This document shows, piece after piece, positions 1-45,658 of a DNA stretch of 45,658 nucleotides. A model generated the notes under the pieces. That model saw only the letters and a list, made by a program, of their open reading frames with translations. It made no database searches and was not told where the DNA came from. Numbering within the stretch: the first letter of the stretch is position 1; every line of letters starts with the position of its first letter. This DNA is from Thainema sp. (lineage in GTDB: Bacteria > Cyanobacteriota > Cyanobacteriia > Phormidesmidales > Phormidesmidaceae): the NCBI GenBank assembly GCA_052168235.1, contig JBQLZK010000061.1, positions 1 through 45,658 on the forward strand, written 5' to 3'. Both the position numbers and the translations under genes were made by a program.

Positions 1-51
1 TCTGTTGACGCTGAACCTGTTGCTCTACAAGCACCTGCCATCAACGGCTAA
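1..51 (+). CDS. psbA: Photosystem II D1 protein, 3' end only (partial)
   Basis: Frame 1 reads SVDAEPVALQAPAING*, matching the 16-residue cleavable C-terminal extension of cyanobacterial D1 (...PVALxAPAING); a terminator follows. Confidence 0.9.
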   Translation, partial: SVDAEPVALQAPAING

Positions 52-86
52 TTGCACCCAGTGCATTCGTGCTTGAATGAATAGCG

Positions 87-118
87 AAGAGCGCTCCTCA
101 GAGAGGGGCGCTTTTTTG
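87..118 (+). terminator. Intrinsic terminator of psbA
   Basis: Stem aagagcgctcctc / aga / gaggggcgctttt running into a T tract. Confidence 0.85.
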
Positions 119-138
119 TTGGCTATATTTTTTGTTGG

Positions 139-363
139 CTACCAGTTGCGATCTCACCTGTCGGGAAGAAGGTTTACTTGCCTGAAACGCTGAGCGTAGA
201 CTATCTAAAAGGCATTACGTTACAGTCACCGGGACAATGACAGTATCAAACAGCGACGCTCACCCGTGACAGGCTGACATTCGATTTGCATTCGCTGGAT
301 CTGGCAACTATTCAGCTATCGGATCAATTGGGTGACGGGGAGTATTCGGTAATGGTGCAGTAA
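139..363 (+). pseudogene. Possible gene remnant of unknown function
   Basis: Protein-like frame LPVAISPVGKKVYLPETLSVDYLKGITLQSPGQ*QYQTATLTRDRLTFDL...VMVQ* with one internal TGA (238-240) and no clear start. Confidence 0.25.
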
Positions 364-375
364 GGGTTAAGAAAA

Positions 376-1296
376 GTGGCAAGAAAGAATCCTACCTCTG
401 TACAACGGAGACGCCTAATTGCTAGGAACGCAGAGAGGTGCTGCGTATGTAAACGAAGTGAAATAGGTTTGCATCTGCATCATATTGATGGGAACAACTC
501 CAATACTGTTGATGAGAATATTGCGGTTCTGTGTGTTGAAGACCATGATCAACACCATCGCCCCACTAAATACAAAAGAACTCAGCATCTAGAGCTTAGT
601 GCTGACAAATTACGGGAGTATAAAGAATCCTGGGAAAGATTTGTAGCTGATGCAGCAAGTCAAAATCCCTCTGTCGTTGCAGTTATTAATGTCTTTGGGA
701 CTTTTGAGCAGTTACATGCGGCACGCATACTATTTCAATGGCCTGATGAAAAAATTGAATTTGAGAGGACTTTTCATCTGCTGGAAGGTGGCATAGATTA
801 CTGGACTGATGAAATGTTCTCTGAAATCGAAAGTATTGGTAAAAACATTACAGTTTTCTTTGTTGATGATCCATTGCCTGTAGATTACTGTCCTTGTTGT
901 GGCAACGCTTACAGCAACACCATAAAAGAAGGGTTGGTGTTGAAATCGACAGCAACCAACTGGGATACTAAATCTCTTATGTCTATCTATATCAATCCGG
1001 ATAGACCTAGCTTGGCGATTTTAGTTTCATTTCTAGATAAGGATTTGTTTTCAGCTCATCTTCACCTATGCCAAGGAAAGTACCTTCACTTCAGGTCTGA
1101 TTACTATGATGAGCGTGTCGCAGTTAAAAGAAGACCAAGTATTAGGACTCAAGTTACGCGAATTGTTGAAAAGGTTGTTGCTGATTGGGAACCTGCACAC
1201 ATATTCATTGGGACTGGTGATCATGACAAGCCAGTTATGATTGATGACTTTTTACTTCCCAGAGTATGGGAGAAAAAGAGTTTTAAGGGGAGGTAG
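376..1296 (+). CDS. HNH endonuclease-domain protein with uncharacterised C-terminal region
   Basis: N-terminal CCVC...LHHIDGNNSNTVDENIAVLCVEDHDQHH (Zn-binding HNH signature); second CPCC motif; AT-rich, no HIP1; GTG start. Confidence 0.8.
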   Translation: MARKNPTSVQRRRLIARNAERCCVCKRSEIGLHLHHIDGNNSNTVDENIAVLCVEDHDQHHRPTKYKRTQHLELSADKLREYKESWERFVADAASQNPSVVAVINVFGTFEQLHAARILFQWPDEKIEFERTFHLLEGGIDYWTDEMFSEIESIGKNITVFFVDDPLPVDYCPCCGNAYSNTIKEGLVLKSTATNWDTKSLMSIYINPDRPSLAILVSFLDKDLFSAHLHLCQGKYLHFRSDYYDERVAVKRRPSIRTQVTRIVEKVVADWEPAHIFIGTGDHDKPVMIDDFLLPRVWEKKSFKGR

Positions 1297-1559
1297 TAAA
1301 ACGCCTTAGGCACTCTCTGATAAGGATTTTGGGCGAGCGCAGCTATGAAAGGGCTAATTCCCTACGTCATTGCGGCAGTTGCGATCGCAATCCAGCCAGT
1401 GTCACCGCTCAAACACGTTAAAAAAGTTGATGAATGTCCGATAGGGTCAAACACTTAAAACAGTAAGCATTCCGTGATATCCAGGAACGAACCGATCCAA
1501 GGTTGAAGCTCCTGAGGCATGATAGGGACGGTAACTAAACGGTAAGGTCGGATACATCC

Positions 1560-2792
1560 ATGACGGCGAAATTAACTGTGCATACAGCAGAACAATGGGG
1601 CACACCGCTGGCTCCCCAAGCGCAGCGCCTGTTGTTATTAGGTTCGGGAGAACTGGGACGTGAAGTGGCAATTGAAGCGATGCGGCTGGGCATTGAAGTG
1701 ATTGCCGCCGATCGCTATGCCAATGCTCCGGCTATGCAGGTTGCCCATCGCAGTCACGTCGTCGATATGCTGGATGGGGCCAAAATTCGCTGGCTGATTG
1801 AGCATGAAAAACCGACAATGATCGTGCCCGAAATTGAAGCGATCGCAACTGACACGCTGATCGAACTGGAACAGGAAGGCTGGAACGTTATCCCCACCGC
1901 CAAAGCGACCCGATTGACCATGAATCGTGAGGGCATTCGTCAACTGGCTGCCGAAGAGCTAGGGTTACGCACTTCACCCTATCGCTTTGCCGGAACAGAA
2001 GCCGAGTATCAGCAGGCTGTAGAAGAAATCGGCTTACCCTGTGTTGTTAAACCAATCATGAGTTCATCAGGTAAAGGACAAACAACGCTGAAAACCGAGG
2101 CGGACATTTCACTGGGCTGGAGCAATGCCCAAACCAAAGGACGCGGCAAAAATCAGCGAGTGATCGTCGAAGGCTTTATTGAGTTTGATACCGAAATTAC
2201 GCTGCTCACGGTGCGAGCTAAGGACGGCACGTTTTTCTGCCCTCCAATTGGTCACTTACAAGTCGATGGCGACTATCGCGAATCGTGGCAGCCCTGTGCA
2301 TTGAATCCTAAGACGCTGGCAACCTGTCAGGAAATGGCGCGTCAGGTAACGGATGCCCTGGGCGGCTGGGGAATTTTCGGCGTGGAGCTGTTTATTGCGG
2401 GAGCACCAGATACTGAGCAGACCGTTTACTTTAGTGAAGTGAGTCCTCGACCTCATGACACAGGCATGGTGACAATGGTGAGCCAGAACATGTCAGAATT
2501 TGAGCTGCATGTACGTGCGATCGCAGGTTTGCCGATTGGCTCGATTGACCTGATCCAGCCCGGTGCATCAGCAGTGATTCTGGCAACAGAAACCAGCGAA
2601 GCGCCTTACTATACGGGATTGGAGGAGGCATTGCGGGTGCCAACTAGTAAGTTGCGCATTTTTGGTAAACCCAACTGCAATCCGAATCGGCGCATGGGAG
2701 TCGCCCTAGCGCTGGGAGATACAGTAGATGAGGCACGGCAACGAGCCACTACGGCTGCCGCTGCGGTCAATGTGAACGTTCAGGAAGGATAA
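1560..2792 (+). CDS. purT: Formate-dependent phosphoribosylglycinamide formyltransferase
   Basis: [51 protein letters not shown] motifs. Confidence 0.97.
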
Positions 2793-2801
2793 GCGTTAAT
2801 T

Positions 2802-4130
2802 ATGGGGAACGGGCAAATCATACGAGCAAAATGGCTGCGTTGGGCAGTCCTGGCGCTGATCGGCCTTGGCCTAAGCTGGCTGGTCAGCTGTAGTTCGCCA
2901 TCGGCAGATTCCGATGCGGCGGATGGTCAGCAGAAAATCGAATTCTGGACGATGCAGCTCCAGCCCAAATTTACCGACTATTTCAATACGCTGATTTCGG
3001 AGTATGAGGCGGAACATCCCGGCACGACCGTGCGCTGGGTGGATGTGCCTTGGGCTGACATGCAGAGCAAGATTCTGGCAGCAGTCACCGCAGGTGATGT
3101 GCCCGATGTGGTCAACCTCAACCCGGATTTTGCCTCCCAGTTGGCTAGCCGCAATGCTTGGCTTTTTCTAGACGACAAAGTTCCGACAGAGGCAAAGGAC
3201 GCCTATCTGCCCAAAATTTGGCAGGCCAGCACGCTCAACGGCTCAACCTTTGCCATTCCTTGGTATCTGACCACAGGCGTCAGCATCTACAATACCGAGC
3301 TGTTGCAACAGGCTGGCATCAGCGAACCGCCGAAGACTTACGAGGAGCTTGCCACGGTTGCTCAAGCGGTTAAAGACGAAACAGGTAAATACGCCTTCTT
3401 TGTCACTTTCGTGCCGCAAGATTCGGCAGAGGTGCTGCAATCCTTTATTCAAATGGGCGTGCCGCTGCTCGATGAATCCGGTCAGGCGGCCTTCAATACG
3501 CCAGAGGGTAAAGCCGTCTTCCAGTACTGGACGGATTTATTTAAGAACGAGCTTTTGCCGCGCGAAGTGCTCACTCAGGGCCATCGCCGCGCGATTGAGC
3601 TGTATCAGGCTGGAGAACTGGCTATTCTGTCCTCGGGAGCGGAGTTCCTAAATACCATTGCCACCAACGCTCCCACTATTGCCGAAGTATCCGCCAGTGC
3701 GCCCCAGGTCACGGGTGAAACAGGCAAGAAAAACGTGGCGGTGATGAATCTCGTCGTTCCCAGCGGCTCAGATGCACCCGATGCGGCGGTAGACTTTGCG
3801 CTGTTTGTCACCAATGACGAAAATCAGCTCGAATTTGCCAAAGCTGCCAACGTTCTGCCCTCAACTACCAAGGCGCTCTCTGATCCCTACTTCACCGAAC
3901 CGGATGAGTCGTCACCCGTCACCAAAGCTCGTTCCGTCAGCGCTCAGCAAATGACCGAAGCCGAGGTGTTGATTCCGGCTACCGAAGGCATCAAAGACCT
4001 TCAGCAGATTATTTACGAAAACCTACAGGCTGCCATGCTCGATCAAAAAACCGTTGATCAAGCGATCGCAGATGCCGAAACAGCCTGGAATACACGACTT
4101 GGAATGTTCTTAGGAGAGGATAATAGTTGA
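2802..4130 (+). CDS. Sugar ABC transporter substrate-binding lipoprotein (family 1)
   Basis: Lipobox-like LSWLVSC; FWTMQL, WVDVPW, PDVVNLNPDFA, IPWY motifs; last 12 codons lie inside the IS remnant. Confidence 0.9.
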   Translation: MGNGQIIRAKWLRWAVLALIGLGLSWLVSCSSPSADSDAADGQQKIEFWTMQLQPKFTDYFNTLISEYEAEHPGTTVRWVDVPWADMQSKILAAVTAGDVPDVVNLNPDFASQLASRNAWLFLDDKVPTEAKDAYLPKIWQASTLNGSTFAIPWYLTTGVSIYNTELLQQAGISEPPKTYEELATVAQAVKDETGKYAFFVTFVPQDSAEVLQSFIQMGVPLLDESGQAAFNTPEGKAVFQYWTDLFKNELLPREVLTQGHRRAIELYQAGELAILSSGAEFLNTIATNAPTIAEVSASAPQVTGETGKKNVAVMNLVVPSGSDAPDAAVDFALFVTNDENQLEFAKAANVLPSTTKALSDPYFTEPDESSPVTKARSVSAQQMTEAEVLIPATEGIKDLQQIIYENLQAAMLDQKTVDQAIADAETAWNTRLGMFLGEDNS

Positions 4131-4832
4131 GAAGGTAGATGTTGGAAAAACCAGCATCAATAGGAGAGGAGAACTGCCGATGCTGCCTCTAGTTGGGATT
4201 CCTCAGACCATCCAAAAGAGCTTTCAAAGCTATGACTAGAAGAGCTGCTGCACTATCAGAAGAACCGCTTAGCCTATCGCAAACGGACTGAAATGGCAGT
4301 GGATATCGTGCGCCAGTTGGAAGCCAAGGGAGCGTTCCCGCAGGCGGATTATGCCTTCGATTGTGGCGTCCTGTCGCGACCGCTAACGGAGTTGATTGAA
4401 GCCTCTGGTAAGCACTGGGTGAGCGAAATTGAAAGCTCTCGCTTAAATTCTCTGGCATGGGCCTGGCAGCGGGTCGATGTCGTGGCTCAGACGTTAGGCC
4501 GTGAGCATCCTGAGAGTTTTGTGCCCAAGGTTGTGACCTGCCGCAATGGTCAGCAACGAACGATTTGGGCCTTCAGCAAGACCGTGCGGTTGGAAAAGTA
4601 CGGTCGCAAGCGGCTGGTCATGTCCATGAAACCGCTGAGCTGAGTTGATCGTCCCCGTTTTCTGTTGATGGACGCATTGCACTGGGACAGTGCCCGCAGG
4701 TTTGCGACGATGACGCAGGGACTCTTCGCTCAGGGTCAGTCCGTTGCCCAAATTATGGAGGTGCTTATGCCGACTTAAAAACCGCGATCGCCTAACTGGT
4801 TTTTCCTCTGCTCGTAAATTACCAAGTCGTGT
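4092..4832 (+). mobile_element. Internally deleted IS701-family-like element with intact terminal inverted repeats
   Basis: Perfect 11-bp IRs acacgacttgg (4092-4102) / ccaagtcgtgt (4822-4832) enclosing transposase fragments. Confidence 0.75.
4180..4778 (+). pseudogene. Transposase pseudogene (IS701-like)
   Basis: Fragments in different frames: MLPLVGIPQTI... (4180), LLHYQKNRLAYRKRTEMAVDIVRQLE...YAFDCGVL...GKHWVSEIESSR...KYGRKRLV, and C-terminal GLFAQGQSVAQIMEVLMPT*. Confidence 0.8.
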
Positions 4833-4852
4833 GTTACAGTTTGATATCACAA

Positions 4853-4880
4853 AAGAGGAGGTGCGATCGCACCTCCTCTT
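4853..4880. terminator. 28-bp perfect palindrome centred on HIP1, probable terminator between convergent genes
   Basis: aagaggaggtgcga|tcgcacctcctctt. Confidence 0.65.
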
Positions 4881-4935
4881 CAGCTACATAGCGTTAAACA
4901 TAAGTAATAATGTTTGGGTTCGTCCCAGCGTTTTG

Positions 4936-6228
4936 CTAGCTTGCGCCCTCCCTTGCCTGTGCTTCTGCTTGAGCATTTGCTTCAGCTAACCGTAGCGTCT
5001 CTACTAGCTGCGCCAGGGTGTACTCTAAAACCTGGCCTGGATCAACCAGTACCCAGCCATCTGCCGTAAACTGCTTCAGCTCAAAGTGGAGGTGGGGACC
5101 AGTGGAATTGCCGGTGCTGCCAACCAGACCGATCACTTCACCCTGCTCAACCCATTCACCCGGTTCAACCAATAGCTGAGACATGTGGGCATAGAGCGTT
5201 TGGCCTTGGGCCTGTACCTTAGTGCTGTCTAAATCTTTCGGATCGACGCTGTCGTCCACCTCAAAGTGATCCATTACTACCGTCAGGCCATAGCCCCGCA
5301 GCACATTGGAAACGACAACTCGACCTGCCTGAGCCGCAACCACGGGCGTACCCATCGGCGCACCAATATCCGTGCCAGCATGGAAGCGCTGTCCGCCTGA
5401 AATGGGGTGAATCCGCCAGCCAAACGCCGACGTAATCGGAGCCGGAATCGTTAGCGGAAAGACAAACTCATACTCGCCCTTGCGTAAACGGTTGAGTACG
5501 CGGGCACCCCGGTTGTAATACTCACGAGCAGCAGCGGTGGTTTGGCCCGTGACATTGCTAACGACGCCTAGACCCGTGCCGCCTTGACGGCTGTAGGCGG
5601 CAGTACGATAGCCACTGCCTGAGGAGGGAGATTGTGAGATCGCAGCCGATCGAGCCGGAGCCTGGCAGATACTAGACGGAATCGCTTGACCGCTAGCCAC
5701 AACCCGCTGACAACCCGTAGAGCGTTCAGACAGAACTACAGTACTGGGGCCAGTGCGAGTCGTTGCCCCAATGCTGTAATCGGTCGGGTCAATGAAAACA
5801 TCACCAGAACTGATTGGTAGGTCGCCACGATTCGGGAAGACTTCTGGAGCCGCAGCGGGTGTAGATGCCGCTGCTGGTTCAGCCGGAGACGCTTCAGTGG
5901 CAACAGGGGCCGCAGGTGCTGGCGCTTCAGCCGCAGGGCTGGGTGCGGGTGCCGTAGGTGCAATTTCGACGACGACTGGAGCTGGCGCAGATTCAACGGC
6001 AGGTGCGGGCGCGGGTGCCGCAGCGGGAGGTTCTGGGGCAGGAACCGGAGCGGGAGCAGACTGTAGCAGGTCAGCCGCACCGGGAACCGATTCTTGAGCC
6101 GTTACCGTACCTGCACTTAGAAATCCCAGGATTCCCAAACAGCCAATGCTTTGTAGAATCACCAGCGATATGCGCTGAGAGCGAATAGATGAAAACATGA
6201 GCAAGTTCCGCAACATCATCAACACCAC
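4936..6228 (-). CDS. M23 family metallopeptidase with Pro/Ala-rich linker
   Basis: ITSAFGWRIHP, FHAGTD (HxxxD), YAHMS, STGPHLHFE (HxH); signal peptide-like N terminus; exact start uncertain. Confidence 0.92.
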   Translation of the reverse strand: MVLMMLRNLLMFSSIRSQRISLVILQSIGCLGILGFLSAGTVTAQESVPGAADLLQSAPAPVPAPEPPAAAPAPAPAVESAPAPVVVEIAPTAPAPSPAAEAPAPAAPVATEASPAEPAAASTPAAAPEVFPNRGDLPISSGDVFIDPTDYSIGATTRTGPSTVVLSERSTGCQRVVASGQAIPSSICQAPARSAAISQSPSSGSGYRTAAYSRQGGTGLGVVSNVTGQTTAAAREYYNRGARVLNRLRKGEYEFVFPLTIPAPITSAFGWRIHPISGGQRFHAGTDIGAPMGTPVVAAQAGRVVVSNVLRGYGLTVVMDHFEVDDSVDPKDLDSTKVQAQGQTLYAHMSQLLVEPGEWVEQGEVIGLVGSTGNSTGPHLHFELKQFTADGWVLVDPGQVLEYTLAQLVETLRLAEANAQAEAQAREGAS

Positions 6229-6239
6229 ATCGATATAGC

Positions 6240-7154
6240 CTAACAGTATCCCAACCGGATTGCCCCAGGCTCCCTCAAGATTATAGTGGATTCGCCTGAC
6301 TGATCCAGCGTCTGAAATTGATCCTGAGACGGATTTTGGGGCAAATCGGGAGACGGGTTCAGACGAATCTGAAGTTCCCCCGTGGGTAAGACGCCAATCA
6401 CCGTGCCGGAGTGCTCGTTAATTTCAACGGTTTGGTGCATTGAGCGCAAACGACTCTGATAAGCTGTCATCAGCCAATCCGTGCCGCGCTGCTGCCAGCA
6501 CTGATAGCCATAGAAAATGCCGCGCAGTGCGATCGCAGTTAACTGCTCCAAGCTGTGAATTTGGGGTTCGGACTGATTAATCAGTACGTCCTGTAGTGTT
6601 ATCGCCGTATCCGGCACAGAATTATGCCAGTTTAGTCCCACGCCGACGACTGCCTGAGTGATCAGGTTCTGGGTGCTGCGGGTTTCCGTCAGAATGCCGC
6701 CCAGCTTCTGCTTCCCGATGACTAAATCATTGGGCCATTTCAGCTCAACTGGAATGGCCAGCCGCTGCAGCACGTCTGCCAAGCCCCAAGCGGTGCAGAA
6801 CGTCAGTAACGTACCATCTGCGATCGCAATATCTGGCTCCAGCAATACTGAAAGGTACAGTCCACCCGCTTCCGACTGCCAGGTGTGGCCCCGCTGTCCC
6901 CGTCCGGCTCGTTGCCGAGCAGCAATCACGGCAGTTCCAGCCCCGCTACCGGCTTCGGCCAACTGCCACAGGGTTTGACTGGTGGAATCTAGCTCGTCAA
7001 ATTCATGCAGCGTAAATTGGGGCCGCAGGCGATAGTCAGCCGGGAGGCCAAGGTCTTGGGGTTCTGCTCGGAGAAATTGGTGAATCAGGTCAATGTCGAT
7101 CAAGAGCGGCTGTCGGAGGTGCTGATAGGGTTTATACACAACGCCCCTCCTCAA
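6240..7154 (-). CDS. birA: Biotin--[acetyl-CoA-carboxylase] ligase
   Basis: DST, QRAGRGQRGHTW, GGLYLS, LKWPNDL, KLGGILTE, VGVGLN; true start probably downstream of the ORF-track TTG. Confidence 0.92.
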   Translation of the reverse strand: MRRGVVYKPYQHLRQPLLIDIDLIHQFLRAEPQDLGLPADYRLRPQFTLHEFDELDSTSQTLWQLAEAGSGAGTAVIAARQRAGRGQRGHTWQSEAGGLYLSVLLEPDIAIADGTLLTFCTAWGLADVLQRLAIPVELKWPNDLVIGKQKLGGILTETRSTQNLITQAVVGVGLNWHNSVPDTAITLQDVLINQSEPQIHSLEQLTAIALRGIFYGYQCWQQRGTDWLMTAYQSRLRSMHQTVEINEHSGTVIGVLPTGELQIRLNPSPDLPQNPSQDQFQTLDQSGESTIILREPGAIRLGYC

Positions 7155-7177
7155 CCTCTTTAGTCATTCCATTCCCC

Positions 7178-7205
7178 GTAGGGGCGAATGGCCATTCGCC
7201 CCTAC
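7178..7205. repeat. REP-like GTAG palindrome
   Basis: Perfect 28-bp palindrome gtaggggcgaatgg|ccattcgcccctac with the GTAG foot typical of REP elements. Confidence 0.75.
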
Positions 7206-7364
7206 ATAGGCAGGTCGTTAGAGGAGTTGAGGGTGAAGGCGATGTGATGTGTGAATGTGACAAATCTTAATAGGGCGATAAAATCAGTACGATAAAAGTC
7301 TGTGAATCAATTTAACAGGTTAATTCGTAGACCTGGCAAGTACCTAACCATAAACCGCGATCGC

Positions 7365-8174
7365 ATGCATACCTGGCATTGGCAACACTGGCAAAATCAA
7401 CCCTATCTCACCTGTAGCTTGCTGGCTCCGTGGTCGCACGGCTTTTTCACGCAGCAGTTTTGGCCGCAGGTGCCGGATCAGCTCATTGCGGCACTCCAGC
7501 CGGAAGCGCAAGTGTATCGGATTAAGCAAGTTCATGGTTGCGAAATCCTCACCCCATCCGAGGTGGAGCAGTATCAGGCAACTGAATCCAATCGCGCTCA
7601 ATCTGAGAATGGTACCGCGAGTCAAGCTGAGCCAGTAGCCTATGCTCAGGCCGATGGCATGCTGACGGAAGCGGCAAACCAGGCCGTTTGGGTCTGCTCG
7701 GCGGACTGTACGCCTGTGCTGATTGCTGATGTTGTGACGAATCAAGTCTCAGCCGTTCATGCAGGCTGGCGCGGCACGGCGCAGCGCATTGTGCCCCAGG
7801 CGATTCAGCGCCTACAGGAACAGGGCAGTCAAATTGAGAATTTATTGGTGGCAATGGGGCCTGCGATCGCAGGTGATGTCTACCAGGTGTCTACCGATGT
7901 TGCGGCAAAAGTAGGCACAACGGTGGCGACATCGGACGATCCGCTAGCTGAACTGATGGCTTTGGAAAAGGCTCCTATCTTGTCTGATCCAGAACCCGAT
8001 AAGGTACGGCTAGACGTGCGGCGGGTGAATGCGCTGCAGCTTGAACAGCTTGGTTTGCAGCCGGAACAAATTGAGATCGCACCCTTTTGCACCTATCAGC
8101 AGCCGGATCACTTCTTTTCTTATCGGCGCAGTCAGCAGAAGAAGGTGCAGTGGTCGGGGATTGTCAGTCAGTGA
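7365..8174 (+). CDS. pgeF: Peptidoglycan editing factor PgeF (YfiH/laccase-like family)
   Basis: QVHG, ADG, SADCTPVL, AVHAGWRG, GPAI, CT...FFSYRR; ATG 7365 preferred over GTG 7302. Confidence 0.93.
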   Translation: MHTWHWQHWQNQPYLTCSLLAPWSHGFFTQQFWPQVPDQLIAALQPEAQVYRIKQVHGCEILTPSEVEQYQATESNRAQSENGTASQAEPVAYAQADGMLTEAANQAVWVCSADCTPVLIADVVTNQVSAVHAGWRGTAQRIVPQAIQRLQEQGSQIENLLVAMGPAIAGDVYQVSTDVAAKVGTTVATSDDPLAELMALEKAPILSDPEPDKVRLDVRRVNALQLEQLGLQPEQIEIAPFCTYQQPDHFFSYRRSQQKKVQWSGIVSQ

Positions 8175-8187
8175 TATTAGGATTAAA

Positions 8188-8226
8188 AGTGTTTTGCGGC
8201 GCGGCGTTGCCGCGCCGCAAAACACT
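8188..8226. terminator. Hairpin between convergent genes (bidirectional terminator or dispersed palindrome)
   Basis: Perfect 18-bp arms agtgttttgcggcgcggc / gtt / gccgcgccgcaaaacact. Confidence 0.75.
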
Positions 8227-8235
8227 CTAACCAAT

Positions 8236-9219
8236 CTAGCTATCGCTATAAACTTCTGGGTTGACGCAGTGGGGTAGGCGGTTGCCTTGTAAGCCTGCGA
8301 TCAGATTTGCGATCGCAATGTCGGCCATTTTTTTGCGGGTTTGGCGACTAGCGCTGCCGATGTGGGGCGCGATAATCAGATTTTCTAGATTCAGCAGCGG
8401 GCTATCCATCGGGATGGGTTCCGGTTCCGTCACGTCAATCGCCGCAGCAGCAATTTTTCCCTGGCTCAAGGCTCGATGCAGTGCCGCCGGATCAACCACG
8501 GCTCCCCGTGCAGTGTTGATTAGAATCGCTGTGGACTGCATCAGATCAAATTCGCGATCGCAGATCAGATGCGTTGTCTCTCCCGTCAGCGGCACGTGCA
8601 GCGACACAAAATCAGACTGTTGCAGCAGGTCATCCAGCTCGGCGTACTGCACACCCAGTTTGGCTTCCTGATCAGCAGGAAGACGATGGCGACTGGTGTA
8701 GAGAATCGTCATGTTGAAGCCTTTAGCGCGTCGGGCCACGGCTTGACCAATCCGGCCCAAGCCAATCAGCCCCAGCATTGTGCCAGCGACATCGGCACCC
8801 AGCAGCAAGTCTGGTTCCCAGGTTTGCCACTGACCCGATCGCGTAAAGCGATCCGCTTCCACCACGCGCCGAGCTGCCGCCATCAGCAGCGCCCAAGTAA
8901 AATCAGCCGTGGCATCAGTCAGCACGCCTGGAGTGTGTCCGACTGGGATTTGTCGTGCCGTGGCCGCCGCAACGTCAATATTGTCATAGCTCACCGCCAT
9001 CTGACTAATCACTCGCAGATTGGGAGCAGCACCGATAAGTTCCTGATCAACGAGATCAGTTAGTAAACACAGTAGCCCGTCGATTGCAGATACTTTTTCC
9101 TGTAAAACCTCAGCCGATGGAGGCTGACGTTCTGGCCAAGTTTCCACATCTGCGATCGCATTCAACTCCGCCAAATCAGTTGGCAATCGGCGAGTAATGA
9201 AAACCTTTGGGTGACCCAT
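8236..9219 (-). CDS. D-glycerate dehydrogenase / glyoxylate reductase (D-2-hydroxyacid dehydrogenase family)
   Basis: DNIDV, TPGVLTDATAD, GLGRIG, INTARG, DVTEPEP, PHIGSA. Confidence 0.92.
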   Translation of the reverse strand: MGHPKVFITRRLPTDLAELNAIADVETWPERQPPSAEVLQEKVSAIDGLLCLLTDLVDQELIGAAPNLRVISQMAVSYDNIDVAAATARQIPVGHTPGVLTDATADFTWALLMAAARRVVEADRFTRSGQWQTWEPDLLLGADVAGTMLGLIGLGRIGQAVARRAKGFNMTILYTSRHRLPADQEAKLGVQYAELDDLLQQSDFVSLHVPLTGETTHLICDREFDLMQSTAILINTARGAVVDPAALHRALSQGKIAAAAIDVTEPEPIPMDSPLLNLENLIIAPHIGSASRQTRKKMADIAIANLIAGLQGNRLPHCVNPEVYSDS

Positions 9220-9281
9220 GTTGTACTGTTCTCTGAACTATGGCTAATCAAGGTAAGAAGAGAGGCGTGAGGCGTTTTTAA

Positions 9282-9375
9282 TTTTGAGTGTAGAGTGTGT
9301 TGGAGCGAAGCGAAACGCGCCGTTTTTAGGGCTGTAAAGGCTGTAAAGGCTGTAAAGAACACTCAGCACTCAAAA
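9282..9375. repeat. Imperfect inverted repeat enclosing three tandem 9-mers
   Basis: ttttgagtgtagagtgt (9282-9298) / acactcagcactcaaaa (9359-9375), 15/17 match; ggctgtaaa x3 at 9330-9356. Confidence 0.7.
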
Positions 9376-9388
9376 CTTATAACTCAAC

Positions 9389-11413
9389 TCACGCTGTCGC
9401 TTGAGAGAGGCTGTTTTCAACTTCGTGGAGCTGAATCACGTCCTGCCGAGGATTGGCGTAGTTCACTTTGACGTGCAGATGCTCACCGGGTTCAACTGGA
9501 CGATCAAAGCGCATAATCAGCTCTAGGCCCAGTTCCTCTAGCATGACGATAGCCAGTCCCTCATGCTCTCGCAGCCAGCGCAGCATCATCGCCGCCCAGG
9601 TTTGATCCGCATAGCGCCGCAGAAACTCCAGTGACCAGTAGCGCTTGGTTTGGCGCTCCACTAAGACGGCTTCGTAGGTGCCTGCACCGACGCCCTGCAA
9701 GAGTTCCTGCATTTCTTCAGCGGCAAAGGGCAGTGTCTCGCCCCGCAGATGGGCCTTGATTTGGAAATGGGTCAGCAGGTCGGTGTAGCGGCGAATGGGT
9801 GATGTTACCTGCGTGTAGGGGTCTAAGCCCAGCGTCGCGTGACGGGACGGAACGAGGCTCGTTTCACTGCGAGTCATACAGCGACGAATGGCGCAGTCGC
9901 GCACGATGCCTGCTGGCAGCAGCATGAGTTCCTCTTCCGAAGGTAGCTCCGGCTGGGGCTGATTGCGAAATGGAATGGGGATCTGATGTTCCTGGGCATA
10001 GCTAGCTGCCGCTTCTCCGGCCAAGATCATCATTTCGGCGACTAGCTGACGAGCAGGAGAATTATCGAGTAGCTCAATGCTAATTTCGTCATCGGAGTCC
10101 ACTTTAATGGACGTCTCCGGCATGCGGATGCTAATCGCGCCTTGGGTTCCCCGCCACGACTGACGCTGAGTGGCCCAGTTGGATAGCGCCTCTAGCTCCG
10201 GTTCGGCTCGCACACCCAGTTGCAAAATTTCGTCTACGTCCTCGTAGGTCAGCCGATAGGTGGGTTTTACGATGCTGGTTTGAATGCTGTAATCTGAGAT
10301 CGCACCTGCTTCATCCAAAATCACACCGAAGCTGAGCGCACAGCATTCTTTGCCCTGCACCAAGCTCATTGGCCCCGTCGCCAGCTCGGAGGGAAACATT
10401 GGGATCATTCCAGTTGGCAGATACAGCGTCGTGCAGCGGCGACGAGCTTCCAAATCAAGGTCATCACCGGGAGTCAGCCAGCGGGTTGGATCGGCAATGT
10501 GGATCCACAACCGCTGACGTCCATCTTCCAAAAATTCCAGACTTAAACCGTCATCGATTTCGCGGGTGCTTTCATCGTCAACGGTAAAGGTTTTGAGATG
10601 AGTTAAATCTAGACGTTGCGGATCGGGATCAGGCGGTGGGGAGGCCAAGCATTGCTGCACCATCTCATATACCTTGGGGGGAAACTGAGTCGGAAGCTGA
10701 CTGCGGCGAAGTGAAAGGTTTTCGTGCGGACTCCACCGTCCTAAATCGACCAGTAGCTGAAAAGCAGATTCGGCTGACTTGGAATAATCTAGTTCAGCTA
10801 AAACATCCAGAGCTGGTGCGCGATGATTCGCTTCATCACCTAGAATGGCAAATCGCTCTAATGCTTCCAACCACAGTTGGTCGCTTTGTTGCCATTCTAC
10901 CGACTCTCCCGCTAAAGCGGCTCGAATTCGTTCTAGGAAAAGCTGCCAATCCTGTTGCCGCTGGGCTTCCACCTCAAGCTGATGCTGCAGTTCGGCCACT
11001 TGAGTTTGAGATCGCGGTTCGTAGCGGTCAGCCTTTTGTTTGAAAAAAATCTTGTCTTCTGAAAGCAAGCAGTGAGCCGCATAGCAGTGGGCAGAAGTTT
11101 GCTCTGAAAATAGCAGGAGCGCCATTTCTGACGCATCGGCGGATTCGCCTTCTTCGCTGAGCAGTTCCCAGGCAACCTCTAGACTCGATGGATCGAGATA
11201 GGGATCAACCGATTGGCAAAATTCGGGAATATCAGCGGGAGAGAAGGTTTGACCTGCGATCGCATAGGTGACTTGGCGAGGATGCAGCGTATGGGATTGC
11301 CCTCGCTCATCAATCACAATCCAGTTCTTTCCCTTTTTATCAGCAGGTCGATCTACAACTGCCAGGTGACGGTTTCCCTGTAGTCGGAATTCAACCAGCG
11401 TTCCCTTCTCCAC
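9389..11413 (-). CDS. rnb: Ribonuclease II/R family exoribonuclease
   Basis: TVDDESTREIDDGLS, IHIADP, LVAEMMIL, HATLGLDPYTQVTSPIRRYTDL; follows rpmG-rpsR as is usual in cyanobacteria. Confidence 0.94.
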   Translation of the reverse strand: MEKGTLVEFRLQGNRHLAVVDRPADKKGKNWIVIDERGQSHTLHPRQVTYAIAGQTFSPADIPEFCQSVDPYLDPSSLEVAWELLSEEGESADASEMALLLFSEQTSAHCYAAHCLLSEDKIFFKQKADRYEPRSQTQVAELQHQLEVEAQRQQDWQLFLERIRAALAGESVEWQQSDQLWLEALERFAILGDEANHRAPALDVLAELDYSKSAESAFQLLVDLGRWSPHENLSLRRSQLPTQFPPKVYEMVQQCLASPPPDPDPQRLDLTHLKTFTVDDESTREIDDGLSLEFLEDGRQRLWIHIADPTRWLTPGDDLDLEARRRCTTLYLPTGMIPMFPSELATGPMSLVQGKECCALSFGVILDEAGAISDYSIQTSIVKPTYRLTYEDVDEILQLGVRAEPELEALSNWATQRQSWRGTQGAISIRMPETSIKVDSDDEISIELLDNSPARQLVAEMMILAGEAAASYAQEHQIPIPFRNQPQPELPSEEELMLLPAGIVRDCAIRRCMTRSETSLVPSRHATLGLDPYTQVTSPIRRYTDLLTHFQIKAHLRGETLPFAAEEMQELLQGVGAGTYEAVLVERQTKRYWSLEFLRRYADQTWAAMMLRWLREHEGLAIVMLEELGLELIMRFDRPVEPGEHLHVKVNYANPRQDVIQLHEVENSLSQATA

Positions 11414-11601
11414 AAGTACCCGCTGCTCCCAAATATGTAATGTTCAACCAGCTCATGCGCTTTATTTCATGCGCTTATCTTTGCTCGATATCGGATCGAT
11501 AGCCTTCGATCGGATTCGATCCATTTTCGATCGGTTTATTCGATCCGTTGAGAGTACAGCCGCTATATCGAAAATATATCGGCGCTCTATCGAAACTCGA
11601 A

Positions 11602-11654
11602 TTGAGTAGATATCTGAGTAGATATCTAAAAAATACCTACAGTATCTACTCAAA
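11602..11654 (-). repeat. Tandem 12-mer plus inverted copy forming a stem-loop just after the rpsR stop
   Basis: tgagtagatatc x2 (11603-11626); ttgagtagata / tatctactcaa (11643-11653). Confidence 0.6.
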
Positions 11655-11655
11655 C

Positions 11656-11871
11656 TTAACCTTCTTTGTTCACAAAGGGGAGAAGCGCCAGAGTCCGTGC
11701 CCGCTTGATTGCACGAGTCAACTCGCGCTGCTGCTTAGCGGTTAGACCTGTAATGCGGCGGGGCAGAATTTTGCCACGCTCGGTGATGAACTTGCGCAAC
11801 AGATCGACATCTTTGTAGTCGATTGGCTCATCGGGTTTGATTGGGGAAAGGCGGCGACGGTAGTAGGCCAT
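11656..11871 (-). CDS. rpsR: 30S ribosomal protein S18
   Basis: [11 protein letters not shown]...[26 protein letters not shown]...AIKRAR; ATG at 11871. Confidence 0.98.
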
Positions 11872-11938
11872 AGTCTTAGCAGTAAAAATCCAATTCAAAA
11901 CAACAAAAGATTAGAGCGATGAATGTAGCCTGTACAGG

Positions 11939-12127
11939 CTATTTCGTCTCTTTGTGAACCGTGTGCTTGTTACAGTGGGAGCAGAACTTTTTCAGCTCTA
12001 GCCGACCCGTTGTATTCCGACGGTTCTTGGTTGTGGTGTAGCGAGAGACACCAGGAGAACGCTTGTTGGTGTTCGAGCGACACTCGGTACACTCCAACGT
12101 AATAATAATGCGAATGCCCTTTGCCAT
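11939..12127 (-). CDS. rpmG: 50S ribosomal protein L33
   Basis: [16 protein letters not shown]...[27 protein letters not shown]. Confidence 0.98.
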
Positions 12128-12399
12128 AGCGGTAAATTTAAGTCTTCAGAGAAATGGACACAAATAGCTATTATTTCATATGCTCGCCCATAGCAACAAC
12201 TAATTTGTGGAACTTGTCATAGGGAATGAGCTGAAGTCCAGTGTGAGCAGACGTGAGGCAGGACGATAGAGAGTTATGAGGGTGGATTGATTGATGATTA
12301 ACGTCATTCAAAGTTGGGGAAGTGGGGCAAAATGAGTTATTCCAAAACAGGTTGTCCAAATCCGCCTCCGCTCTTACGTTTTTCTGTTGAACAAAAGAT

Positions 12400-13101
12400 A
12401 TGACTGTTTCGGTTACGCTCACTGTTGCCAATACTCAGCTTCAATTGCTGCCGGAAAAAGCGGCGTATATGGTGACGACTCGTACGCTATTTGTAGCTGA
12501 TGTGCATTTGGGCAAAGCTGAAACGTTTCAAGCTTTTGGTTTGCCGATTGCGAGTGACGTGAATTTAGCGACGCTGCGGCGATTAAGAGAGGTTTGCGAT
12601 CGCACTCAGGCTGAAAATTTATTTATCCTGGGCGACCTGTTTCATTCCCAGTTTGCTTTAGTCGATGAAGTAATTGATCCGTGGCAGGAGTTTTTGGCGA
12701 CTGTATCAGCCAATGTTGTGCTGGTGGTGGGGAATCATGACCGTAAGCTAATGGCTCAGCTTTCGTCACAGATATCTGATCAGGATTGGCACTATTTTAC
12801 CGATGCCATCCAGTTTGATAGTTTAATCCTCAGCCACCAGCCTCTAGAATCCTCTCACAAACCTGAAGCCCATCAATTTACCCTCTGTGGTCACGTTCAT
12901 CCCTGCCTGCGGCTCAAGTCTCGCCTGGATCAGATTCGATTGCCCTGTTTCTACGTGGACTGGCGCAGTCATTGTCTGATTTTGCCGGCTTTCGGAGAAT
13001 TTACAGGTGGCTACAATGTGTCGCTGTCTCCCTATACGGCAGCCTATGCGATCGCAGATAATCAAGTCGTGCCGTTTGAATCCAGGAGTGCCCCAGCTTG
13101 A
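12400..13101 (+). CDS. pdeM: Ligase-associated DNA damage response metallophosphoesterase/endonuclease PdeM
   Basis: [43 protein letters not shown]. Confidence 0.88.
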
Positions 13102-13751
13102 CTCAGCCCACCGATCCGACCCCTCAAGTTCATGTCATCGATCATCCGTTGATTCAGCACAAGCTGACCCTGATGCGCCGAGCCGAAACCAGCACTGCCA
13201 AATTTCGGCAGCTCCTACGGGAAATTAGCCTGCTGATGGCTTACGAAGTAACCCGCGATTTTCCCCTGCGCTACGAGCAAATCGAGACGCCACTGGCCAC
13301 CATGAACGCTCCAGTGTTAGCCGCTGAAAAGAAAATGGTGATTATTTCAATTATGAGGGCAGGACAGGGCATCTTAGACGGCATTTTAGAACTGATTCCC
13401 TCGGCGCGTGTGGGACACATCGGTCTCTATCGTGACCCGAAAACGCTGATTGCCGTGGAGTATTACCTGAAGCTGCCCCATGATGTAGAAGAGCGAGATA
13501 TGGTTGTGGTTGACCCCATGCTGGCGACGGGAAATTCTGCGATCGCAGCCGTGTATCGTCTGAAAGAAACCAATCCCCACTCAATTAAATTCCTCTGCTT
13601 ACTGGCTGCGCCAGAAGGTATTCAGCACTTCCACGAAAACCATCCTGATGTTCCCGTTTATACCGCAGCTATTGATGATAAGCTCGATGACCACGGCTAT
13701 ATTCTTCCAGGACTGGGAGATGCAGGCGATCGCTTGTTCGGTACGAAATAG
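13098..13751 (+). CDS. upp: Uracil phosphoribosyltransferase
   Basis: [51 protein letters not shown] start overlaps the pdeM stop. Confidence 0.97.
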
Positions 13752-14013
13752 CACACCGTCAGATGTGCGATCGCGCTTACGCCTCAGTTTTTACTGACCG
13801 CTAAAATAGTCAACCTCTGAGTGTTTAAATGGTAAATTATTAATTTTTTCTGGAATTTGGCGATATCGTGAAGCATTAGAGTGGGAGTAGCGCGTTGATG
13901 CGTTATTAATTGCTCATGATGGGCAACCTAAAAAAGGAAGCTATAGACGACAAGATGTTCAATATCTAGTCCAGTCAGCGAAGGTCGTCATTTCTGCACA
14001 GTGGGTCTTTGCC

Positions 14014-15159
14014 ATGTTAGCTGACACGACGAAGAGGTCTTTCTCGGTGGATTCTTGTAACCTCGATCAATCTAGAATCTTAGTGGTTGATGATCATCCC
14101 TCCAGCCGGATGACCGCAGTGGCGCTGCTCTCAGTTGAAGGGCACGAAGTCATGGAAGCAGACAGCGGAATTGCTGCCCTAGAGTGTGTTGCTGTATTTA
14201 AGCCAGACTTGATTTTGCTCGACGTAATGATGCCCGGTATTGACGGCTTCGAAGTGTGCCGTCGGCTCAAACAAGACGAGCAAACCCGTTTAATTCCAAT
14301 TGTGTTTGTCACAGCGCTCAACGATCGTAGGGCCAGACTCAAAGGCATTGAAGTGGGCGGTGATGACTTTTTGACCAAACCGTTTGATCAGCTTGAACTC
14401 TCGGCTCGGGTCAAATCTCTAGTTCGGCAAAAGCGGCTCAACGAAGATCTAGACCATGCTGAGCAAGTTTTATTCTCAATAGCACGGACGGTTGAAAGCC
14501 GCGATCCGAATACGGGTGACCACTGCGAACGGTTAAAAAAGCTGGGGCAAGCGTTTGGTCAATACCTGGGATTGTCCCGCGCTGAAATGCGGGACTTGAA
14601 CTGGGGCGCTTATCTGCATGACATTGGCAAAGTTGGTATTCCCGATGCCATTTTGCTCAAAATGGGTGGCTTTACCCCAGAAGAATGGACAATCATGCAG
14701 CAGCATGTACAAATTGGGGTCAATATCTGTCAGCCGCTGCGAACCATGCGCGGCGTTGTACCCATTATTCAGTGTCACCACGAACGCTGGGATGGTTCGG
14801 GCTATCCCCATGGTTTAGAAGGCGAAGAGATTCCCTATTTGGCGCAGGTGTTTCAAATGACAGACATCTTTGACGCGCTAACCAATGAACGCCCCTATAA
14901 GTCAGCTTATCCACCTCAAGAAGCGCTAGAGATGATGCAGGCCGAAACTGATCGGGGCTGGCGCAATCCGGAGTTGATGCAGCAATTCTACAGGTTTATT
15001 ACTCAAGTTTGGATTCCCGCTCAAAACGGAACGGTATCCTTATTTGATCCGGATCATGACGCCCTTAATCATCATGTGCTGAACATGGATCAGGTTGAAG
15101 ATGCCACAGGATCTAATCCAGTAACCGCTTCAGATTTTAATTCTTCTGTCTTTAATTAG
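14014..15159 (+). CDS. Response regulator with HD-GYP domain (putative c-di-GMP phosphodiesterase)
   Basis: REC domain (ILVVDD, LLDVMMP, TKPF) plus TGDHCER, LHDIGK, HHERWDGSGYP, DIFDALTNERPYK. Confidence 0.93.
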   Translation: MLADTTKRSFSVDSCNLDQSRILVVDDHPSSRMTAVALLSVEGHEVMEADSGIAALECVAVFKPDLILLDVMMPGIDGFEVCRRLKQDEQTRLIPIVFVTALNDRRARLKGIEVGGDDFLTKPFDQLELSARVKSLVRQKRLNEDLDHAEQVLFSIARTVESRDPNTGDHCERLKKLGQAFGQYLGLSRAEMRDLNWGAYLHDIGKVGIPDAILLKMGGFTPEEWTIMQQHVQIGVNICQPLRTMRGVVPIIQCHHERWDGSGYPHGLEGEEIPYLAQVFQMTDIFDALTNERPYKSAYPPQEALEMMQAETDRGWRNPELMQQFYRFITQVWIPAQNGTVSLFDPDHDALNHHVLNMDQVEDATGSNPVTASDFNSSVFN

Positions 15160-15209
15160 CGGACGTTGGTTCGTAGTAGAGCCTTACATCAGGCTTTGCA
15201 TAATAAAAT

Positions 15210-15246
15210 ATTTGTGAAACGCTTGCTTCGCAAGCGTTTCACAAAT
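15210..15246. terminator. Hairpin between convergent genes
   Basis: Perfect 17-bp arms atttgtgaaacgcttgc / ttc / gcaagcgtttcacaaat. Confidence 0.75.
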
Positions 15247-15290
15247 GCTAGACATGTTTTTTATCAGACTTCACGCCAGCAAGGTCTGCT

Positions 15291-16643
15291 CTACGGGCGC
15301 TGGATGATTTTTTCAAGAATGCGCCGTTTGTTGGTTGAATCAATTCCAATCATGCGCACATAGTCGGCTGGATGATCAATCAAACACTGCTCCATCACCT
15401 GTAAGGCTTCGGTCGGGTCACTTGAAGACAATGATGCGCAACTGTGCCAAGAATTTGAGCGGAATCGGCGCTGATCGGCATATTCTAGGCCCACGCGATG
15501 CCCTTGGGTGAGTAGCTGTTCAACCTGCTGCACAGTTGCGGCATCAAGTTGGGCTCCATCAAAACCATGTCCGTTGCTCTTGTGCTGAGTCGGTTTCTTT
15601 GGGGATGATGATGGAGATGAAGGTGATTGGGCGTGGGTTGAGTTCCCAGATGCGTAGTTCGATGGATGGTCGGATGAGCGACGAACTGACTGGTGCCCAT
15701 TGGATCGCATCGGTTGCGATGTTGAATCTTGCTCAATCGTGAAATCGCGTCCACGTCCCTGCTGAAGTACTTCGTTATATTCCCGTACCAGCCGCATTTC
15801 CCGTACCCGTCGCTGCTCGGCTACCATTTCCTGTCCTGCTTCCAGCAGGTGATTGAGCCGGAAGTCTGGTTGAGGGAGCTTGGGCTTTCCGTCTGGGCTG
15901 TTGACCAGCCGCATCGACAGATTTTCGAACCCAGTCTGGTTGATGAATTGACGCACCAGATCGTCGTAAATGCGCGATCGCAATGCGCCGAAGAAGTCAA
16001 CTGACTGGTCAATAAACGTATCAACCAGCGTCATAATGTCGTTTTGGCCTAATCCATCCGGCTCAAAAATGCCGTTGACAATGCCGATTTTGTCGTCACG
16101 GTTCGGTTCCCAGTAGAACTTCTCCATCCGGCCATCGCGAATCAGTGGCGCATACAGGGTTGAGAAGTCGTTCCCCGTAACAATGATCGGTACTCGATGA
16201 GTTGGTTTTTCGTCGTAGCTGCCGGGTAGCTGCACATTTGTGGGATTATCGGCAATGTTCATCAACGTGTTGTTGACGAGTTGGGTGTTGACTGTATACT
16301 GCGTCGTTGAATCGAAGCGACCTGCACCTGCATCCAGATCATTGATCATCAGCACGGTCATCTTACCCCGCACTCGGATTAACTCGGCTGCTTCCCGGTA
16401 GCGCAAGCGAACCAAACGGGCAGGATCACCAGCATCTGGACTTTCTAACTCACCACCCGAAATGTGAACGACCTCAACGCCCAGCTTCTGATAAGCCAGT
16501 TCACACTGAAATGTTTTTCCTTCTCCCTTCCGCCCATGAATGCCCAAAATGAGCGGAACCTTTACCCGTGGCAAATCCAAAAAGCTTTTGCTGATGTGAA
16601 CGGCGATTTTGTCAAGAAACCGAGGTGCGATGTAGTACGTCAT
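15291..16643 (-). CDS. rca: Rubisco activase (AAA+) with C-terminal RbcS-like (SSUL) domain
   Basis: YYIAPRFLDK, HGRKGEGKTFQCEL, INDLDAGAGRF, APLIRDGRMEKFYWEP; Ser-rich linker; EYADQRRFRSNSW...YVRMIGID...RRILEKIIQRP; ATG 16643 preferred. Confidence 0.93.
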   Translation of the reverse strand: MTYYIAPRFLDKIAVHISKSFLDLPRVKVPLILGIHGRKGEGKTFQCELAYQKLGVEVVHISGGELESPDAGDPARLVRLRYREAAELIRVRGKMTVLMINDLDAGAGRFDSTTQYTVNTQLVNNTLMNIADNPTNVQLPGSYDEKPTHRVPIIVTGNDFSTLYAPLIRDGRMEKFYWEPNRDDKIGIVNGIFEPDGLGQNDIMTLVDTFIDQSVDFFGALRSRIYDDLVRQFINQTGFENLSMRLVNSPDGKPKLPQPDFRLNHLLEAGQEMVAEQRRVREMRLVREYNEVLQQGRGRDFTIEQDSTSQPMRSNGHQSVRRSSDHPSNYASGNSTHAQSPSSPSSSPKKPTQHKSNGHGFDGAQLDAATVQQVEQLLTQGHRVGLEYADQRRFRSNSWHSCASLSSSDPTEALQVMEQCLIDHPADYVRMIGIDSTNKRRILEKIIQRP

Positions 16644-16822
16644 AAACCCATGACTAGATTCTGCAGTTGGCCCAGGTACGGCGGAGCCATATATCATCGT
16701 TTCATGATTTTGATGCTATGTGTGATACAAATTGGCAATTATCTGCATCAGCTGATCTGATTTTCTCGAATCTTTCACCATTTTTCGGTACCAGTTTGAT
16801 TAAGGGTTGAGGGGAAAGTTTG

Positions 16823-16900
16823 GGTGTTAGAAGTTAGGAACTGGGTTTTGGGTGCTGGGTGGTAGGTCTTGGGATGCTAGGTGCTAGGTATTGGGTGCTG
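16823..16900. repeat. Degenerate heptamer tandem array (STRR-like)
   Basis: About 11 units such as ggtgtta, ggttttg, ggtgctg, ggtggta, ggtcttg, ggtgcta, ggtattg in the divergent intergenic region. Confidence 0.7.
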
Positions 16901-17037
16901 AGGGAAACGATATTACGCTTGTGCCAGAGTCCTTCCTGATTAAAGATAAGTAGGACTATGACAGCGCCAGTTTTCTGGGTAAAGCCTTGCGAGATTTATC
17001 CAGAAAACGAAATAGAACACTAAAATGGCATATTTCT

Positions 17038-18831
17038 ATGCGGGGCAGTAGGTTGACGACAATCGCAAAACATCGCGGATTTCAGACAGGACTGCTGCTG
17101 TTATGGTGTGCGATCGCACTTGTGCTGCGCTTCACCCATTTGGCGCAAAAACCGCTGTGGACGGACGAGTTTTCCACGCTGGTATTTGGCTTGGGACATA
17201 GCTTTCAAACCATTCCGCTGGATCAGCCAATCAGCACTGACGTACTGCTGGCACCGCTGCAACCGTTGCCGCTAACCGGAGTTGGGGCCGTTACCTATCA
17301 TTTATTCAGTGAAAGCAACCATCCGCCACTGTACTTCATATTGACCCATGAGTGGCTCAAGCTTTTTCCAATTGAGAATCCGTGGGTATTGACCTGGGCT
17401 GCGCGATCGCTATCGGCTTTGTTTGGGGTTTTGACTGTTCCAGCTATTTTTCTTTTAGGCTGGGTGACATTTCAATCGGTACTGATTGCCCAGCTAGCGG
17501 CGGCGCTGATGGCGGTTTCACCGTTTGGAATTTACATCGCTCAGGAAGCACGACACTACACGCTGCCGACGATGCTGGGTTCTCTCTCCCTTTGCTGTTT
17601 TGTGCAGGCAGTCCGAGCCATTTGCGATCGCACCCGTCTCAACCTGGGGCTGGTTCTGAGCTGGATTGGGCTGAATGCCTTGGGCATTGCCACCCACTAC
17701 TTTTTTGTTTTTGTGGTGACGGCACAGGGCATGGTGCTGCTGGGCTTTTTTCTGTGGCGCAGTTTGGGAACGATGTCTGAAAAGCCATCGAATAAGCTAT
17801 CCGAATTTTGGCAAAGCTGGAGCCGTCCACCCTGGTGGCACGTGTTTGCAGCCGGTCTAGGGACAGCGATTAGCGGTGCCGTCTGGCTACCCGTGATTCA
17901 AAGTGTGCAGGACGATGAGCTGACTTGGTGGATCTATCGGCTTGAAGGTCGCATCGGTCTAGACTGGCTGCAACCCGTGCTGGAAACCGTTGCGGGCGTT
18001 GCCACTATGTTTTTTCTACTGCCGATTCAGGGCACGACTAGAGCTGTTGAAATTGGCTCGATTGGCCTCATGCTGCTGCTGTTAATCTGGCTGGGCGGAG
18101 TTTGGATCAACGGCGTGCGGCAGTATGCCCAATTGCATCGATCAACCCAGCCGCAGGCGAGCCTGTGGGCCACTGGGGGCTTCTTAGCGGCTGCGATCGC
18201 ACTGATGTGGTTTCTATCCTATGCCTTCAATATGAGCCTGACCAATGGCTTTCGCTACAACTTTATCTATTATCCGGCTGCTATTTTACTGTTTGCCGTG
18301 GCGTTGGCCGCAGGTTGGCAAACGACGGGTGGGGGAATAGTGAGATCGCAGCGCTGGACGACTGTCGTAGTTCTGCTCTTGGGCATCGTGGGTAGTCTGG
18401 TGGTGGCGCTGGACTTTGGCTACCAAAAAACCCATCGGCCTGATTTAGTGGTGGATACGCTGTTACAGCAGTCTCAGGATCCGGTGGTGATGGCCATGTC
18501 GCATCAAACCCACGGTCAAACCGGACGCATGATGGGTATTGCGCTAGAACTCCAGCGACGCTCGGGAAATTTGCCGATTCAATCACCGCAGTATATTCTT
18601 GACCATTCTGTCTGCCAGTCCCGATATGATTTGTCCTGCTACAATCCCACTCCCAAACTCAAGGAAACGCTCGCCACGCTGCCGCGTCCCTTTGATCTGT
18701 GGCTGATGAACTACCATAGTGGCGCTAATCTGCGCGATGTCAACTGCGAACCTACAGCTCCCAATGAAACACGGCGCGTAGATGGCTATCGATTTTATCG
18801 ATATCGATGCCAACCGATGACGAAAGGCTGA
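17038..18831 (+). CDS. Membrane GT-C (GT39/PMT-like) glycosyltransferase
   Basis: LWTDEFST, SNHPPLYF, SPFGIYIAQEARHY, many TM segments; start uncertain (ORF open from 16987). Confidence 0.85.
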   Translation: MRGSRLTTIAKHRGFQTGLLLLWCAIALVLRFTHLAQKPLWTDEFSTLVFGLGHSFQTIPLDQPISTDVLLAPLQPLPLTGVGAVTYHLFSESNHPPLYFILTHEWLKLFPIENPWVLTWAARSLSALFGVLTVPAIFLLGWVTFQSVLIAQLAAALMAVSPFGIYIAQEARHYTLPTMLGSLSLCCFVQAVRAICDRTRLNLGLVLSWIGLNALGIATHYFFVFVVTAQGMVLLGFFLWRSLGTMSEKPSNKLSEFWQSWSRPPWWHVFAAGLGTAISGAVWLPVIQSVQDDELTWWIYRLEGRIGLDWLQPVLETVAGVATMFFLLPIQGTTRAVEIGSIGLMLLLLIWLGGVWINGVRQYAQLHRSTQPQASLWATGGFLAAAIALMWFLSYAFNMSLTNGFRYNFIYYPAAILLFAVALAAGWQTTGGGIVRSQRWTTVVVLLLGIVGSLVVALDFGYQKTHRPDLVVDTLLQQSQDPVVMAMSHQTHGQTGRMMGIALELQRRSGNLPIQSPQYILDHSVCQSRYDLSCYNPTPKLKETLATLPRPFDLWLMNYHSGANLRDVNCEPTAPNETRRVDGYRFYRYRCQPMTKG

Positions 18832-18844
18832 GGGTGATCAACTC

Positions 18845-21607
18845 ATGAAACTGCAATTCAAGCTACCCTATCAGCGATCGCCCCGAGTCTGGAAACGCCT
18901 GCCCATTCCTGCCGTCTGGACTGGTCTGATTGGCCTCTGGCTGTTCGCCATCCTGATTGACGTGATCTGGCTAAAGTGGGATCAATCTATTGCCTCCTGG
19001 GATCCGGCTGATCACTTGATCGGTTCATTGAACTACTGGTGGACATTGGTCAATTCCCGTCCCTTAGATCGTGCCTGGTGGGACGGTGTGTGGACGCTCT
19101 CGTCTAAATATCCGCCGCTGCTTTATCTCTCGACCGTTCCCTTTCGCATCATCTTTGGAACAAGTGCCGATGCGGCTGTCTTGGTCAATACGCTTTATAC
19201 CGGAATCCTGCTGGGTAGCGTTTACGGTTTAGGGCGGCATTTATTCAGTGCCCGTGTCGGTCTATGGGCGGCTGGTCTGTGTCTTCTCTTGCCGCAGTTC
19301 TATAGCCAGCGGGTACAGTATTTCATGGACTATCCGCTGGTGGCGCTAGTAGCGCTCAGCTTTTGGCTGCTCAGCCTGTGGCGAGATGCCGATCGCCGTT
19401 GGGGACAGTGGCTGATTGCGATCGCAGTTGGCCTCAGCCTAGGACTGGGGATGCTGATGAAGCAAACGGCAGTGATCTTTTTCATCGTGCCGCTGCTGTG
19501 GGTCATGGTCGCCAATTTACGTCAGCGACGATGGGAACGTCTGGGGCAAATTGGCCTCAGCTTGCTGCTGATGCTGCTCGTCATCTGGCCGTGGCTGAGT
19601 ACAAACTGGTTTTTCCAAATCAGCGCTGTCCTGAATGCCAATGTCCAGTCTGCCATTAACGAAGGCGATCCGCCGCTGCATACGCTCGGTGCCTGGACGT
19701 ATTACTGGGCGGATTTGCCGCGAGTCTTGTCTTGGCCGCTCCTGATTGTGCCGCTGGTGGGCCTCATTTTGGCGGTGCTGCCCTGGTTTCCTCAGTTTCA
19801 AGCGGCGGAGCCTGTTACTGAAAACTTTGCGGCAACCAGTCAACCAGCTCGTAAAACCCATCAAGCGACGCCAGTGAGTCGTTCTCTGCGCTGGCTGCTG
19901 GCGTTTATGGTCGGAGCCTATCTGCTGTGGTCAGCAGTTTTCAATAAAGATCCGCGCTATGTGATGCCCTACCTGTCGGGGATTGCCGTGCTACTGGCCT
20001 ATGGGTTGACGCGCTGGCCGTCGCGCTGGTCGGCAGTACGCTGGGCAACGGTCGGCTGTGCGCTGGGATTAATGCTGCTGAGCATGTTTCCCGTCGGTGG
20101 ACAGGTGGGACAGCGGGTTGAACGCTGGCTGAGTCCCCAGACAAATACGCTAGCGCAGCATGATGTCAATTGGCCCCATGCCGAAATTATTCAAGAAATC
20201 TACCAGACGCAGCCCTATCAAGTGGTCAATTTGGGCGTGCTGCCTTCATCAGCGGAAATCAATCAGCATAACCTGACCTACTACGGCAACGCCCAGAACT
20301 TCCGCGTCTACGCCCGTCGCATGGGCGACAGCAAGCGCCACCTCGATCAAGATCTGCGATCGCTACCCTGGTTTCTCAGTTGGGATCTACAGTCTGCTAA
20401 TCATCGTTCTCTCCCGTTGAAGCATAATGAGGAGTCAGCCACTCGAATACTCAGTCAAAGTCCACTGTTCCAGAAGCAGCGATCTTGGACGTTACCGGAT
20501 GGTCATCGCATAGATCTCTATCGCCATCAAACGTTTACGGTTGACGTTCAGCCTGTTGAACCGCAAGTGACTGCTTCATTAACTGTTGTTGGAAATGGCA
20601 GTGTAAGCGCCAGTGAGATTGCGAGTGCGATCGCACCTTCTCGCCTGATGAGTCCACATGCCGACCTGGATAATCATCTGGATACTCATCGCGTTCAGCT
20701 CCAGCGTTTGACCGTACCGAATCAGGCTGCACCGGGAGATCCGCTGCCGATCACGTACGAATGGATCGGCTCGTGGGGACATTTAAGTGAAGGATTGGTG
20801 CTGTTGACCTGGCAGAATACAACGTCCTCTAATCTAACCAACGTGAGTTGGATTCACGATCACGGTTTGGGATTTGGCGGCCTGCATCCCAAACCGATTC
20901 AGGCGCAGCAAACGGTGCTGGCTGCTGCCGAAATCGATCGGGATCAGATATTTAGCGTGATCGAGCGGACGGCCACCTTGCCGCCTGCCGATTTACCACC
21001 GGGACAGTATCGAATCCAAGCGAGCTACTGGAACCCCAAAACGGGCGAAACCTATGCGATTCCTACCCCAGCGACCACTGTTACCCTACGGGCTGATGCG
21101 CCCGCACTCAATGCGCCGGAACTTGACTGGGTGACGCAACTGCGGACGCTGGCCCCCAATTTGGCGCTGGGGCAGGTTGCTCTAGACCCCATTTTTGACC
21201 AGTTGGGTCGAATTAACGTGTACGACCCGATTCAACACTATCTGGTTGATGCCGAACAGACTCTGGCCTACCGGCTACAGCAGGAACCCCAAAACCTAGG
21301 CTATGCCTACGGTATGGCGCTGGCAGCTGCACTACAGCTCAAAGTCGAACCTGCGATCGCAGCGCTTGAACGAGTGGTGCAGCTTGATGCCGATAATCCC
21401 TACGCCCATGCCTATCTGGGCTTTGTAAATCTGTACGGATTTCATCCCCGTGCCGCCACTCAGGCGCTAGACGCTGCCCTCAGGCTGAAACCAGATTCCG
21501 CCGAGATTCAAGGTCTAAGTGCGATCGCGGCTCTGATGCAGGGCAATTTCGTCAGCGCCTGGCAGCATGGCAAAACTGCGCTAGAGCTGGCTCAAGTCGC
21601 ACCATAA
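18845..21607 (+). CDS. Lipid-carrier-dependent GT-C glycosyltransferase with C-terminal TPR-like repeats
   Basis: WDPADHL, KYPPLLY, DYPL, NKDPRY, many TM segments; C-terminal helical repeats (AIAALERVVQLDADNPYAHAYLGFV). Confidence 0.82.
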   Translation: MKLQFKLPYQRSPRVWKRLPIPAVWTGLIGLWLFAILIDVIWLKWDQSIASWDPADHLIGSLNYWWTLVNSRPLDRAWWDGVWTLSSKYPPLLYLSTVPFRIIFGTSADAAVLVNTLYTGILLGSVYGLGRHLFSARVGLWAAGLCLLLPQFYSQRVQYFMDYPLVALVALSFWLLSLWRDADRRWGQWLIAIAVGLSLGLGMLMKQTAVIFFIVPLLWVMVANLRQRRWERLGQIGLSLLLMLLVIWPWLSTNWFFQISAVLNANVQSAINEGDPPLHTLGAWTYYWADLPRVLSWPLLIVPLVGLILAVLPWFPQFQAAEPVTENFAATSQPARKTHQATPVSRSLRWLLAFMVGAYLLWSAVFNKDPRYVMPYLSGIAVLLAYGLTRWPSRWSAVRWATVGCALGLMLLSMFPVGGQVGQRVERWLSPQTNTLAQHDVNWPHAEIIQEIYQTQPYQVVNLGVLPSSAEINQHNLTYYGNAQNFRVYARRMGDSKRHLDQDLRSLPWFLSWDLQSANHRSLPLKHNEESATRILSQSPLFQKQRSWTLPDGHRIDLYRHQTFTVDVQPVEPQVTASLTVVGNGSVSASEIASAIAPSRLMSPHADLDNHLDTHRVQLQRLTVPNQAAPGDPLPITYEWIGSWGHLSEGLVLLTWQNTTSSNLTNVSWIHDHGLGFGGLHPKPIQAQQTVLAAAEIDRDQIFSVIERTATLPPADLPPGQYRIQASYWNPKTGETYAIPTPATTVTLRADAPALNAPELDWVTQLRTLAPNLALGQVALDPIFDQLGRINVYDPIQHYLVDAEQTLAYRLQQEPQNLGYAYGMALAAALQLKVEPAIAALERVVQLDADNPYAHAYLGFVNLYGFHPRAATQALDAALRLKPDSAEIQGLSAIAALMQGNFVSAWQHGKTALELAQVAP

Positions 21608-21613
21608 GCTGTT

Positions 21614-21703
21614 CAAGCTGTTCGAGTCAATGCTGTTCGAGTCGCTACGGTCTTATTCGATCTGGTTCGAGTCGATCTGGTTTTAATTGATCTGGTTCTA
21701 GTC
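21614..21703. repeat. Six degenerate 15-nt tandem units
   Basis: caagctgttcgagtc, aatgctgttcgagtc, gctacggtcttattc, gatctggttcgagtc, gatctggttttaatt, gatctggttctagtc. Confidence 0.75.
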
Positions 21704-22372
21704 GATATAGTCCACAACGGCCTCAGTTTGGAACCGCACCTTAGGCATCGTTGCATACTTGTCATCATCAGCCCGATAACCTAATGGGCACAGCACCACC
21801 GAGGCGTAGCCTTTAGCGGGCAAATCGAGAATTTCATCGACTTTGCTGGGATTAAACCCTTCCATCGGGCAGGTGTCAATTCCCATCAGGGCCGCATTCA
21901 TCATTAAAAATCCCAGCGCAATATAGACCTGACGAGTTGACCACGCATTAATGTCCAGCGGATAGGGTGGTTCGGCGATGAAGCCTTTAACCATATTGGC
22001 AAACTTTTGCAGGCTTTCAACCGAGGTCTGGCGAACCTCAGCCATCCGCTCAATATAGTGATCGACATCAGCCGCACCTATATCTTTTTTGATGGCCAAC
22101 ACAACTAAATGAGAGGCATCAACGACTTGGGTTTGTCCCCAGGCGTGCGGCACGATTTGCTGGCGTAGGTCTGGATTCCGCACCACAAAAAATTTCCAAG
22201 GCTGGAGCCCAAACGAGGACGGAGTGAGCACCAGGCTCTGCTCCAGAACATGCCACACATCATCCGGGATGTGCTGGTTGGGATCAAACTGCTTGGTGGC
22301 ATAGCGCCAGTTCAGCGCATCTAAAACTTGCTGAGGTGCAAGGGCAGGCGTGGTCAAGGTTAAGTTGCTCAT
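21698..22372 (-). CDS. NAD(P)H-dependent nitroreductase family oxidoreductase
   Basis: WRYATKQFD, PSSFGLQPWKF, YIALG, DTCPMEGF, LGYR, PKVR; ATG 22372 preferred. Confidence 0.92.
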   Translation of the reverse strand: MSNLTLTTPALAPQQVLDALNWRYATKQFDPNQHIPDDVWHVLEQSLVLTPSSFGLQPWKFFVVRNPDLRQQIVPHAWGQTQVVDASHLVVLAIKKDIGAADVDHYIERMAEVRQTSVESLQKFANMVKGFIAEPPYPLDINAWSTRQVYIALGFLMMNAALMGIDTCPMEGFNPSKVDEILDLPAKGYASVVLCPLGYRADDDKYATMPKVRFQTEAVVDYID

Positions 22373-22682
22373 AGTTGCTGAATCGACGCTAGAGGTGTAC
22401 AAACGTTGGTTTACAAACGTTAATATTATTCACTCTAGCTCGTTTTCTGAAGCCAAGACTGTGCCCTGCGTTGCTTGGAAACACGTCTATGACTAGCATT
22501 GATAGAACAGGATTAGAAATTTGACCCATCCGGATTGGGTCTAGATGCAAATGAAGAGTAACGAGTAGCCATTGGCCAAAGATTCTTCACTGCAAGTCAA
22601 AACGGCATGTTATCACTAGACTGATATCGTGCGAGACTGCACGTTCAATTGGCCGCTAGGCCAAATGCTGAGGTTAGGGATT

Positions 22683-23621
22683 ATGAATCAGCCGGAATCG
22701 GTTGCGCGGGAACTAGAAATTGCCCAACATGCGATCGCAGTTCAAAATAAGCTCATCCATAGCCTAGAAACAGTAGAAACAACAGTATCCGGGCCGCTGA
22801 TGCTGAAGTCAATGCTGCTACAAATTGTGCAGCAGACAAATCAGTTAACGGGTGCGGAGGAAAGCAGCATTTTTATCCTGGATGAGCATGGACAGGTGAT
22901 TGAGAGCATTCTGGCGCGGGGAGCTGTGCTGCGTGAACAGCGCAACACCCTGATTGGCGAAGTGCTGAAACAGGGATTAGCCGGATGGGTAATGCAGCAT
23001 CAAAAGGTCGGTTTAATTGACGATACAGAAACCGATGAGCGCTGGGTTAATCTGCCCGGCCAGCCCTACACCACCCGCTCAGCCCTGTGTTTGCCGCTAA
23101 TGAAAGGCCGACAGATTTTAGGCGTACTGACGCTGACCCACTCGCAACCGCGCCATTTCAATACGCTGGCCAACAAGTACTTTGCCCACCTGATGCCGAT
23201 GGGCCTAGCGCTCGTGATCAATAGCGCACTCTTGCAGATGAAGCAGCAGCCTGCTCGCCACCAAGAACCCCCGATTCCAACTCCGACACCTGCCGCCCCT
23301 GCCGAGCTAGAGGCGACTGGCATTTACATTCTGCTGCCCAACTATTCATTTCAGTATGCCAATCCTCGCTTTCTAGAAATTTTTGAGTATGAACTGCCGG
23401 AACTGGTATCGCTAGAATCCGTACTGGATCTGTTTGTGCGGGCGGATCAAAAGCGTGTAGAAGGCGAACTAGAGCGCTGCTTTGATGGCCAACAGCGCTG
23501 GTTCGGGTTTAAGTGTAAAGGCGTAGAAAAAACGGGGCGTGAGATCCCACTGTTTCTAGAAGGCAGTTTAACCAAGCTGTATGGCAAGTCAGTGATTGTG
23601 GGAGCGTTACGAAGGCTATAG
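22683..23621 (+). CDS. GAF + PAS sensor protein without recognisable output domain
   Basis: GAF (GLAGWV, DTETDERW, SALCLPL, GVLTLTHSQPRHF), Pro-rich linker, PAS-like (YANPRFLEIFEY...GVEKTG); ORF open from 22629. Confidence 0.8.
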   Translation: MNQPESVARELEIAQHAIAVQNKLIHSLETVETTVSGPLMLKSMLLQIVQQTNQLTGAEESSIFILDEHGQVIESILARGAVLREQRNTLIGEVLKQGLAGWVMQHQKVGLIDDTETDERWVNLPGQPYTTRSALCLPLMKGRQILGVLTLTHSQPRHFNTLANKYFAHLMPMGLALVINSALLQMKQQPARHQEPPIPTPTPAAPAELEATGIYILLPNYSFQYANPRFLEIFEYELPELVSLESVLDLFVRADQKRVEGELERCFDGQQRWFGFKCKGVEKTGREIPLFLEGSLTKLYGKSVIVGALRRL

Positions 23622-23664
23622 CGGTAGCCTTTACGAGATTGGTGGAGACAGTTATGAAATTCAG

Positions 23665-23710
23665 CGTTAGAACGTTCCAACGTTTAAACGTTCTAACGTT
23701 CCAACATTTT
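23665..23710. repeat. Octamer tandem repeat (aacgttNN) able to form a hairpin between convergent genes
   Basis: aacgttcc aacgttta aacgttct aacgttcc aacatttt; cgttagaacgtt / aacgttctaacg. Confidence 0.7.
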
Positions 23711-23740
23711 CAGAGTTACTCAATCTCCTAACTGATGTGG

Positions 23741-24655
23741 CTACTGCTGTAATTGTTCAATCATCTGCCAAGCCAGTTTTGCTGCACCAGCCATTCCAGC
23801 CTGATTTCCCAACTGTGCCGTTAAGAGCTGCAGTCCATCCCGCGAACTTGGCAGAACTCGCCGCTCAATTTCTGCCAGGACAGACGGAAAGAATAGATGT
23901 GCTCCTGCACTCACGCCACCCCCAATTACCACGGCTTCTGGCGTTAAGACATAAATTAGGCTAGCTAGTCCAGCTCCCAGTCTTTTACCGTAGGTTTGCC
24001 AAAATGCGATCGCATCTGCATTTCCAGCATCGGCTTTGGCGGCTAAATCCTTCGGTTCTAAACCCGTTTCCCGCCGAATTGCCTGCACCGATGCATACTG
24101 CTCTAGCGATCCCTGGTTGCCGCTGTTGCAAGGTGGCCCATCGGGAATCAGTGTAATCAAACCCAATTCTCCAGCGGTGCCCTGCTGACCAACAAACAGC
24201 TTGCCATCGAGAATAATCGCCCCACCCACGCCCGTGCCCAGGGTCAACAGAATCATGTCCTGAAATGCCTGTCCCGCCCCCAGCCACGCTTCACCCAATC
24301 CAGCACAGTTGGCATCATTGGCAATAATCGTCGGTCGCCCTGTCGCTGCTTCCAACCAGTCGGCCACGGGCACATCCTGCCAGTCCTGAAGATTAATTGC
24401 CACTCGCGCTACCCGTCCCGCTGCGTCGGCTGGCCCTGGTGTACCCATGCCAATTGCGATCGCAGTTTGATCAGGGTCTAGTTGCTCAATGGCCTGGCTG
24501 ATAGCGGTTAATACAGCTGCCGGTGTAGCGGGTTGTGGTGTGGGGATGGTTTGCGATCGCAGGCAGTGCCCAGTGTAATCAAAGCACCCTAACTTGATGG
24601 CCGTTCCACCTAAATCAATTCCAATCACCTGTGCTTGTGCTACGTCCTGTGCCAT
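23741..24655 (-). CDS. ROK family sugar kinase
   Basis: IGIDLGGT, ANDANCAGLGE, LTLGTGVGG, AGELG, CNSGNQGSLEQY; no N-terminal HTH. Confidence 0.92.
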   Translation of the reverse strand: MAQDVAQAQVIGIDLGGTAIKLGCFDYTGHCLRSQTIPTPQPATPAAVLTAISQAIEQLDPDQTAIAIGMGTPGPADAAGRVARVAINLQDWQDVPVADWLEAATGRPTIIANDANCAGLGEAWLGAGQAFQDMILLTLGTGVGGAIILDGKLFVGQQGTAGELGLITLIPDGPPCNSGNQGSLEQYASVQAIRRETGLEPKDLAAKADAGNADAIAFWQTYGKRLGAGLASLIYVLTPEAVVIGGGVSAGAHLFFPSVLAEIERRVLPSSRDGLQLLTAQLGNQAGMAGAAKLAWQMIEQLQQ

Positions 24656-24827
24656 CGCATTCCCAGCCAGTCAATATCTAACAAATTGTTCTCATGCAGC
24701 ATTCTATGCCACTTTGTTCACAGTCTTGTGTTTGTGCCAGTTTGATCAACAAGCGGTACAGATGGTTAATCTTGAGTGCTGAGTGCCGAGTGAGCCATAA
24801 ACAGCTTTGACATCAGGGCCTAAAGCG

Positions 24828-24863
24828 AGAGCGGCGTTTCAAAATCAGTTGAAACGCCGCTCT
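24828..24863 (-). terminator. Hairpin downstream of katG
   Basis: Perfect 15-bp arms agagcggcgtttcaa / aatcag / ttgaaacgccgctct. Confidence 0.7.
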
Positions 24864-24931
24864 TCTGGTTTTTGGGTTCGCAAGGTGCAGGATATGAGGC
24901 TTAAAGAGCCTCGCAGACCTTTGCCCTGAGC

Positions 24932-27884
<2,953 letters not shown>

Positions 27885-28472
27885 TTGTCCGGCTCCTTAC
27901 TCGCATTCAGCATTAGTTGGATCCTTCTTAATTGCGAGATTGATGAGTAGAAACACTTCCTATGGACAACAGTGACCTGTCCTCACACCTTCAATAACGA
28001 TTGCCACATCGATTAAGACATTAGGAATTTTGAGAATGCTGAAATGGTTAAACGTTAGATTTTGTGGATGTCTCAACCTAGATAGCGACAGCTATAAAAG
28101 AATCGTTACAGCTCACCACAGTCAAACAACTGTCATTTAAAAACGATGACTCGTTAGTCACCAACTTGCGCATTGTGTGAGCACAGATGGTCAAAACTAA
28201 TTGAGTCGCCCTAGCAAATCTGAGGGATTACCAAGCAATTAATTAGGCTCAGGAACTCAAAACGCATTAAGTCATACTCACTACGAGTTGTATACCCAAG
28301 CTTAATCAATCAAGTCTCTCTTGTGGGCCAAAAATGAAAGTGCTTTGCAACACTTAATATCTCTACAAACCTCTACAAAATGAAATCTGTCTGCCGTTGT
28401 CTACAGGTTTCATAACTTAACAAAAGAATATGCGATCGCACTTAACGCTCGATAAGCTGCGCTTAAATTTCT

Positions 28473-30245
28473 TCATGACTCTTCATGACAGTGATAGAGC
28501 TGATAGCGATAGCCATAGATGATTTTGGGTGGTGCATCGTCTAGTGCACAGTATTCGTCGATCTCTGTGGGAGCATCGAAGTTCACTAACCAAAAATCGT
28601 TTGGTTCTGCCAAACGGGTCACTGTTGATTTCAGCACGTCAGTTGCCTGACAGTTCTCTTCACAGGGCAGGGCATCCTCATGGGCCAGCAGAAAACGGGG
28701 TTCAACGTCGGTTGCTGCCGATTCTGCTTCGATTTGCCAAGCAACACCCATCATTTCGCCGATGTGAACCAGAGTAGATTGCGTCGTTGCAATCACGACG
28801 GGTGCATTAGAAAGCTGCTGAATTTGGCTAATTAACTGCTCTGGACGGTAGTACTTGCGGTAGCCCAGGTTGTTGCTGACGGTTAATCCTCCGGCTAGAC
28901 CGACCAGCCACAGCGCGATCACGGCATACTTGCCATAGCCTCGCAGAATGGGGGTTGCGATCGCAGTCCACTTGCCTGCATTAGCGGCATCGGGTTTGTG
29001 GCCTGCTCGCGTTACCCACGGTGCAGAACGCCGCCAGCAGGCGGCCAAACTACAGGCTAACAGCGCGATAACGCCCGGAAAATAGACAAAGCTGTAGCGG
29101 GCTCCCCGCGTCAGATCTGCGCCAAAGCCATAGGTGATGATAAAAAACAGCGCGATCGCACCGACAACGAAACCTGTGAATCCTTTTAAAACCGTTTGTT
29201 CTGGCAGACTCTGCCACTGCTGTCGGAATCCGCGCCACAGCAGCGGTAGCATCCACAGAAAGACAACAATCATCGCGGCCCCGGCTGCGATCGCAACTGG
29301 CAGGTTAGACGATTCGACTGGCAGCAGCAGCACCATCGTCACCCAAGCTGCGGCTGCTTGAAACAGGGGATTGATCAGGCTGAGCAGGTTAAAGCCATCG
29401 TCCGACTGAATCCACTGGGTAATCTCGCGGCTGCGAATCGTCAGCCACAGTGGAATCCAAACGGCAATGCCCGCCGCTGTACCCGCCATCGCCAGATAAA
29501 TTCGTGGCCAGGGGGGACTCAGCCACTGATTCACCGTTCGGCCATTGCGGACAACCCCAATGACTATCAGAGCAATTGTCTCTGCGACCAAGGTCAGTAA
29601 AAAGAAAAAGTGAGTGGCTACGCCCAGGCTGTTCACCACAATCCAAGATAGGACTGTCAGCCAAGGCAGCGATCGCTGACGCTGAATCCAGCGCAGAGCA
29701 ATGCCCAAACAGGTCAATGATGCAGTTACCCACACAATACTCAGCGTGTAGTGACGGGCTTCTTGAGCCAGATAGACGCCATAGGGCGACACGGCCATGA
29801 ATGCGGCGGCGAGGTGAGCAATGATTTGCGATCGCAGCGTCACCAACCCTAACCCGTAGATTGCTGGAATCGAGAGAACACCTAGTAACGCAGGCAGCGC
29901 CCGCGCTCCCCACAGCGACACCAAACCCGACTCAGTGGAAAACAACTGGAGCCAGAGATGGGCTAGACCAAAGTAAAACGGCGGATGGACATCCTCACTC
30001 AGCAGGTAGCGCGTCACGTCTGACAAACGAGATGAGTCAACCTGTAAGGGGGCGAGCAGTTGATCCGTCGTGATTATCTGGTCAAGGGGAACCGTTTCAA
30101 AACTGTGGCCCAAGCTAAACACCAACGTGGCAAACTCATCAGTCCAAGGTGCTTTCGCGGCCAAGTTTGCAAATCTGAGGGCGGTGCCAATGGCCACCCA
30201 CGCCAACAACAACGCTAGCTGAAATAAATGATGATTCCACCGCAT
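28473..30245 (-). CDS. Membrane GT-C (GT39/PMT-like) glycosyltransferase, paralogue of 17038-18831
   Basis: PWTDEFATLVFSLGHSF, DVHPPFYF, SPYGVYLAQEARHY, RYSFVYFP. Confidence 0.85.
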   Translation of the reverse strand: MRWNHHLFQLALLLAWVAIGTALRFANLAAKAPWTDEFATLVFSLGHSFETVPLDQIITTDQLLAPLQVDSSRLSDVTRYLLSEDVHPPFYFGLAHLWLQLFSTESGLVSLWGARALPALLGVLSIPAIYGLGLVTLRSQIIAHLAAAFMAVSPYGVYLAQEARHYTLSIVWVTASLTCLGIALRWIQRQRSLPWLTVLSWIVVNSLGVATHFFFLLTLVAETIALIVIGVVRNGRTVNQWLSPPWPRIYLAMAGTAAGIAVWIPLWLTIRSREITQWIQSDDGFNLLSLINPLFQAAAAWVTMVLLLPVESSNLPVAIAAGAAMIVVFLWMLPLLWRGFRQQWQSLPEQTVLKGFTGFVVGAIALFFIITYGFGADLTRGARYSFVYFPGVIALLACSLAACWRRSAPWVTRAGHKPDAANAGKWTAIATPILRGYGKYAVIALWLVGLAGGLTVSNNLGYRKYYRPEQLISQIQQLSNAPVVIATTQSTLVHIGEMMGVAWQIEAESAATDVEPRFLLAHEDALPCEENCQATDVLKSTVTRLAEPNDFWLVNFDAPTEIDEYCALDDAPPKIIYGYRYQLYHCHEES

Positions 30246-30684
30246 CCAATCAGGCCAATCCTATACAGACTGAGAATAAATATTATTCAAGGGTAGTGGA
30301 ATAAAACACTCTCAACCAAATCGTGATCAGAATCGTGATCCAGTATTGCGCTTATTGCGCTCGAAATCCTGATCTGCGATCGCAGTGCGACCGACGACGA
30401 TGCGTTAGCAGTCGGCCAACTTTATTGGGTTGGGTTCTGATGGTTGATTTGTCGCGCCTAGCATGACACATCAATCATCAGGCCTCACAACCATCAGGCC
30501 TTAGAACTTGTTGGGCATAACGAGAGTTTAAGTCGTCGGACACTGCATAAAAGGCGTTGCTGAGCATAATTCCTACCCGTAGGCATGTGCATCTTCTGAC
30601 TAATGGCTCAGCAATCTGAATCCCACTTCGTTACAATAATTCACACAACATTAATCTGCATTGTTAACAAGCCAAGTAAGTTCC

Positions 30685-31743
30685 ATGCCTGACACACTAA
30701 CTAAGCTTGCCTATCAAACCTTTCAACAAGGCAAGAGTGTATTTAGCATTACACACAAATCAATCAGCGATCGCCTGTGGGAATTGTTTTACCCTGAGCG
30801 GAGTAAGGGAACTCCCCTAACTTCAAAGGCTCTATCGTTGCTTCAAAGCCGCTATCAGCAACTAATGGAAGCCGACTGGCGTGATGCGGAACGCGGCATT
30901 TACCCAGTTAACCTCCTGTTTGATAATCCCTGGAAAGACTTTTTCGTCTACTATCCAGTTTTGGTGTCCGATATGCCCCAAACCTGGGATCGGATGAGTA
31001 ATCAGCAGTATCAGGTTCTACCTAAAGATGTGCCAACTGAGGGCTATCCCAAGTATTACCTGCGGAATTTCCATCACCAGACCGATGGATATCTCAGTGA
31101 TTACTCAGCCAATCTGTATGACCTCCAGGTTGAACTGCTCTTTGGTGGCTCTGCCGACCCAATGCGGCGGCGCATTTTGGCTCCGCTGAAGCAGGGGCTA
31201 CAGCAGTTCAGTGATGTGCCAGCCCATCAGCAGAAAGTCCTTGATGTTGCCTGCGGCACAGGCCGGACGCTGCGGATGCTCCGCAGTATGTTGCCGCAAG
31301 CATCTCTATATGGCACTGACTTGTCGGCGGCCTATCTCCGAAAAGCGAATCAGCAGCTTTCTGAGCTTTCTAATGAACTGCCTCAGATCGTCTGCGCCAA
31401 TGCTGAGCGGCTACCGTTCTTGGACAACTATTTTCACGGCATCACCTGCGTGTTTCTGTTCCACGAACTGCCGCCTCAAGCCCGTCAAAACGTGATTGAA
31501 GAAGCTTTCCGCGTTGTCCAACCTGGAGGCACGTTTGTCATTTGTGACTCCATTCAAACGGATGATTCACCAGAACTAGTGACGGCAATGGAAAACTTTC
31601 CGGCCATTTTCCACGAGCCTTATTATGCCAATTATGTGCAAGATGATTTGACAGACCGCTTAACCAAAGTTGGCTTTGTCAATATCTCTACAGAAACCCA
31701 TTTGTTGAGCAAGTATTGGATTGCTCACAAGCCAAATGTTTAA
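30685..31743 (+). CDS. Class I SAM-dependent methyltransferase (UbiE-like domain, conserved cyanobacterial type)
   Basis: YPKYYLRNFHHQTDGYLS, VLDVACGTG, TDLS, VFLFHELP, PGG; ATG 30685 preferred. Confidence 0.9.
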   Translation: MPDTLTKLAYQTFQQGKSVFSITHKSISDRLWELFYPERSKGTPLTSKALSLLQSRYQQLMEADWRDAERGIYPVNLLFDNPWKDFFVYYPVLVSDMPQTWDRMSNQQYQVLPKDVPTEGYPKYYLRNFHHQTDGYLSDYSANLYDLQVELLFGGSADPMRRRILAPLKQGLQQFSDVPAHQQKVLDVACGTGRTLRMLRSMLPQASLYGTDLSAAYLRKANQQLSELSNELPQIVCANAERLPFLDNYFHGITCVFLFHELPPQARQNVIEEAFRVVQPGGTFVICDSIQTDDSPELVTAMENFPAIFHEPYYANYVQDDLTDRLTKVGFVNISTETHLLSKYWIAHKPNV

Positions 31744-31753
31744 TAAAAGAACT

Positions 31754-31808
31754 CAATTTAGTTTTTGTGAGAGTCAAATAAAGTCTGACTTTCACAAAAA
31801 CTAAATTG
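31754..31808. terminator. Long hairpin between convergent genes
   Basis: 23-bp arms caatttagtttttgtgagagtca / tgactttcacaaaaactaaattg with one G-T pair; a second imperfect hairpin lies at ~31847-31885. Confidence 0.7.
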
Positions 31809-31910
31809 GCTCTGAATCAGTAGGTTTCGTATTAGTAAAAGTGAAAGGCAATGCTGCCGCCGATCGCGGCGACAACATTGCTTTTGGGTTTTTGAAATGA
31901 GTTTTTGTGG

Positions 31911-33221
31911 CTACAGCAAGCGGAGCTGAGTATCGGCGATGTCTACCTCCGTCAGGTAATCCTCCAGCGTCATGTCTGATCCTGGCGTAATCAGCCGACT
32001 ATCTTCGTCTACTCCAGCCAATAAAGCGTGAGCGGCTTCGAGCATCAAAGCAGAGATATCGGTCAGGTCATCGCGATTCGTTAAATAGGTTTCCAGTGCT
32101 GCAATTGGATCGATACTTTGGCCAATGCCCAGTTCTGGCAGGCGCGATCGCACTTGCTGGTTGACCAGCTCTGGATGAATCGTGTAGGTGTGGGCTGGAG
32201 CTAGAGCTGCATGGATTTGGGCCATGTCGATGTCATCGGTTTGCTCAGGCCGGATTTTGTAGTTGAGCCGCACGACGGCATCGGTAATCTCCGCTTTTGC
32301 GATCGCAGCCAGCAGTTTGTCGTGGGGATGCTCGGCTTTTGAAACATCAGTCGTGACGGTTTGAAAGCGGCGGGCTGGCAGAACACAGAATTCGGCCTGC
32401 GCTCGGCCTCGTTCAATGTCAGCCAGGATGTAGCCTTTGTCTTCCTGTTCCTCGCTGAAATCAACTCGCTCGATGCTGCCGGGATAAATTGTCAGCGGCT
32501 GTTCGCTCAGCACTTGATAGGTATGGACATGGCCCAGCGCAATATAGTCAAAACAGTCTCGCGTCAGCACATTCAGCGGCACGGTGAAGCCCTTGCCGAC
32601 GGCTAGAAACCGCTCTGCCCCATAGCGGGCGGTATCCGTCATCAAGTGGGCCAGCAAAATTGTGGGCAATGTTGGATCTAGGCGGCGAATTTCGCCTTCT
32701 AAAGCGGCTCGTAGTCGATCAATCAGCAGATAATTGACATCGGCGAGGGACAATCCCTCTGTTTCCGGTCGGGTCAGCAGCGTGGAGCGGGTCAGCCAGG
32801 GCAGCGTTACCACCTGCACGCTGCCGCTGGCGGTTTCGATCTGATGTGTTTCTAGCCGATCACCCACAATGAAGCCCGGTACGCCGAGGGTGCGATAGAT
32901 GCAGAGACTGGCTCCGCCGACACCTTGGGAATGCTGATCATGGTTGCCAACCAAGAGTACGGTAGGGATTTCGGCATCGACCAGGCGACGAAACTGTCGC
33001 GCAAAGGCTTCCTGGACGAACGGCGGCGGTGTGGCATCGGGAAAGGCGTCGCCACCAAACAGAACCAAATCTACGGGTTCTGCGATCGCACGATCAATAC
33101 AGCGGCCCAGCGTGTTCACGAAGTCCTCTAGGCGGGTGTTTAATCCCGTTTCGGAGTTGACGCGTCCGTGGCAGAAACCACTGCCCATGTGGATGTCGGA
33201 GAGGTGCAAAATTTTAACCAT
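31911..33221 (-). CDS. sbcD: Exonuclease SbcCD subunit D
   Basis: ILHLSDIH, GGDAF, LVGNHD, LAH, YIALGHVH, YPGSIERVDFSE; ATG 33221 preferred. Confidence 0.93.
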   Translation of the reverse strand: MVKILHLSDIHMGSGFCHGRVNSETGLNTRLEDFVNTLGRCIDRAIAEPVDLVLFGGDAFPDATPPPFVQEAFARQFRRLVDAEIPTVLLVGNHDQHSQGVGGASLCIYRTLGVPGFIVGDRLETHQIETASGSVQVVTLPWLTRSTLLTRPETEGLSLADVNYLLIDRLRAALEGEIRRLDPTLPTILLAHLMTDTARYGAERFLAVGKGFTVPLNVLTRDCFDYIALGHVHTYQVLSEQPLTIYPGSIERVDFSEEQEDKGYILADIERGRAQAEFCVLPARRFQTVTTDVSKAEHPHDKLLAAIAKAEITDAVVRLNYKIRPEQTDDIDMAQIHAALAPAHTYTIHPELVNQQVRSRLPELGIGQSIDPIAALETYLTNRDDLTDISALMLEAAHALLAGVDEDSRLITPGSDMTLEDYLTEVDIADTQLRLL

Positions 33222-33358
33222 AGCGGCATCTCTGGCGATTCGTACTGGCAGCTTGTTAACTGTATAGTACGTCGGTATACAGTGCGTTTGCACTCCCCTA
33301 GGTCAAATTCGTGGGTGATGCAGCGATTGCGGCAGTCGGTTCTTGGGGAATTTAAAAA

Positions 33359-33397
33359 TGAATTGAGGGTCATCCACGTGGGACGACCCTCAATTCA
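33359..33397 (-). terminator. Terminator of the hli gene
   Basis: tgaattgagggtc...gaccctcaattca 13-bp arms, with a T-rich run after it on the minus strand. Confidence 0.75.
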
Positions 33398-33415
33398 GTG
33401 CTTGAGTGAGGCTGT

Positions 33416-33616
33416 TTAGAACAAGCCCAACCATTGGAAGAAACCTTGGCCAGTTACTAATTCAACGATTAGCGCACCGAGGAAGCCGACCATTGCTAGG
33501 CGACCATTCCAGAGTTCGGCGCTGGGGTTGGAACCGAATTCGAATTTGGTGCCATACTCGCCATAGGGACGACGAAACTGATCTTCGTAAGTTACGTTGT
33601 CTTGTGGGTTAGTCAT
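33416..33616 (-). CDS. High light-inducible protein (Hli/SCP, chlorophyll a/b-binding family)
   Basis: AELWNGRLAMVGF...VELVTGQG, single TM helix with ExxNxR motif. Confidence 0.95.
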   Translation of the reverse strand: MTNPQDNVTYEDQFRRPYGEYGTKFEFGSNPSAELWNGRLAMVGFLGALIVELVTGQGFFQWLGLF

Positions 33617-33916
33617 AATTGTCTGTCCTGAGTGTGTTCTGATTTATGACAGGTAGGTTTAGCTGGACGACAGAGCCGGATTGGTAGAACCTTGCTCTAG
33701 AGCAGCTTTGGCAAACCCAACTGCGTGTTGTTAATTAACTTAACAATCAGCTCTGCTGCACAAACTCTGTAATCAGAGAGAACAATTTAAAACCATTTTT
33801 CCCTCATCAGCTAGATCTGTGCTGAACTGTAGCCGTTGACACTGAAGCAGTTTTCAAGTGTAGCTAGCGCGATCGCACATTTCATTCCGGCTTCATTCAT
33901 AGCAGCAGCTTAAAGC

Positions 33917-33959
33917 GCGATCGCACTTGTGCATCTGGGGGAATGGAAAGTGCGATCGC
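33917..33959 (-). terminator. HIP1-based inverted repeat downstream of the CU044_2847-like gene
   Basis: gcgatcgcactt (33917-33928) / aagtgcgatcgc (33948-33959). Confidence 0.45.
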
Positions 33960-33974
33960 TATTCCAGGCACCGA

Positions 33975-34325
33975 TCAGTTTGATGTGGTTTGGCCTGGGA
34001 ATTTGCATTTGACTTGAACTTTGAAAGTGCCTTCGGCTGAACTTTCTGCTAAAACTGGCATTCCGGCTTTTCCCGCAATCTTGATATTGAACTCTAAGTT
34101 CATCTCTTCAATTTCCGCTAGACCAAAATTGACAAAGGCCCCAATCGCATATCTAGCATAGCCGCGAATTGTGCTGTGCACCTTCTTCATGTCGAGGGTA
34201 GGCAGGTTAATGTCACGGTAGCTGTCCTCATCGTCAGGTTCAACATCTGCGAGTTCTCCTGATTCAATGTAAAACTCATATTCCTCGCTACCGTCTTTGA
34301 CTACGAATTTTTGCAAATCTGACAT
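33975..34325 (-). CDS. CU044_2847 family / Trypco1-like peptidase co-occurring small protein
   Basis: 116 aa; acidic N terminus (EFYIES), helix TIRGYARYAIGAF, then EEMNLEFNIKIAGKAGMPVLAESSAEGTFKVQVKC (LEFxIKxxGxxGxP pattern); adjacent to a caspase gene. Confidence 0.75.
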   Translation of the reverse strand: MSDLQKFVVKDGSEEYEFYIESGELADVEPDDEDSYRDINLPTLDMKKVHSTIRGYARYAIGAFVNFGLAEIEEMNLEFNIKIAGKAGMPVLAESSAEGTFKVQVKCKFPGQTTSN

Positions 34326-34483
34326 GTGTGACCTCGTCATTAGAAAAGCAATTGGCAAAGTCACTTTAACTGTGCTAGAGGGACTATGAACCAAGAGGGT
34401 TTACAGAAATTTGAGTTTAAAGGATGGTGATCAGTGTGAAACCTAGTTATGCTGACTAAAACAGCAGCCTCACCAGCAGTAGC

Positions 34484-36781
34484 ATGGTTAAGTACGCACT
34501 TATCATTGGTATTAATCAATACGAAAACTTCTCAAATCTAAAGAGTGCAGCACAGGACGCTGAGACTGTAGCCCAACTATTAGAGCAACATCAGTATCAG
34601 GTGACAAGACTGCCCAGAAAATTGGTTAGCGAAAATCAATGGATAGTTGCACCTGATAAAAAGCTAGCTTATGACGAATTCAAAGATGAGCTGATCAAGT
34701 TCTTTCGGGAACGGGCAGAAAATCAAGAGGCTGTTTTATACTTTGCAGGTCACGGATTTCGCCTATTAGATGAACTAACGGAAGATCAAAAAGGCTTCTT
34801 AGCAACTTCTGACACAACGAAGGATGGCCAGAGTGCGATTCCATTCGACTCTCTCAATAAGCTGATGGGCCAAGCCCCTCTGAGTAGTCTCATGGTATTG
34901 ATGGATTGTTGTTATGCAGGAGCAATACTAAAAGAGAGACAAAACCTTTTACAACCGACTCAGACAACCTTAAGCCATAAGCATAATTCTTGTTTGATCG
35001 CAGCTTGTCGTGATTTTGAGCGTGCTAGAGAGAATAAAGAGCATGGTATTTTCACTGCTGCTGTGTTGCGAGGACTTTCAGCCGATAACGCGGTGCAGGG
35101 AGCAGTAACGAGTAATGATCTCTTTGGTTTTGTCGAGCGAGAACTCCGGAATAGTGGGCAAGAAGTGGTTCATGCCGGTATGGGAAGTGCAGTTACTCTT
35201 GTCACTTATCCCGATCCATTAGAGCTTTCGCTTAATCTACCAGCTAATACAGCCAAGGTATTTATCAGCTACCGGAGTCAACCGCCGGATTGTGATTTAG
35301 CAGAGAAATTTTACAAAGCACTGCGAGCTGAGGGCCATGAGGTCTTTATGGCGGCGGAAAGTATTCGTTTAGGTGATAACTGGTCGCAGCGAATTGATCA
35401 TGAATTAGAACAATGCGACTACTTTCTATTGTTATTGTCAGCCCAATCTGCTGTGAGTGAGATGGTGACTAAAGAGGTGCAGCGGGCAAAGGAGTTACGC
35501 GAAACCCGTGAATCTCGAAAGCCTGGAATTTTGCCAATCCGTGTTCAGTTTCCAATTAGCGGATCGATTAACTACGACCTGCAAGGATATCTCGACCAAA
35601 TACAGCAGCGGGAATGGAATTCAGCAGCGGACACTTCTAAGATTTTGGAAGAGGTGTTAACAATTTTAGCCGAGGAGCAAATTCCTGAATCTATAGCTTC
35701 ACAGACTGTTCCTGAGCCTTTAATTGATCATCCAGATAGTCCGCCAGTTCCTGTTGCACCACCAGAGTTACCTGGAGGACAAGTTGACTTAGCATCGCGT
35801 TACTACGTTGAGCGTCCTCCTATTGAAAAAAACTGTTACGAAACAATTTTAAAGCCAGGAGCCTTAATTAGAGTTAAGGCCCCTCGACAAATGGGTAAAA
35901 CATCGTTGATGTCGCGTATCCTGCATCATGCAGGAGAAAATCAGTATCTTACTGTGCCTTTGAGTTTTCAACTGGCCGATGCAGCAATCTTTGCTGATTT
36001 GGACAAATTTCTACGATGGTTTTGCGCCAGTATTGGACGACGGCTGCGACTACCTAATAAACTAGCCGATTATTGGGATGATATTTTTGGCAGCAAAGAC
36101 AACTGTACTGCTTATTTTGAAGAATATCTATTGCCAGAAATTTCTGCACCGTTGGTGTTGGGGTTAGATGAAGTAGATATGGTATTTGAGCATCCCAACA
36201 TTGCGGCAGATTTTATGGGATTGCTGCGAGCGTGGCATGAATCAGCCAAAGTAAATCAGCTTTGGAAGAAGCTACGATTGGTTGTAGTGCATTCAACAGA
36301 AGTTTATATTCCAATGAATATAAACCAGTCTCCCTTCAATGTTGGGTTACCTATTGAGCTAACAGAATTTACAGCAGCACAAATATTGGATTTATCACAA
36401 CGACATGGTTTGGAGTGGCGCAATGATGAAGTAAAGCAGTTAATGGCAATGGTAGGCGGACATCCTTATTTGCTGCGAGTAGCCCTTTACAAAATAGCAA
36501 GACAGGAAACAACTTTAGATGATTTACTCAAAGCTGCTCCTACTGAATCTGGGCCATATGGTGATCATCTACGTCGTCATCTATGGAACCTAGAACAACG
36601 ATCAGAAATGGCAGAAGCCACAAAACGAGTCATGCAATCAGCTCGTCCAGTTCGGCTTGAAGCAATTCAGGCATTTCAGTTACACAGTATGGGCGTTGTT
36701 CACCTAAGAGGGAATGAAGTATTCCCCCGCTGCAATTTGTACCGACAGTATTTTAATGATCGCCTCAGTGTTAGAAATTAA
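34484..36781 (+). CDS. Caspase (peptidase C14)-TIR-AAA_35 (STAND-like NTPase) protein
   Basis: [16 protein letters not shown] (His90), MDCC (Cys143), HGIFT; TIR KVFISY...[17 protein letters not shown] (Glu331); Walker [10 protein letters not shown], Walker B LGLDEVD, QSPFNVG, GGHPYL. Confidence 0.9.
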
Positions 36782-36807
36782 AGCTTAATATTCAGAAAAG
36801 CAAGCTT

Positions 36808-38415
36808 ATGAACTACGAAATCAATAAATATGAGTACCAAGTTGGGGGTAGCTTACCTGCAGAATCACCAACATACGTAAAACGAAAGGCAGATGATGAG
36901 CTTTTTGACAAACTTAAGGCAAGTGAATTTTGTTACGTGTTTAATTCACGCCAAATGGGCAAATCAAGTTTGCGAATCCGGGTGAAAAAGCGTTTAGAAT
37001 CTGAAGGAATTGTTTGTGGAGAACTTGATCTCCAGCAAATTGGAAGCCATGACCTAACTCCAGAACAGTGGTATGCAGGCGTTATAAGAAATTTATCTAG
37101 GAGTTTTCGTCTTCAGTCTCAAATAAATTTGCCGACTTGGTTGCGTGAAAGAAATCATCTATCTCCTGTTCAAAGACTATCAGAATTTATTGAAGATGTT
37201 CTTCTTAAGAAGATACCAGGAAAAATCGTTGTATTTATTGATGAAATCGACACAATTTTGGATCTCAATTTTCAAACTGATAGTTTTTTTGCTCTCATTC
37301 GGAATTTATTAGATGAGAGAGGCAGTAAGATGGCTTATGAACGAGTATCATTTTGTCTGCTTGGAGTTGCAATACCTAGCAGCTTAATTCAAGATAAATC
37401 TCGCACCCCATTTAATATAGGATACTCAATAGAGTTACAGGGTTTTCAGTTAAATGAGGCTGAACCACTGATTCATGGATTAAAATCTCATGCCGAAGAC
37501 CCACAAGCCGTAATGAGATCCATTTTAAAATGGACAGGAGGTCAGCCATTTTTAACTCAAAAGATATGCAATATAGTAACTAACAGCGCAGACATAATTT
37601 GCAAAAAAGACGAAGAAAATCGAATCAAAAAGATTATAAGCCTTTATATTACGAAGAACTGGAAGCAAAATGACGAGCCAATGCACCTCAGAGTTATTGA
37701 ACACCGAATACTTCAAAATCCTCAGAAAGCGAATCGTTTACTTAGCTTATACCAAAAAATCATTTTAAAGAGAAACAAGATTCTTATTGAAGAATCAGAG
37801 GAACAGCTTGAGCTTTCGCTTTCAGGACTAGTGGTGAAAAAAGGAGGAAAGCTAGAAGTTCAAAATAAAATATACAGAAAAGTTTTTTCTCAGGCATGGA
37901 TTAGAAGGAGCCTAGAAAATATACAGCCAAATCATAATAAATATATCAATTGGCTAAAATCCAACAAAAAAAATGAATTGTTGCTTCTGAGTGGAGAAGA
38001 ATTGAACTGCCTCCTAGAGTGGGCAGAAGATAAGGATCTAAGTTCACAGCTGTACTCCTATATATTAAGCAGTTTGCAGAAGCAAAAGGTTGAAATTGAA
38101 GCTGAATATAGGAAATTCCAGGGTTTGCTTTTGGTTGAAGAAAAGCTGAAAACTGATATCGAACAGAAGTCTTTAAAAGAAGTTAGTTCATATCAAGCCA
38201 GATTAGAGCAAGCCCTGAGTTTATTTAGGAAGTTTAGATATGTTCTTGTATTATCAATCATCATTCTGGTAACCAACGTAGCATCGTTGTTTTTTTATGT
38301 GAGTGAAGAAAGAATGAGTGTAATTTTAAGCATGCTATCTGCAATTTTGTTTAGTTCTTTGTCAGTGAAATTCATAAAAGAAATTATTGAAAAGCAACAA
38401 CAGAATATAACTTAA
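36808..38415 (+). CDS. AAA_35 NTPase with coiled coil and two C-terminal TM helices
   Basis: [47 protein letters not shown]; hydrophobic [21 protein letters not shown] and [16 protein letters not shown] at the C terminus. Confidence 0.88.
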
Positions 38416-38477
38416 AAGAAAGTGCCTGTACGGGTTTCATATCACATCGCGATTAAAGAGTAGTGAGGTGAAAAGTT

Positions 38478-41400
38478 ATGAGTGGCAATACTAACAACTA
38501 TGAATATCAAGTTGGTGGTAGTTTACCACCTAATTCACCAACCTATGTAAAACGGCGGGCAGATGATGATTTATATACAAAGCTTACAGCTGGTGAGTTT
38601 TGTTATGTACTGAACTCACGTCAAATGGGAAAGTCTAGTTTACGTGTGCAAACAATGCAGCGGTTAAAGGCTGAAGGAATTGCGTGTGCAGTAATTGATA
38701 TTACGGCTATTGGGAGTCAGAACATTAGTGCAGATCAATGGTATGCAGGAATAATTCGTAGTCTTACTACAAACTTTAATTTAGCACGAAAAGTTAATCT
38801 TCGAACTTGGCTACGCGAAAGAGATTTTTTGACTCCCATTCAGCGGCTAGGAGAATTTATTGAGTTTATTTTACTTGAAGAAATTGATCAACCTATAGTT
38901 GTTTTTATAGATGAGATTGATGGTGTACTCAGCTTTCAATTTTCCATTGATGATTTTTTTGCTTACATCCGTTTCTGTTCAAATCAACGTGTCGATAAAC
39001 CTATCTATAAAAAATTAACATTTTGTTTATTGGGTGTTGCGGCTCCAGCGGCTTTAATTCAAGATAAAAGACGAACACCGTTTAATATTGGTCATGCTAT
39101 TCCGTTAAGAGGTTTTCAATTTGACGAAGCACGATCATTGACTTTGGGACTACAAAAGAAAGCCGAAAATCCGGAATCCGTTCTCCAAGAAATTTTGGTT
39201 TGGACAGGGGGACAGCCTTTTTTAACTCAGAAAGTTTGCGATTTAGTGCGATCACTCAATGTGTTTATTCATACTAAAGATGAGGTGGCCAGCATTGCTC
39301 ATCTTGTGCGAACTCATATTATTGATAGCTGGGAAAATCAAGATGAGCCAGAGCATTTAAGAACTATCAGAGATAGATTGCTAAGCGATGAGAAAAAAAC
39401 GGGAAGCTTATTAAGTATCTATCAGCAGGTTTTACAAAAAGGATCAATTTATACCGATGGTAGTCAGGAGCAGACAGAATTACGTTTGTCAGGATTAGTA
39501 TTTGAGCAAAATGGAAAATTAAGAGTATATAATCGTATATACGAACTGATTTTTAGCAAAAATTGGATTGACTCAACTTTGGCTAATCTAAGACCCTACG
39601 CTGAAGCTTTAGCCGCTTGGATAAATTCTAGTTATACCGATAGTTCTCGCCTACTAAGAGGGCAAGCTCTACGAGATGCCTTAGTCTGGTCTTCTAACAA
39701 AAGTTTGAGCATTTCAGATTATAGTTTTTTATCTGCAAGTCAATCTCTAGAGAGAGAGATGATGCAGGCTGAGCTACGAGCTCAGCAAAAAGCTAATCGA
39801 ATTTTAGAAAAGGCAAAGCAGAAAGTAGAGCTAGCACTACAACAAGAACAGCAAGCAAAGCAGAAAATGCTTGAAGCAGAGCATCAATCAGCACAGGCAA
39901 TGCAAAGATTAGAACTTGCTTTGGAACAAGAAAGAAGGATTGAAGCCAAAGTATTAAAGTCAGAAAAGAAGTCTTTCCCAACTAAACACGACAAACACAA
40001 GAAAGATCGAACTCCTTTTGTGGGTTTTAGCATAGCCGTATTTCTCTTGGCAGCAGCGATTGGGCAACGGTTTTATAACGAACCCAAACTAACGGTTGGA
40101 ACAGTCGCTCCGCAGACCTTCGTTGCTCCTGAAAATGCTACTATCACCGATGAAGCAGCAACTGCGGAGCGGCGGCGTGCAGCAGAAAACGGTTCGCTTA
40201 AAATTCTTATGATTGATTCAGCTGCCGACCAAGCGATTTTGAATCGGCTCCAACAGCTTCTGAATCAGGGTACACAAATTCGGCAAAATCCAGAAATTCT
40301 TACACAAGAAGAACTGCAAGATTCTTCATTTTTTTATTTACATGGTGAAACATTACTCAATTTTTCTAGTGCGGAATGGTGGGAAACACAAACAGCTATC
40401 CGAGATATTGTTCAAGAAATACTTGCGGGAGGAATTGCTCAGGGTACTCCTGATTCAGTCTTACAGAGAGCCGTTGATTGGCAAGTTGAGTCATCTGTTC
40501 CTGCAAAAGCACAGTCTTTCGCAACTAAATTGATTTTGGAGGTGCTAAAACCCAATCTAATTGAAGATTCAGAGCAGACGCGGATGGCAGCGCAACGGGC
40601 AGCGCAAGCGGTTGATCCGGTTCAGTACACTGTGCAGGAGGGGGGCACTATCGTGGCCGTGGGTGAGGAAATCACCCAGGAAACCTTTGTTGTTTTGGAC
40701 TATTTTGGCCTCAGTCGTCGGGGAGTAAATTGGATTGGCTTTGTTGGCTTTGGCATTGCGATCACAGGTTCAGTGACGCTCTTTCTTTGGGTTGAGCAGA
40801 CATTTTATTTAGGCTTACGTCACCGCGATCACATTCTGCTCTTTCTCTTAGCGCTCAGCACTCCCGTTGTAGCAGTCGTCAACAGCTCAATTGTGACCTT
40901 ACCCGCTGTGGGACTCCTGACGGGTAGCTTCTATGGGTCAATCTTGAGCGTTACCGTGGTTGGCCTGCTGGCAGTGCTGCTGCCGATTGGGCTCGAACTG
41001 AGCATGGTGCCCTTCATTGCAGCGGCAGCAGGTGGCATTGTGGGCGGCATCATGGCGGGGCGGTTGCGATCGCGAGAAGAACTGGCGCTGTTGGGTGGAG
41101 CCGTAGGCTTGACCCAAGCGGTTGTTTATCTGCTGCTGACGCTGATTTTCACCGGCGGTAGCAGTCCCATTTGGTATTTGCTCATTGCTAATTCTGCTTG
41201 GCATGGCTTTATAGGGCTGGCTTGGAGCGTGGTGGCGCTGGGGATTAGCCCGTATTTAGAGCATGTATTCGACTTGGTTACGGCCATTCGACTGGCTGAA
41301 CTGTCCAATCCCAATCGCCCGCTGCTCAAGCGATTTGCCTATGAGGCTCCGGGTACATTCCAACATACAATGTTTGTCGCCTCTTTAGCTGAAGCGGCAG

Positions 41401-41996
41401 CGCGAGCATTGAACTGCAATGTGGAACTGGTGCGGGCAGGCACGCTCTACCATGACATCGGCAAGATGCACGATCCGCTGGGCTTTATTGAAAATCAGAT
41501 GGGTGGCCCCAACAAGCACGACGAAATTAATGACCCTTGGAAAAGTGCAGTCATTATCAAGAAGAATGTAACCGAAGGAATTGTGATGGCGAAAAAGTGC
41601 CGTCTGCCTAAGGCGGTACGAGCCTTTATTCCTGAGCATCAGGGTACAATGCTGATCACTTACTTCTACCATCAAGCCCAGCAGATGGCCGAAACCGATT
41701 CCACTATCATCTTGAATGAGCAAGACTTTCGGTATGATGGCCCTATTCCCCAATCCCGTGAAACTGGCATTGTGATGTCAGCTCATTACTGCGCAAAATC
41801 ACTACGACTGCTTAAAGCTTTTGATCCTATTGAAGCTCTAAAGGCAGTTCATCAAGTGTTACAGTATCTTGATAAGGATGGACAACTTCTAGATTCAGGT
41901 CTTCGTCAAAAAGAACTAGATCAGATTGCTGACATCTTTGTACAGGTTTGGTTACAGTCTCAGTGGAGCGGGAATTTGCTGAGTACTTCTAAATGA
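38478..41996 (+). CDS. AAA_35 NTPase-coiled coil fused to a PgpH-like 7TM-HD (HDIG) module
   Basis: Same AAA_35 motifs; Q/E/A/K-rich coiled coil; from ~40006 a TM, QRFYNEPKL, extracellular region, multiple TMs, RLAELSNPNRPLL, APGTFQH, YHDIGK, FIENQ, EHQGT, FRYDGPIPQSRETGIVM; single uninterrupted 1172-aa ORF. Confidence 0.9.
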   Translation: MSGNTNNYEYQVGGSLPPNSPTYVKRRADDDLYTKLTAGEFCYVLNSRQMGKSSLRVQTMQRLKAEGIACAVIDITAIGSQNISADQWYAGIIRSLTTNFNLARKVNLRTWLRERDFLTPIQRLGEFIEFILLEEIDQPIVVFIDEIDGVLSFQFSIDDFFAYIRFCSNQRVDKPIYKKLTFCLLGVAAPAALIQDKRRTPFNIGHAIPLRGFQFDEARSLTLGLQKKAENPESVLQEILVWTGGQPFLTQKVCDLVRSLNVFIHTKDEVASIAHLVRTHIIDSWENQDEPEHLRTIRDRLLSDEKKTGSLLSIYQQVLQKGSIYTDGSQEQTELRLSGLVFEQNGKLRVYNRIYELIFSKNWIDSTLANLRPYAEALAAWINSSYTDSSRLLRGQALRDALVWSSNKSLSISDYSFLSASQSLEREMMQAELRAQQKANRILEKAKQKVELALQQEQQAKQKMLEAEHQSAQAMQRLELALEQERRIEAKVLKSEKKSFPTKHDKHKKDRTPFVGFSIAVFLLAAAIGQRFYNEPKLTVGTVAPQTFVAPENATITDEAATAERRRAAENGSLKILMIDSAADQAILNRLQQLLNQGTQIRQNPEILTQEELQDSSFFYLHGETLLNFSSAEWWETQTAIRDIVQEILAGGIAQGTPDSVLQRAVDWQVESSVPAKAQSFATKLILEVLKPNLIEDSEQTRMAAQRAAQAVDPVQYTVQEGGTIVAVGEEITQETFVVLDYFGLSRRGVNWIGFVGFGIAITGSVTLFLWVEQTFYLGLRHRDHILLFLLALSTPVVAVVNSSIVTLPAVGLLTGSFYGSILSVTVVGLLAVLLPIGLELSMVPFIAAAAGGIVGGIMAGRLRSREELALLGGAVGLTQAVVYLLLTLIFTGGSSPIWYLLIANSAWHGFIGLAWSVVALGISPYLEHVFDLVTAIRLAELSNPNRPLLKRFAYEAPGTFQHTMFVASLAEAAARALNCNVELVRAGTLYHDIGKMHDPLGFIENQMGGPNKHDEINDPWKSAVIIKKNVTEGIVMAKKCRLPKAVRAFIPEHQGTMLITYFYHQAQQMAETDSTIILNEQDFRYDGPIPQSRETGIVMSAHYCAKSLRLLKAFDPIEALKAVHQVLQYLDKDGQLLDSGLRQKELDQIADIFVQVWLQSQWSGNLLSTSK

Positions 41997-42065
41997 TAGG
42001 CGGTGTTTATTAGCAGTTCTTGCTGGTTTTTAGTTGCTTTAGTTTTGATTGTCAGTAACCTCGTA

Positions 42066-42094
42066 TTGACTCCACCGGGCAAATCCCGTACTGT
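42066..42094 (+). promoter_or_regulatory. Sigma70-type promoter
   Basis: TTGACT (42066-42071) - 17 nt - TACTGT (42089-42094); predicted start near 42101, immediately before a hairpin. Confidence 0.7.
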
Positions 42095-42100
42095 GAAACG

Positions 42101-42335
42101 TTAAGTTGTCGAGCGAACCATCACCAAATCGCCTCGACAGCCGGACACCAGAAATCTAGTCAACGCCACCCAGAGTTGCTGGCACAACCCTGAGCGGCTG
42201 ACCTGCTAAACGTTGGAACTAGCAACGCGCAGGCTTGGGTAATTGTAGCCTCAGCCGCTCTGCATTGCACTTCAAAGTTGCAGGGGGGCTAGGTTTTTGG
42301 CTTTCCTCCGAACGTCAAAAACCAAAGGAAACACA
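42101..42335 (+). ncRNA. Candidate structured cis-regulatory leader RNA
   Basis: Complementary segments 42105-42116/42129-42141, 42148-42159/42289-42300, 42192-42201/42251-42260, 42202-42206/42229-42233, 42292-42301/42314-42323, and anti-SD 42302-42307 / SD 42326-42331. Confidence 0.55.
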
Positions 42336-42620
42336 ATGACATACTTAATCTCTGGTGCTGCTCCCCACGCAGCGCCACAGCCTCGCGCGGCTCATCCTGA
42401 CCAGCCCCAGCGCCACGGTCGCCATCCGCTGCGGATTATCCTGCTCGGCACCCGCCCCGACATCATTGTCACGATCAAAAACCTGCATCGACGCGGCTTT
42501 GCCGAAGCGAACGAGTGGAGCCAACCGATCCCCTGTCCCAGTGCAGGCGACGTGGCGCGAATTCTGGCTCAGCGGCAACCGGATGATCAAATCAGCATCC
42601 TCACCCGCTATCTCAGCTAG
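42336..42620 (+). CDS. Small hypothetical protein (94 aa)
   Basis: RBS aaagga before ATG 42336; RHPLRIILLG...TIKNLHRRGFAEANEWSQPIP...ISILTRY resembles a recurrent cyanobacterial hypothetical family (from memory, not searched). Confidence 0.75.
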   Translation: MTYLISGAAPHAAPQPRAAHPDQPQRHGRHPLRIILLGTRPDIIVTIKNLHRRGFAEANEWSQPIPCPSAGDVARILAQRQPDDQISILTRYLS

Positions 42621-42622
42621 TT

Positions 42623-42970
42623 GCCCTCACCCTAAATCCCTCTCCCAGTGCGGGCTACTGCTTATATACAAGCCTTCTAGACTTCGTTTTGACATTGAGA
42701 TCCCCCTAAATCCCCCTTAAAAAGGGGGAACCTGCTCAAAGTTCCCCCTTACTTCGTTTTGACATTGAGATCCCCCCTAGCCCCCCTTAAAAAAGGGGGA
42801 ACCTGCTCAAAGTTCCCCCTTTTTAAGGGGGATTTAGGGGGATCAGTCAGGGTTTAGAAGAACCACTTAGATGTGTATAAACAGTAGCCCAGTGCGGGAA
42901 AGGGACTTTGAAAGACCAACCTTCTGGCTCTCCTTCTCCTGTGGGGGAAAGGGCTGGGGGATGAGGGCAA
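42623..42970. repeat. Outer dispersed hairpin repeat split by an inner MITE
   Basis: gccctcaccctaaatccctctccc... and ...gggaaagggactttgaa...gggctgggggatgagggcaa; the halves rejoin at cccagtgcggg. Confidence 0.75.
42654..42888. mobile_element. MITE-like element with TIRs, target-site duplication and internal 70-bp tandem duplication
   Basis: Ends gctactgcttatataca / tgtgtataaacagtagc; flanking direct repeat cccagtgcggg (42644-42654 and 42888-42898; 9-11 bp depending on end choice); duplicated unit at 42681-42750 and 42751-42821. Confidence 0.8.
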
Positions 42971-43291
42971 TTAAACAAATTCTCTCCTGTGATAGAGAGA
43001 CAATTAGGGGAAAAAGACCGAATCTAAAATATCGAAACTCCATCGAACAACTCCTATCAGTCATCATCTGCGAGTCGGTGATTCGGGTTGCTCGTGAGTT
43101 GCCAAATCTACCTGTGAAAACCAACGTGAATTCCGTAGAAGTCCCGCCGCGCGAGACTCCCATGAAATTCAACTTTCAAGTTTTGCAGTTGATTGAGCAG
43201 CCGAGCAGATAGGACAACAACCAGTTCAAACGACATCAGCGGCCAGGAATTCAGTTTCCTGGCCCTTCTCTATAAAAGCAACATTACATAC

Positions 43292-45412
43292 ATGCTTGTA
43301 TTTTTAGTTGAACCCATTTCAGAAACACTCCAGGAGCCGATTACCACCTTCGCGCTGCTGATTGCGATTGTCCTGATTACGCCGCCGCTGTTTGAGCGGA
43401 TTAAGCTGCCCGGACTGGTGGGCCTGTTGGCCGCAGGCGTCTTATTTGGTGGCAGTGGTTTAGGCTGGCTCAACGCCGACTCCGAAACCATGAAGCTGTT
43501 TTCCGAAATCGGCAAAATCTACCTGATGTTTGTGGCAGGACTAGAAATTGACCTGGCCCTGTTCCAAAAAACGCGCAACCGCTCAATGGGCTTCGGCTTC
43601 TTGACCTTTGCCATTCCCCTACTGGGCGGCATCGGCATCGGTTTGCTGTTTGGCTTTGGCTGGCTGGCTGCTGTCCTAATTGGTTCACTGCTAGCTTCCC
43701 ACACGCTGCTGGCCTATCCCATCGTGCAGCGACTCGGCGTCGTCGGTGATGAAGCCGTCACCGTCACCGTGGGCGCAACTATCTTCACCGATATCGGTTC
43801 GCTGCTGGTGCTGGCGATCTGCTTGGGGATTAGCCAAGGCGACTTTTCGGCCTTGAAGCTAATCACGCTGCTGGGGTCGCTGGCACTATATGCGATCGCA
43901 GTTTTATTTGGCCTTAAGCAGCTCGGTAAAGCCTTTTTCCGCCGTACGGGCAAAGATGAGGGCAACCAGTTCCTATTTGTCATGCTCTCTGTCTTTCTCT
44001 GTGCCCTGGTCGCTCAGCTCATCGGTGTTGAAAATATCATTGGTGCTTTCCTGGCCGGACTCGCGATCAATAGCGTGATTGGCGATGGCCCCGTGAAGGA
44101 AAAAACGGAGTTTATGGGCAGCGTCCTGTTTATTCCGCTGTTTTTCGTCAATATGGGACTGCTGCTGGATCTGAATGCTTTTGAGAGTATTCTGTCCTCA
44201 GTTGAGTTGCCTCTACTGGTTGTCGCCGTACTGCTATTGACCAAGCTGTTGGCGACGCTGGGTGCGCGGCAGATGTTTCACTACTCCTGGCCGCAAACCT
44301 GGACAATGTGGTCACTCTCCATTCCGCAAGTTGCGGCAACGCTGGCGGCAGCACTGGTGGGTTATGAAGCGGAAATTATTAACTCGCAGGTCTTCAACAG
44401 CGTCATTTTGCTGATGCTGGTCACGGCCATTCTGGGGCCGTTGGTCACGGCCAATGCCGCGCGGCAACTGGCGGTACAGGAATCATTTGATGAGCATGAG
44501 CTGCTTGACTGGTTGCCGCCACCCAGCGACATTCCCGAATCGTTCTCCATTGTGGTGCCCGTTTATAACCCCAATACGGAGCATTCGCTGATCGAGCTGG
44601 CCGCTACCGTTGCCCGCTACAAAAATGGCCGCGTCATTCCCTTAGCCATTGCCCTTGCCCAACCCCAGATGGATTCTCCCCAGCTGGCTCGTGCTGTTGC
44701 CCTCAGTCGGCAGCGACTGGAAGCAGCGCAGATGATCAGCGAAAAGTTTGAGGCCAATATTGACCCCAAGCTGAGAATTGAATACAACGTGGCTCAGGCG
44801 GTTTGCCACGTCAGCCGCGAAGAAAACGCCAATCTGATTATCCTGGGCATGGGGCAGCAGGCTAGATTTAACCGCTATCTGTTCAGCAATATCCAAGACG
44901 ATGTGCTGTGGGCGGCTCACTGTCCGGTGATTGTGGCGCGGCTGCTGGAGTCACCAACTCAGTTCAAATCCATCTTGGTGCCGATTGAAAATCCATCCAT
45001 GCTGGCCTTACGGGCGCTGCGATTTGCCCAGGTACTTGCGGCAGCGAACGAGGGACAAATTACGCTGCTGCACGTTTGCAGTCCACGCGCCTCTCAAATT
45101 CGTAAAACCCGCTTGCAGAAGCAGCTTGAGACGCTGGTGGATCGGCTGCCTGCCGCAAATTGTCCAATCAACATTCAGCTACTGGCTTGCGACAATGTGG
45201 TTAGCACGATTGCGAAAAATGCACAGGATCATGACTTGGTGATTCTGCGATCGCAGCGTCGCCGCAGCGGGAATGGTCTAACCATTGGTGCAAACACCAC
45301 GCCGCTACTGGAACGGCTCAACGGATCGGTGATTCTAGTCGGTGAACCGCATCCCCAGCGGGTGCTGCGTCCAATTCGCCGCAATGCCTTACCGAATTTG
45401 ATGCCTGTTTGA
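43292..45412 (+). CDS. Cation:proton antiporter (CPA2/Kef-type, NhaS5-like) with C-terminal USP domains
   Basis: LPGLVGLL, LMFVAGLEID, ASHTLLAYPI, TIFTD, IIGAFLAGLA, FIPLFFVNMG, QVAATLAA; two USP-like repeats (IVVPVYNP...AHCPVIVAR; ILVPIEN...); ATG 43292 preferred. Confidence 0.92.
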   Translation: MLVFLVEPISETLQEPITTFALLIAIVLITPPLFERIKLPGLVGLLAAGVLFGGSGLGWLNADSETMKLFSEIGKIYLMFVAGLEIDLALFQKTRNRSMGFGFLTFAIPLLGGIGIGLLFGFGWLAAVLIGSLLASHTLLAYPIVQRLGVVGDEAVTVTVGATIFTDIGSLLVLAICLGISQGDFSALKLITLLGSLALYAIAVLFGLKQLGKAFFRRTGKDEGNQFLFVMLSVFLCALVAQLIGVENIIGAFLAGLAINSVIGDGPVKEKTEFMGSVLFIPLFFVNMGLLLDLNAFESILSSVELPLLVVAVLLLTKLLATLGARQMFHYSWPQTWTMWSLSIPQVAATLAAALVGYEAEIINSQVFNSVILLMLVTAILGPLVTANAARQLAVQESFDEHELLDWLPPPSDIPESFSIVVPVYNPNTEHSLIELAATVARYKNGRVIPLAIALAQPQMDSPQLARAVALSRQRLEAAQMISEKFEANIDPKLRIEYNVAQAVCHVSREENANLIILGMGQQARFNRYLFSNIQDDVLWAAHCPVIVARLLESPTQFKSILVPIENPSMLALRALRFAQVLAAANEGQITLLHVCSPRASQIRKTRLQKQLETLVDRLPAANCPINIQLLACDNVVSTIAKNAQDHDLVILRSQRRRSGNGLTIGANTTPLLERLNGSVILVGEPHPQRVLRPIRRNALPNLMPV

Positions 45413-45416
45413 TATA

Positions 45417-45500
45417 GCCCTCATCCCCCAGCCCCTTCTCCCAAAATGGGCGAAGGGGAACCGAAACTATAGCCTGCTCAAAGTCCCTCTCCTACTCTGG
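45417..45500. repeat. Second copy of the outer hairpin repeat, inverted relative to the first and again interrupted
   Basis: gccctcatcccccagccc is the reverse complement of 42951-42968; the copy ends at tccctctcctactctgg. Confidence 0.7.
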
Positions 45501-45605
45501 GCTACTGTTTATACATAAATCTCCTAGACTTCGTTTCGACGTTGAGATCCCCCCTAGCCTCCTTTAAAAAAGGGGGAACCTGCTCAAAGTCCCCCTTTTT
45601 AAGGG
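45501..45605. mobile_element. Left part of a second MITE copy
   Basis: gctactgtttatacata...ctagacttcgtttcgacgttgagatcccccctagcc...gggggaacctgctcaaagtcccccttttt, closely matching 42654-42830. Confidence 0.8.
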
Positions 45606-45658
45606 CAGGGCTGATTTATTGAAAAAAGGAAAATAGGCGGGGGATATCGTGGGCTAAA
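45606..45658. mobile_element. Probable end of a further inserted element (truncated by the window)
   Basis: MITE similarity stops abruptly after tttttaaggg and is replaced by cagggctgatttattg... Confidence 0.45.

Follow-up and report, generated by a model that had tools for sequence, protein, structure and literature searches.

A four-gene locus in a low-GC island

The locus occupies 33975..41996 of contig JBQLZK010000061.1 (positions 1 to 45,658, the whole stretch analysed and hereafter the window) of Thainema sp. (GCA_052168235.1). It comprises one gene on the minus strand and three on the plus strand, the latter separated by gaps of 26 and 62 nt. P0001 (33975..34325, minus strand) encodes a protein of 116 aa, counted from an ATG, that belongs to the Pepco (Trypco1/CU044_2847) family and is predicted to be a latent β-barrel pore-forming effector. 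P0002 (34484..36781, plus strand) encodes a 765-aa protein, which we term the A-type or output subunit; on it, Pfam placed a C14 caspase (Peptidase_C14) domain at residues 3–222 (34490..35149), a TIR domain (TIR_2) at residues 259–357 (35258..35554) and a canonical AAA_35 NTPase at residues 430–758 (35771..36757; 511 bits), all on the plus strand. P0003 (36808..38415) and P0004 (38478..41996), both on the plus strand, encode B-type subunits of 535 and 1172 aa, hereafter B1 and B2. Each starts with a divergent AAA_35 NTPase, which is followed in B1 by a long helix and a C-terminal hairpin of two transmembrane (TM) segments and in B2 by a helical linker, a first TM helix (TM1) and a PgpH-like module. 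Walker A (GKT or GKS) and Walker B (DE) motifs are kept in all three NTPases. A previous reading of the sequence alone had described these four genes with their domains, gaps and catalytic residues, and ORF, Pfam and motif checks bore out the description; with ORFs this long and family matches this strong, chance is not an issue for the four-gene observation. Promoter and terminator scans of the locus revealed no enrichment over shuffled sequence.

The whole locus lies within a variable, low-GC genomic island (33960..42049) that is absent from a same-genus genome (G001). The flanks, 33415–33959 and 42050–45492, match contig C16 of G001 at 87–95% identity, and the sequence between them has no match on that contig; in G001, this site is occupied by a NACHT-GUN4 gene together with small ORFs. 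Island genes have a GC content of 0.35–0.44 and a GC3 of 0.26–0.35, compared with a genome GC of 0.50, and the gene island is horizontally acquired. Its right border is formed by a multi-copy repeat of ~600 bp (42050..42647, plus strand) that lies outside the system, holds a 94-aa ORF (42338–42622) and has no match in Pfam or Rfam. The same genome harbours 10 further copies with 75–83% identity over at least 90% of the length and 4 additional shorter pieces of 190–480 bp, and G001 has at least 9 copies.

A Pepco gene next to a caspase gene

P0001 matches Trypco1 (Pfam PF19493, E = 4e-15) and was assigned to CU044_2847_fam (NCBIfam NF041216). Its longest ORF (33975–34394, minus strand) begins with TTG and would yield 139 aa, but the ATG at 34325 seems the more likely start; the orthologue in locus L050 has 117 aa and is about 78–82% identical (78% over the full length). 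The names Trypco1 and Trypco2 are those of Kaur et al. (2020, eLife e52696). The Trypco-like gene had been taken for an adaptor, a role that does not hold: Evans et al. (2025, bioRxiv 10.1101/2025.11.14.688446) describe Trypco1 as 'Pepco', a latent β-barrel pore toxin activated by a neighbouring protease, and report phage-protein-dependent toxicity of Pepco–protease modules. The pair tested there was SsPepco and trypsin-Avs4 of Streptomyces subrutilus, and a ~2 kDa tail of the tested Pepco was removed after an Ile. Part of the locus thus matches a named, characterised module, an outcome that the sequence-only reading had itself counted against its proposal, and the Pepco half is a member of a described and tested class. 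Caspase-associated Pepco proteins have a conserved KCKFP followed by a very short variable tail (~7 residues) instead of this ~2 kDa tail, so the cleavage logic may differ.

Gene neighbourhoods link Pepco to proteases. In the window, Pepco and the A gene that bears the protease are divergent neighbours; in L050, Pepco lies co-directionally upstream of the adjacent A gene with its protease, and in L070 it is upstream of a trypsin-A gene. Elsewhere in the Thainema genome, Pepco is found downstream of genes for a CHAT-TIR-A protein and a B-WD40 protein (contig C33) and divergent from the caspase gene of a caspase–nSTAND1 module (C30), and four of the five Trypco1 genes in this genome stand beside a protease gene. 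A Pepco HMM matched three times among 45 loci, always within the 8 protease-bearing loci, two of the three matches having served as seeds of the model. Pepco is nevertheless not an obligatory partner, because it was present in just 4 of 9 protease-bearing A loci and none was found in L054, L078, L056, L063 or L037, of which L056 and L063 are truncated where their contigs stop. From these neighbourhoods we infer that the P0002 caspase cleaves P0001.

Output and sensor subunits of the AAA_35 pairs

The residues H90, C143 and E331 of P0002 are at the positions given by the previous reading. The caspase His and Cys are conserved in C14 and CHAT relatives. E331, the putative catalytic Glu, is shared by 22 of the 24 A-type proteins with a TIR domain that were aligned. 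The TIR domain would deplete NAD+ or synthesise a nucleotide signal. Its scores against Thoeris-type models were far under the cut-offs, which counts against the mechanism proposed below. Over residues 1–763, P0002 is 76% identical to its L050 orthologue. Pfam detected no sensor domain in P0002, where the AAA_35 match stops 7 residues short of the stop codon. PADLOC gave no system-level match to the locus: its models matched the caspase and TIR domain of P0002, with a weak, partial PDC-S27 match on the NTPase region and a weak, partial Cas3b match on the HD region of P0004.

In B1, the AAA_35 domain spans residues 14–361 (106 bits, Pfam), and a crude hydropathy scan placed two TM-like segments at the C terminus (470–488 and 505–523). 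An AlphaFold2 model (pLDDT 85, pTM 0.74) has helices at 413–491 and 503–534, and Foldseek matched it best to SSO1545 (2fna, E = 2.5e-9), followed by 2qen, ORC/Cdc6, NRC4, Avs4, MalT and CED-4. No sensor domain was recognisable in B1, a second point against the proposed mechanism. B2, which shares 48% identity with B1 across 467 residues, has Pfam matches to AAA_35 (14–360, 104 bits), 7TMR-HDED (540–747), 7TM-7TMR_HD (752–935) and HD (960–1076); the same crude scan detected 6 TM-like segments, TM1 being 512–530, compared with 8 expected. At least one TM-like segment is present in 25 of 32 B partners, mostly at residues 450–510, and in 113 of 149 B-type representatives. The effector/sensor logic that had been read from the locus is therefore present in its genes, with caspase and TIR on one NTPase without a sensor and membrane modules on the other two.

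The genome contains 18 AAA_35 matches, all within 8 A/B loci, each with one high-scoring A protein (355–514 bits, variable N terminus) and one or two low-scoring B proteins (83–131 bits, variable sensor end). A-type proteins combine outputs with a canonical NTPase and no sensor, and B-type proteins a divergent NTPase with a membrane or sensor module; the three AAA_35 genes of the window are one case of a widespread A/B pairing, of which we found no description in the literature. The four-gene arrangement is not unique: it is one of the 8 A/B loci, another of which has Pepco with CHAT-TIR, and Nodosilinea nodulosa PCC 7104 carries an orthologous Pepco/caspase-TIR-A/B locus.

We compared 35 loci related to P0002. 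In 23 of them, A is followed by a co-directional B, and in 3 B is convergent; a contig end lies within ~1.4 kb in 7, and the remaining 2 (L068 and L081) have no B although their contigs continue for at least 4 kb downstream. Of 18 multi-module database proteins inspected, 3 are single-chain A-then-B fusions (P0150, P0214 and P0199) and 11 are B-B tandems. Distances between A and between B NTPases were correlated across 21 loci (r = 0.84, reached by 0 of 5000 permutations), but conserved order and correlated divergence are expected for any adjacent co-inherited genes and are no proof of contact. A predicted complex of A (residues 425–765) with B2 (1–400) passed weakly, with a median score of 0.60 compared with 0.00 for the best of 3 controls, contact agreement between runs of at least 72% and partner pLDDT of at least 83. 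In the reference sets, 116 of 157 solved complexes passed the mark, as did 2 of 215 mismatched pairs; at a score of 0.60 or less it was passed by just 18 of the 157 plus both of these mismatches, counts that hold roughly because the alignments used here were our own. Together, gene order, fusions, correlated divergence and the weak pass speak for the earlier idea of hetero-assembly, in which A and B would form mixed oligomers.

A degenerate PgpH module in B2

Over its C-terminal 660 residues, B2 has the complete 7TMR-HDED, 7TM and HD architecture. This part shares 84% identity across 560 residues with the stand-alone PgpH homologue of the genome (contig C5), relative to which B2 lacks ~93 extracellular-domain residues. 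Over the last 67 residues, the identity of B2 to homologues is only 45%, in a stretch that is otherwise 79–96% conserved among them. At residue 1103 (codon 41784..41786, plus strand), B2 reads IVMSAHYCAKS instead of IVMLADSCEAA, in a segment that aligns to SDSVEAA of Listeria PgpH (PDB 4s1b); all 32 stand-alone homologues have Asp at this position. His1103 thus replaces the last Asp of the H..HD..D motif, so the HD domain is not fully intact; the 7TM-HD module itself is present as described. At least one H..HD..D residue is lost in all 3 AAA_35–PgpH fusions compared with 0 of 32 stand-alone homologues, and the C-terminal segments of the fusions reach at best 40–54% identity to any other aligned sequence, whereas identities between stand-alone pairs have their median at 76% and go no lower than 57%. 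Given the lost catalytic Asp, a receptor or decoy that does not hydrolyse is a better reading of the 7TM-HD part of B2 than a working phosphodiesterase, and its HD domain is improbable as an enzyme.

Comparison with the C5 gene revealed gene conversion. The main tract (residues 693–912; 40554..41213, plus strand) was copied from this housekeeping PgpH-like gene, with 92–100% nucleotide and 75–100% third-position identity, compared with 40–73% and 20–55% just upstream; nucleotide comparison also revealed a second, patchier tract at residues 953–1072 (41334–41693, plus strand). Relative to C5, residues 691–940 have a dS of 0.20–0.37 and host-like GC3, whereas dS is saturated and GC3 is 0.28–0.31 in their flanks; dN/dS inside the main tract is 0.02–0.07. 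The B2 module is thus an old, diverged copy of a housekeeping PgpH, partly overwritten by conversion from the resident gene. Because the parts outside the tract are anciently diverged and have island-like low GC3, the fusion is older than the conversion. Among the 120 proteins listed, the same architecture was found only in P0009 and P0010, as checked with Pfam; across 400 other cyanobacterial genomes sampled, the fusion was not seen. The PgpH halves of P0009 and P0010, both degenerate, group with different stand-alone lineages and their NTPase halves are not mutual nearest relatives; the fusion arose independently at least twice more.

Relation to known systems

The locus resembles Pepco–protease modules in placing a Trypco1-family protein of ~117 aa beside a protease with intact catalytic residues that is fused to a STAND-type NTPase, and in its cyanobacterial setting. 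It differs from them in that the protease is a C14 caspase rather than trypsin, TIR is on the same chain, the AAA_35 of the protease has no sensor, sensors sit on two separate paralogous NTPases and the putatively cleaved Pepco tail has ~7 residues after the conserved core.

Single-chain STAND proteins (Avs1–4, bNACHT and Apaf-1/CED-4-like caspase-NTPase-WD40 proteins) share the effector, oligomerising NTPase and sensor logic as well as caspase and TIR effectors, and the B1 model matches the NTPase folds of Avs4 (8dgf), Avs3 (8dgc) and CED-4. Unlike them, the locus splits this architecture over A and B, which both have an NTPase of their own from the AAA_35/SSO1545-like branch, and its sensors are membrane-embedded or extracytoplasmic instead of cytosolic repeat domains. 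Among the PADLOC models, none for Avs or NLR proteins matched the locus.

Paired NLRs of eukaryotes include the NAIP–NLRC4 inflammasome, plant sensor/helper pairs and the integrated-decoy pairs RGA5/RGA4 and RRS1/RPS4. As a functional analogy only, both have adjacent related NOD genes of which one senses and one executes, and a sensor with a host-protein-derived domain, here PgpH. There is no specific sequence kinship beyond the STAND superfamily, the domains differ, and the locus has its putative sensors in the membrane, with two sensor paralogues per executor.

The nSTAND2 system is described by Kaur et al. (2021, eLife e70394) as a mobile two-gene operon whose products both have STAND cores, are predicted to form a hetero-multimer and include one partner with eroded NTP-binding motifs and a GT4 or HEPN effector. 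Paired STAND cores with the effector on one product are common to both; by that account, nSTAND2 lies near CR-ATPases and S29/Dap3 rather than AAA_35, and the present locus keeps Walker A and B in three NTPases and has caspase, TIR and Pepco effectors. Last, B2 shares the full architecture of PgpH (Lmo1466; PDB 4s1b/4s1c) but has it fused behind an AAA_35 NTPase, with the last motif Asp replaced.

Proposed mechanism and alternatives

We consider it somewhat more probable than not that the island encodes a split, NLR-like regulated-death switch of the STAND, AAA_35 type. P0002 would be the output subunit, and B1 and B2 input subunits with AAA_35 tied to the membrane by a helical stalk, through two helices only in B1 and through a PgpH-derived 7TM-HD anchor with a crippled catalytic site in B2. 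A signal at or in the membrane would reach a B subunit and switch its NTPase, which would nucleate a hetero-oligomer with the A NTPase. Clustering would activate the caspase domains, which would then cleave P0001 in its C-terminal tail and so let its pre-formed β-barrel permeabilise the membrane, and clustered TIR domains would act on NAD+ or produce their signal. The dead HD of B2 would most likely serve as a binding receptor for c-di-AMP, a related nucleotide or whatever touches PgpH. The role of the switch would be anti-phage defence or another kind of conflict.

The same parts and wiring could instead serve physiology or development, as a device of the general cyanobacterial A/B AAA_35 family that couples stress to death or to signalling. 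We regard this as unlikely, if the strongest of the alternatives; the PgpH-derived receptor of such a device would read envelope, osmotic or second-messenger (c-di-AMP) state. Many A-type relatives have non-lethal outputs, with cyclase-TIR in 6 loci and a sigma-70 region-4 HTH plus TIR in 2, and the C77 locus of the same genome has an HTH output. B sensors include GAF, PAS/dCache/HAMP, HisKA-HATPase, CHASE2 and peptidoglycan-binding domains, most B types being membrane receptors with the variable domain after the TM helix, unlike Avs-type cytosolic sensors of phage proteins. The PgpH homologues (PDB 4s1b match) act as phosphodiesterases on c-di-AMP, and 6 of the 7 other A/B loci resemble the rest of the genome in composition (GC3 0.44–0.63). 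This locus, in contrast, is a compositionally foreign island that replaces the NACHT-GUN4 gene of the same-genus genome, and its PCC 7104 orthologue adjoins a TrwC relaxase. Caspase, Pepco and TIR all count as hallmark effectors of conflict, and toxicity in the tested Pepco–protease modules depended on phage proteins.

It is more doubtful still that A and B are separate, with B acting as independent membrane receptors or distant regulators, A self-assembling on another trigger, and the system consisting of Pepco and A, to which the two B genes would be bystanders in a shared operon. The weak complex prediction and the two loci with A but no B agree with this, as does free swapping of B partners: the A of the window is closest to that of L050 (83% in the NTPase), and B2 is only 59% identical to the L050 B, no closer than to others (up to 63%). 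Against it, A lacks any sensor domain, all 8 A genes in the genome have a B neighbour with no orphan B, A-then-B fusions exist, and L050 has overlapping stop and start codons (12310 and 12313). That B2 is a non-functional accidental chimera formed by recombination with resident pgpH, leaving Pepco, A and B1 as the working unit, is very improbable: recombination with C5 did occur, the fusion is missing from the 400 sampled genomes and the catalytic Asp is lost, but the fusion predates the conversion, the 1172-codon frame is intact, dN/dS is low inside the tract and the architecture arose at least two more times.

The split switch remains our preferred reading of this island. The A/B AAA_35 family overall is a signalling switch and is not dedicated to defence.

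Anatomy of the four-gene locus

Contig C61, complete at 45,658 bp within the 7.54-Mb assembly of this cyanobacterium (G000), carries the four ORFs at the positions that the sequence-only reading had claimed: P0001 (33975..34325, minus strand) and, on the plus strand with spacings of 26 and 62 nt, P0002 (34484..36781), P0003 (36808..38415) and P0004 (38478..41996). P0001 matched Trypco1 in Pfam (PF19493; E 4e-15, 56.7 bits against a cut-off of 24.6) and CU044_2847_fam in NCBIfam. Pfam matches of the plus-strand proteins comprised Peptidase_C14, TIR_2 and AAA_35 (511 bits) in P0002, AAA_35 (106 bits) in P0003, and AAA_35 (104 bits), 7TMR-HDED, 7TM-7TMR_HD and HD in P0004, which also matched the NCBIfam model HDIG (TIGR00277, 81.8 bits); all three AAA_35 scores exceed the gathering cut-off of 27 bits. 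Residues H90, C143 and E331 and the Walker A and B motifs of all three NTPases were found where that reading had placed them, as were, by a crude hydropathy scan, two TM-like segments at the C-terminal end of P0003. The Walker A and B motifs read QMGKTS and GLDEVD in P0002 (hereafter A), and QMGKSS and FIDEID in both P0003 (B1) and P0004 (B2). Both motifs are kept throughout the 24 A-type proteins aligned, and E331 is kept in 22 of 24 aligned TIR-bearing relatives.

The proposed check against PADLOC (PADLOC-DB v2.0.0) was run and matched only caspase and TIR domain models, on P0002, besides weak partial matches to PDC-S27 (E 0.006) at the NTPase region of P0002 and to Cas3b (E 0.0005) at part of the HD domain of P0004. 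P0001 and P0003 had no match in this database, and no Avs or NLR-type model was matched. The ThsB model (E 1e-8) covered the TIR part of P0002 alone, and the scores of this TIR against the ThsB and ThcB4 models fell far under the cut-offs (44.5 bits against 220). Whereas Thoeris joins a ThsB-type TIR to a ThsA gene (SIR2 or Macro, SLOG), Pfam found no ThsA-like domain in the four genes. The locus also differs from classical NLR or Avs proteins, which are tripartite single chains: by Pfam, the one-chain effector–NTPase–sensor layout is absent, and its parts are split over A (effectors and NTPase) and over B1 and B2 (NTPase and membrane module). A sequence search of solved structures returned nothing for P0003 and a weak TIR match alone for P0002 (7uxr, E 0.004). 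The window held no tRNA gene or Rfam family. Consensus scans bearing on co-transcription turned up 7 promoter-like and 7 terminator-like sites, where 17.4 and 8.8, respectively, were expected.

AAA_35 NTPases are encoded as A/B pairs

All 18 AAA_35 matches of the G000 genome sit in eight loci. Each locus has one A gene (355–514 bits), in which a canonical C-terminal AAA_35 domain follows a caspase-TIR, CHAT-TIR, TIR, HTH-like or unknown N-terminus, and one B gene (83–131 bits), except for the two at C61. The B proteins end in WD40 repeats (three loci), three GAF domains or nothing recognisable, and one of them has a dCache-HAMP-PAS block ahead of the NTPase; A and B NTPases share about 22% identity. 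At the locus on contig C105 (8355-15762; L018), a 509-aa TPS (two-partner secretion) domain protein is encoded between A and B, and the GC content is low like that of the C61 island.

The same pairing recurs among relatives of P0002, for which 35 loci were compared and B genes were placed by tblastn. A is followed by B on the same strand in 23 of the 35 loci and B is convergent with A in three; two (L068 and L081) have no B despite at least 4 kb of sequence downstream of A, and in seven no more than about 1.4 kb of contig lies beyond A. Outputs of A in these loci were caspase-TIR (1), CHAT-TIR (3), trypsin (2), cyclase-TIR (6), sigma-70 region 4 with TIR (2), TIR alone (7), a C-terminal cyclase (1), and unknown or none (11), with two ORFs cut off by a contig end. 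Sensors of the corresponding B proteins included TPR, WD40, HisKA-HATPase, kinase-AAA_16-GAF and unannotated multi-TM blocks, to which database relatives add, among the matches listed, CHASE2 and peptidoglycan-binding domains. By a crude hydropathy scan, 25 of 32 B partners have one or more TM-like segments, which fall mostly at residues 450–510, right after the NTPase and a helical stalk; 113 of 149 B-type representatives also have at least one. Because most of them have such segments, B proteins look, from sequence, like transmembrane receptors. The family is very large: searching with P0003 retrieved 9142 representative clusters at E ≤ 0.001, a number that falls to 4304 at E ≤ 1e-30.

Pepco and its protease neighbours

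The Trypco1 gene P0001 had been taken for an adaptor, an assignment that we abandon: according to a recent preprint, Trypco1 is Pepco, an effector family (Evans et al. 2025, bioRxiv 10.1101/2025.11.14.688446). Trypco1 and Trypco2 were originally named as small proteins co-occurring with trypsin-like peptidases (Kaur et al. 2020) and were renamed Pepco in the preprint. The latter reports that a Streptomyces Pepco has 117 aa, forms stable 9–10-mer beta-barrels and becomes a membrane-permeabilising toxin when its C-terminal tail is cut off by an adjacent protease-STAND protein.

P0001 has 116 aa if the ATG at 34325 is its start, and aligns end to end, at 78% identity, with its 117-aa orthologue from Nodosilinea nodulosa PCC 7104 (L050); its tail past the conserved KCKFP is merely 6–7 residues long. 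It is divergent from its neighbour P0002, whose Peptidase_C14 domain retains H90 and C143. The protease of P0002 is fused to the AAA_35 NTPase, 7 residues past which the chain stops, and candidate sensors reside on the separate B1 and B2.

Adjacency of Pepco and protease recurs at L050, at L070 and at the C33 locus of G000. Five Trypco1 genes occur in G000, four of them beside a protease gene: on C61 (caspase-TIR-AAA_35), on C33 (in the order CHAT-TIR-AAA_35, AAA_35-WD40, Pepco), on C58 (an 870-aa trypsin-like protein) and on C30 (caspase-nSTAND1-pentapeptide, divergent as well). The fifth, on C53 (46282-46860; L092 5283-5861), encodes a 192-aa protein with only the C-terminal two-thirds of the Trypco1 domain; its neighbours are a NAD kinase and a histidine phosphatase, and no protease was found among neighbouring ORFs of at least 150 aa. 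The C33 locus (43326-49890; L019) is a second Pepco-linked A/B system with host-like GC, in which CHAT-TIR-AAA_35 (736 aa), AAA_35-WD40 (1341 aa) and, 28 nt downstream, Pepco all lie on one strand. An HMM built from the G000 and L050 Pepco copies matched 3 of 45 loci (L050, L070 and L019), all within the eight loci with a protease-bearing A; since L050 and L019 were among its seeds, only L070 is an independent match. The model had no match at the protease-bearing loci L054, L078, L056, L063 and L037, of which L056 and L063 are cut by contig ends.

A and B as probable parts of one machine

We lean towards a model in which B subunits are the membrane inputs and A is the executor, and in which A/B hetero-oligomers fire the caspase/Pepco and TIR outputs. 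An activated B NTPase would nucleate the hetero-oligomers; clustered caspase would cleave Pepco into an active pore, and clustered TIR domains would deplete NAD+ or synthesize a signal. B2 would read c-di-AMP or the state of PgpH, or an envelope signal. B1, which has an anchor only, may pair with B2, as proteins with tandem B modules suggest, or may report membrane perturbation. The same machine, with the same outputs, could instead serve stress-triggered or developmental death or signalling and not phage defence, an alternative that we regard as rather unlikely.

That A and B might not belong to one complex appears improbable, and several observations bear on the point, the first being the conserved order of the A and B genes. 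Among 18 multi-module database proteins that were dissected, three join an A-type and then a B-type NTPase in a single chain (P0150, with TIR in front, P0214 and P0199), 11 carry two or three tandem B-type NTPases, and four carry one B module followed by partial repeats. Two or three complete B-type AAA_35 modules per polypeptide are found in P0126, P0011, P0129, P0132 and others, and P0128, P0131, P0133 and P0134 have one B module and then 2–5 partial repeats of about 150–190 residues. The two adjacent B genes at C61 have a parallel in the B–B tandem proteins; one other locus besides C61, L069, also has two B genes, behind a cyclase-TIR-A gene. Across 21 loci the A and B NTPase distances are correlated (r = 0.84, reached in none of 5000 permutations; r = 0.74 with the most divergent locus removed), which is weak evidence of contact because adjacent genes share history.

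Structure prediction of a complex of A residues 425–765 with B2 residues 1–400 lent weak support, with a median score of 0.60 against 0.00 for the best of three controls, at least 72% of contacts agreeing between runs and partner pLDDT of at least 83. In the benchmark, 116 of 157 solved complexes but just 2 of 215 mismatches passed the mark for a predicted complex; at scores of 0.60 or under, only 18 of the 157 solved complexes did so, along with both passing mismatches. These counts hold only roughly for the A–B2 complex because its alignments were custom-built. B1, the sole NTPase modelled alone, gave an AlphaFold2 model with pLDDT 85 and pTM 0.74. Its Foldseek matches were STAND and ORC-type NTPases, the best being SSO1545 (2fna, E 2.5e-9), followed by 2qen, archaeal and eukaryotic ORC/Cdc6, NRC4 resistosome subunits, Avs4, Avs3, MalT and CED-4; as modelled, B1 would have the NTPase, helical and winged-helix fold of solved STAND or ORC proteins. 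We considered whether B1 and B2 are a recent tandem duplicate and rejected this: they share 48–51% identity, and B2 is nearer (57–63%) to database B types with other sensors.

B2 carries a PgpH-derived module with converted tracts

The domain order of B2, 7TMR-HDED, 7TM-7TMR_HD and HD, is that of PgpH-type phosphodiesterases. Whereas these stand alone at about 800–950 aa, the B2 module is fused behind 500 residues of AAA_35 and linker. G000 has a separate, stand-alone PgpH-like gene on contig C5 (867 aa), to which B2 residues 602–1160 are 84% identical, in a mosaic manner. Residues 691–940 share 98% of amino acids with the C5 protein at a dS of 0.20–0.37 and a host-like GC3 (about 0.56 over 691–1098). 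In residues 505–690 and 1099–1165, amino acid identity is 52–66% and 45%, dS is saturated and GC3 is 0.31 and 0.28, respectively; in both of these flanking segments the C5 protein is 74–96% identical to its orthologue in the same-genus genome G001. A 20-codon sliding window placed a sharp left tract edge at B2 residue 693 (nt 40554). The tract over residues 693–912 has 92–100% nucleotide identity to the C5 gene, including 120 identical bases, and a patchier second tract spans residues 953–1072. We read this pattern as an island that arrived with an old, diverged PgpH-derived module, whose 7TM core was probably later overwritten by the resident gene through gene conversion. Recent duplication or misassembly as the source of the module was rejected: the flanks are dS-saturated with island GC3, and the tract is not uniformly identical. 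In a quick tree, the unconverted parts of B2 form a long-branched sister of the PgpH clade of its own genus (SH-aLRT 99).

PgpH also lies near A/B genes in two genomes, and only these among the genomes listed. In G001 (L035, C21:42000-61999), the housekeeping PgpH gene (848 aa) immediately precedes an A/B pair (473 and 519 aa) and a radical SAM gene; in G040 (L036, C23), PgpH and a B-type gene are about 5 kb apart. The orthologous A/B pair of G000, on C13, is no longer beside PgpH, which is on C5. Taken with the fusions, such proximity points tentatively to a wider link between PgpH and AAA_35.

Recurrent capture of PgpH by B-type NTPases

A search with the junction region covered 5.8 billion proteins and gave 535 matches among 8000 scored candidates, of which 120 were listed. 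Among the matches listed, Pfam found a full PgpH module joined to AAA_35 in two other proteins, P0009 (1183 aa) and P0010 (1087 aa, in a cluster whose contigs span only 3.3–4.5 kb). No match spanned both halves in 40 relatives, or among the best 150 of 340 rows from 400 sampled genomes of the class; a candidate in G078 proved to be a 1122-aa ORF without an AAA_35 domain. A single origin of the three fusions is supported by neither half in a quick tree and in sequence identities. Because the PgpH halves of P0009 and P0010 are nearest to different stand-alone lineages and their NTPase halves are not nearest relatives of each other, the fusion appears to have arisen at least three times.

The HD active site is degenerate in each case. 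With Listeria PgpH (4s1b) as the reference for motif positions, each of the three fusions lacks one or more residues of H..HD..D, and all are kept in the 32 stand-alone homologues of the same alignment. The last Asp of this motif is a metal ligand in the HD superfamily; it is replaced by His1103 in P0004 and by Ala in P0010. The first His is Gln in both P0009 and P0010, and a further conserved His is Asn in P0009 and a further His Asp in P0010. In the C-terminal segment, the best identity of a fusion to any other sequence in the alignment is 40–54%, against a median identity of 76% for stand-alone pairs, none of which falls under 57%. Given the lost motif residues and the diverged C-terminal segments, the fused modules resemble pseudoenzymes retained for binding or mimicry.

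B2 could further serve, within a sensor/executor NLR-like pair, as an integrated decoy that mimics PgpH, its resemblance upheld by gene conversion from the housekeeping gene. In that case the cell's own c-di-AMP phosphodiesterase would have been copied, in catalytically dead form, onto a STAND-type NTPase, and a phage or competitor factor attacking PgpH or c-di-AMP signalling would hit B2 and unleash the caspase/Pepco/TIR executor. Independent capture of PgpH by B-type NTPases in at least three lineages, with catalytic residues lost each time, speaks for this proposal, which we nevertheless judge doubtful; if true, PgpH capture would be a recurrent guard strategy and the first bacterial parallel to plant NLR-ID pairs. 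That B2, with its lost metal ligand and its converted core, is simply a dead chimera is very unlikely.

The locus as a foreign island

Contig C16 of G001 matches the window at 33415-33959 on the left and at 42050-45492 on the right of the locus, and has a NACHT-GUN4 gene and a few small ORFs in place of the four genes. There (L044, G001:C16:20000-38000), ORF 6800-9280 encodes the 826-aa NACHT-GUN4 protein, accompanied by a retropepsin-like 138-aa ORF and two small ORFs. Since G001 bears NACHT-GUN4 where the window has the four-gene island, the site behaves as a hotspot for NLR-like genes. The island genes have a GC of 0.35–0.44 and a GC3 of 0.26–0.35, against a genome GC of 0.50; GC3 is host-like (0.44–0.63) in six of the seven other A/B loci of G000, C105 being the other low one. 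The four-gene locus is a foreign island.

At the left border (33866-33959), three HIP1-type GCGATCGC palindromes lie in nested inverted repeats; an inverted-repeat search around Pepco found these and a single 12-nt pair, nothing more. At the right border, a repeat of about 600 bp (42050-42647) contains a 94-aa ORF (42338-42622). G000 has 10 further copies of it at 75–83% identity over at least 90% of the length and four shorter pieces, and G001 has at least nine copies; its terminal 25–35 bases (about 42615-42647) occur on their own at many further sites. Pfam and Rfam searches with this repeat gave no match; it could represent a small mobile element not yet classified, or a gene family present in multiple copies.

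In PCC 7104 (L050), an orthologous operon of Pepco, caspase-TIR-A and a B protein with TPR (1626 aa) adjoins a TrwC relaxase. The stop of A overlaps the start of B, and Pepco is co-directional, in contrast to its divergent orientation in the window. An invertible Pepco segment, considered for this difference in orientation, was dropped; homology to L050 is limited to the ORF. Carriage of the PCC 7104 operon on a conjugative element is suggested by its flanking genes, which encode a TrwC relaxase-helicase (L050 6711-9401) and a DUF6908-MutS_I protein (18737-20896).

Discussion

The claim that the four-gene arrangement is undescribed stands in part. The searched portions of the literature, including Kaur 2020, Doré 2024 and a 2026 Nature STAND survey, hold no description of A/B pairs; one paper names the Npun2340 family, but only as a central NTPase. 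The A/B split of AAA_35 NTPases is apparently undescribed in print. Already known were PgpH itself, STAND proteins with TIR or caspase effectors, and the Pepco–protease module, for which tests were reported in 2025. New are a version with death effectors and a pair of B genes, the repeated uptake and inactivation of PgpH as a sensor module, and gene conversion from a housekeeping gene; such conversion, between a gene of this kind and its copy on a mobile island, is an unusual evolutionary observation.

To our knowledge, the bacterial NLR-like immune proteins studied to date are single chains uniting sensor, switch and effector. By analogy, the AAA_35 A/B family would resemble animal NAIP–NLRC4 and plant sensor/helper NLR pairs, in which sensor and executor are on separate paralogous NTPases. 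The C61 locus is the easiest A/B instance to test, with readable outputs (caspase cleavage of Pepco, pore formation and NAD+ loss) and two alternative or cooperating sensors, one of them from an enzyme with known ligands: c-di-AMP and also ppGpp, a further ligand of a PgpH-type enzyme. With these outputs, sensors and known-enzyme origin, the locus therefore offers a direct route to asking how a signal passes between paralogous NTPases in a split STAND switch, what membrane-embedded bacterial NLR-like receptors sense, and whether host-protein-derived decoys or pseudoenzymes serve as bacterial immune sensors.

Follow-up and report, generated by a model that had tools for sequence, protein, structure and literature searches.

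A fused reading frame downstream of a caspase–TIR gene

The window (the whole stretch of DNA that we analyzed, 45,658 nucleotides from Thainema sp., GCA_052168235.1 JBQLZK010000061.1:1-45658) carries the genes and features collected in Table 1. The fusion gene is a single reading frame, unbroken over 1172 codons, and all of the domains that a sequence-only reading had described in one ORF (AAA_35 and a coiled coil joined to a TM, extracellular, multi-TM, and HDIG region) were matched within it. In Pfam, AAA_35 (PF14516) covers residues 14-360 (E 9.8e-30, 103.9 bits against a cut-off of 27), 7TMR-HDED (PF07697) residues 540-747 (E 1.9e-46, profile positions 2-224 of 224), 7TM-7TMR_HD (PF07698) residues 752-935 (E 3.1e-24, profile positions 1-190 of 190), and HD residues 960-1076 (E 1.8e-10); the NCBIfam HDIG model matches residues 957-1056 (E 2.3e-23). 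Hydrophobic segments comprise a helix at 512-532 and a cluster at 752-903.

Table 1. Positions of the genes and features discussed in the text, counted from the first nucleotide of the window.
Feature	Position	Strand	Basis
Trypco1/Pepco-type small protein, 139 aa, divergent from the operon	33975..34394	-	Pfam Trypco1, E 4e-15
Type-3 partner ("executor"): caspase 3-222, TIR 259-357, AAA_35 430-758, without C-terminal sensor	34484..36781	+	Pfam
Type-1 AAA_35 paralog, 535 aa, helix and two C-terminal hydrophobic segments, without sensor domain	36808..38415	+	Pfam AAA_35, E 2.4e-30
Fusion gene, 1172 aa, ATG start	38478..41996	+	ORF call
AAA_35 (MNS-clade STAND) NTPase module	38517..39557	+	Pfam, AF2 model, structural matches
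Long helical (coiled-coil-like) linker, residues 412 to ~495	39711..39962	+	AF2 helix 412-479/480 (480 = model end)
First TM helix, residues 512-532	40011..40073	+	Hydrophobicity; PgpH homology starts just upstream
7TMR-HDED extracellular domain	40095..40718	+	Pfam and comparison with the housekeeping copy
Candidate gene-conversion tract (youngest), ~620 nt, DNA 92-100% identical to housekeeping pgpH	40560..41182	+	
7TM-7TMR_HD seven-TM domain	40731..41282	+	Pfam
HD domain (Pfam match); 7/8 metal-ligand columns as in the housekeeping enzyme	41355..41705	+	
Diverged C-terminal tail, low GC3, DNA 38-56% identical to the housekeeping copy	41778..41993	+	
His1103 codon, at the site of the last conserved HD Asp	41784..41786	+	Alignment to 4S1B

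The N-terminal module had been called STAND-like, and structural comparison bears this out. Its Walker A motif is G51-K52-S53 and its Walker B motif D145-E146, with G51, K52, D145, and E146 invariant in all 33 aligned sequences. An AF2 model of this part (pLDDT 90, pTM 0.79) is predicted to contain the NTPase core, helical domain, and winged-helix domain of solved STAND/ORC-like ATPases, and VIA-align matched it best to 2qen and 2fna (PABY2304, SSO1545; Z 19.7, 314 residues aligned, rmsd 4.2-4.3). Plant NLR resistosomes, Cdc6/ORC, MalT, CED-4, and Avs proteins rank after these (wheat resistosome 9h2l Z 16.6, MalT 14.4, CED-4 13.1, Avs3 12.4), and the top ranks in Foldseek are the same proteins. 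PADLOC models, those of the known anti-phage STAND families Avs and bNACHT included, matched neither the AAA_35 part of the fusion nor the type-1 paralog, so the gene pair discussed below is not an established defense system; the sole PADLOC match of the fusion is a weak Cas3b HD match on the HD motif (E 4.6e-4).

The linker, proposed earlier to be a coiled coil of ~90 aa, is modeled as a single long helix that starts at residue 412 and continues to residue 480, where the model ends, and alignment places the same helix in type-1 relatives. Homology to PgpH begins at about residue 500 in the protein and at window position 40033 in the DNA, which puts the joint at ~39960-40030, close to the 39950-40010 first suggested. 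No repeat is present at the joint, and the DNA common to the fusion and the other pgpH copy starts 3′ of it. Together, these matches show a P-loop NTPase, predicted to be cytoplasmic, whose Walker motifs are intact and which a long helix connects to a membrane module. That module is paralogous to PgpH and by prediction comprises one TM helix, an extracellular 7TMR-HDED domain, seven TM helices, and a cytoplasmic HD domain.

Kinship of the fused module with the resident PgpH

A separate, intact pgpH was looked for in the same genome and found (G000:C5, 867 aa); the fusion is thus not the genome's only PgpH working as a normal phosphodiesterase, the case that the sequence-only reading had named against itself. 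Over residues 695-1100, the fused core matches this enzyme with 97% identity in protein and 87.5% in DNA, and in a tree that included 41 of the 98 stand-alone PgpH matches (the first 12, then every third) it is the sister of the genome's own PgpH (support 98), while a single clade of all fused cores was rejected (AU p 0.00015). The module can therefore be called captured, as had been claimed: the C-terminal 670 aa copy the host's enzyme.

Between the fusion and the housekeeping gene, dN/dS was 0.065 over 449 codons. The 406 core residues contain 14 amino-acid differences, 9 of them on the fusion lineage, and one stretch of 50 codons has ~75% DNA identity with zero amino-acid changes. The tract listed in Table 1 holds a run of 191 identical nucleotides (40992-41182), a length reached in 0 of 20,000 shuffles (largest shuffled run 130). 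Across this tract, DNA identity is 92-100% between the fusion and the genome's own copy, as against 66-90% between the two orthologs. Because a near-identical tract with housekeeping-like GC3 lies between diverged flanks of low GC3 (0.26-0.30), we read the mosaic as an older fusion gene that received housekeeping pgpH sequence by gene conversion, and the low GC3 of the flanks suggests that the PgpH-like part has long been resident there. These comparisons show a PgpH part that appears to be kept under purifying selection and partly overwritten by gene conversion, and the mosaic offers a natural experiment in the shaping of an integrated domain by gene conversion.

The 191-nt stretch identical to the other copy, in a draft genome of 205 contigs, might also point to an assembly artifact in which an AAA_35 gene was misjoined to the housekeeping pgpH via shared sequence. 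However, the joint lies >500 nt upstream of any high-identity DNA, the fusion and the housekeeping copy differ on either side of the identical run, and the far flanks both carry the low GC3 of the fusion, so that no template switch is visible. Independent proteins with the same joint architecture argue against a misjoin as well, and we find it scarcely credible.

The same architecture is present in 10 other database proteins from independent sources, one of them from Lusitaniella coriacea. The architecture had been unfamiliar to the sequence-only reading, and with respect to the literature this stands: we found no paper mentioning an AAA_35/STAND–PgpH fusion, and none on the fusion among papers on 7TMR-HD proteins. 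The database proteins show, however, that it is not unique. Within the class, the fusion was found in 1 of 401 genomes, with none found in the other 400, including one of the same genus. PgpH was found at the C-terminus of AAA_35 in 0 of the 73 C-termini listed (of 76 relatives) and in 0 of 78 AAA_35 loci in genome contigs. A metagenome scan with the fusion P0006 returned 80 loci, and the PgpH-like matches at 3 of these were all stand-alone genes. Genomes G026, G180, G278, and G378, which have two PF07698 matches, were checked for a fusion along with G264, from the same family, which has one match. Two copies of pgpH, both stand-alone, are present in each of G180, G278, and G378, the query found a single PgpH-like place in G026 and in G264, and none of the five genomes holds a fusion. 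Within the DNA examined, the AAA_35 proteins of genus g82 with lengths of 1152-1192 aa are not PgpH fusions.

Relatives of the fusion differ in their closeness to stand-alone enzymes. The cores of other fusions are 41-58% identical to the Thainema core and sit on long branches; the module of P0006 is ~90% identical to a stand-alone PgpH. The most diverged part of the Thainema fusion is its extracellular domain (the 7TMR-HDED is 64% identical to that of the genome's own housekeeping copy and is missing ~110 aa of an insert specific to the lineage), whereas this domain of P0006 is the part nearest a housekeeping copy, and these opposite patterns give no consistent picture of the key subdomain. 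A tree of the tail (75 columns) places all 8 fusions on one side of a branch (support 71, long branches), and AU tests (p 0.53 and 0.63) reject neither placement.

Such a rare gene could be an evolutionary accident, that is, a functionless recent recombinant of an AAA_35 gene and a pgpH duplicate that has yet to be purged. Its occurrence in one genome of the class, its absence from the same-genus genome, and its position in a variable island would fit; the locus is a variable hotspot, occupied in the genome of the same genus by a NACHT-GUN4 gene with the same flanks. The low dN/dS and the 50-codon stretch without amino-acid change speak against it, as do the intact frame, the recurrence of the architecture in the 10 other proteins, and the long residence indicated by the low-GC3 flanks. 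We consider an accident very improbable.

Gene partners, HD site, and proposed signal input

The partner at 34484..36781 is matched by the caspase and TIR models of PADLOC, and the paralog that follows it is 48% identical to fusion residues 1-467, with hydrophobic segments at its residues 470-523. Across the AAA_35 loci, a type-3-like AAA_35 gene lies just upstream of a type-1 gene, on the same strand, in 51 of 78, and within this genome the order of upstream type-3-like and downstream type-1 gene holds in 8 of 8 modules. Upstream partners end 0-5 aa past their AAA_35 match in 47 of 48 cases (26 aa in the other). The N-termini of the 45 partners scanned include TIR (17), CHAT (12), trypsin (6), kinase (3), HTH-type (5), and cyclase (1) domains, with 9 unrecognized. 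Type-1 C-termini, among the 73 listed of 76, carry WD40 (33), Peripla_BP_6 (5), CHASE2 (5), GAF (5), GUN4 (4, 2 of which also carry WD40), others (11), or none (12); TPR, HisKA-HATPase, CHAT, and trypsin also appear among these 73. The sequence-only reading had not linked the upstream partner gene to the fusion. A scan for promoters and terminators gave nothing above shuffles.

According to a recent preprint (10.1101/2025.11.14.688446), Pepco (= Trypco1/2) is a protease-activated pore former, and Pepco proteases are fused to sensors that include "transmembrane STAND ATPases." The product of 33975..34394 is likely to be such a protease-activated pore-forming effector. With a caspase–TIR–AAA_35 gene and a Trypco1/Pepco gene at the same locus by Pfam, the setting of the fusion is of immune type, a point in favor of the sequence-only reading.

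The aligned HD columns (H, HD, HD, H-H/Q, D) are those known as metal ligands in the HD superfamily and in PgpH, and 7 of the 8 in the fusion match all 42 stand-alone PgpH sequences. In the eighth, the last Asp, which is Asp in 42 of 42 stand-alone enzymes and aligns to the Asp of "ISDSVEA" in Listeria PgpH (4S1B), is replaced by His1103, leaving the fusion with an incomplete metal-ligand set. At least one ligand is substituted in each of the 9 fusions in which an HD region is present, compared with 0 of the 42 stand-alone enzymes, and the 8 other than the Thainema fusion have lost one to six ligand columns. Because seven ligand columns are intact and His is able to bind metal, the HD domain of the Thainema fusion may still hydrolyze.

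The PgpH part could then be an enzymatic output, with the NTPase switching hydrolysis of c-di-AMP or a related nucleotide as a signaling step or growth-arrest effector. This would agree with the near-complete ligand set, with a pocket that matches the active housekeeping type throughout up to residue 1100, with strong purifying selection, and with the production of c-di-AMP by the genome (one DAC-domain gene). Some type-1 relatives have enzyme-like C-terminal modules, and HisKA-HATPase, CHAT, and trypsin at this position mean that the PgpH part could be output rather than sensor. However, the Asp that is invariant in the stand-alone enzymes is His here, the ligand losses in all eight other HD-bearing fusions argue that what the fusion family conserves is not hydrolysis, and an intact pgpH is already in the genome. 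We regard a regulated phosphodiesterase as distinctly unlikely.

We instead consider it probable that the fusion is the sensor arm of the gene pair. The fusion protein itself contains no effector and most likely works via the partner gene upstream. That it belongs to a conflict or cell-death module built on paired STAND proteins (AAA_35, MNS-clade) and working by the steps that follow is a tentative proposal, somewhat short of an even chance. The PgpH-derived part would provide signal input rather than act mainly as a phosphodiesterase, and since the extracellular and 7TM part is conserved across the fusion family, it would be the likeliest route of input, comparable to the CHASE2 and periplasmic-binding-protein sensors of sister proteins. 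Less likely inputs would be a nucleotide bound in the impaired HD pocket and a foreign factor attacking PgpH. The signal would switch the NTPase to an oligomerizing state, which would co-assemble with the upstream sensor-less caspase–TIR–AAA_35 partner; the protease of the partner would cleave the neighboring Pepco/Trypco1 pore former, and its TIR domain would degrade NAD+, leading to cell death or arrest. As to the kind of sensor, an envelope or extracytoplasmic receptor is a serious possibility though short of probable, a decoy or guard is unlikely, and a nucleotide sensor decidedly so.

If the module were an integrated decoy or guard, the PgpH copy would mimic the housekeeping enzyme, a phage factor directed against PgpH or c-di-AMP homeostasis would bind or modify this copy and thereby trip the NTPase, and gene conversion would keep the bait matched. 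Such a model has already been proposed for a bacterial NLR-like protein (PMC11702601). The Thainema core is nearly identical to the resident enzyme and appears to have been refreshed from it after the species split, the catalytic ligands have decayed in 9 of 9 fusions as in pseudo-enzyme baits, the fusion and a sensor-less executor form a gene pair reminiscent of sensor and helper NLRs in plants, and a second lineage (P0006) carries a module close to a stand-alone PgpH. On the other hand, gene conversion between paralogs needs no selective cause, the distant cores of the other fusions on their long branches indicate that close mimicry is not a family trait, and the extracellular domain of the Thainema fusion is diverged and bears a deletion. 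We know of no phage factor that targets PgpH, and our searches found none; PgpH-like matches in the phage collection were HD-only, in 8 records (Listeria, Enterococcus, or fecal), with no cyanophage. We hold this reading to be improbable, though not negligibly so. It is rather doubtful, in particular, that plant NLRs with an "integrated decoy" have a prokaryotic equivalent in the fusion, in which a catalytically blunted copy of the cell's own c-di-AMP phosphodiesterase would be bait for invaders that tamper with c-di-AMP homeostasis, recurrent conversion would match bait to target, and the caspase–TIR executor would be recruited. The decayed HD ligands and the conserved extracellular and 7TM parts, as judged from the alignments, fit a "borrowed receptor" at least as well as a decoy.

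Bacterial STAND/NLR-like receptors sense phage proteins via dedicated sensor domains, and in the literature searched we found no description of one that senses through a recognizable copy of a housekeeping enzyme still exchanging sequence with the original. If the decoy or guard were true, a central idea of plant immunity would extend to bacteria and c-di-AMP turnover would be a phage target; if the borrowed receptor were true, the fusion would offer a handle on what PgpH itself senses through its extracellular and 7TM part. Either way, a sensor-only STAND protein would be paired with an effector-only one at a single locus and could thus be a compact prokaryotic model for NAIP/NLRC4-like or sensor/helper logic.

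Comparison with known systems

Paired MNS-clade STAND NTPases (the Npun2340/2341 family; AAA_35) are described from conflict systems of cyanobacteria (Leipe et al. 2004, as cited by Kaur et al. 2021, PMC8195603). The Thainema genes belong to the same Pfam family, with an NTPase fold that in the model is nearest to archaeal MNS-type ATPases, and they share the two-gene layout of effector-NTPase followed by NTPase-variable module and the same effectors (TIR, caspase/CHAT, trypsin, kinase). The PgpH copy as C-terminal module is peculiar to the fusion. Compared with PgpH itself (Listeria Lmo1466, PDB 4S1B; Synpcc7942_0779), the fusion has the same full domain set in the same order, and its HD domain matches 4S1B with E 1.7e-34; in the fusion, however, the N-terminal cytoplasmic tail is swapped for ~500 aa of NTPase and helix, ~110 aa of the extracellular domain are missing, the last HD Asp is His, and the C-terminal 70 aa are diverged.

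The SsPepco-SsAvs4 system, as described in its preprint (10.1101/2025.11.14.688446), likewise has a Trypco1/Pepco gene adjoining a protease fused to a STAND NTPase, whereas in Thainema protease and sensor are on separate NTPase proteins and the AAA_35 parts have no PADLOC/Avs match. Plant NLRs with integrated decoys, such as RRS1-WRKY with its partner RPS4 (Cesari et al. 2014, cited in PMC11702601), provide a further parallel. In both, a host protein has been copied into a STAND NTPase, catalytic or native features of the copy have been lost, and a second STAND protein, genetically paired with the first, bears the effector. The plant genes are arranged head-to-head, whereas the cyanobacterial genes are co-directional. 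The NTPases also belong to different clades, and the cyanobacterial integrated domain, unlike its plant counterparts, appears to be still exchanging sequence with its original.

The fusion protein and its joint

The draft genome G000 (7.54 Mb, 205 contigs) contains the window as the complete 45.7-kb contig C61, in which the fusion protein P0001 is encoded by 1172 codons without interruption. Pfam matched its four domains far above cut-off (see table), and HDIG was also matched (NCBIfam). The predicted structure of residues 1-480 (pLDDT 90) is closed by a single long helix, after which come a hydrophobic helix and a cluster of hydrophobic segments. The ORF, the Pfam and NCBIfam matches, the model, and the hydrophobicity thus agree with the sequence-only reading, which described a single ORF joining AAA_35 and a coiled coil to a TM/extracellular/multi-TM/HDIG region. 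Because there are 1 + 7 membrane passes, we infer that both the NTPase and the HD domain lie in the cytoplasm.

Positions of genes in the window and of segments in the fusion protein
Feature	Position	Strand	Remark
Response-regulator receiver fused to HD-GYP-type HD_5	window 14014-15159	+	likely a c-di-GMP phosphodiesterase; unrelated to the fusion
Polytopic membrane protein	window 16987-18831	+	614 aa
PMT_2-type glycosyltransferase	window 18845-21607		adjoins one of the two polytopic membrane-protein genes
Polytopic membrane protein	window 28473-30245	-	590 aa
Metallophosphatase	window 31911-33293
P0003, partner protein	window 34484-36781	+	caspase-TIR-AAA_35
P0002, AAA_35 paralogue	window 36808-38415	+
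P0001, fusion	window 38478-41996	+	AAA_35 and PgpH-type module
Intergenic-looking segment	window 42050-42647		may be a small gene or RNA
AAA_35	fusion residues 14-360		Pfam, far above cut-off
Single long helix	fusion residues 412-479		predicted structure
Hydrophobic helix	fusion residues 512-532
7TMR-HDED	fusion residues 540-747		Pfam, far above cut-off
7TM-7TMR_HD	fusion residues 752-935		Pfam, far above cut-off
Hydrophobic-segment cluster	fusion residues 752-903
HD	fusion residues 960-1076		Pfam, far above cut-off

The NTPase has both a Walker A (G51-K52-S53) and a Walker B (D145-E146) motif, and G51, K52, D145, and E146 were invariant in all 33 sequences aligned. Structurally, the model came closest to two archaeal ATPases, PABY2304 and SSO1545 (VIA-align Z 19.7 over 314 residues), followed by plant NLR resistosomes (Z 16-16.6), Cdc6/ORC (14-15), MalT (14.4), CED-4 (13.1), and EfAvs5, NAIP/NLRC4, Avs3, and ZAR1 (12.4-12.9); the top ranks of Foldseek agreed. 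The modeled fold is in keeping with the MNS clade of STAND NTPases. In Kaur et al. 2021 (PMC8195603), the "Npun2340/2341 family" of this clade supplies the central NTPase for counter-invader systems whose heads are TIR, caspase, trypsin, or kinase domains. Among PADLOC models, we found none for the AAA_35-type NTPase of the fusion.

Three points argue from sequence comparison that the joint between the AAA_35 and PgpH parts is genuine. The same domain order occurs in 10 other proteins from independent sources (P0005-P0008, P0015-P0017, P0025, P0128, and P0135), one of them WP_426776314.1 from Lusitaniella coriacea. DNA similarity to the genome's other pgpH begins only at window position 40033, with 69% identity there, and this comparison revealed no repeat at the joint that might have led to a misassembly. 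Finally, GC3 on both sides of a tract nearly identical to the housekeeping gene is 0.26-0.30, the fusion's own composition, while that of the tract is 0.54 versus 0.54-0.575 for housekeeping pgpH.

The architecture is rare. We found a PF07698 match in 366 of the 401 genomes of the phylum and two matches in eight, G000 included. Four of the other seven were examined: G180, G278, and G378 each carry two stand-alone pgpH genes, and in G026 we found only one PgpH-like place. (The stand-alone paralogues of the former three, family code f7, loci L112 and L114-L118, have frames of 774-937 aa.) Among 401 genomes of the class, a junction-spanning query recovered the fusion in G000 alone, and did not find it in 39 genomes of the same family or in the single same-genus genome. 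Fusions made up 6 of the best 150 matches in a search of 1.84 billion representative proteins, and none of the 78 AAA_35 loci carried a PgpH fusion.

Origin of the PgpH module and state of its HD site

The possibility, raised with the sequence-only reading, that the fusion is the only PgpH of this genome fails because a separate, intact 867-aa pgpH stands alone on contig C5; PF07698 matched at these two places, and G000 has one diadenylate-cyclase gene. The fused module is a paralogue of this housekeeping PgpH. It lacks the first ~105 residues and ~110 residues of the extracellular insert, and its last ~70 residues have strongly diverged; protein identity is 64% over fusion residues 520-690, 97% over 695-1100, and 44% over 1101-1165. 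In a core tree of 50 rows the two are sisters (support 98), nested among the stand-alone PgpH proteins of close relatives (clade support 100). A single clade of all eight fused cores was rejected (186 log-likelihood units worse, AU p 0.00015), and a clade of the seven other fused cores without this one was not (AU p 0.19). In the NTPase tree the fusion instead clusters with the NTPases of the fusions P0015, P0025, and P0016 (support 96), but its core groups with its own PgpH, and the two halves therefore differ in history. A 5-residue deletion in the C-terminal tail is common to the fusion and P0016.

The DNA of the core aligns with housekeeping pgpH as an ungapped block of 1348 nt with 87.5% identity and is under selection (dS 0.56, dN 0.037, dN/dS 0.065). 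Identity along it is a mosaic: window positions ~40560-41182 are 92-100% identical, including 191 identical bases, a run reached in none of 20,000 mismatch shuffles (longest shuffled run, 130); the following ~150 nt have ~75% identity with zero amino-acid changes; and the HD part ranges from 76 to 94%. We dated these layers by a three-way comparison of the fusion, its own housekeeping pgpH, and the orthologue in the same-genus genome G465. In the young tract, identity was 0.92-1.00 between fusion and housekeeping gene versus 0.66-0.90 between the housekeeping gene and the G465 orthologue; in the HD part all three pairwise distances were alike; and in the extracellular part and tail the fusion was the outlier. 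The core shows 14 amino-acid differences, which we assign to the fusion lineage (9) and the housekeeping lineage (4), with 1 left ambiguous. The layers and the difference in GC3 are most simply explained if the resident housekeeping pgpH overwrote the middle of an older, low-GC fusion gene, probably more than once. A second lineage suggests a similar capture or conversion: the module of the fusion P0006 shares ~90% identity with a stand-alone PgpH from a metagenome contig (L140:5384-7027) across TM1, the extracellular domain, and the beginning of the 7TM part, a stretch in which two stand-alone genes are 75-80% identical.

Eight HD columns (H, H, D, H, D, H, Q, D), which we take to be the metal ligands, are the same in all 42 stand-alone PgpH proteins compared (the genome's own and 41 out of 98 stand-alone matches). 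The fusion retains seven; the last Asp is His1103, which aligns with the Asp of "ISDSVEA" in Listeria PgpH 4S1B and sits 3 residues past the end of the conserved block. For this member, a reading as a regulated enzyme stays alive because just one ligand differs. Each of the eight other fusions with an HD region lacks one to six of the columns, with Gln or Tyr at the first His in all eight; therefore hydrolysis is not under selection across the fusion family, and the near-restored site of this fusion looks like a by-product of conversion.

Gene pair, effector neighbors, and surroundings

P0003, P0002, and P0001 are encoded in the same direction, separated by 26 and 62 nt. The C-terminus of P0003 extends 7 residues beyond its NTPase, and a Trypco1 gene lies divergently upstream (both by Pfam). 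A preprint (10.1101/2025.11.14.688446) reports that Trypco1/2 (Pepco) is a toxin that forms pores after release by an adjacent protease, and that Pepco-linked proteases are fused to sensors including "transmembrane STAND ATPases." The pair of a P0003-type and a P0001-type gene is conserved. In species-representative genomes, at least 51 of the 78 best AAA_35 loci have a P0003-type (type-3) gene no more than 3 kb from the P0001-type (type-1) gene; the true count may be higher, since several contigs stop short. The partner was upstream on the same strand in 48 of the 51, and stopped 0-5 residues past the NTPase in 47 of these and 26 residues past it in the remaining one. Among 45 partner N-termini scanned, some bearing two domains, we recognized TIR (17), CHAT (12), trypsin (6), HTH-type (5), protein kinase (3), and cyclase (1) domains, and nothing in 9. 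Unlike their partners, type-1 proteins vary at the C-terminus: the 73 listed of 76 carry WD40 (33), Peripla_BP_6, CHASE2, and GAF (5 each), GUN4 (4, two with WD40), HisKA-HATPase, CHAT, and TRADD-N (2 each), five singletons, or no recognized domain (12), and the PgpH module is absent from them. In G000 itself we counted 8 type-3 (strong) and 9 type-1 (weak) AAA_35 matches, and each of the 8 type-3 genes is followed, in the same orientation and at most 3.5 kb away, by a type-1 gene. These eight effector-AAA_35/AAA_35-sensor pairs lie on C4, C13, C23, C33, C77, C105, and C61; PF14516 matched 18 times in the genome, and the open frames span 372-1468 aa. Cyanobacterial plasmids, too, carry type-1 genes (44 plasmids; for example, NC_019740.1 81760-85122, L220), and 18 of the 44 are typed as mobilizable or conjugative; the Allocoleopsis franciscana PCC 7113 plasmid carries a cluster of several "AAA-like domain-containing protein" genes.

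The locus is a variable hotspot with STAND genes in both G000 and G465. The G465 flanks are syntenic to window 33415-33959 and 42050-45492 at 87-95% identity and enclose a different 3.5-kb insert encoding a NACHT-GUN4 protein (826 aa; L138:4800-7280 on G465:C16, the place syntenic to window 33960-42049). GC content in the window island at 33.9-40 kb is 0.35-0.45 versus ~0.5 around it. GUN4, a porphyrin-binding regulator of chlorophyll synthesis, is C-terminal also in the database protein P0027; found on this NACHT protein, on type-1 proteins, and on P0027, it is thus a second host-type domain recurrently attached to STAND NTPases.

Elsewhere in the window, the two polytopic membrane proteins are paralogues with no Pfam matches, in regions of strong AT skew. 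The intergenic-looking segment downstream of the fusion has only short ORFs, none with a Pfam match, and is 93% identical to G465 versus 88.8% for the neighboring antiporter gene. The G465 orthologue of the metallophosphatase gene (L137, G465:C35:40523-41854) contains one in-frame TGA.

Proposed mechanism and relation to described systems

We postulate that the fusion would be a sensor-only STAND protein with a PgpH-derived input module, that upon activation it would co-assemble with the effector-only partner P0003, and that co-assembly would lead to Pepco cleavage and TIR activity. We favor perception of the signal through the extracellular and 7TM part, because the sister proteins often carry membrane-receptor sensors (CHASE2, periplasmic binding proteins) and because the fusion family keeps this part while the HD site decays. 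In the literature searched, we found no description of a PgpH-derived module on a paired MNS-clade STAND system, nor of ongoing exchange of such a module with a housekeeping gene. For a bacterial NLR-like protein, an integrated decoy has so far been put forward only as a hypothesis (PMC11702601). Paired MNS-clade STAND modules with variable sensors are themselves a kind of system already described.

Follow-up and report, generated by a model that had tools for sequence, protein, structure and literature searches.

On balance, we favour the reading that the window, namely the whole stretch of 45,658 nucleotides of Thainema sp. analysed here, carries a member of a widespread and uncatalogued family of structured 5′ leaders of cyanobacteria, in which a competition between two folds sets the translation of the small ORF that follows. 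The leader is apparently a representative of a real and new family of riboswitch-like leaders, and it probably gates the translation of its small protein gene. If this reading holds, the RNA would constitute a large and widespread structured class that is absent from Rfam 15; a covariance model of its core (called R1, see below) matched 44 of 151 cyanobacterial genomes sampled across the class, corresponding to 28 of 80 genera and 9 of 34 families, with up to at least 18 and often ten or more matches per genome. Among the named relatives with the motif are Leptolyngbya sp. BC1307, Phormidesmis priestleyi, Leptothoe spongobia, and Leptolyngbya sp. Heron Island J. The family would also add a new orphan to the regulatory RNAs, one in which a single conserved core is naturally combined with two platform designs, and would give access to a small-protein family that has so far gone unstudied and of which cyanobacteria keep many copies, often in variable regions of the genome. 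R1 could annotate hundreds of intergenic regions that are now blank, and identification of the trigger would reveal either a new ligand–RNA pair or a new RNA–protein feedback loop.

The analysis shows a conserved promoter for an mRNA, of which the first ~235 nt fold into a 5′ hairpin and a domain of ~160 nt with four hairpins, closed by a long-range helix. The 3′ strand of this closing helix can pair instead with a look-alike of the 5′ strand located just ahead of the start codon; because the 3′ strand is shared, the folded domain and the downstream hairpin exclude each other. As a mechanism, we propose that the competition between the folds would set the translation level of the small ORF, and a factor stabilising the folded domain, either a small ligand or the encoded protein, would decide the outcome. 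In most genera, the default fold would bury the ribosome-binding site, and closing of the domain helix would partly free the Shine–Dalgarno (SD) sequence, as in an ON switch. In the genus of the window, the platform would be rearranged so that the hairpin ties up the anti-SD instead, and the closed domain helix may let the anti-SD reach the SD, as the first-pass annotation of this DNA had proposed, with a modelled effect that is small.

All of the elements listed in that annotation (promoter, hairpin, helices, anti-SD, and SD) were recovered in place. The features of the window copy are as follows:

42050–42620, + strand: whole repeated unit of promoter, leader, and 94-aa ORF (own-genome BLAST with the window as query)
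42066–42094, + strand: sigma-70-type promoter with the −35 box TTGACT (42066–42071), a 17-nt spacer, and the −10 box TACTGT (42089–42094) (sequence, conservation)
42105–42141, + strand: 5′ hairpin P1, variable in length and sequence (fold; alifold of 20 copies with compensatory changes, e.g., CG 13 / UG 5 / GC 2)
42146–42305, + strand: conserved core of four hairpins inside the long-range helix (full-length match to R1, positions 1–171, 53.9 bits, E ~1e-13)
42148–42159, + strand: 5′ strand of the long-range closing helix P2, CCAGAAATCTAG (paired in 100% of cells in 20 own-genus copies)
42165–42198, + strand: hairpin P3 with the outer stem GCC...GGC and the inner stem GTTG/CAAC (the strongest covariation of the family, e.g., CG 44 / UA 22 / GC 9)
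42202–42233, + strand: hairpin P5 with the core CGTTG/CAACG (covariation CG 35 / UA 21 / AU 19 and GC 53 / UA 22)
42231–42255, + strand: hairpin P6, GGCT/AGCC, with a shorter inner stem in the window copy (alifold, covariation, model alignment)
42256–42288, + strand: hairpin P7 with a conserved TTGCAC loop (alifold, covariation, model alignment)
42289–42300, + strand: 3′ strand of P2, CTAGGTTTTTGG, the switching strand common to both folds (sequence, pairing counts, platform folds)
42292–42323, + strand: alternative hairpin GGTTTTTGGC (42292–42301) / GTCAAAAACC (42314–42323), which takes in part of the anti-SD (inverted repeat I2 with 14-nt arms, 86% complementary)
42302–42307, + strand: anti-SD-like TTTCCT (sequence)
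42326–42331, + strand: SD AGGAAA, outside the alternative hairpin (sequence; unpaired in the platform fold of 19/19 own-genus copies)
42336–42620, + strand: 94-aa ORF with its ATG at 42336, a small protein family without Pfam family (dN/dS, homologues)

Promoter, leader, and ORF form one repeated unit

When the window was compared with its own genome by BLAST, the homology among ~12 copies was found to start sharply near 42050, ~16 nt ahead of the −35 box, and to end at the stop codon of the ORF (42620), while the sequence from 42621 on consists of unrelated short dispersed repeats. These sharp borders indicate that the promoter, the leader, and the ORF are one unit of ~570 nt. In terms of the leader, 14 DNA matches were found in the own genome, where R1 detects 13 copies of the RNA core; two ORF copies (C4 and C77) come without a leader, and in one copy near a contig end (C145) the leader is present and the homology is lost just past the ATG. 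A congener (G001) has 10 DNA matches, eight of which are full-length. The same upstream layout was recognised by eye ahead of distant ORF homologues with 35–46% protein identity, and an nhmmer profile placed the leader upstream in 60 of 86 distant ORF loci.

The promoter proposed in the first-pass annotation, TTGACT-N17-TACTGT, is also kept among the copies; namely, the pattern TTGAYN-N16-18-TANNNT occurs at the equivalent place and at a fixed distance in 18/19 own-genus copies and 52/57 copies of other genera, but in none of the control segments taken from coding sequences. The window promoter was not listed by a generic promoter scan, which is explained by TACTGT being a weak −10 box, and it is hence the conservation on which the promoter rests, the omission by the scan notwithstanding. 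Transcription is predicted to start near 42100. In three metatranscriptome runs of one study, only contigs of relatives with 90–99% likeness were found to cover parts of the stretch, some of them running on upstream through the promoter, and these runs showed neither the transcript start nor expression of the window copy.

The ORF encodes a conserved small protein without a known family

Among 19 own-genus paralogues, the ORF shows a dN/dS of 0.18, and its variation (0.098, 0.038, and 0.257 at the first, second, and third codon positions, respectively) is concentrated at third positions. Also, the p-distance of the promoter plus leader (0.207) is about half of the synonymous p-distance in the adjoining ORF (0.437). 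These substitution patterns mark the ORF as a real gene and the leader as being under constraint.

The AlphaFold2 model of the protein (pLDDT 79) is folded at residues 31–94; a variable and disordered N-terminus is followed by a conserved C-terminal domain of ~60 residues, for which a β-α-(β)-α-β arrangement is predicted. With the protein as a query, we found no Pfam family, no PADLOC model, and only one NCBIfam match, which was at chance level. A profile search of the PDB gave nothing below E 0.1, Foldseek of the model against the PDB gave no match at E ≤ 0.001, and a wide VIA structure search assigned no fold (best Z 4.5). In a protein atlas, the ORF matches only unnamed cyanobacterial clusters, and phmmer against 1.84 billion representatives returned 125 clusters. 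Of 173 genomes from the same taxonomic family, 152 yielded homologues in a six-frame protein search; several of these genomes have at least 29 matches, some with in-frame stops.

The leader folds into a conserved four-hairpin domain

The 245-nt leader is predicted to fold at −82.1 kcal/mol, compared with −67.3 ± 5.1 kcal/mol for its shuffles (z −2.88; 1 of 200 shuffles as good), and the centroid structure includes the 5′ hairpin, the long-range helix, and a 10-bp helix, all of which the first-pass annotation had pointed out. The fold energy relative to shuffles and the recurrence of the whole unit in paralogues show that the observation as a whole is more than chance. The 5′ hairpin is indeed found in the fold (P1), and so is the claimed 12-bp pairing of CCAGAAATCTAG with CTAGGTTTTTGG, which includes two G-T pairs. 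The perfect 10-bp helix, GAGCGGCTGA (42192–42201) / TCAGCCGCTC (42251–42260), is present in the window as well, but lies outside the conserved fold: it shares strands with the conserved helices P3, P6, and P7, with which it conflicts, and across the 20 own-genus copies only 75% of its cells are paired. We regard this helix either as a competitor specific to a sub-clade or as a coincidence.

For a comparison across genera, 45 cores from other genera were aligned (A4), and a structure with seven helical segments was written and checked on that unfitted alignment, from which R1 was built with 171 positions, 46 pairs, and no own-genus sequence. R1 finds all 20 own-genus copies with 50–76 bits and 59 of the 80 other-genus loci searched. 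While 41 of its 120 matches score just 16–29 bits, these fall on the antisense strand of the loci already matched or are limited to one hairpin; the weakness of such matches indicates that the RNA reads in the direction of the ORF.

When 78 leaders were aligned by fitting to the model (A6), a procedure by which the pair counts lean towards the structure, 88.7% of cells were paired (76.0% in shuffles), 40 of the 46 modelled pairs, the long-range helix included, had changes on both sides, and 478 cells with double changes were counted, compared with 159 ± 11 and with no equally high value in 500 shuffles. Covariation among homologous leaders, on which the first-pass annotation had made its case depend, is hence evident. 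As slid controls, the partners were shifted by 1–3 columns, upon which the pairing in A6 fell to 33–46%. In an unfitted MAFFT alignment (A3), furthermore, 13 of 20 alifold pairs have compensatory changes, and the helix counts on the likewise unfitted A4 agree. The closing helix also varies in a compensatory manner across genera, with two positions counted as GC 53 / AU 21 and CG 56 / AU 20; namely, most genera have G-C and C-G here, and the genus of the window has A-T at both. Within that genus, eight of its 12 pairs are invariant in the 20 copies, and four have G-T/A-T changes. In a mutual-information scan, the top pairs were mostly pairs of the model; the scan gave no convincing tertiary contact, the top non-model pairs merely splitting the own genus from the rest. 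In summary of these comparisons, the leader is supported as a genuine, conserved, and structured cis-acting RNA with its own promoter.

Two pairings compete for the 3′ strand of the closing helix

In the genus of the window, the elements ahead of the ORF are arranged in the order of switching strand, anti-SD, look-alike, and SD, which is shared by some copies in another family (L140 and L296–L301). The first-pass annotation had claimed that the 3′ strand of the long-range helix takes part in mutually exclusive pairings, and this was borne out when the platform was folded on its own: the alternative hairpin uses the switching strand in all 19 own-genus copies, with a mean of −11.8 kcal/mol (z −2.9), and pairs the SD in none of the 19. 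In the alignment of 20 own-genus copies, paired cells make up 87% for the alternative helix and 86% for the anti-SD/SD pairing, and no covariation of either pairing was found within the genus.

The ON/OFF logic that had been put forward fits the layout of the window genus, but the shift in the modelled accessibility of the SD is only from 0.46 with the helix forced to 0.54 with the helix forbidden (means of 19 copies). The corresponding values for the window copy are 0.49 and 0.59, and the accessibility is higher with the helix forbidden in 13 of the 19 copies. The antisense-controlled reading of the leader, also raised at that stage, was not supported.

Most genera have a different order, namely, the 3′ strand of the closing helix, anti-SD, loop, SD, a short copy of the 5′ strand of the helix, and ATG. 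Among 49 compact platforms of other genera folded on their own, the mean of the hairpin is −17.2 kcal/mol (z −3.8); it takes at least five of the eight nucleotides of the closing-helix 3′ strand in 47/49 and pairs the SD in 41 of the 42 platforms in which an SD was recognised. In 38 full-length leader models of other genera, the SD is unpaired at 0.02 with the helix forbidden and at 0.15 with the helix forced, the value being higher with the helix in 37 of the 38, and the two ensembles are ~2 kcal/mol apart. In these models, the layout of the other genera is the design of a translational ON switch with a default of OFF. The ON/OFF direction proposed for the window is hence reversed in most other genera, in which the alternative hairpin buries the SD. 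The two platform types also seem to differ in polarity, an oddity within a single gene family.

The look-alike follows the sequence of the helix; leaders with the CAGAAC helix have a look-alike of the CCAGA type, and those with the CAAAAA helix have one of the CAAAAACC type. Such a change of the look-alike together with the helix between platform types argues that the competition is functional. A crude test of the contiguous complementarity of the switching strand alone was uninformative, with 13/75 at p ≤ 0.05. Another inverted repeat (I3), in which the 5′ strand of the closing helix is matched with codons 3–7, was dismissed as chance (best complement 4.43, compared with 4.48 in shuffles; 76 leaders).

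Comparison with known RNA families

Consistent with the claim that the leader cannot be matched to a known RNA family, a search of the window leader with the 4227 models of Rfam 15 gave no family at E ≤ 10, the sole overlap being mir-4081 on the minus strand (21.8 bits; gathering score 70); with seven representatives from other genera as queries, no match was obtained at E ≤ 0.1. The glutamine riboswitches of the Downstream-peptide and glnA types control translation and are much smaller than a core of ~160 nt. Like these riboswitches (RF01704 and RF01739), the present RNA is a cyanobacterial 5′ leader before a small ORF without a known family, but it differs from them in having no Rfam match, a different downstream protein family, and a ~160-nt core with four hairpins in a long-range helix. 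The adenine add riboswitch is a translational ON riboswitch with an SD-sequestering platform. As in ON riboswitches of the add type, an SD-burying hairpin makes use of the 3′ strand of the closing helix and the states are near-isoenergetic, whereas the sequence and the junction architecture are unrelated and, in the window genus, the SD is outside the competing hairpin.

Autoregulatory leaders of ribosomal proteins are another known kind of RNA to which the leader can be compared, given that it is a structured leader found essentially only before one protein family and inherited with that family; in contrast, the protein here is not ribosomal, belongs to no known RNA-binding family, and has many paralogous copies per genome. 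HEARO RNA, which is associated with IsrB, is a multi-copy structured RNA upstream of an ORF in cyanobacteria, and the leader resembles it in being a multi-copy structured RNA of a few hundred nucleotides located directly upstream of an ORF in cyanobacterial genomes; unlike HEARO, however, it has no Rfam match, is followed by an ORF of 65–112 aa without a nuclease domain, and has no transposon ends. By analogy with these systems, the leader would act like an SD-gating riboswitch or an autoregulatory leader, outside every catalogued family. Two further candidates were rejected: a type III toxin–antitoxin system, as the leader is a single non-repetitive unit and the ORF matches no PADLOC or Pfam toxin model, and an RNA thermometer, which was judged by architecture, a 160-nt four-hairpin domain being conserved across 28 genera. 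In the available portion of the literature, the Downstream-peptide and glnA motifs are described as cyanobacterial leaders before small ORFs (17–100 aa) of no known protein family (PMC2864571), and the motif reported here is not described in the portions available of sources including PMC2864571, PMC5737381, and PMC11109978, of which the supplement of PMC5737381 may list further motifs.

Possible functions of the leader

While we favour a family of leaders in which competing folds set translation, what would throw the switch can be considered in several ways. A possible but tentative explanation is a metabolite riboswitch, in which the four-hairpin junction serves as an aptamer and a ligand stabilises the closing helix and flips the platform. 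A conserved multi-helix junction with a closing-helix strand shared with the platform is the typical architecture of such RNAs, and a conserved aptamer-like domain supported by covariation, as expected of a riboswitch, is found here (40/46 pairs; 0/500 shuffles). The two interchangeable platform types on one conserved core, the near-isoenergetic states, and the broad spread over 9 of 34 sampled families also speak for this explanation. Riboswitches are further recognised by association with genes for metabolism or transport of their ligand, but the leader has no such association, and its gene context points to no ligand. The RNA is instead tied almost only to one small protein family; namely, outside the own genus, 16 R1 matches were checked, and 14 of them precede a homologue of the small protein ORF (65–112 aa), the remaining two (L142 and L302) preceding other ORFs without a family. 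Ten to more than 18 copies per genome on one gene family are, furthermore, unusual for riboswitches. If a riboswitch is nevertheless assumed, we would tentatively picture, with no great confidence, a new orphan class of filamentous and other cyanobacteria, in which a four-hairpin aptamer for a small molecule switches a multi-copy family of small proteins. The small molecule could possibly be a stress- or conflict-linked signal, as suggested by the many copies beside STAND, TIR, or KAP-type genes.

Rather doubtful, yet worth considering, is an autoregulatory leader, in which the small protein would set its own translation by binding the folded domain in the mRNAs of its own gene and of paralogous genes. 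The near-exclusive association of the RNA with the ORF fits this idea, as does the duplication and travel of the two as one unit with sharp borders. The folded C-terminal domain of the protein and the RNA junctions are both highly conserved among paralogues, and the predicted β-α-β domain belongs to a broad type among which RNA-binding folds occur, with the best Z being only 4.5. The protein, however, could be matched to no RNA-binding family by either sequence or structure. A protein stabilising the domain would, in the commonest platform, activate rather than repress translation, and activation by the own protein is atypical for autoregulation. Also against autoregulation, the leader is missing from some ORF subfamilies (21 of the 80 loci of other genera that were searched with R1), and one of these has a divergent HTH_3 gene in the leader's stead; this replacement suggests that tight control of the protein matters.

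It appears quite unlikely that the RNA-plus-ORF unit is a selfish or island-associated module, such as an addiction-like or mobile cassette, with a role of the RNA beyond cis-regulation. The leader, placed next to a defence island in the first-pass annotation, lies just downstream of defence-like genes for three AAA_35 proteins (caspase-TIR-AAA_35, AAA_35, and AAA_35-7TM-HD), and other own-genome copies adjoin genes for KAP NTPases (two), DUF4238, DUF3800, a Roc-COR-LRR protein, and DUF726-TerB, among others; the immediate upstream genes are often NTPase or defence-like. No neighbour gene is conserved across the 12 own-genome copies. The copies are many and diverged, with in-frame stops in some relatives, and the closest copy pairs between two congeners have only the unit in common: none of the 6 pairs that could be assessed has homologous upstream flanks, and of 5 pairs only that of the window copy has homologous downstream flanks. 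In the congener, the gene upstream of the window copy and the flanks of copy C11 are either missing or represented only by paralogues. Flanks that are not conserved between congeners imply that the units lie in variable regions or move. ORF homologues were also found on Nostocales plasmids, two of the four being checked and neither having an R1 match upstream. Against a selfish module, however, the neighbourhoods of the 12 own-genome copies contain no transposase or integrase and the unit ends have neither terminal inverted nor direct repeats, on which grounds an insertion sequence or MITE was also rejected. Moreover, the copies are old (73–94% identity) and under purifying selection, and in 64 viral contigs with the 15-nt core motif, R1 gave only 18-bit fragments and no true match.

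A non-switching structural leader, whose fold only sets the mRNA stability or a fixed level of translation, would agree with a modelled SD accessibility of ~0.5 in both states in the window genus and with the lack of a known trigger, but is improbable given that the competing hairpin reusing the helix strand, which has no obvious use in a static leader, is kept in 47/49 and 19/19 copies and that its look-alike tracks the sequence of the helix across lineages.

Lineage distribution and structural variants of the leader

A closing helix (the long-range helix P2) of the window type, its 5' strand rich in A, and a platform (the stretch leading up to the ATG) of the window type were found also in another taxonomic family (genome G278; loci L140 and L296-L301). 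By contrast, the other closing-helix/platform type is carried by the majority of genera in the window's own family. This distribution hints at transfer of the unit (promoter, folded RNA leader and 94-aa small ORF; 42050-42620, + strand) between lineages. At four of the G278 loci (L296, L298, L300 and L301), furthermore, the match to R1, our covariance model of the leader core, is limited to positions ~21-148; the region of the P7 loop holds an insertion of ~100 nt there, and the 3' strand of the closing helix is located farther downstream, past this insertion, together with the window-type platform.

At one modelled pair of the core hairpin P3 (columns 30:64 of A6, the 78 leaders fitted to R1), 39 leaders have a non-standard combination, 20 have A-U and 19 have G-C. 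In A4, the alignment of 45 cores from other genera on which R1 was built, A faces C in most sequences at the matching pair. Such a pattern could represent a conserved non-canonical pair. Also, the 5' hairpin P1 is shrunk in two copies, one in the window's own genome (G000:C28) and the other in its congener (G001:C16b), to a short palindrome with GCGATCGC, which we take to be the highly iterated palindrome of cyanobacteria.

Variation of the small ORF and its separation from the leader

At many loci, the small protein opens with a conserved motif encoded within the first ~45 nt of the ORF, namely approximately M-F-I-P-S..G-A-A-A-S-T across genera (e.g., L066, L062 and L108) and M-T-Y-L-I-S-G-A-A in the window's genus, which is discernible in the nucleotide sequence as well; apart from this opening motif, the disordered N-terminus is variable. 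In several relatives (e.g., G076:C60, G074:C328 and G078:C30), matches to the small protein are good except for a lone in-frame TAA or TAG in their interior, which suggests that pseudogenes occur among the numerous copies of the ORF.

In the window's own genome, contigs C4 and C77 carry the small ORF with no leader, and contig C145 carries the leader with ORF homology ending directly past the ATG, close to the contig end. A subfamily of the small ORF also has no RNA leader and is instead preceded, ~87 nt upstream, by a divergent 75-aa gene of the HTH_3 (XRE-type) family (L053:1842-2069; assigned with Pfam at this locus alone); by eye, the same layout of a leaderless ORF and a divergent gene was recognized in L057, L063, L069 and L070.

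Sequences flanking the unit

Upstream of the unit, three AAA_35 (STAND-like) proteins are encoded in succession (34484-41996), and short repeats follow it:

34484-36781, caspase-TIR-AAA_35 protein
36808-38415, AAA_35 protein with no fusion partner
38478-41996, AAA_35 fusion with 7TM-HDED/7TM-HD/HD
42621-42970, dispersed repeats, short and palindromic, with many G-runs and C-runs around TTAAAAA

The caspase and TIR-like models were PADLOC matches within this gene run, and contig C5 has a paralogous stretch with 87% identity to the AAA_35-7TM-HD gene. The palindromic repeats, similar ones of which are carried by dozens of contigs of the same genome, are outside the promoter-leader-ORF unit and give rise to weak, spurious Rfam matches to microRNAs and PsrR1.
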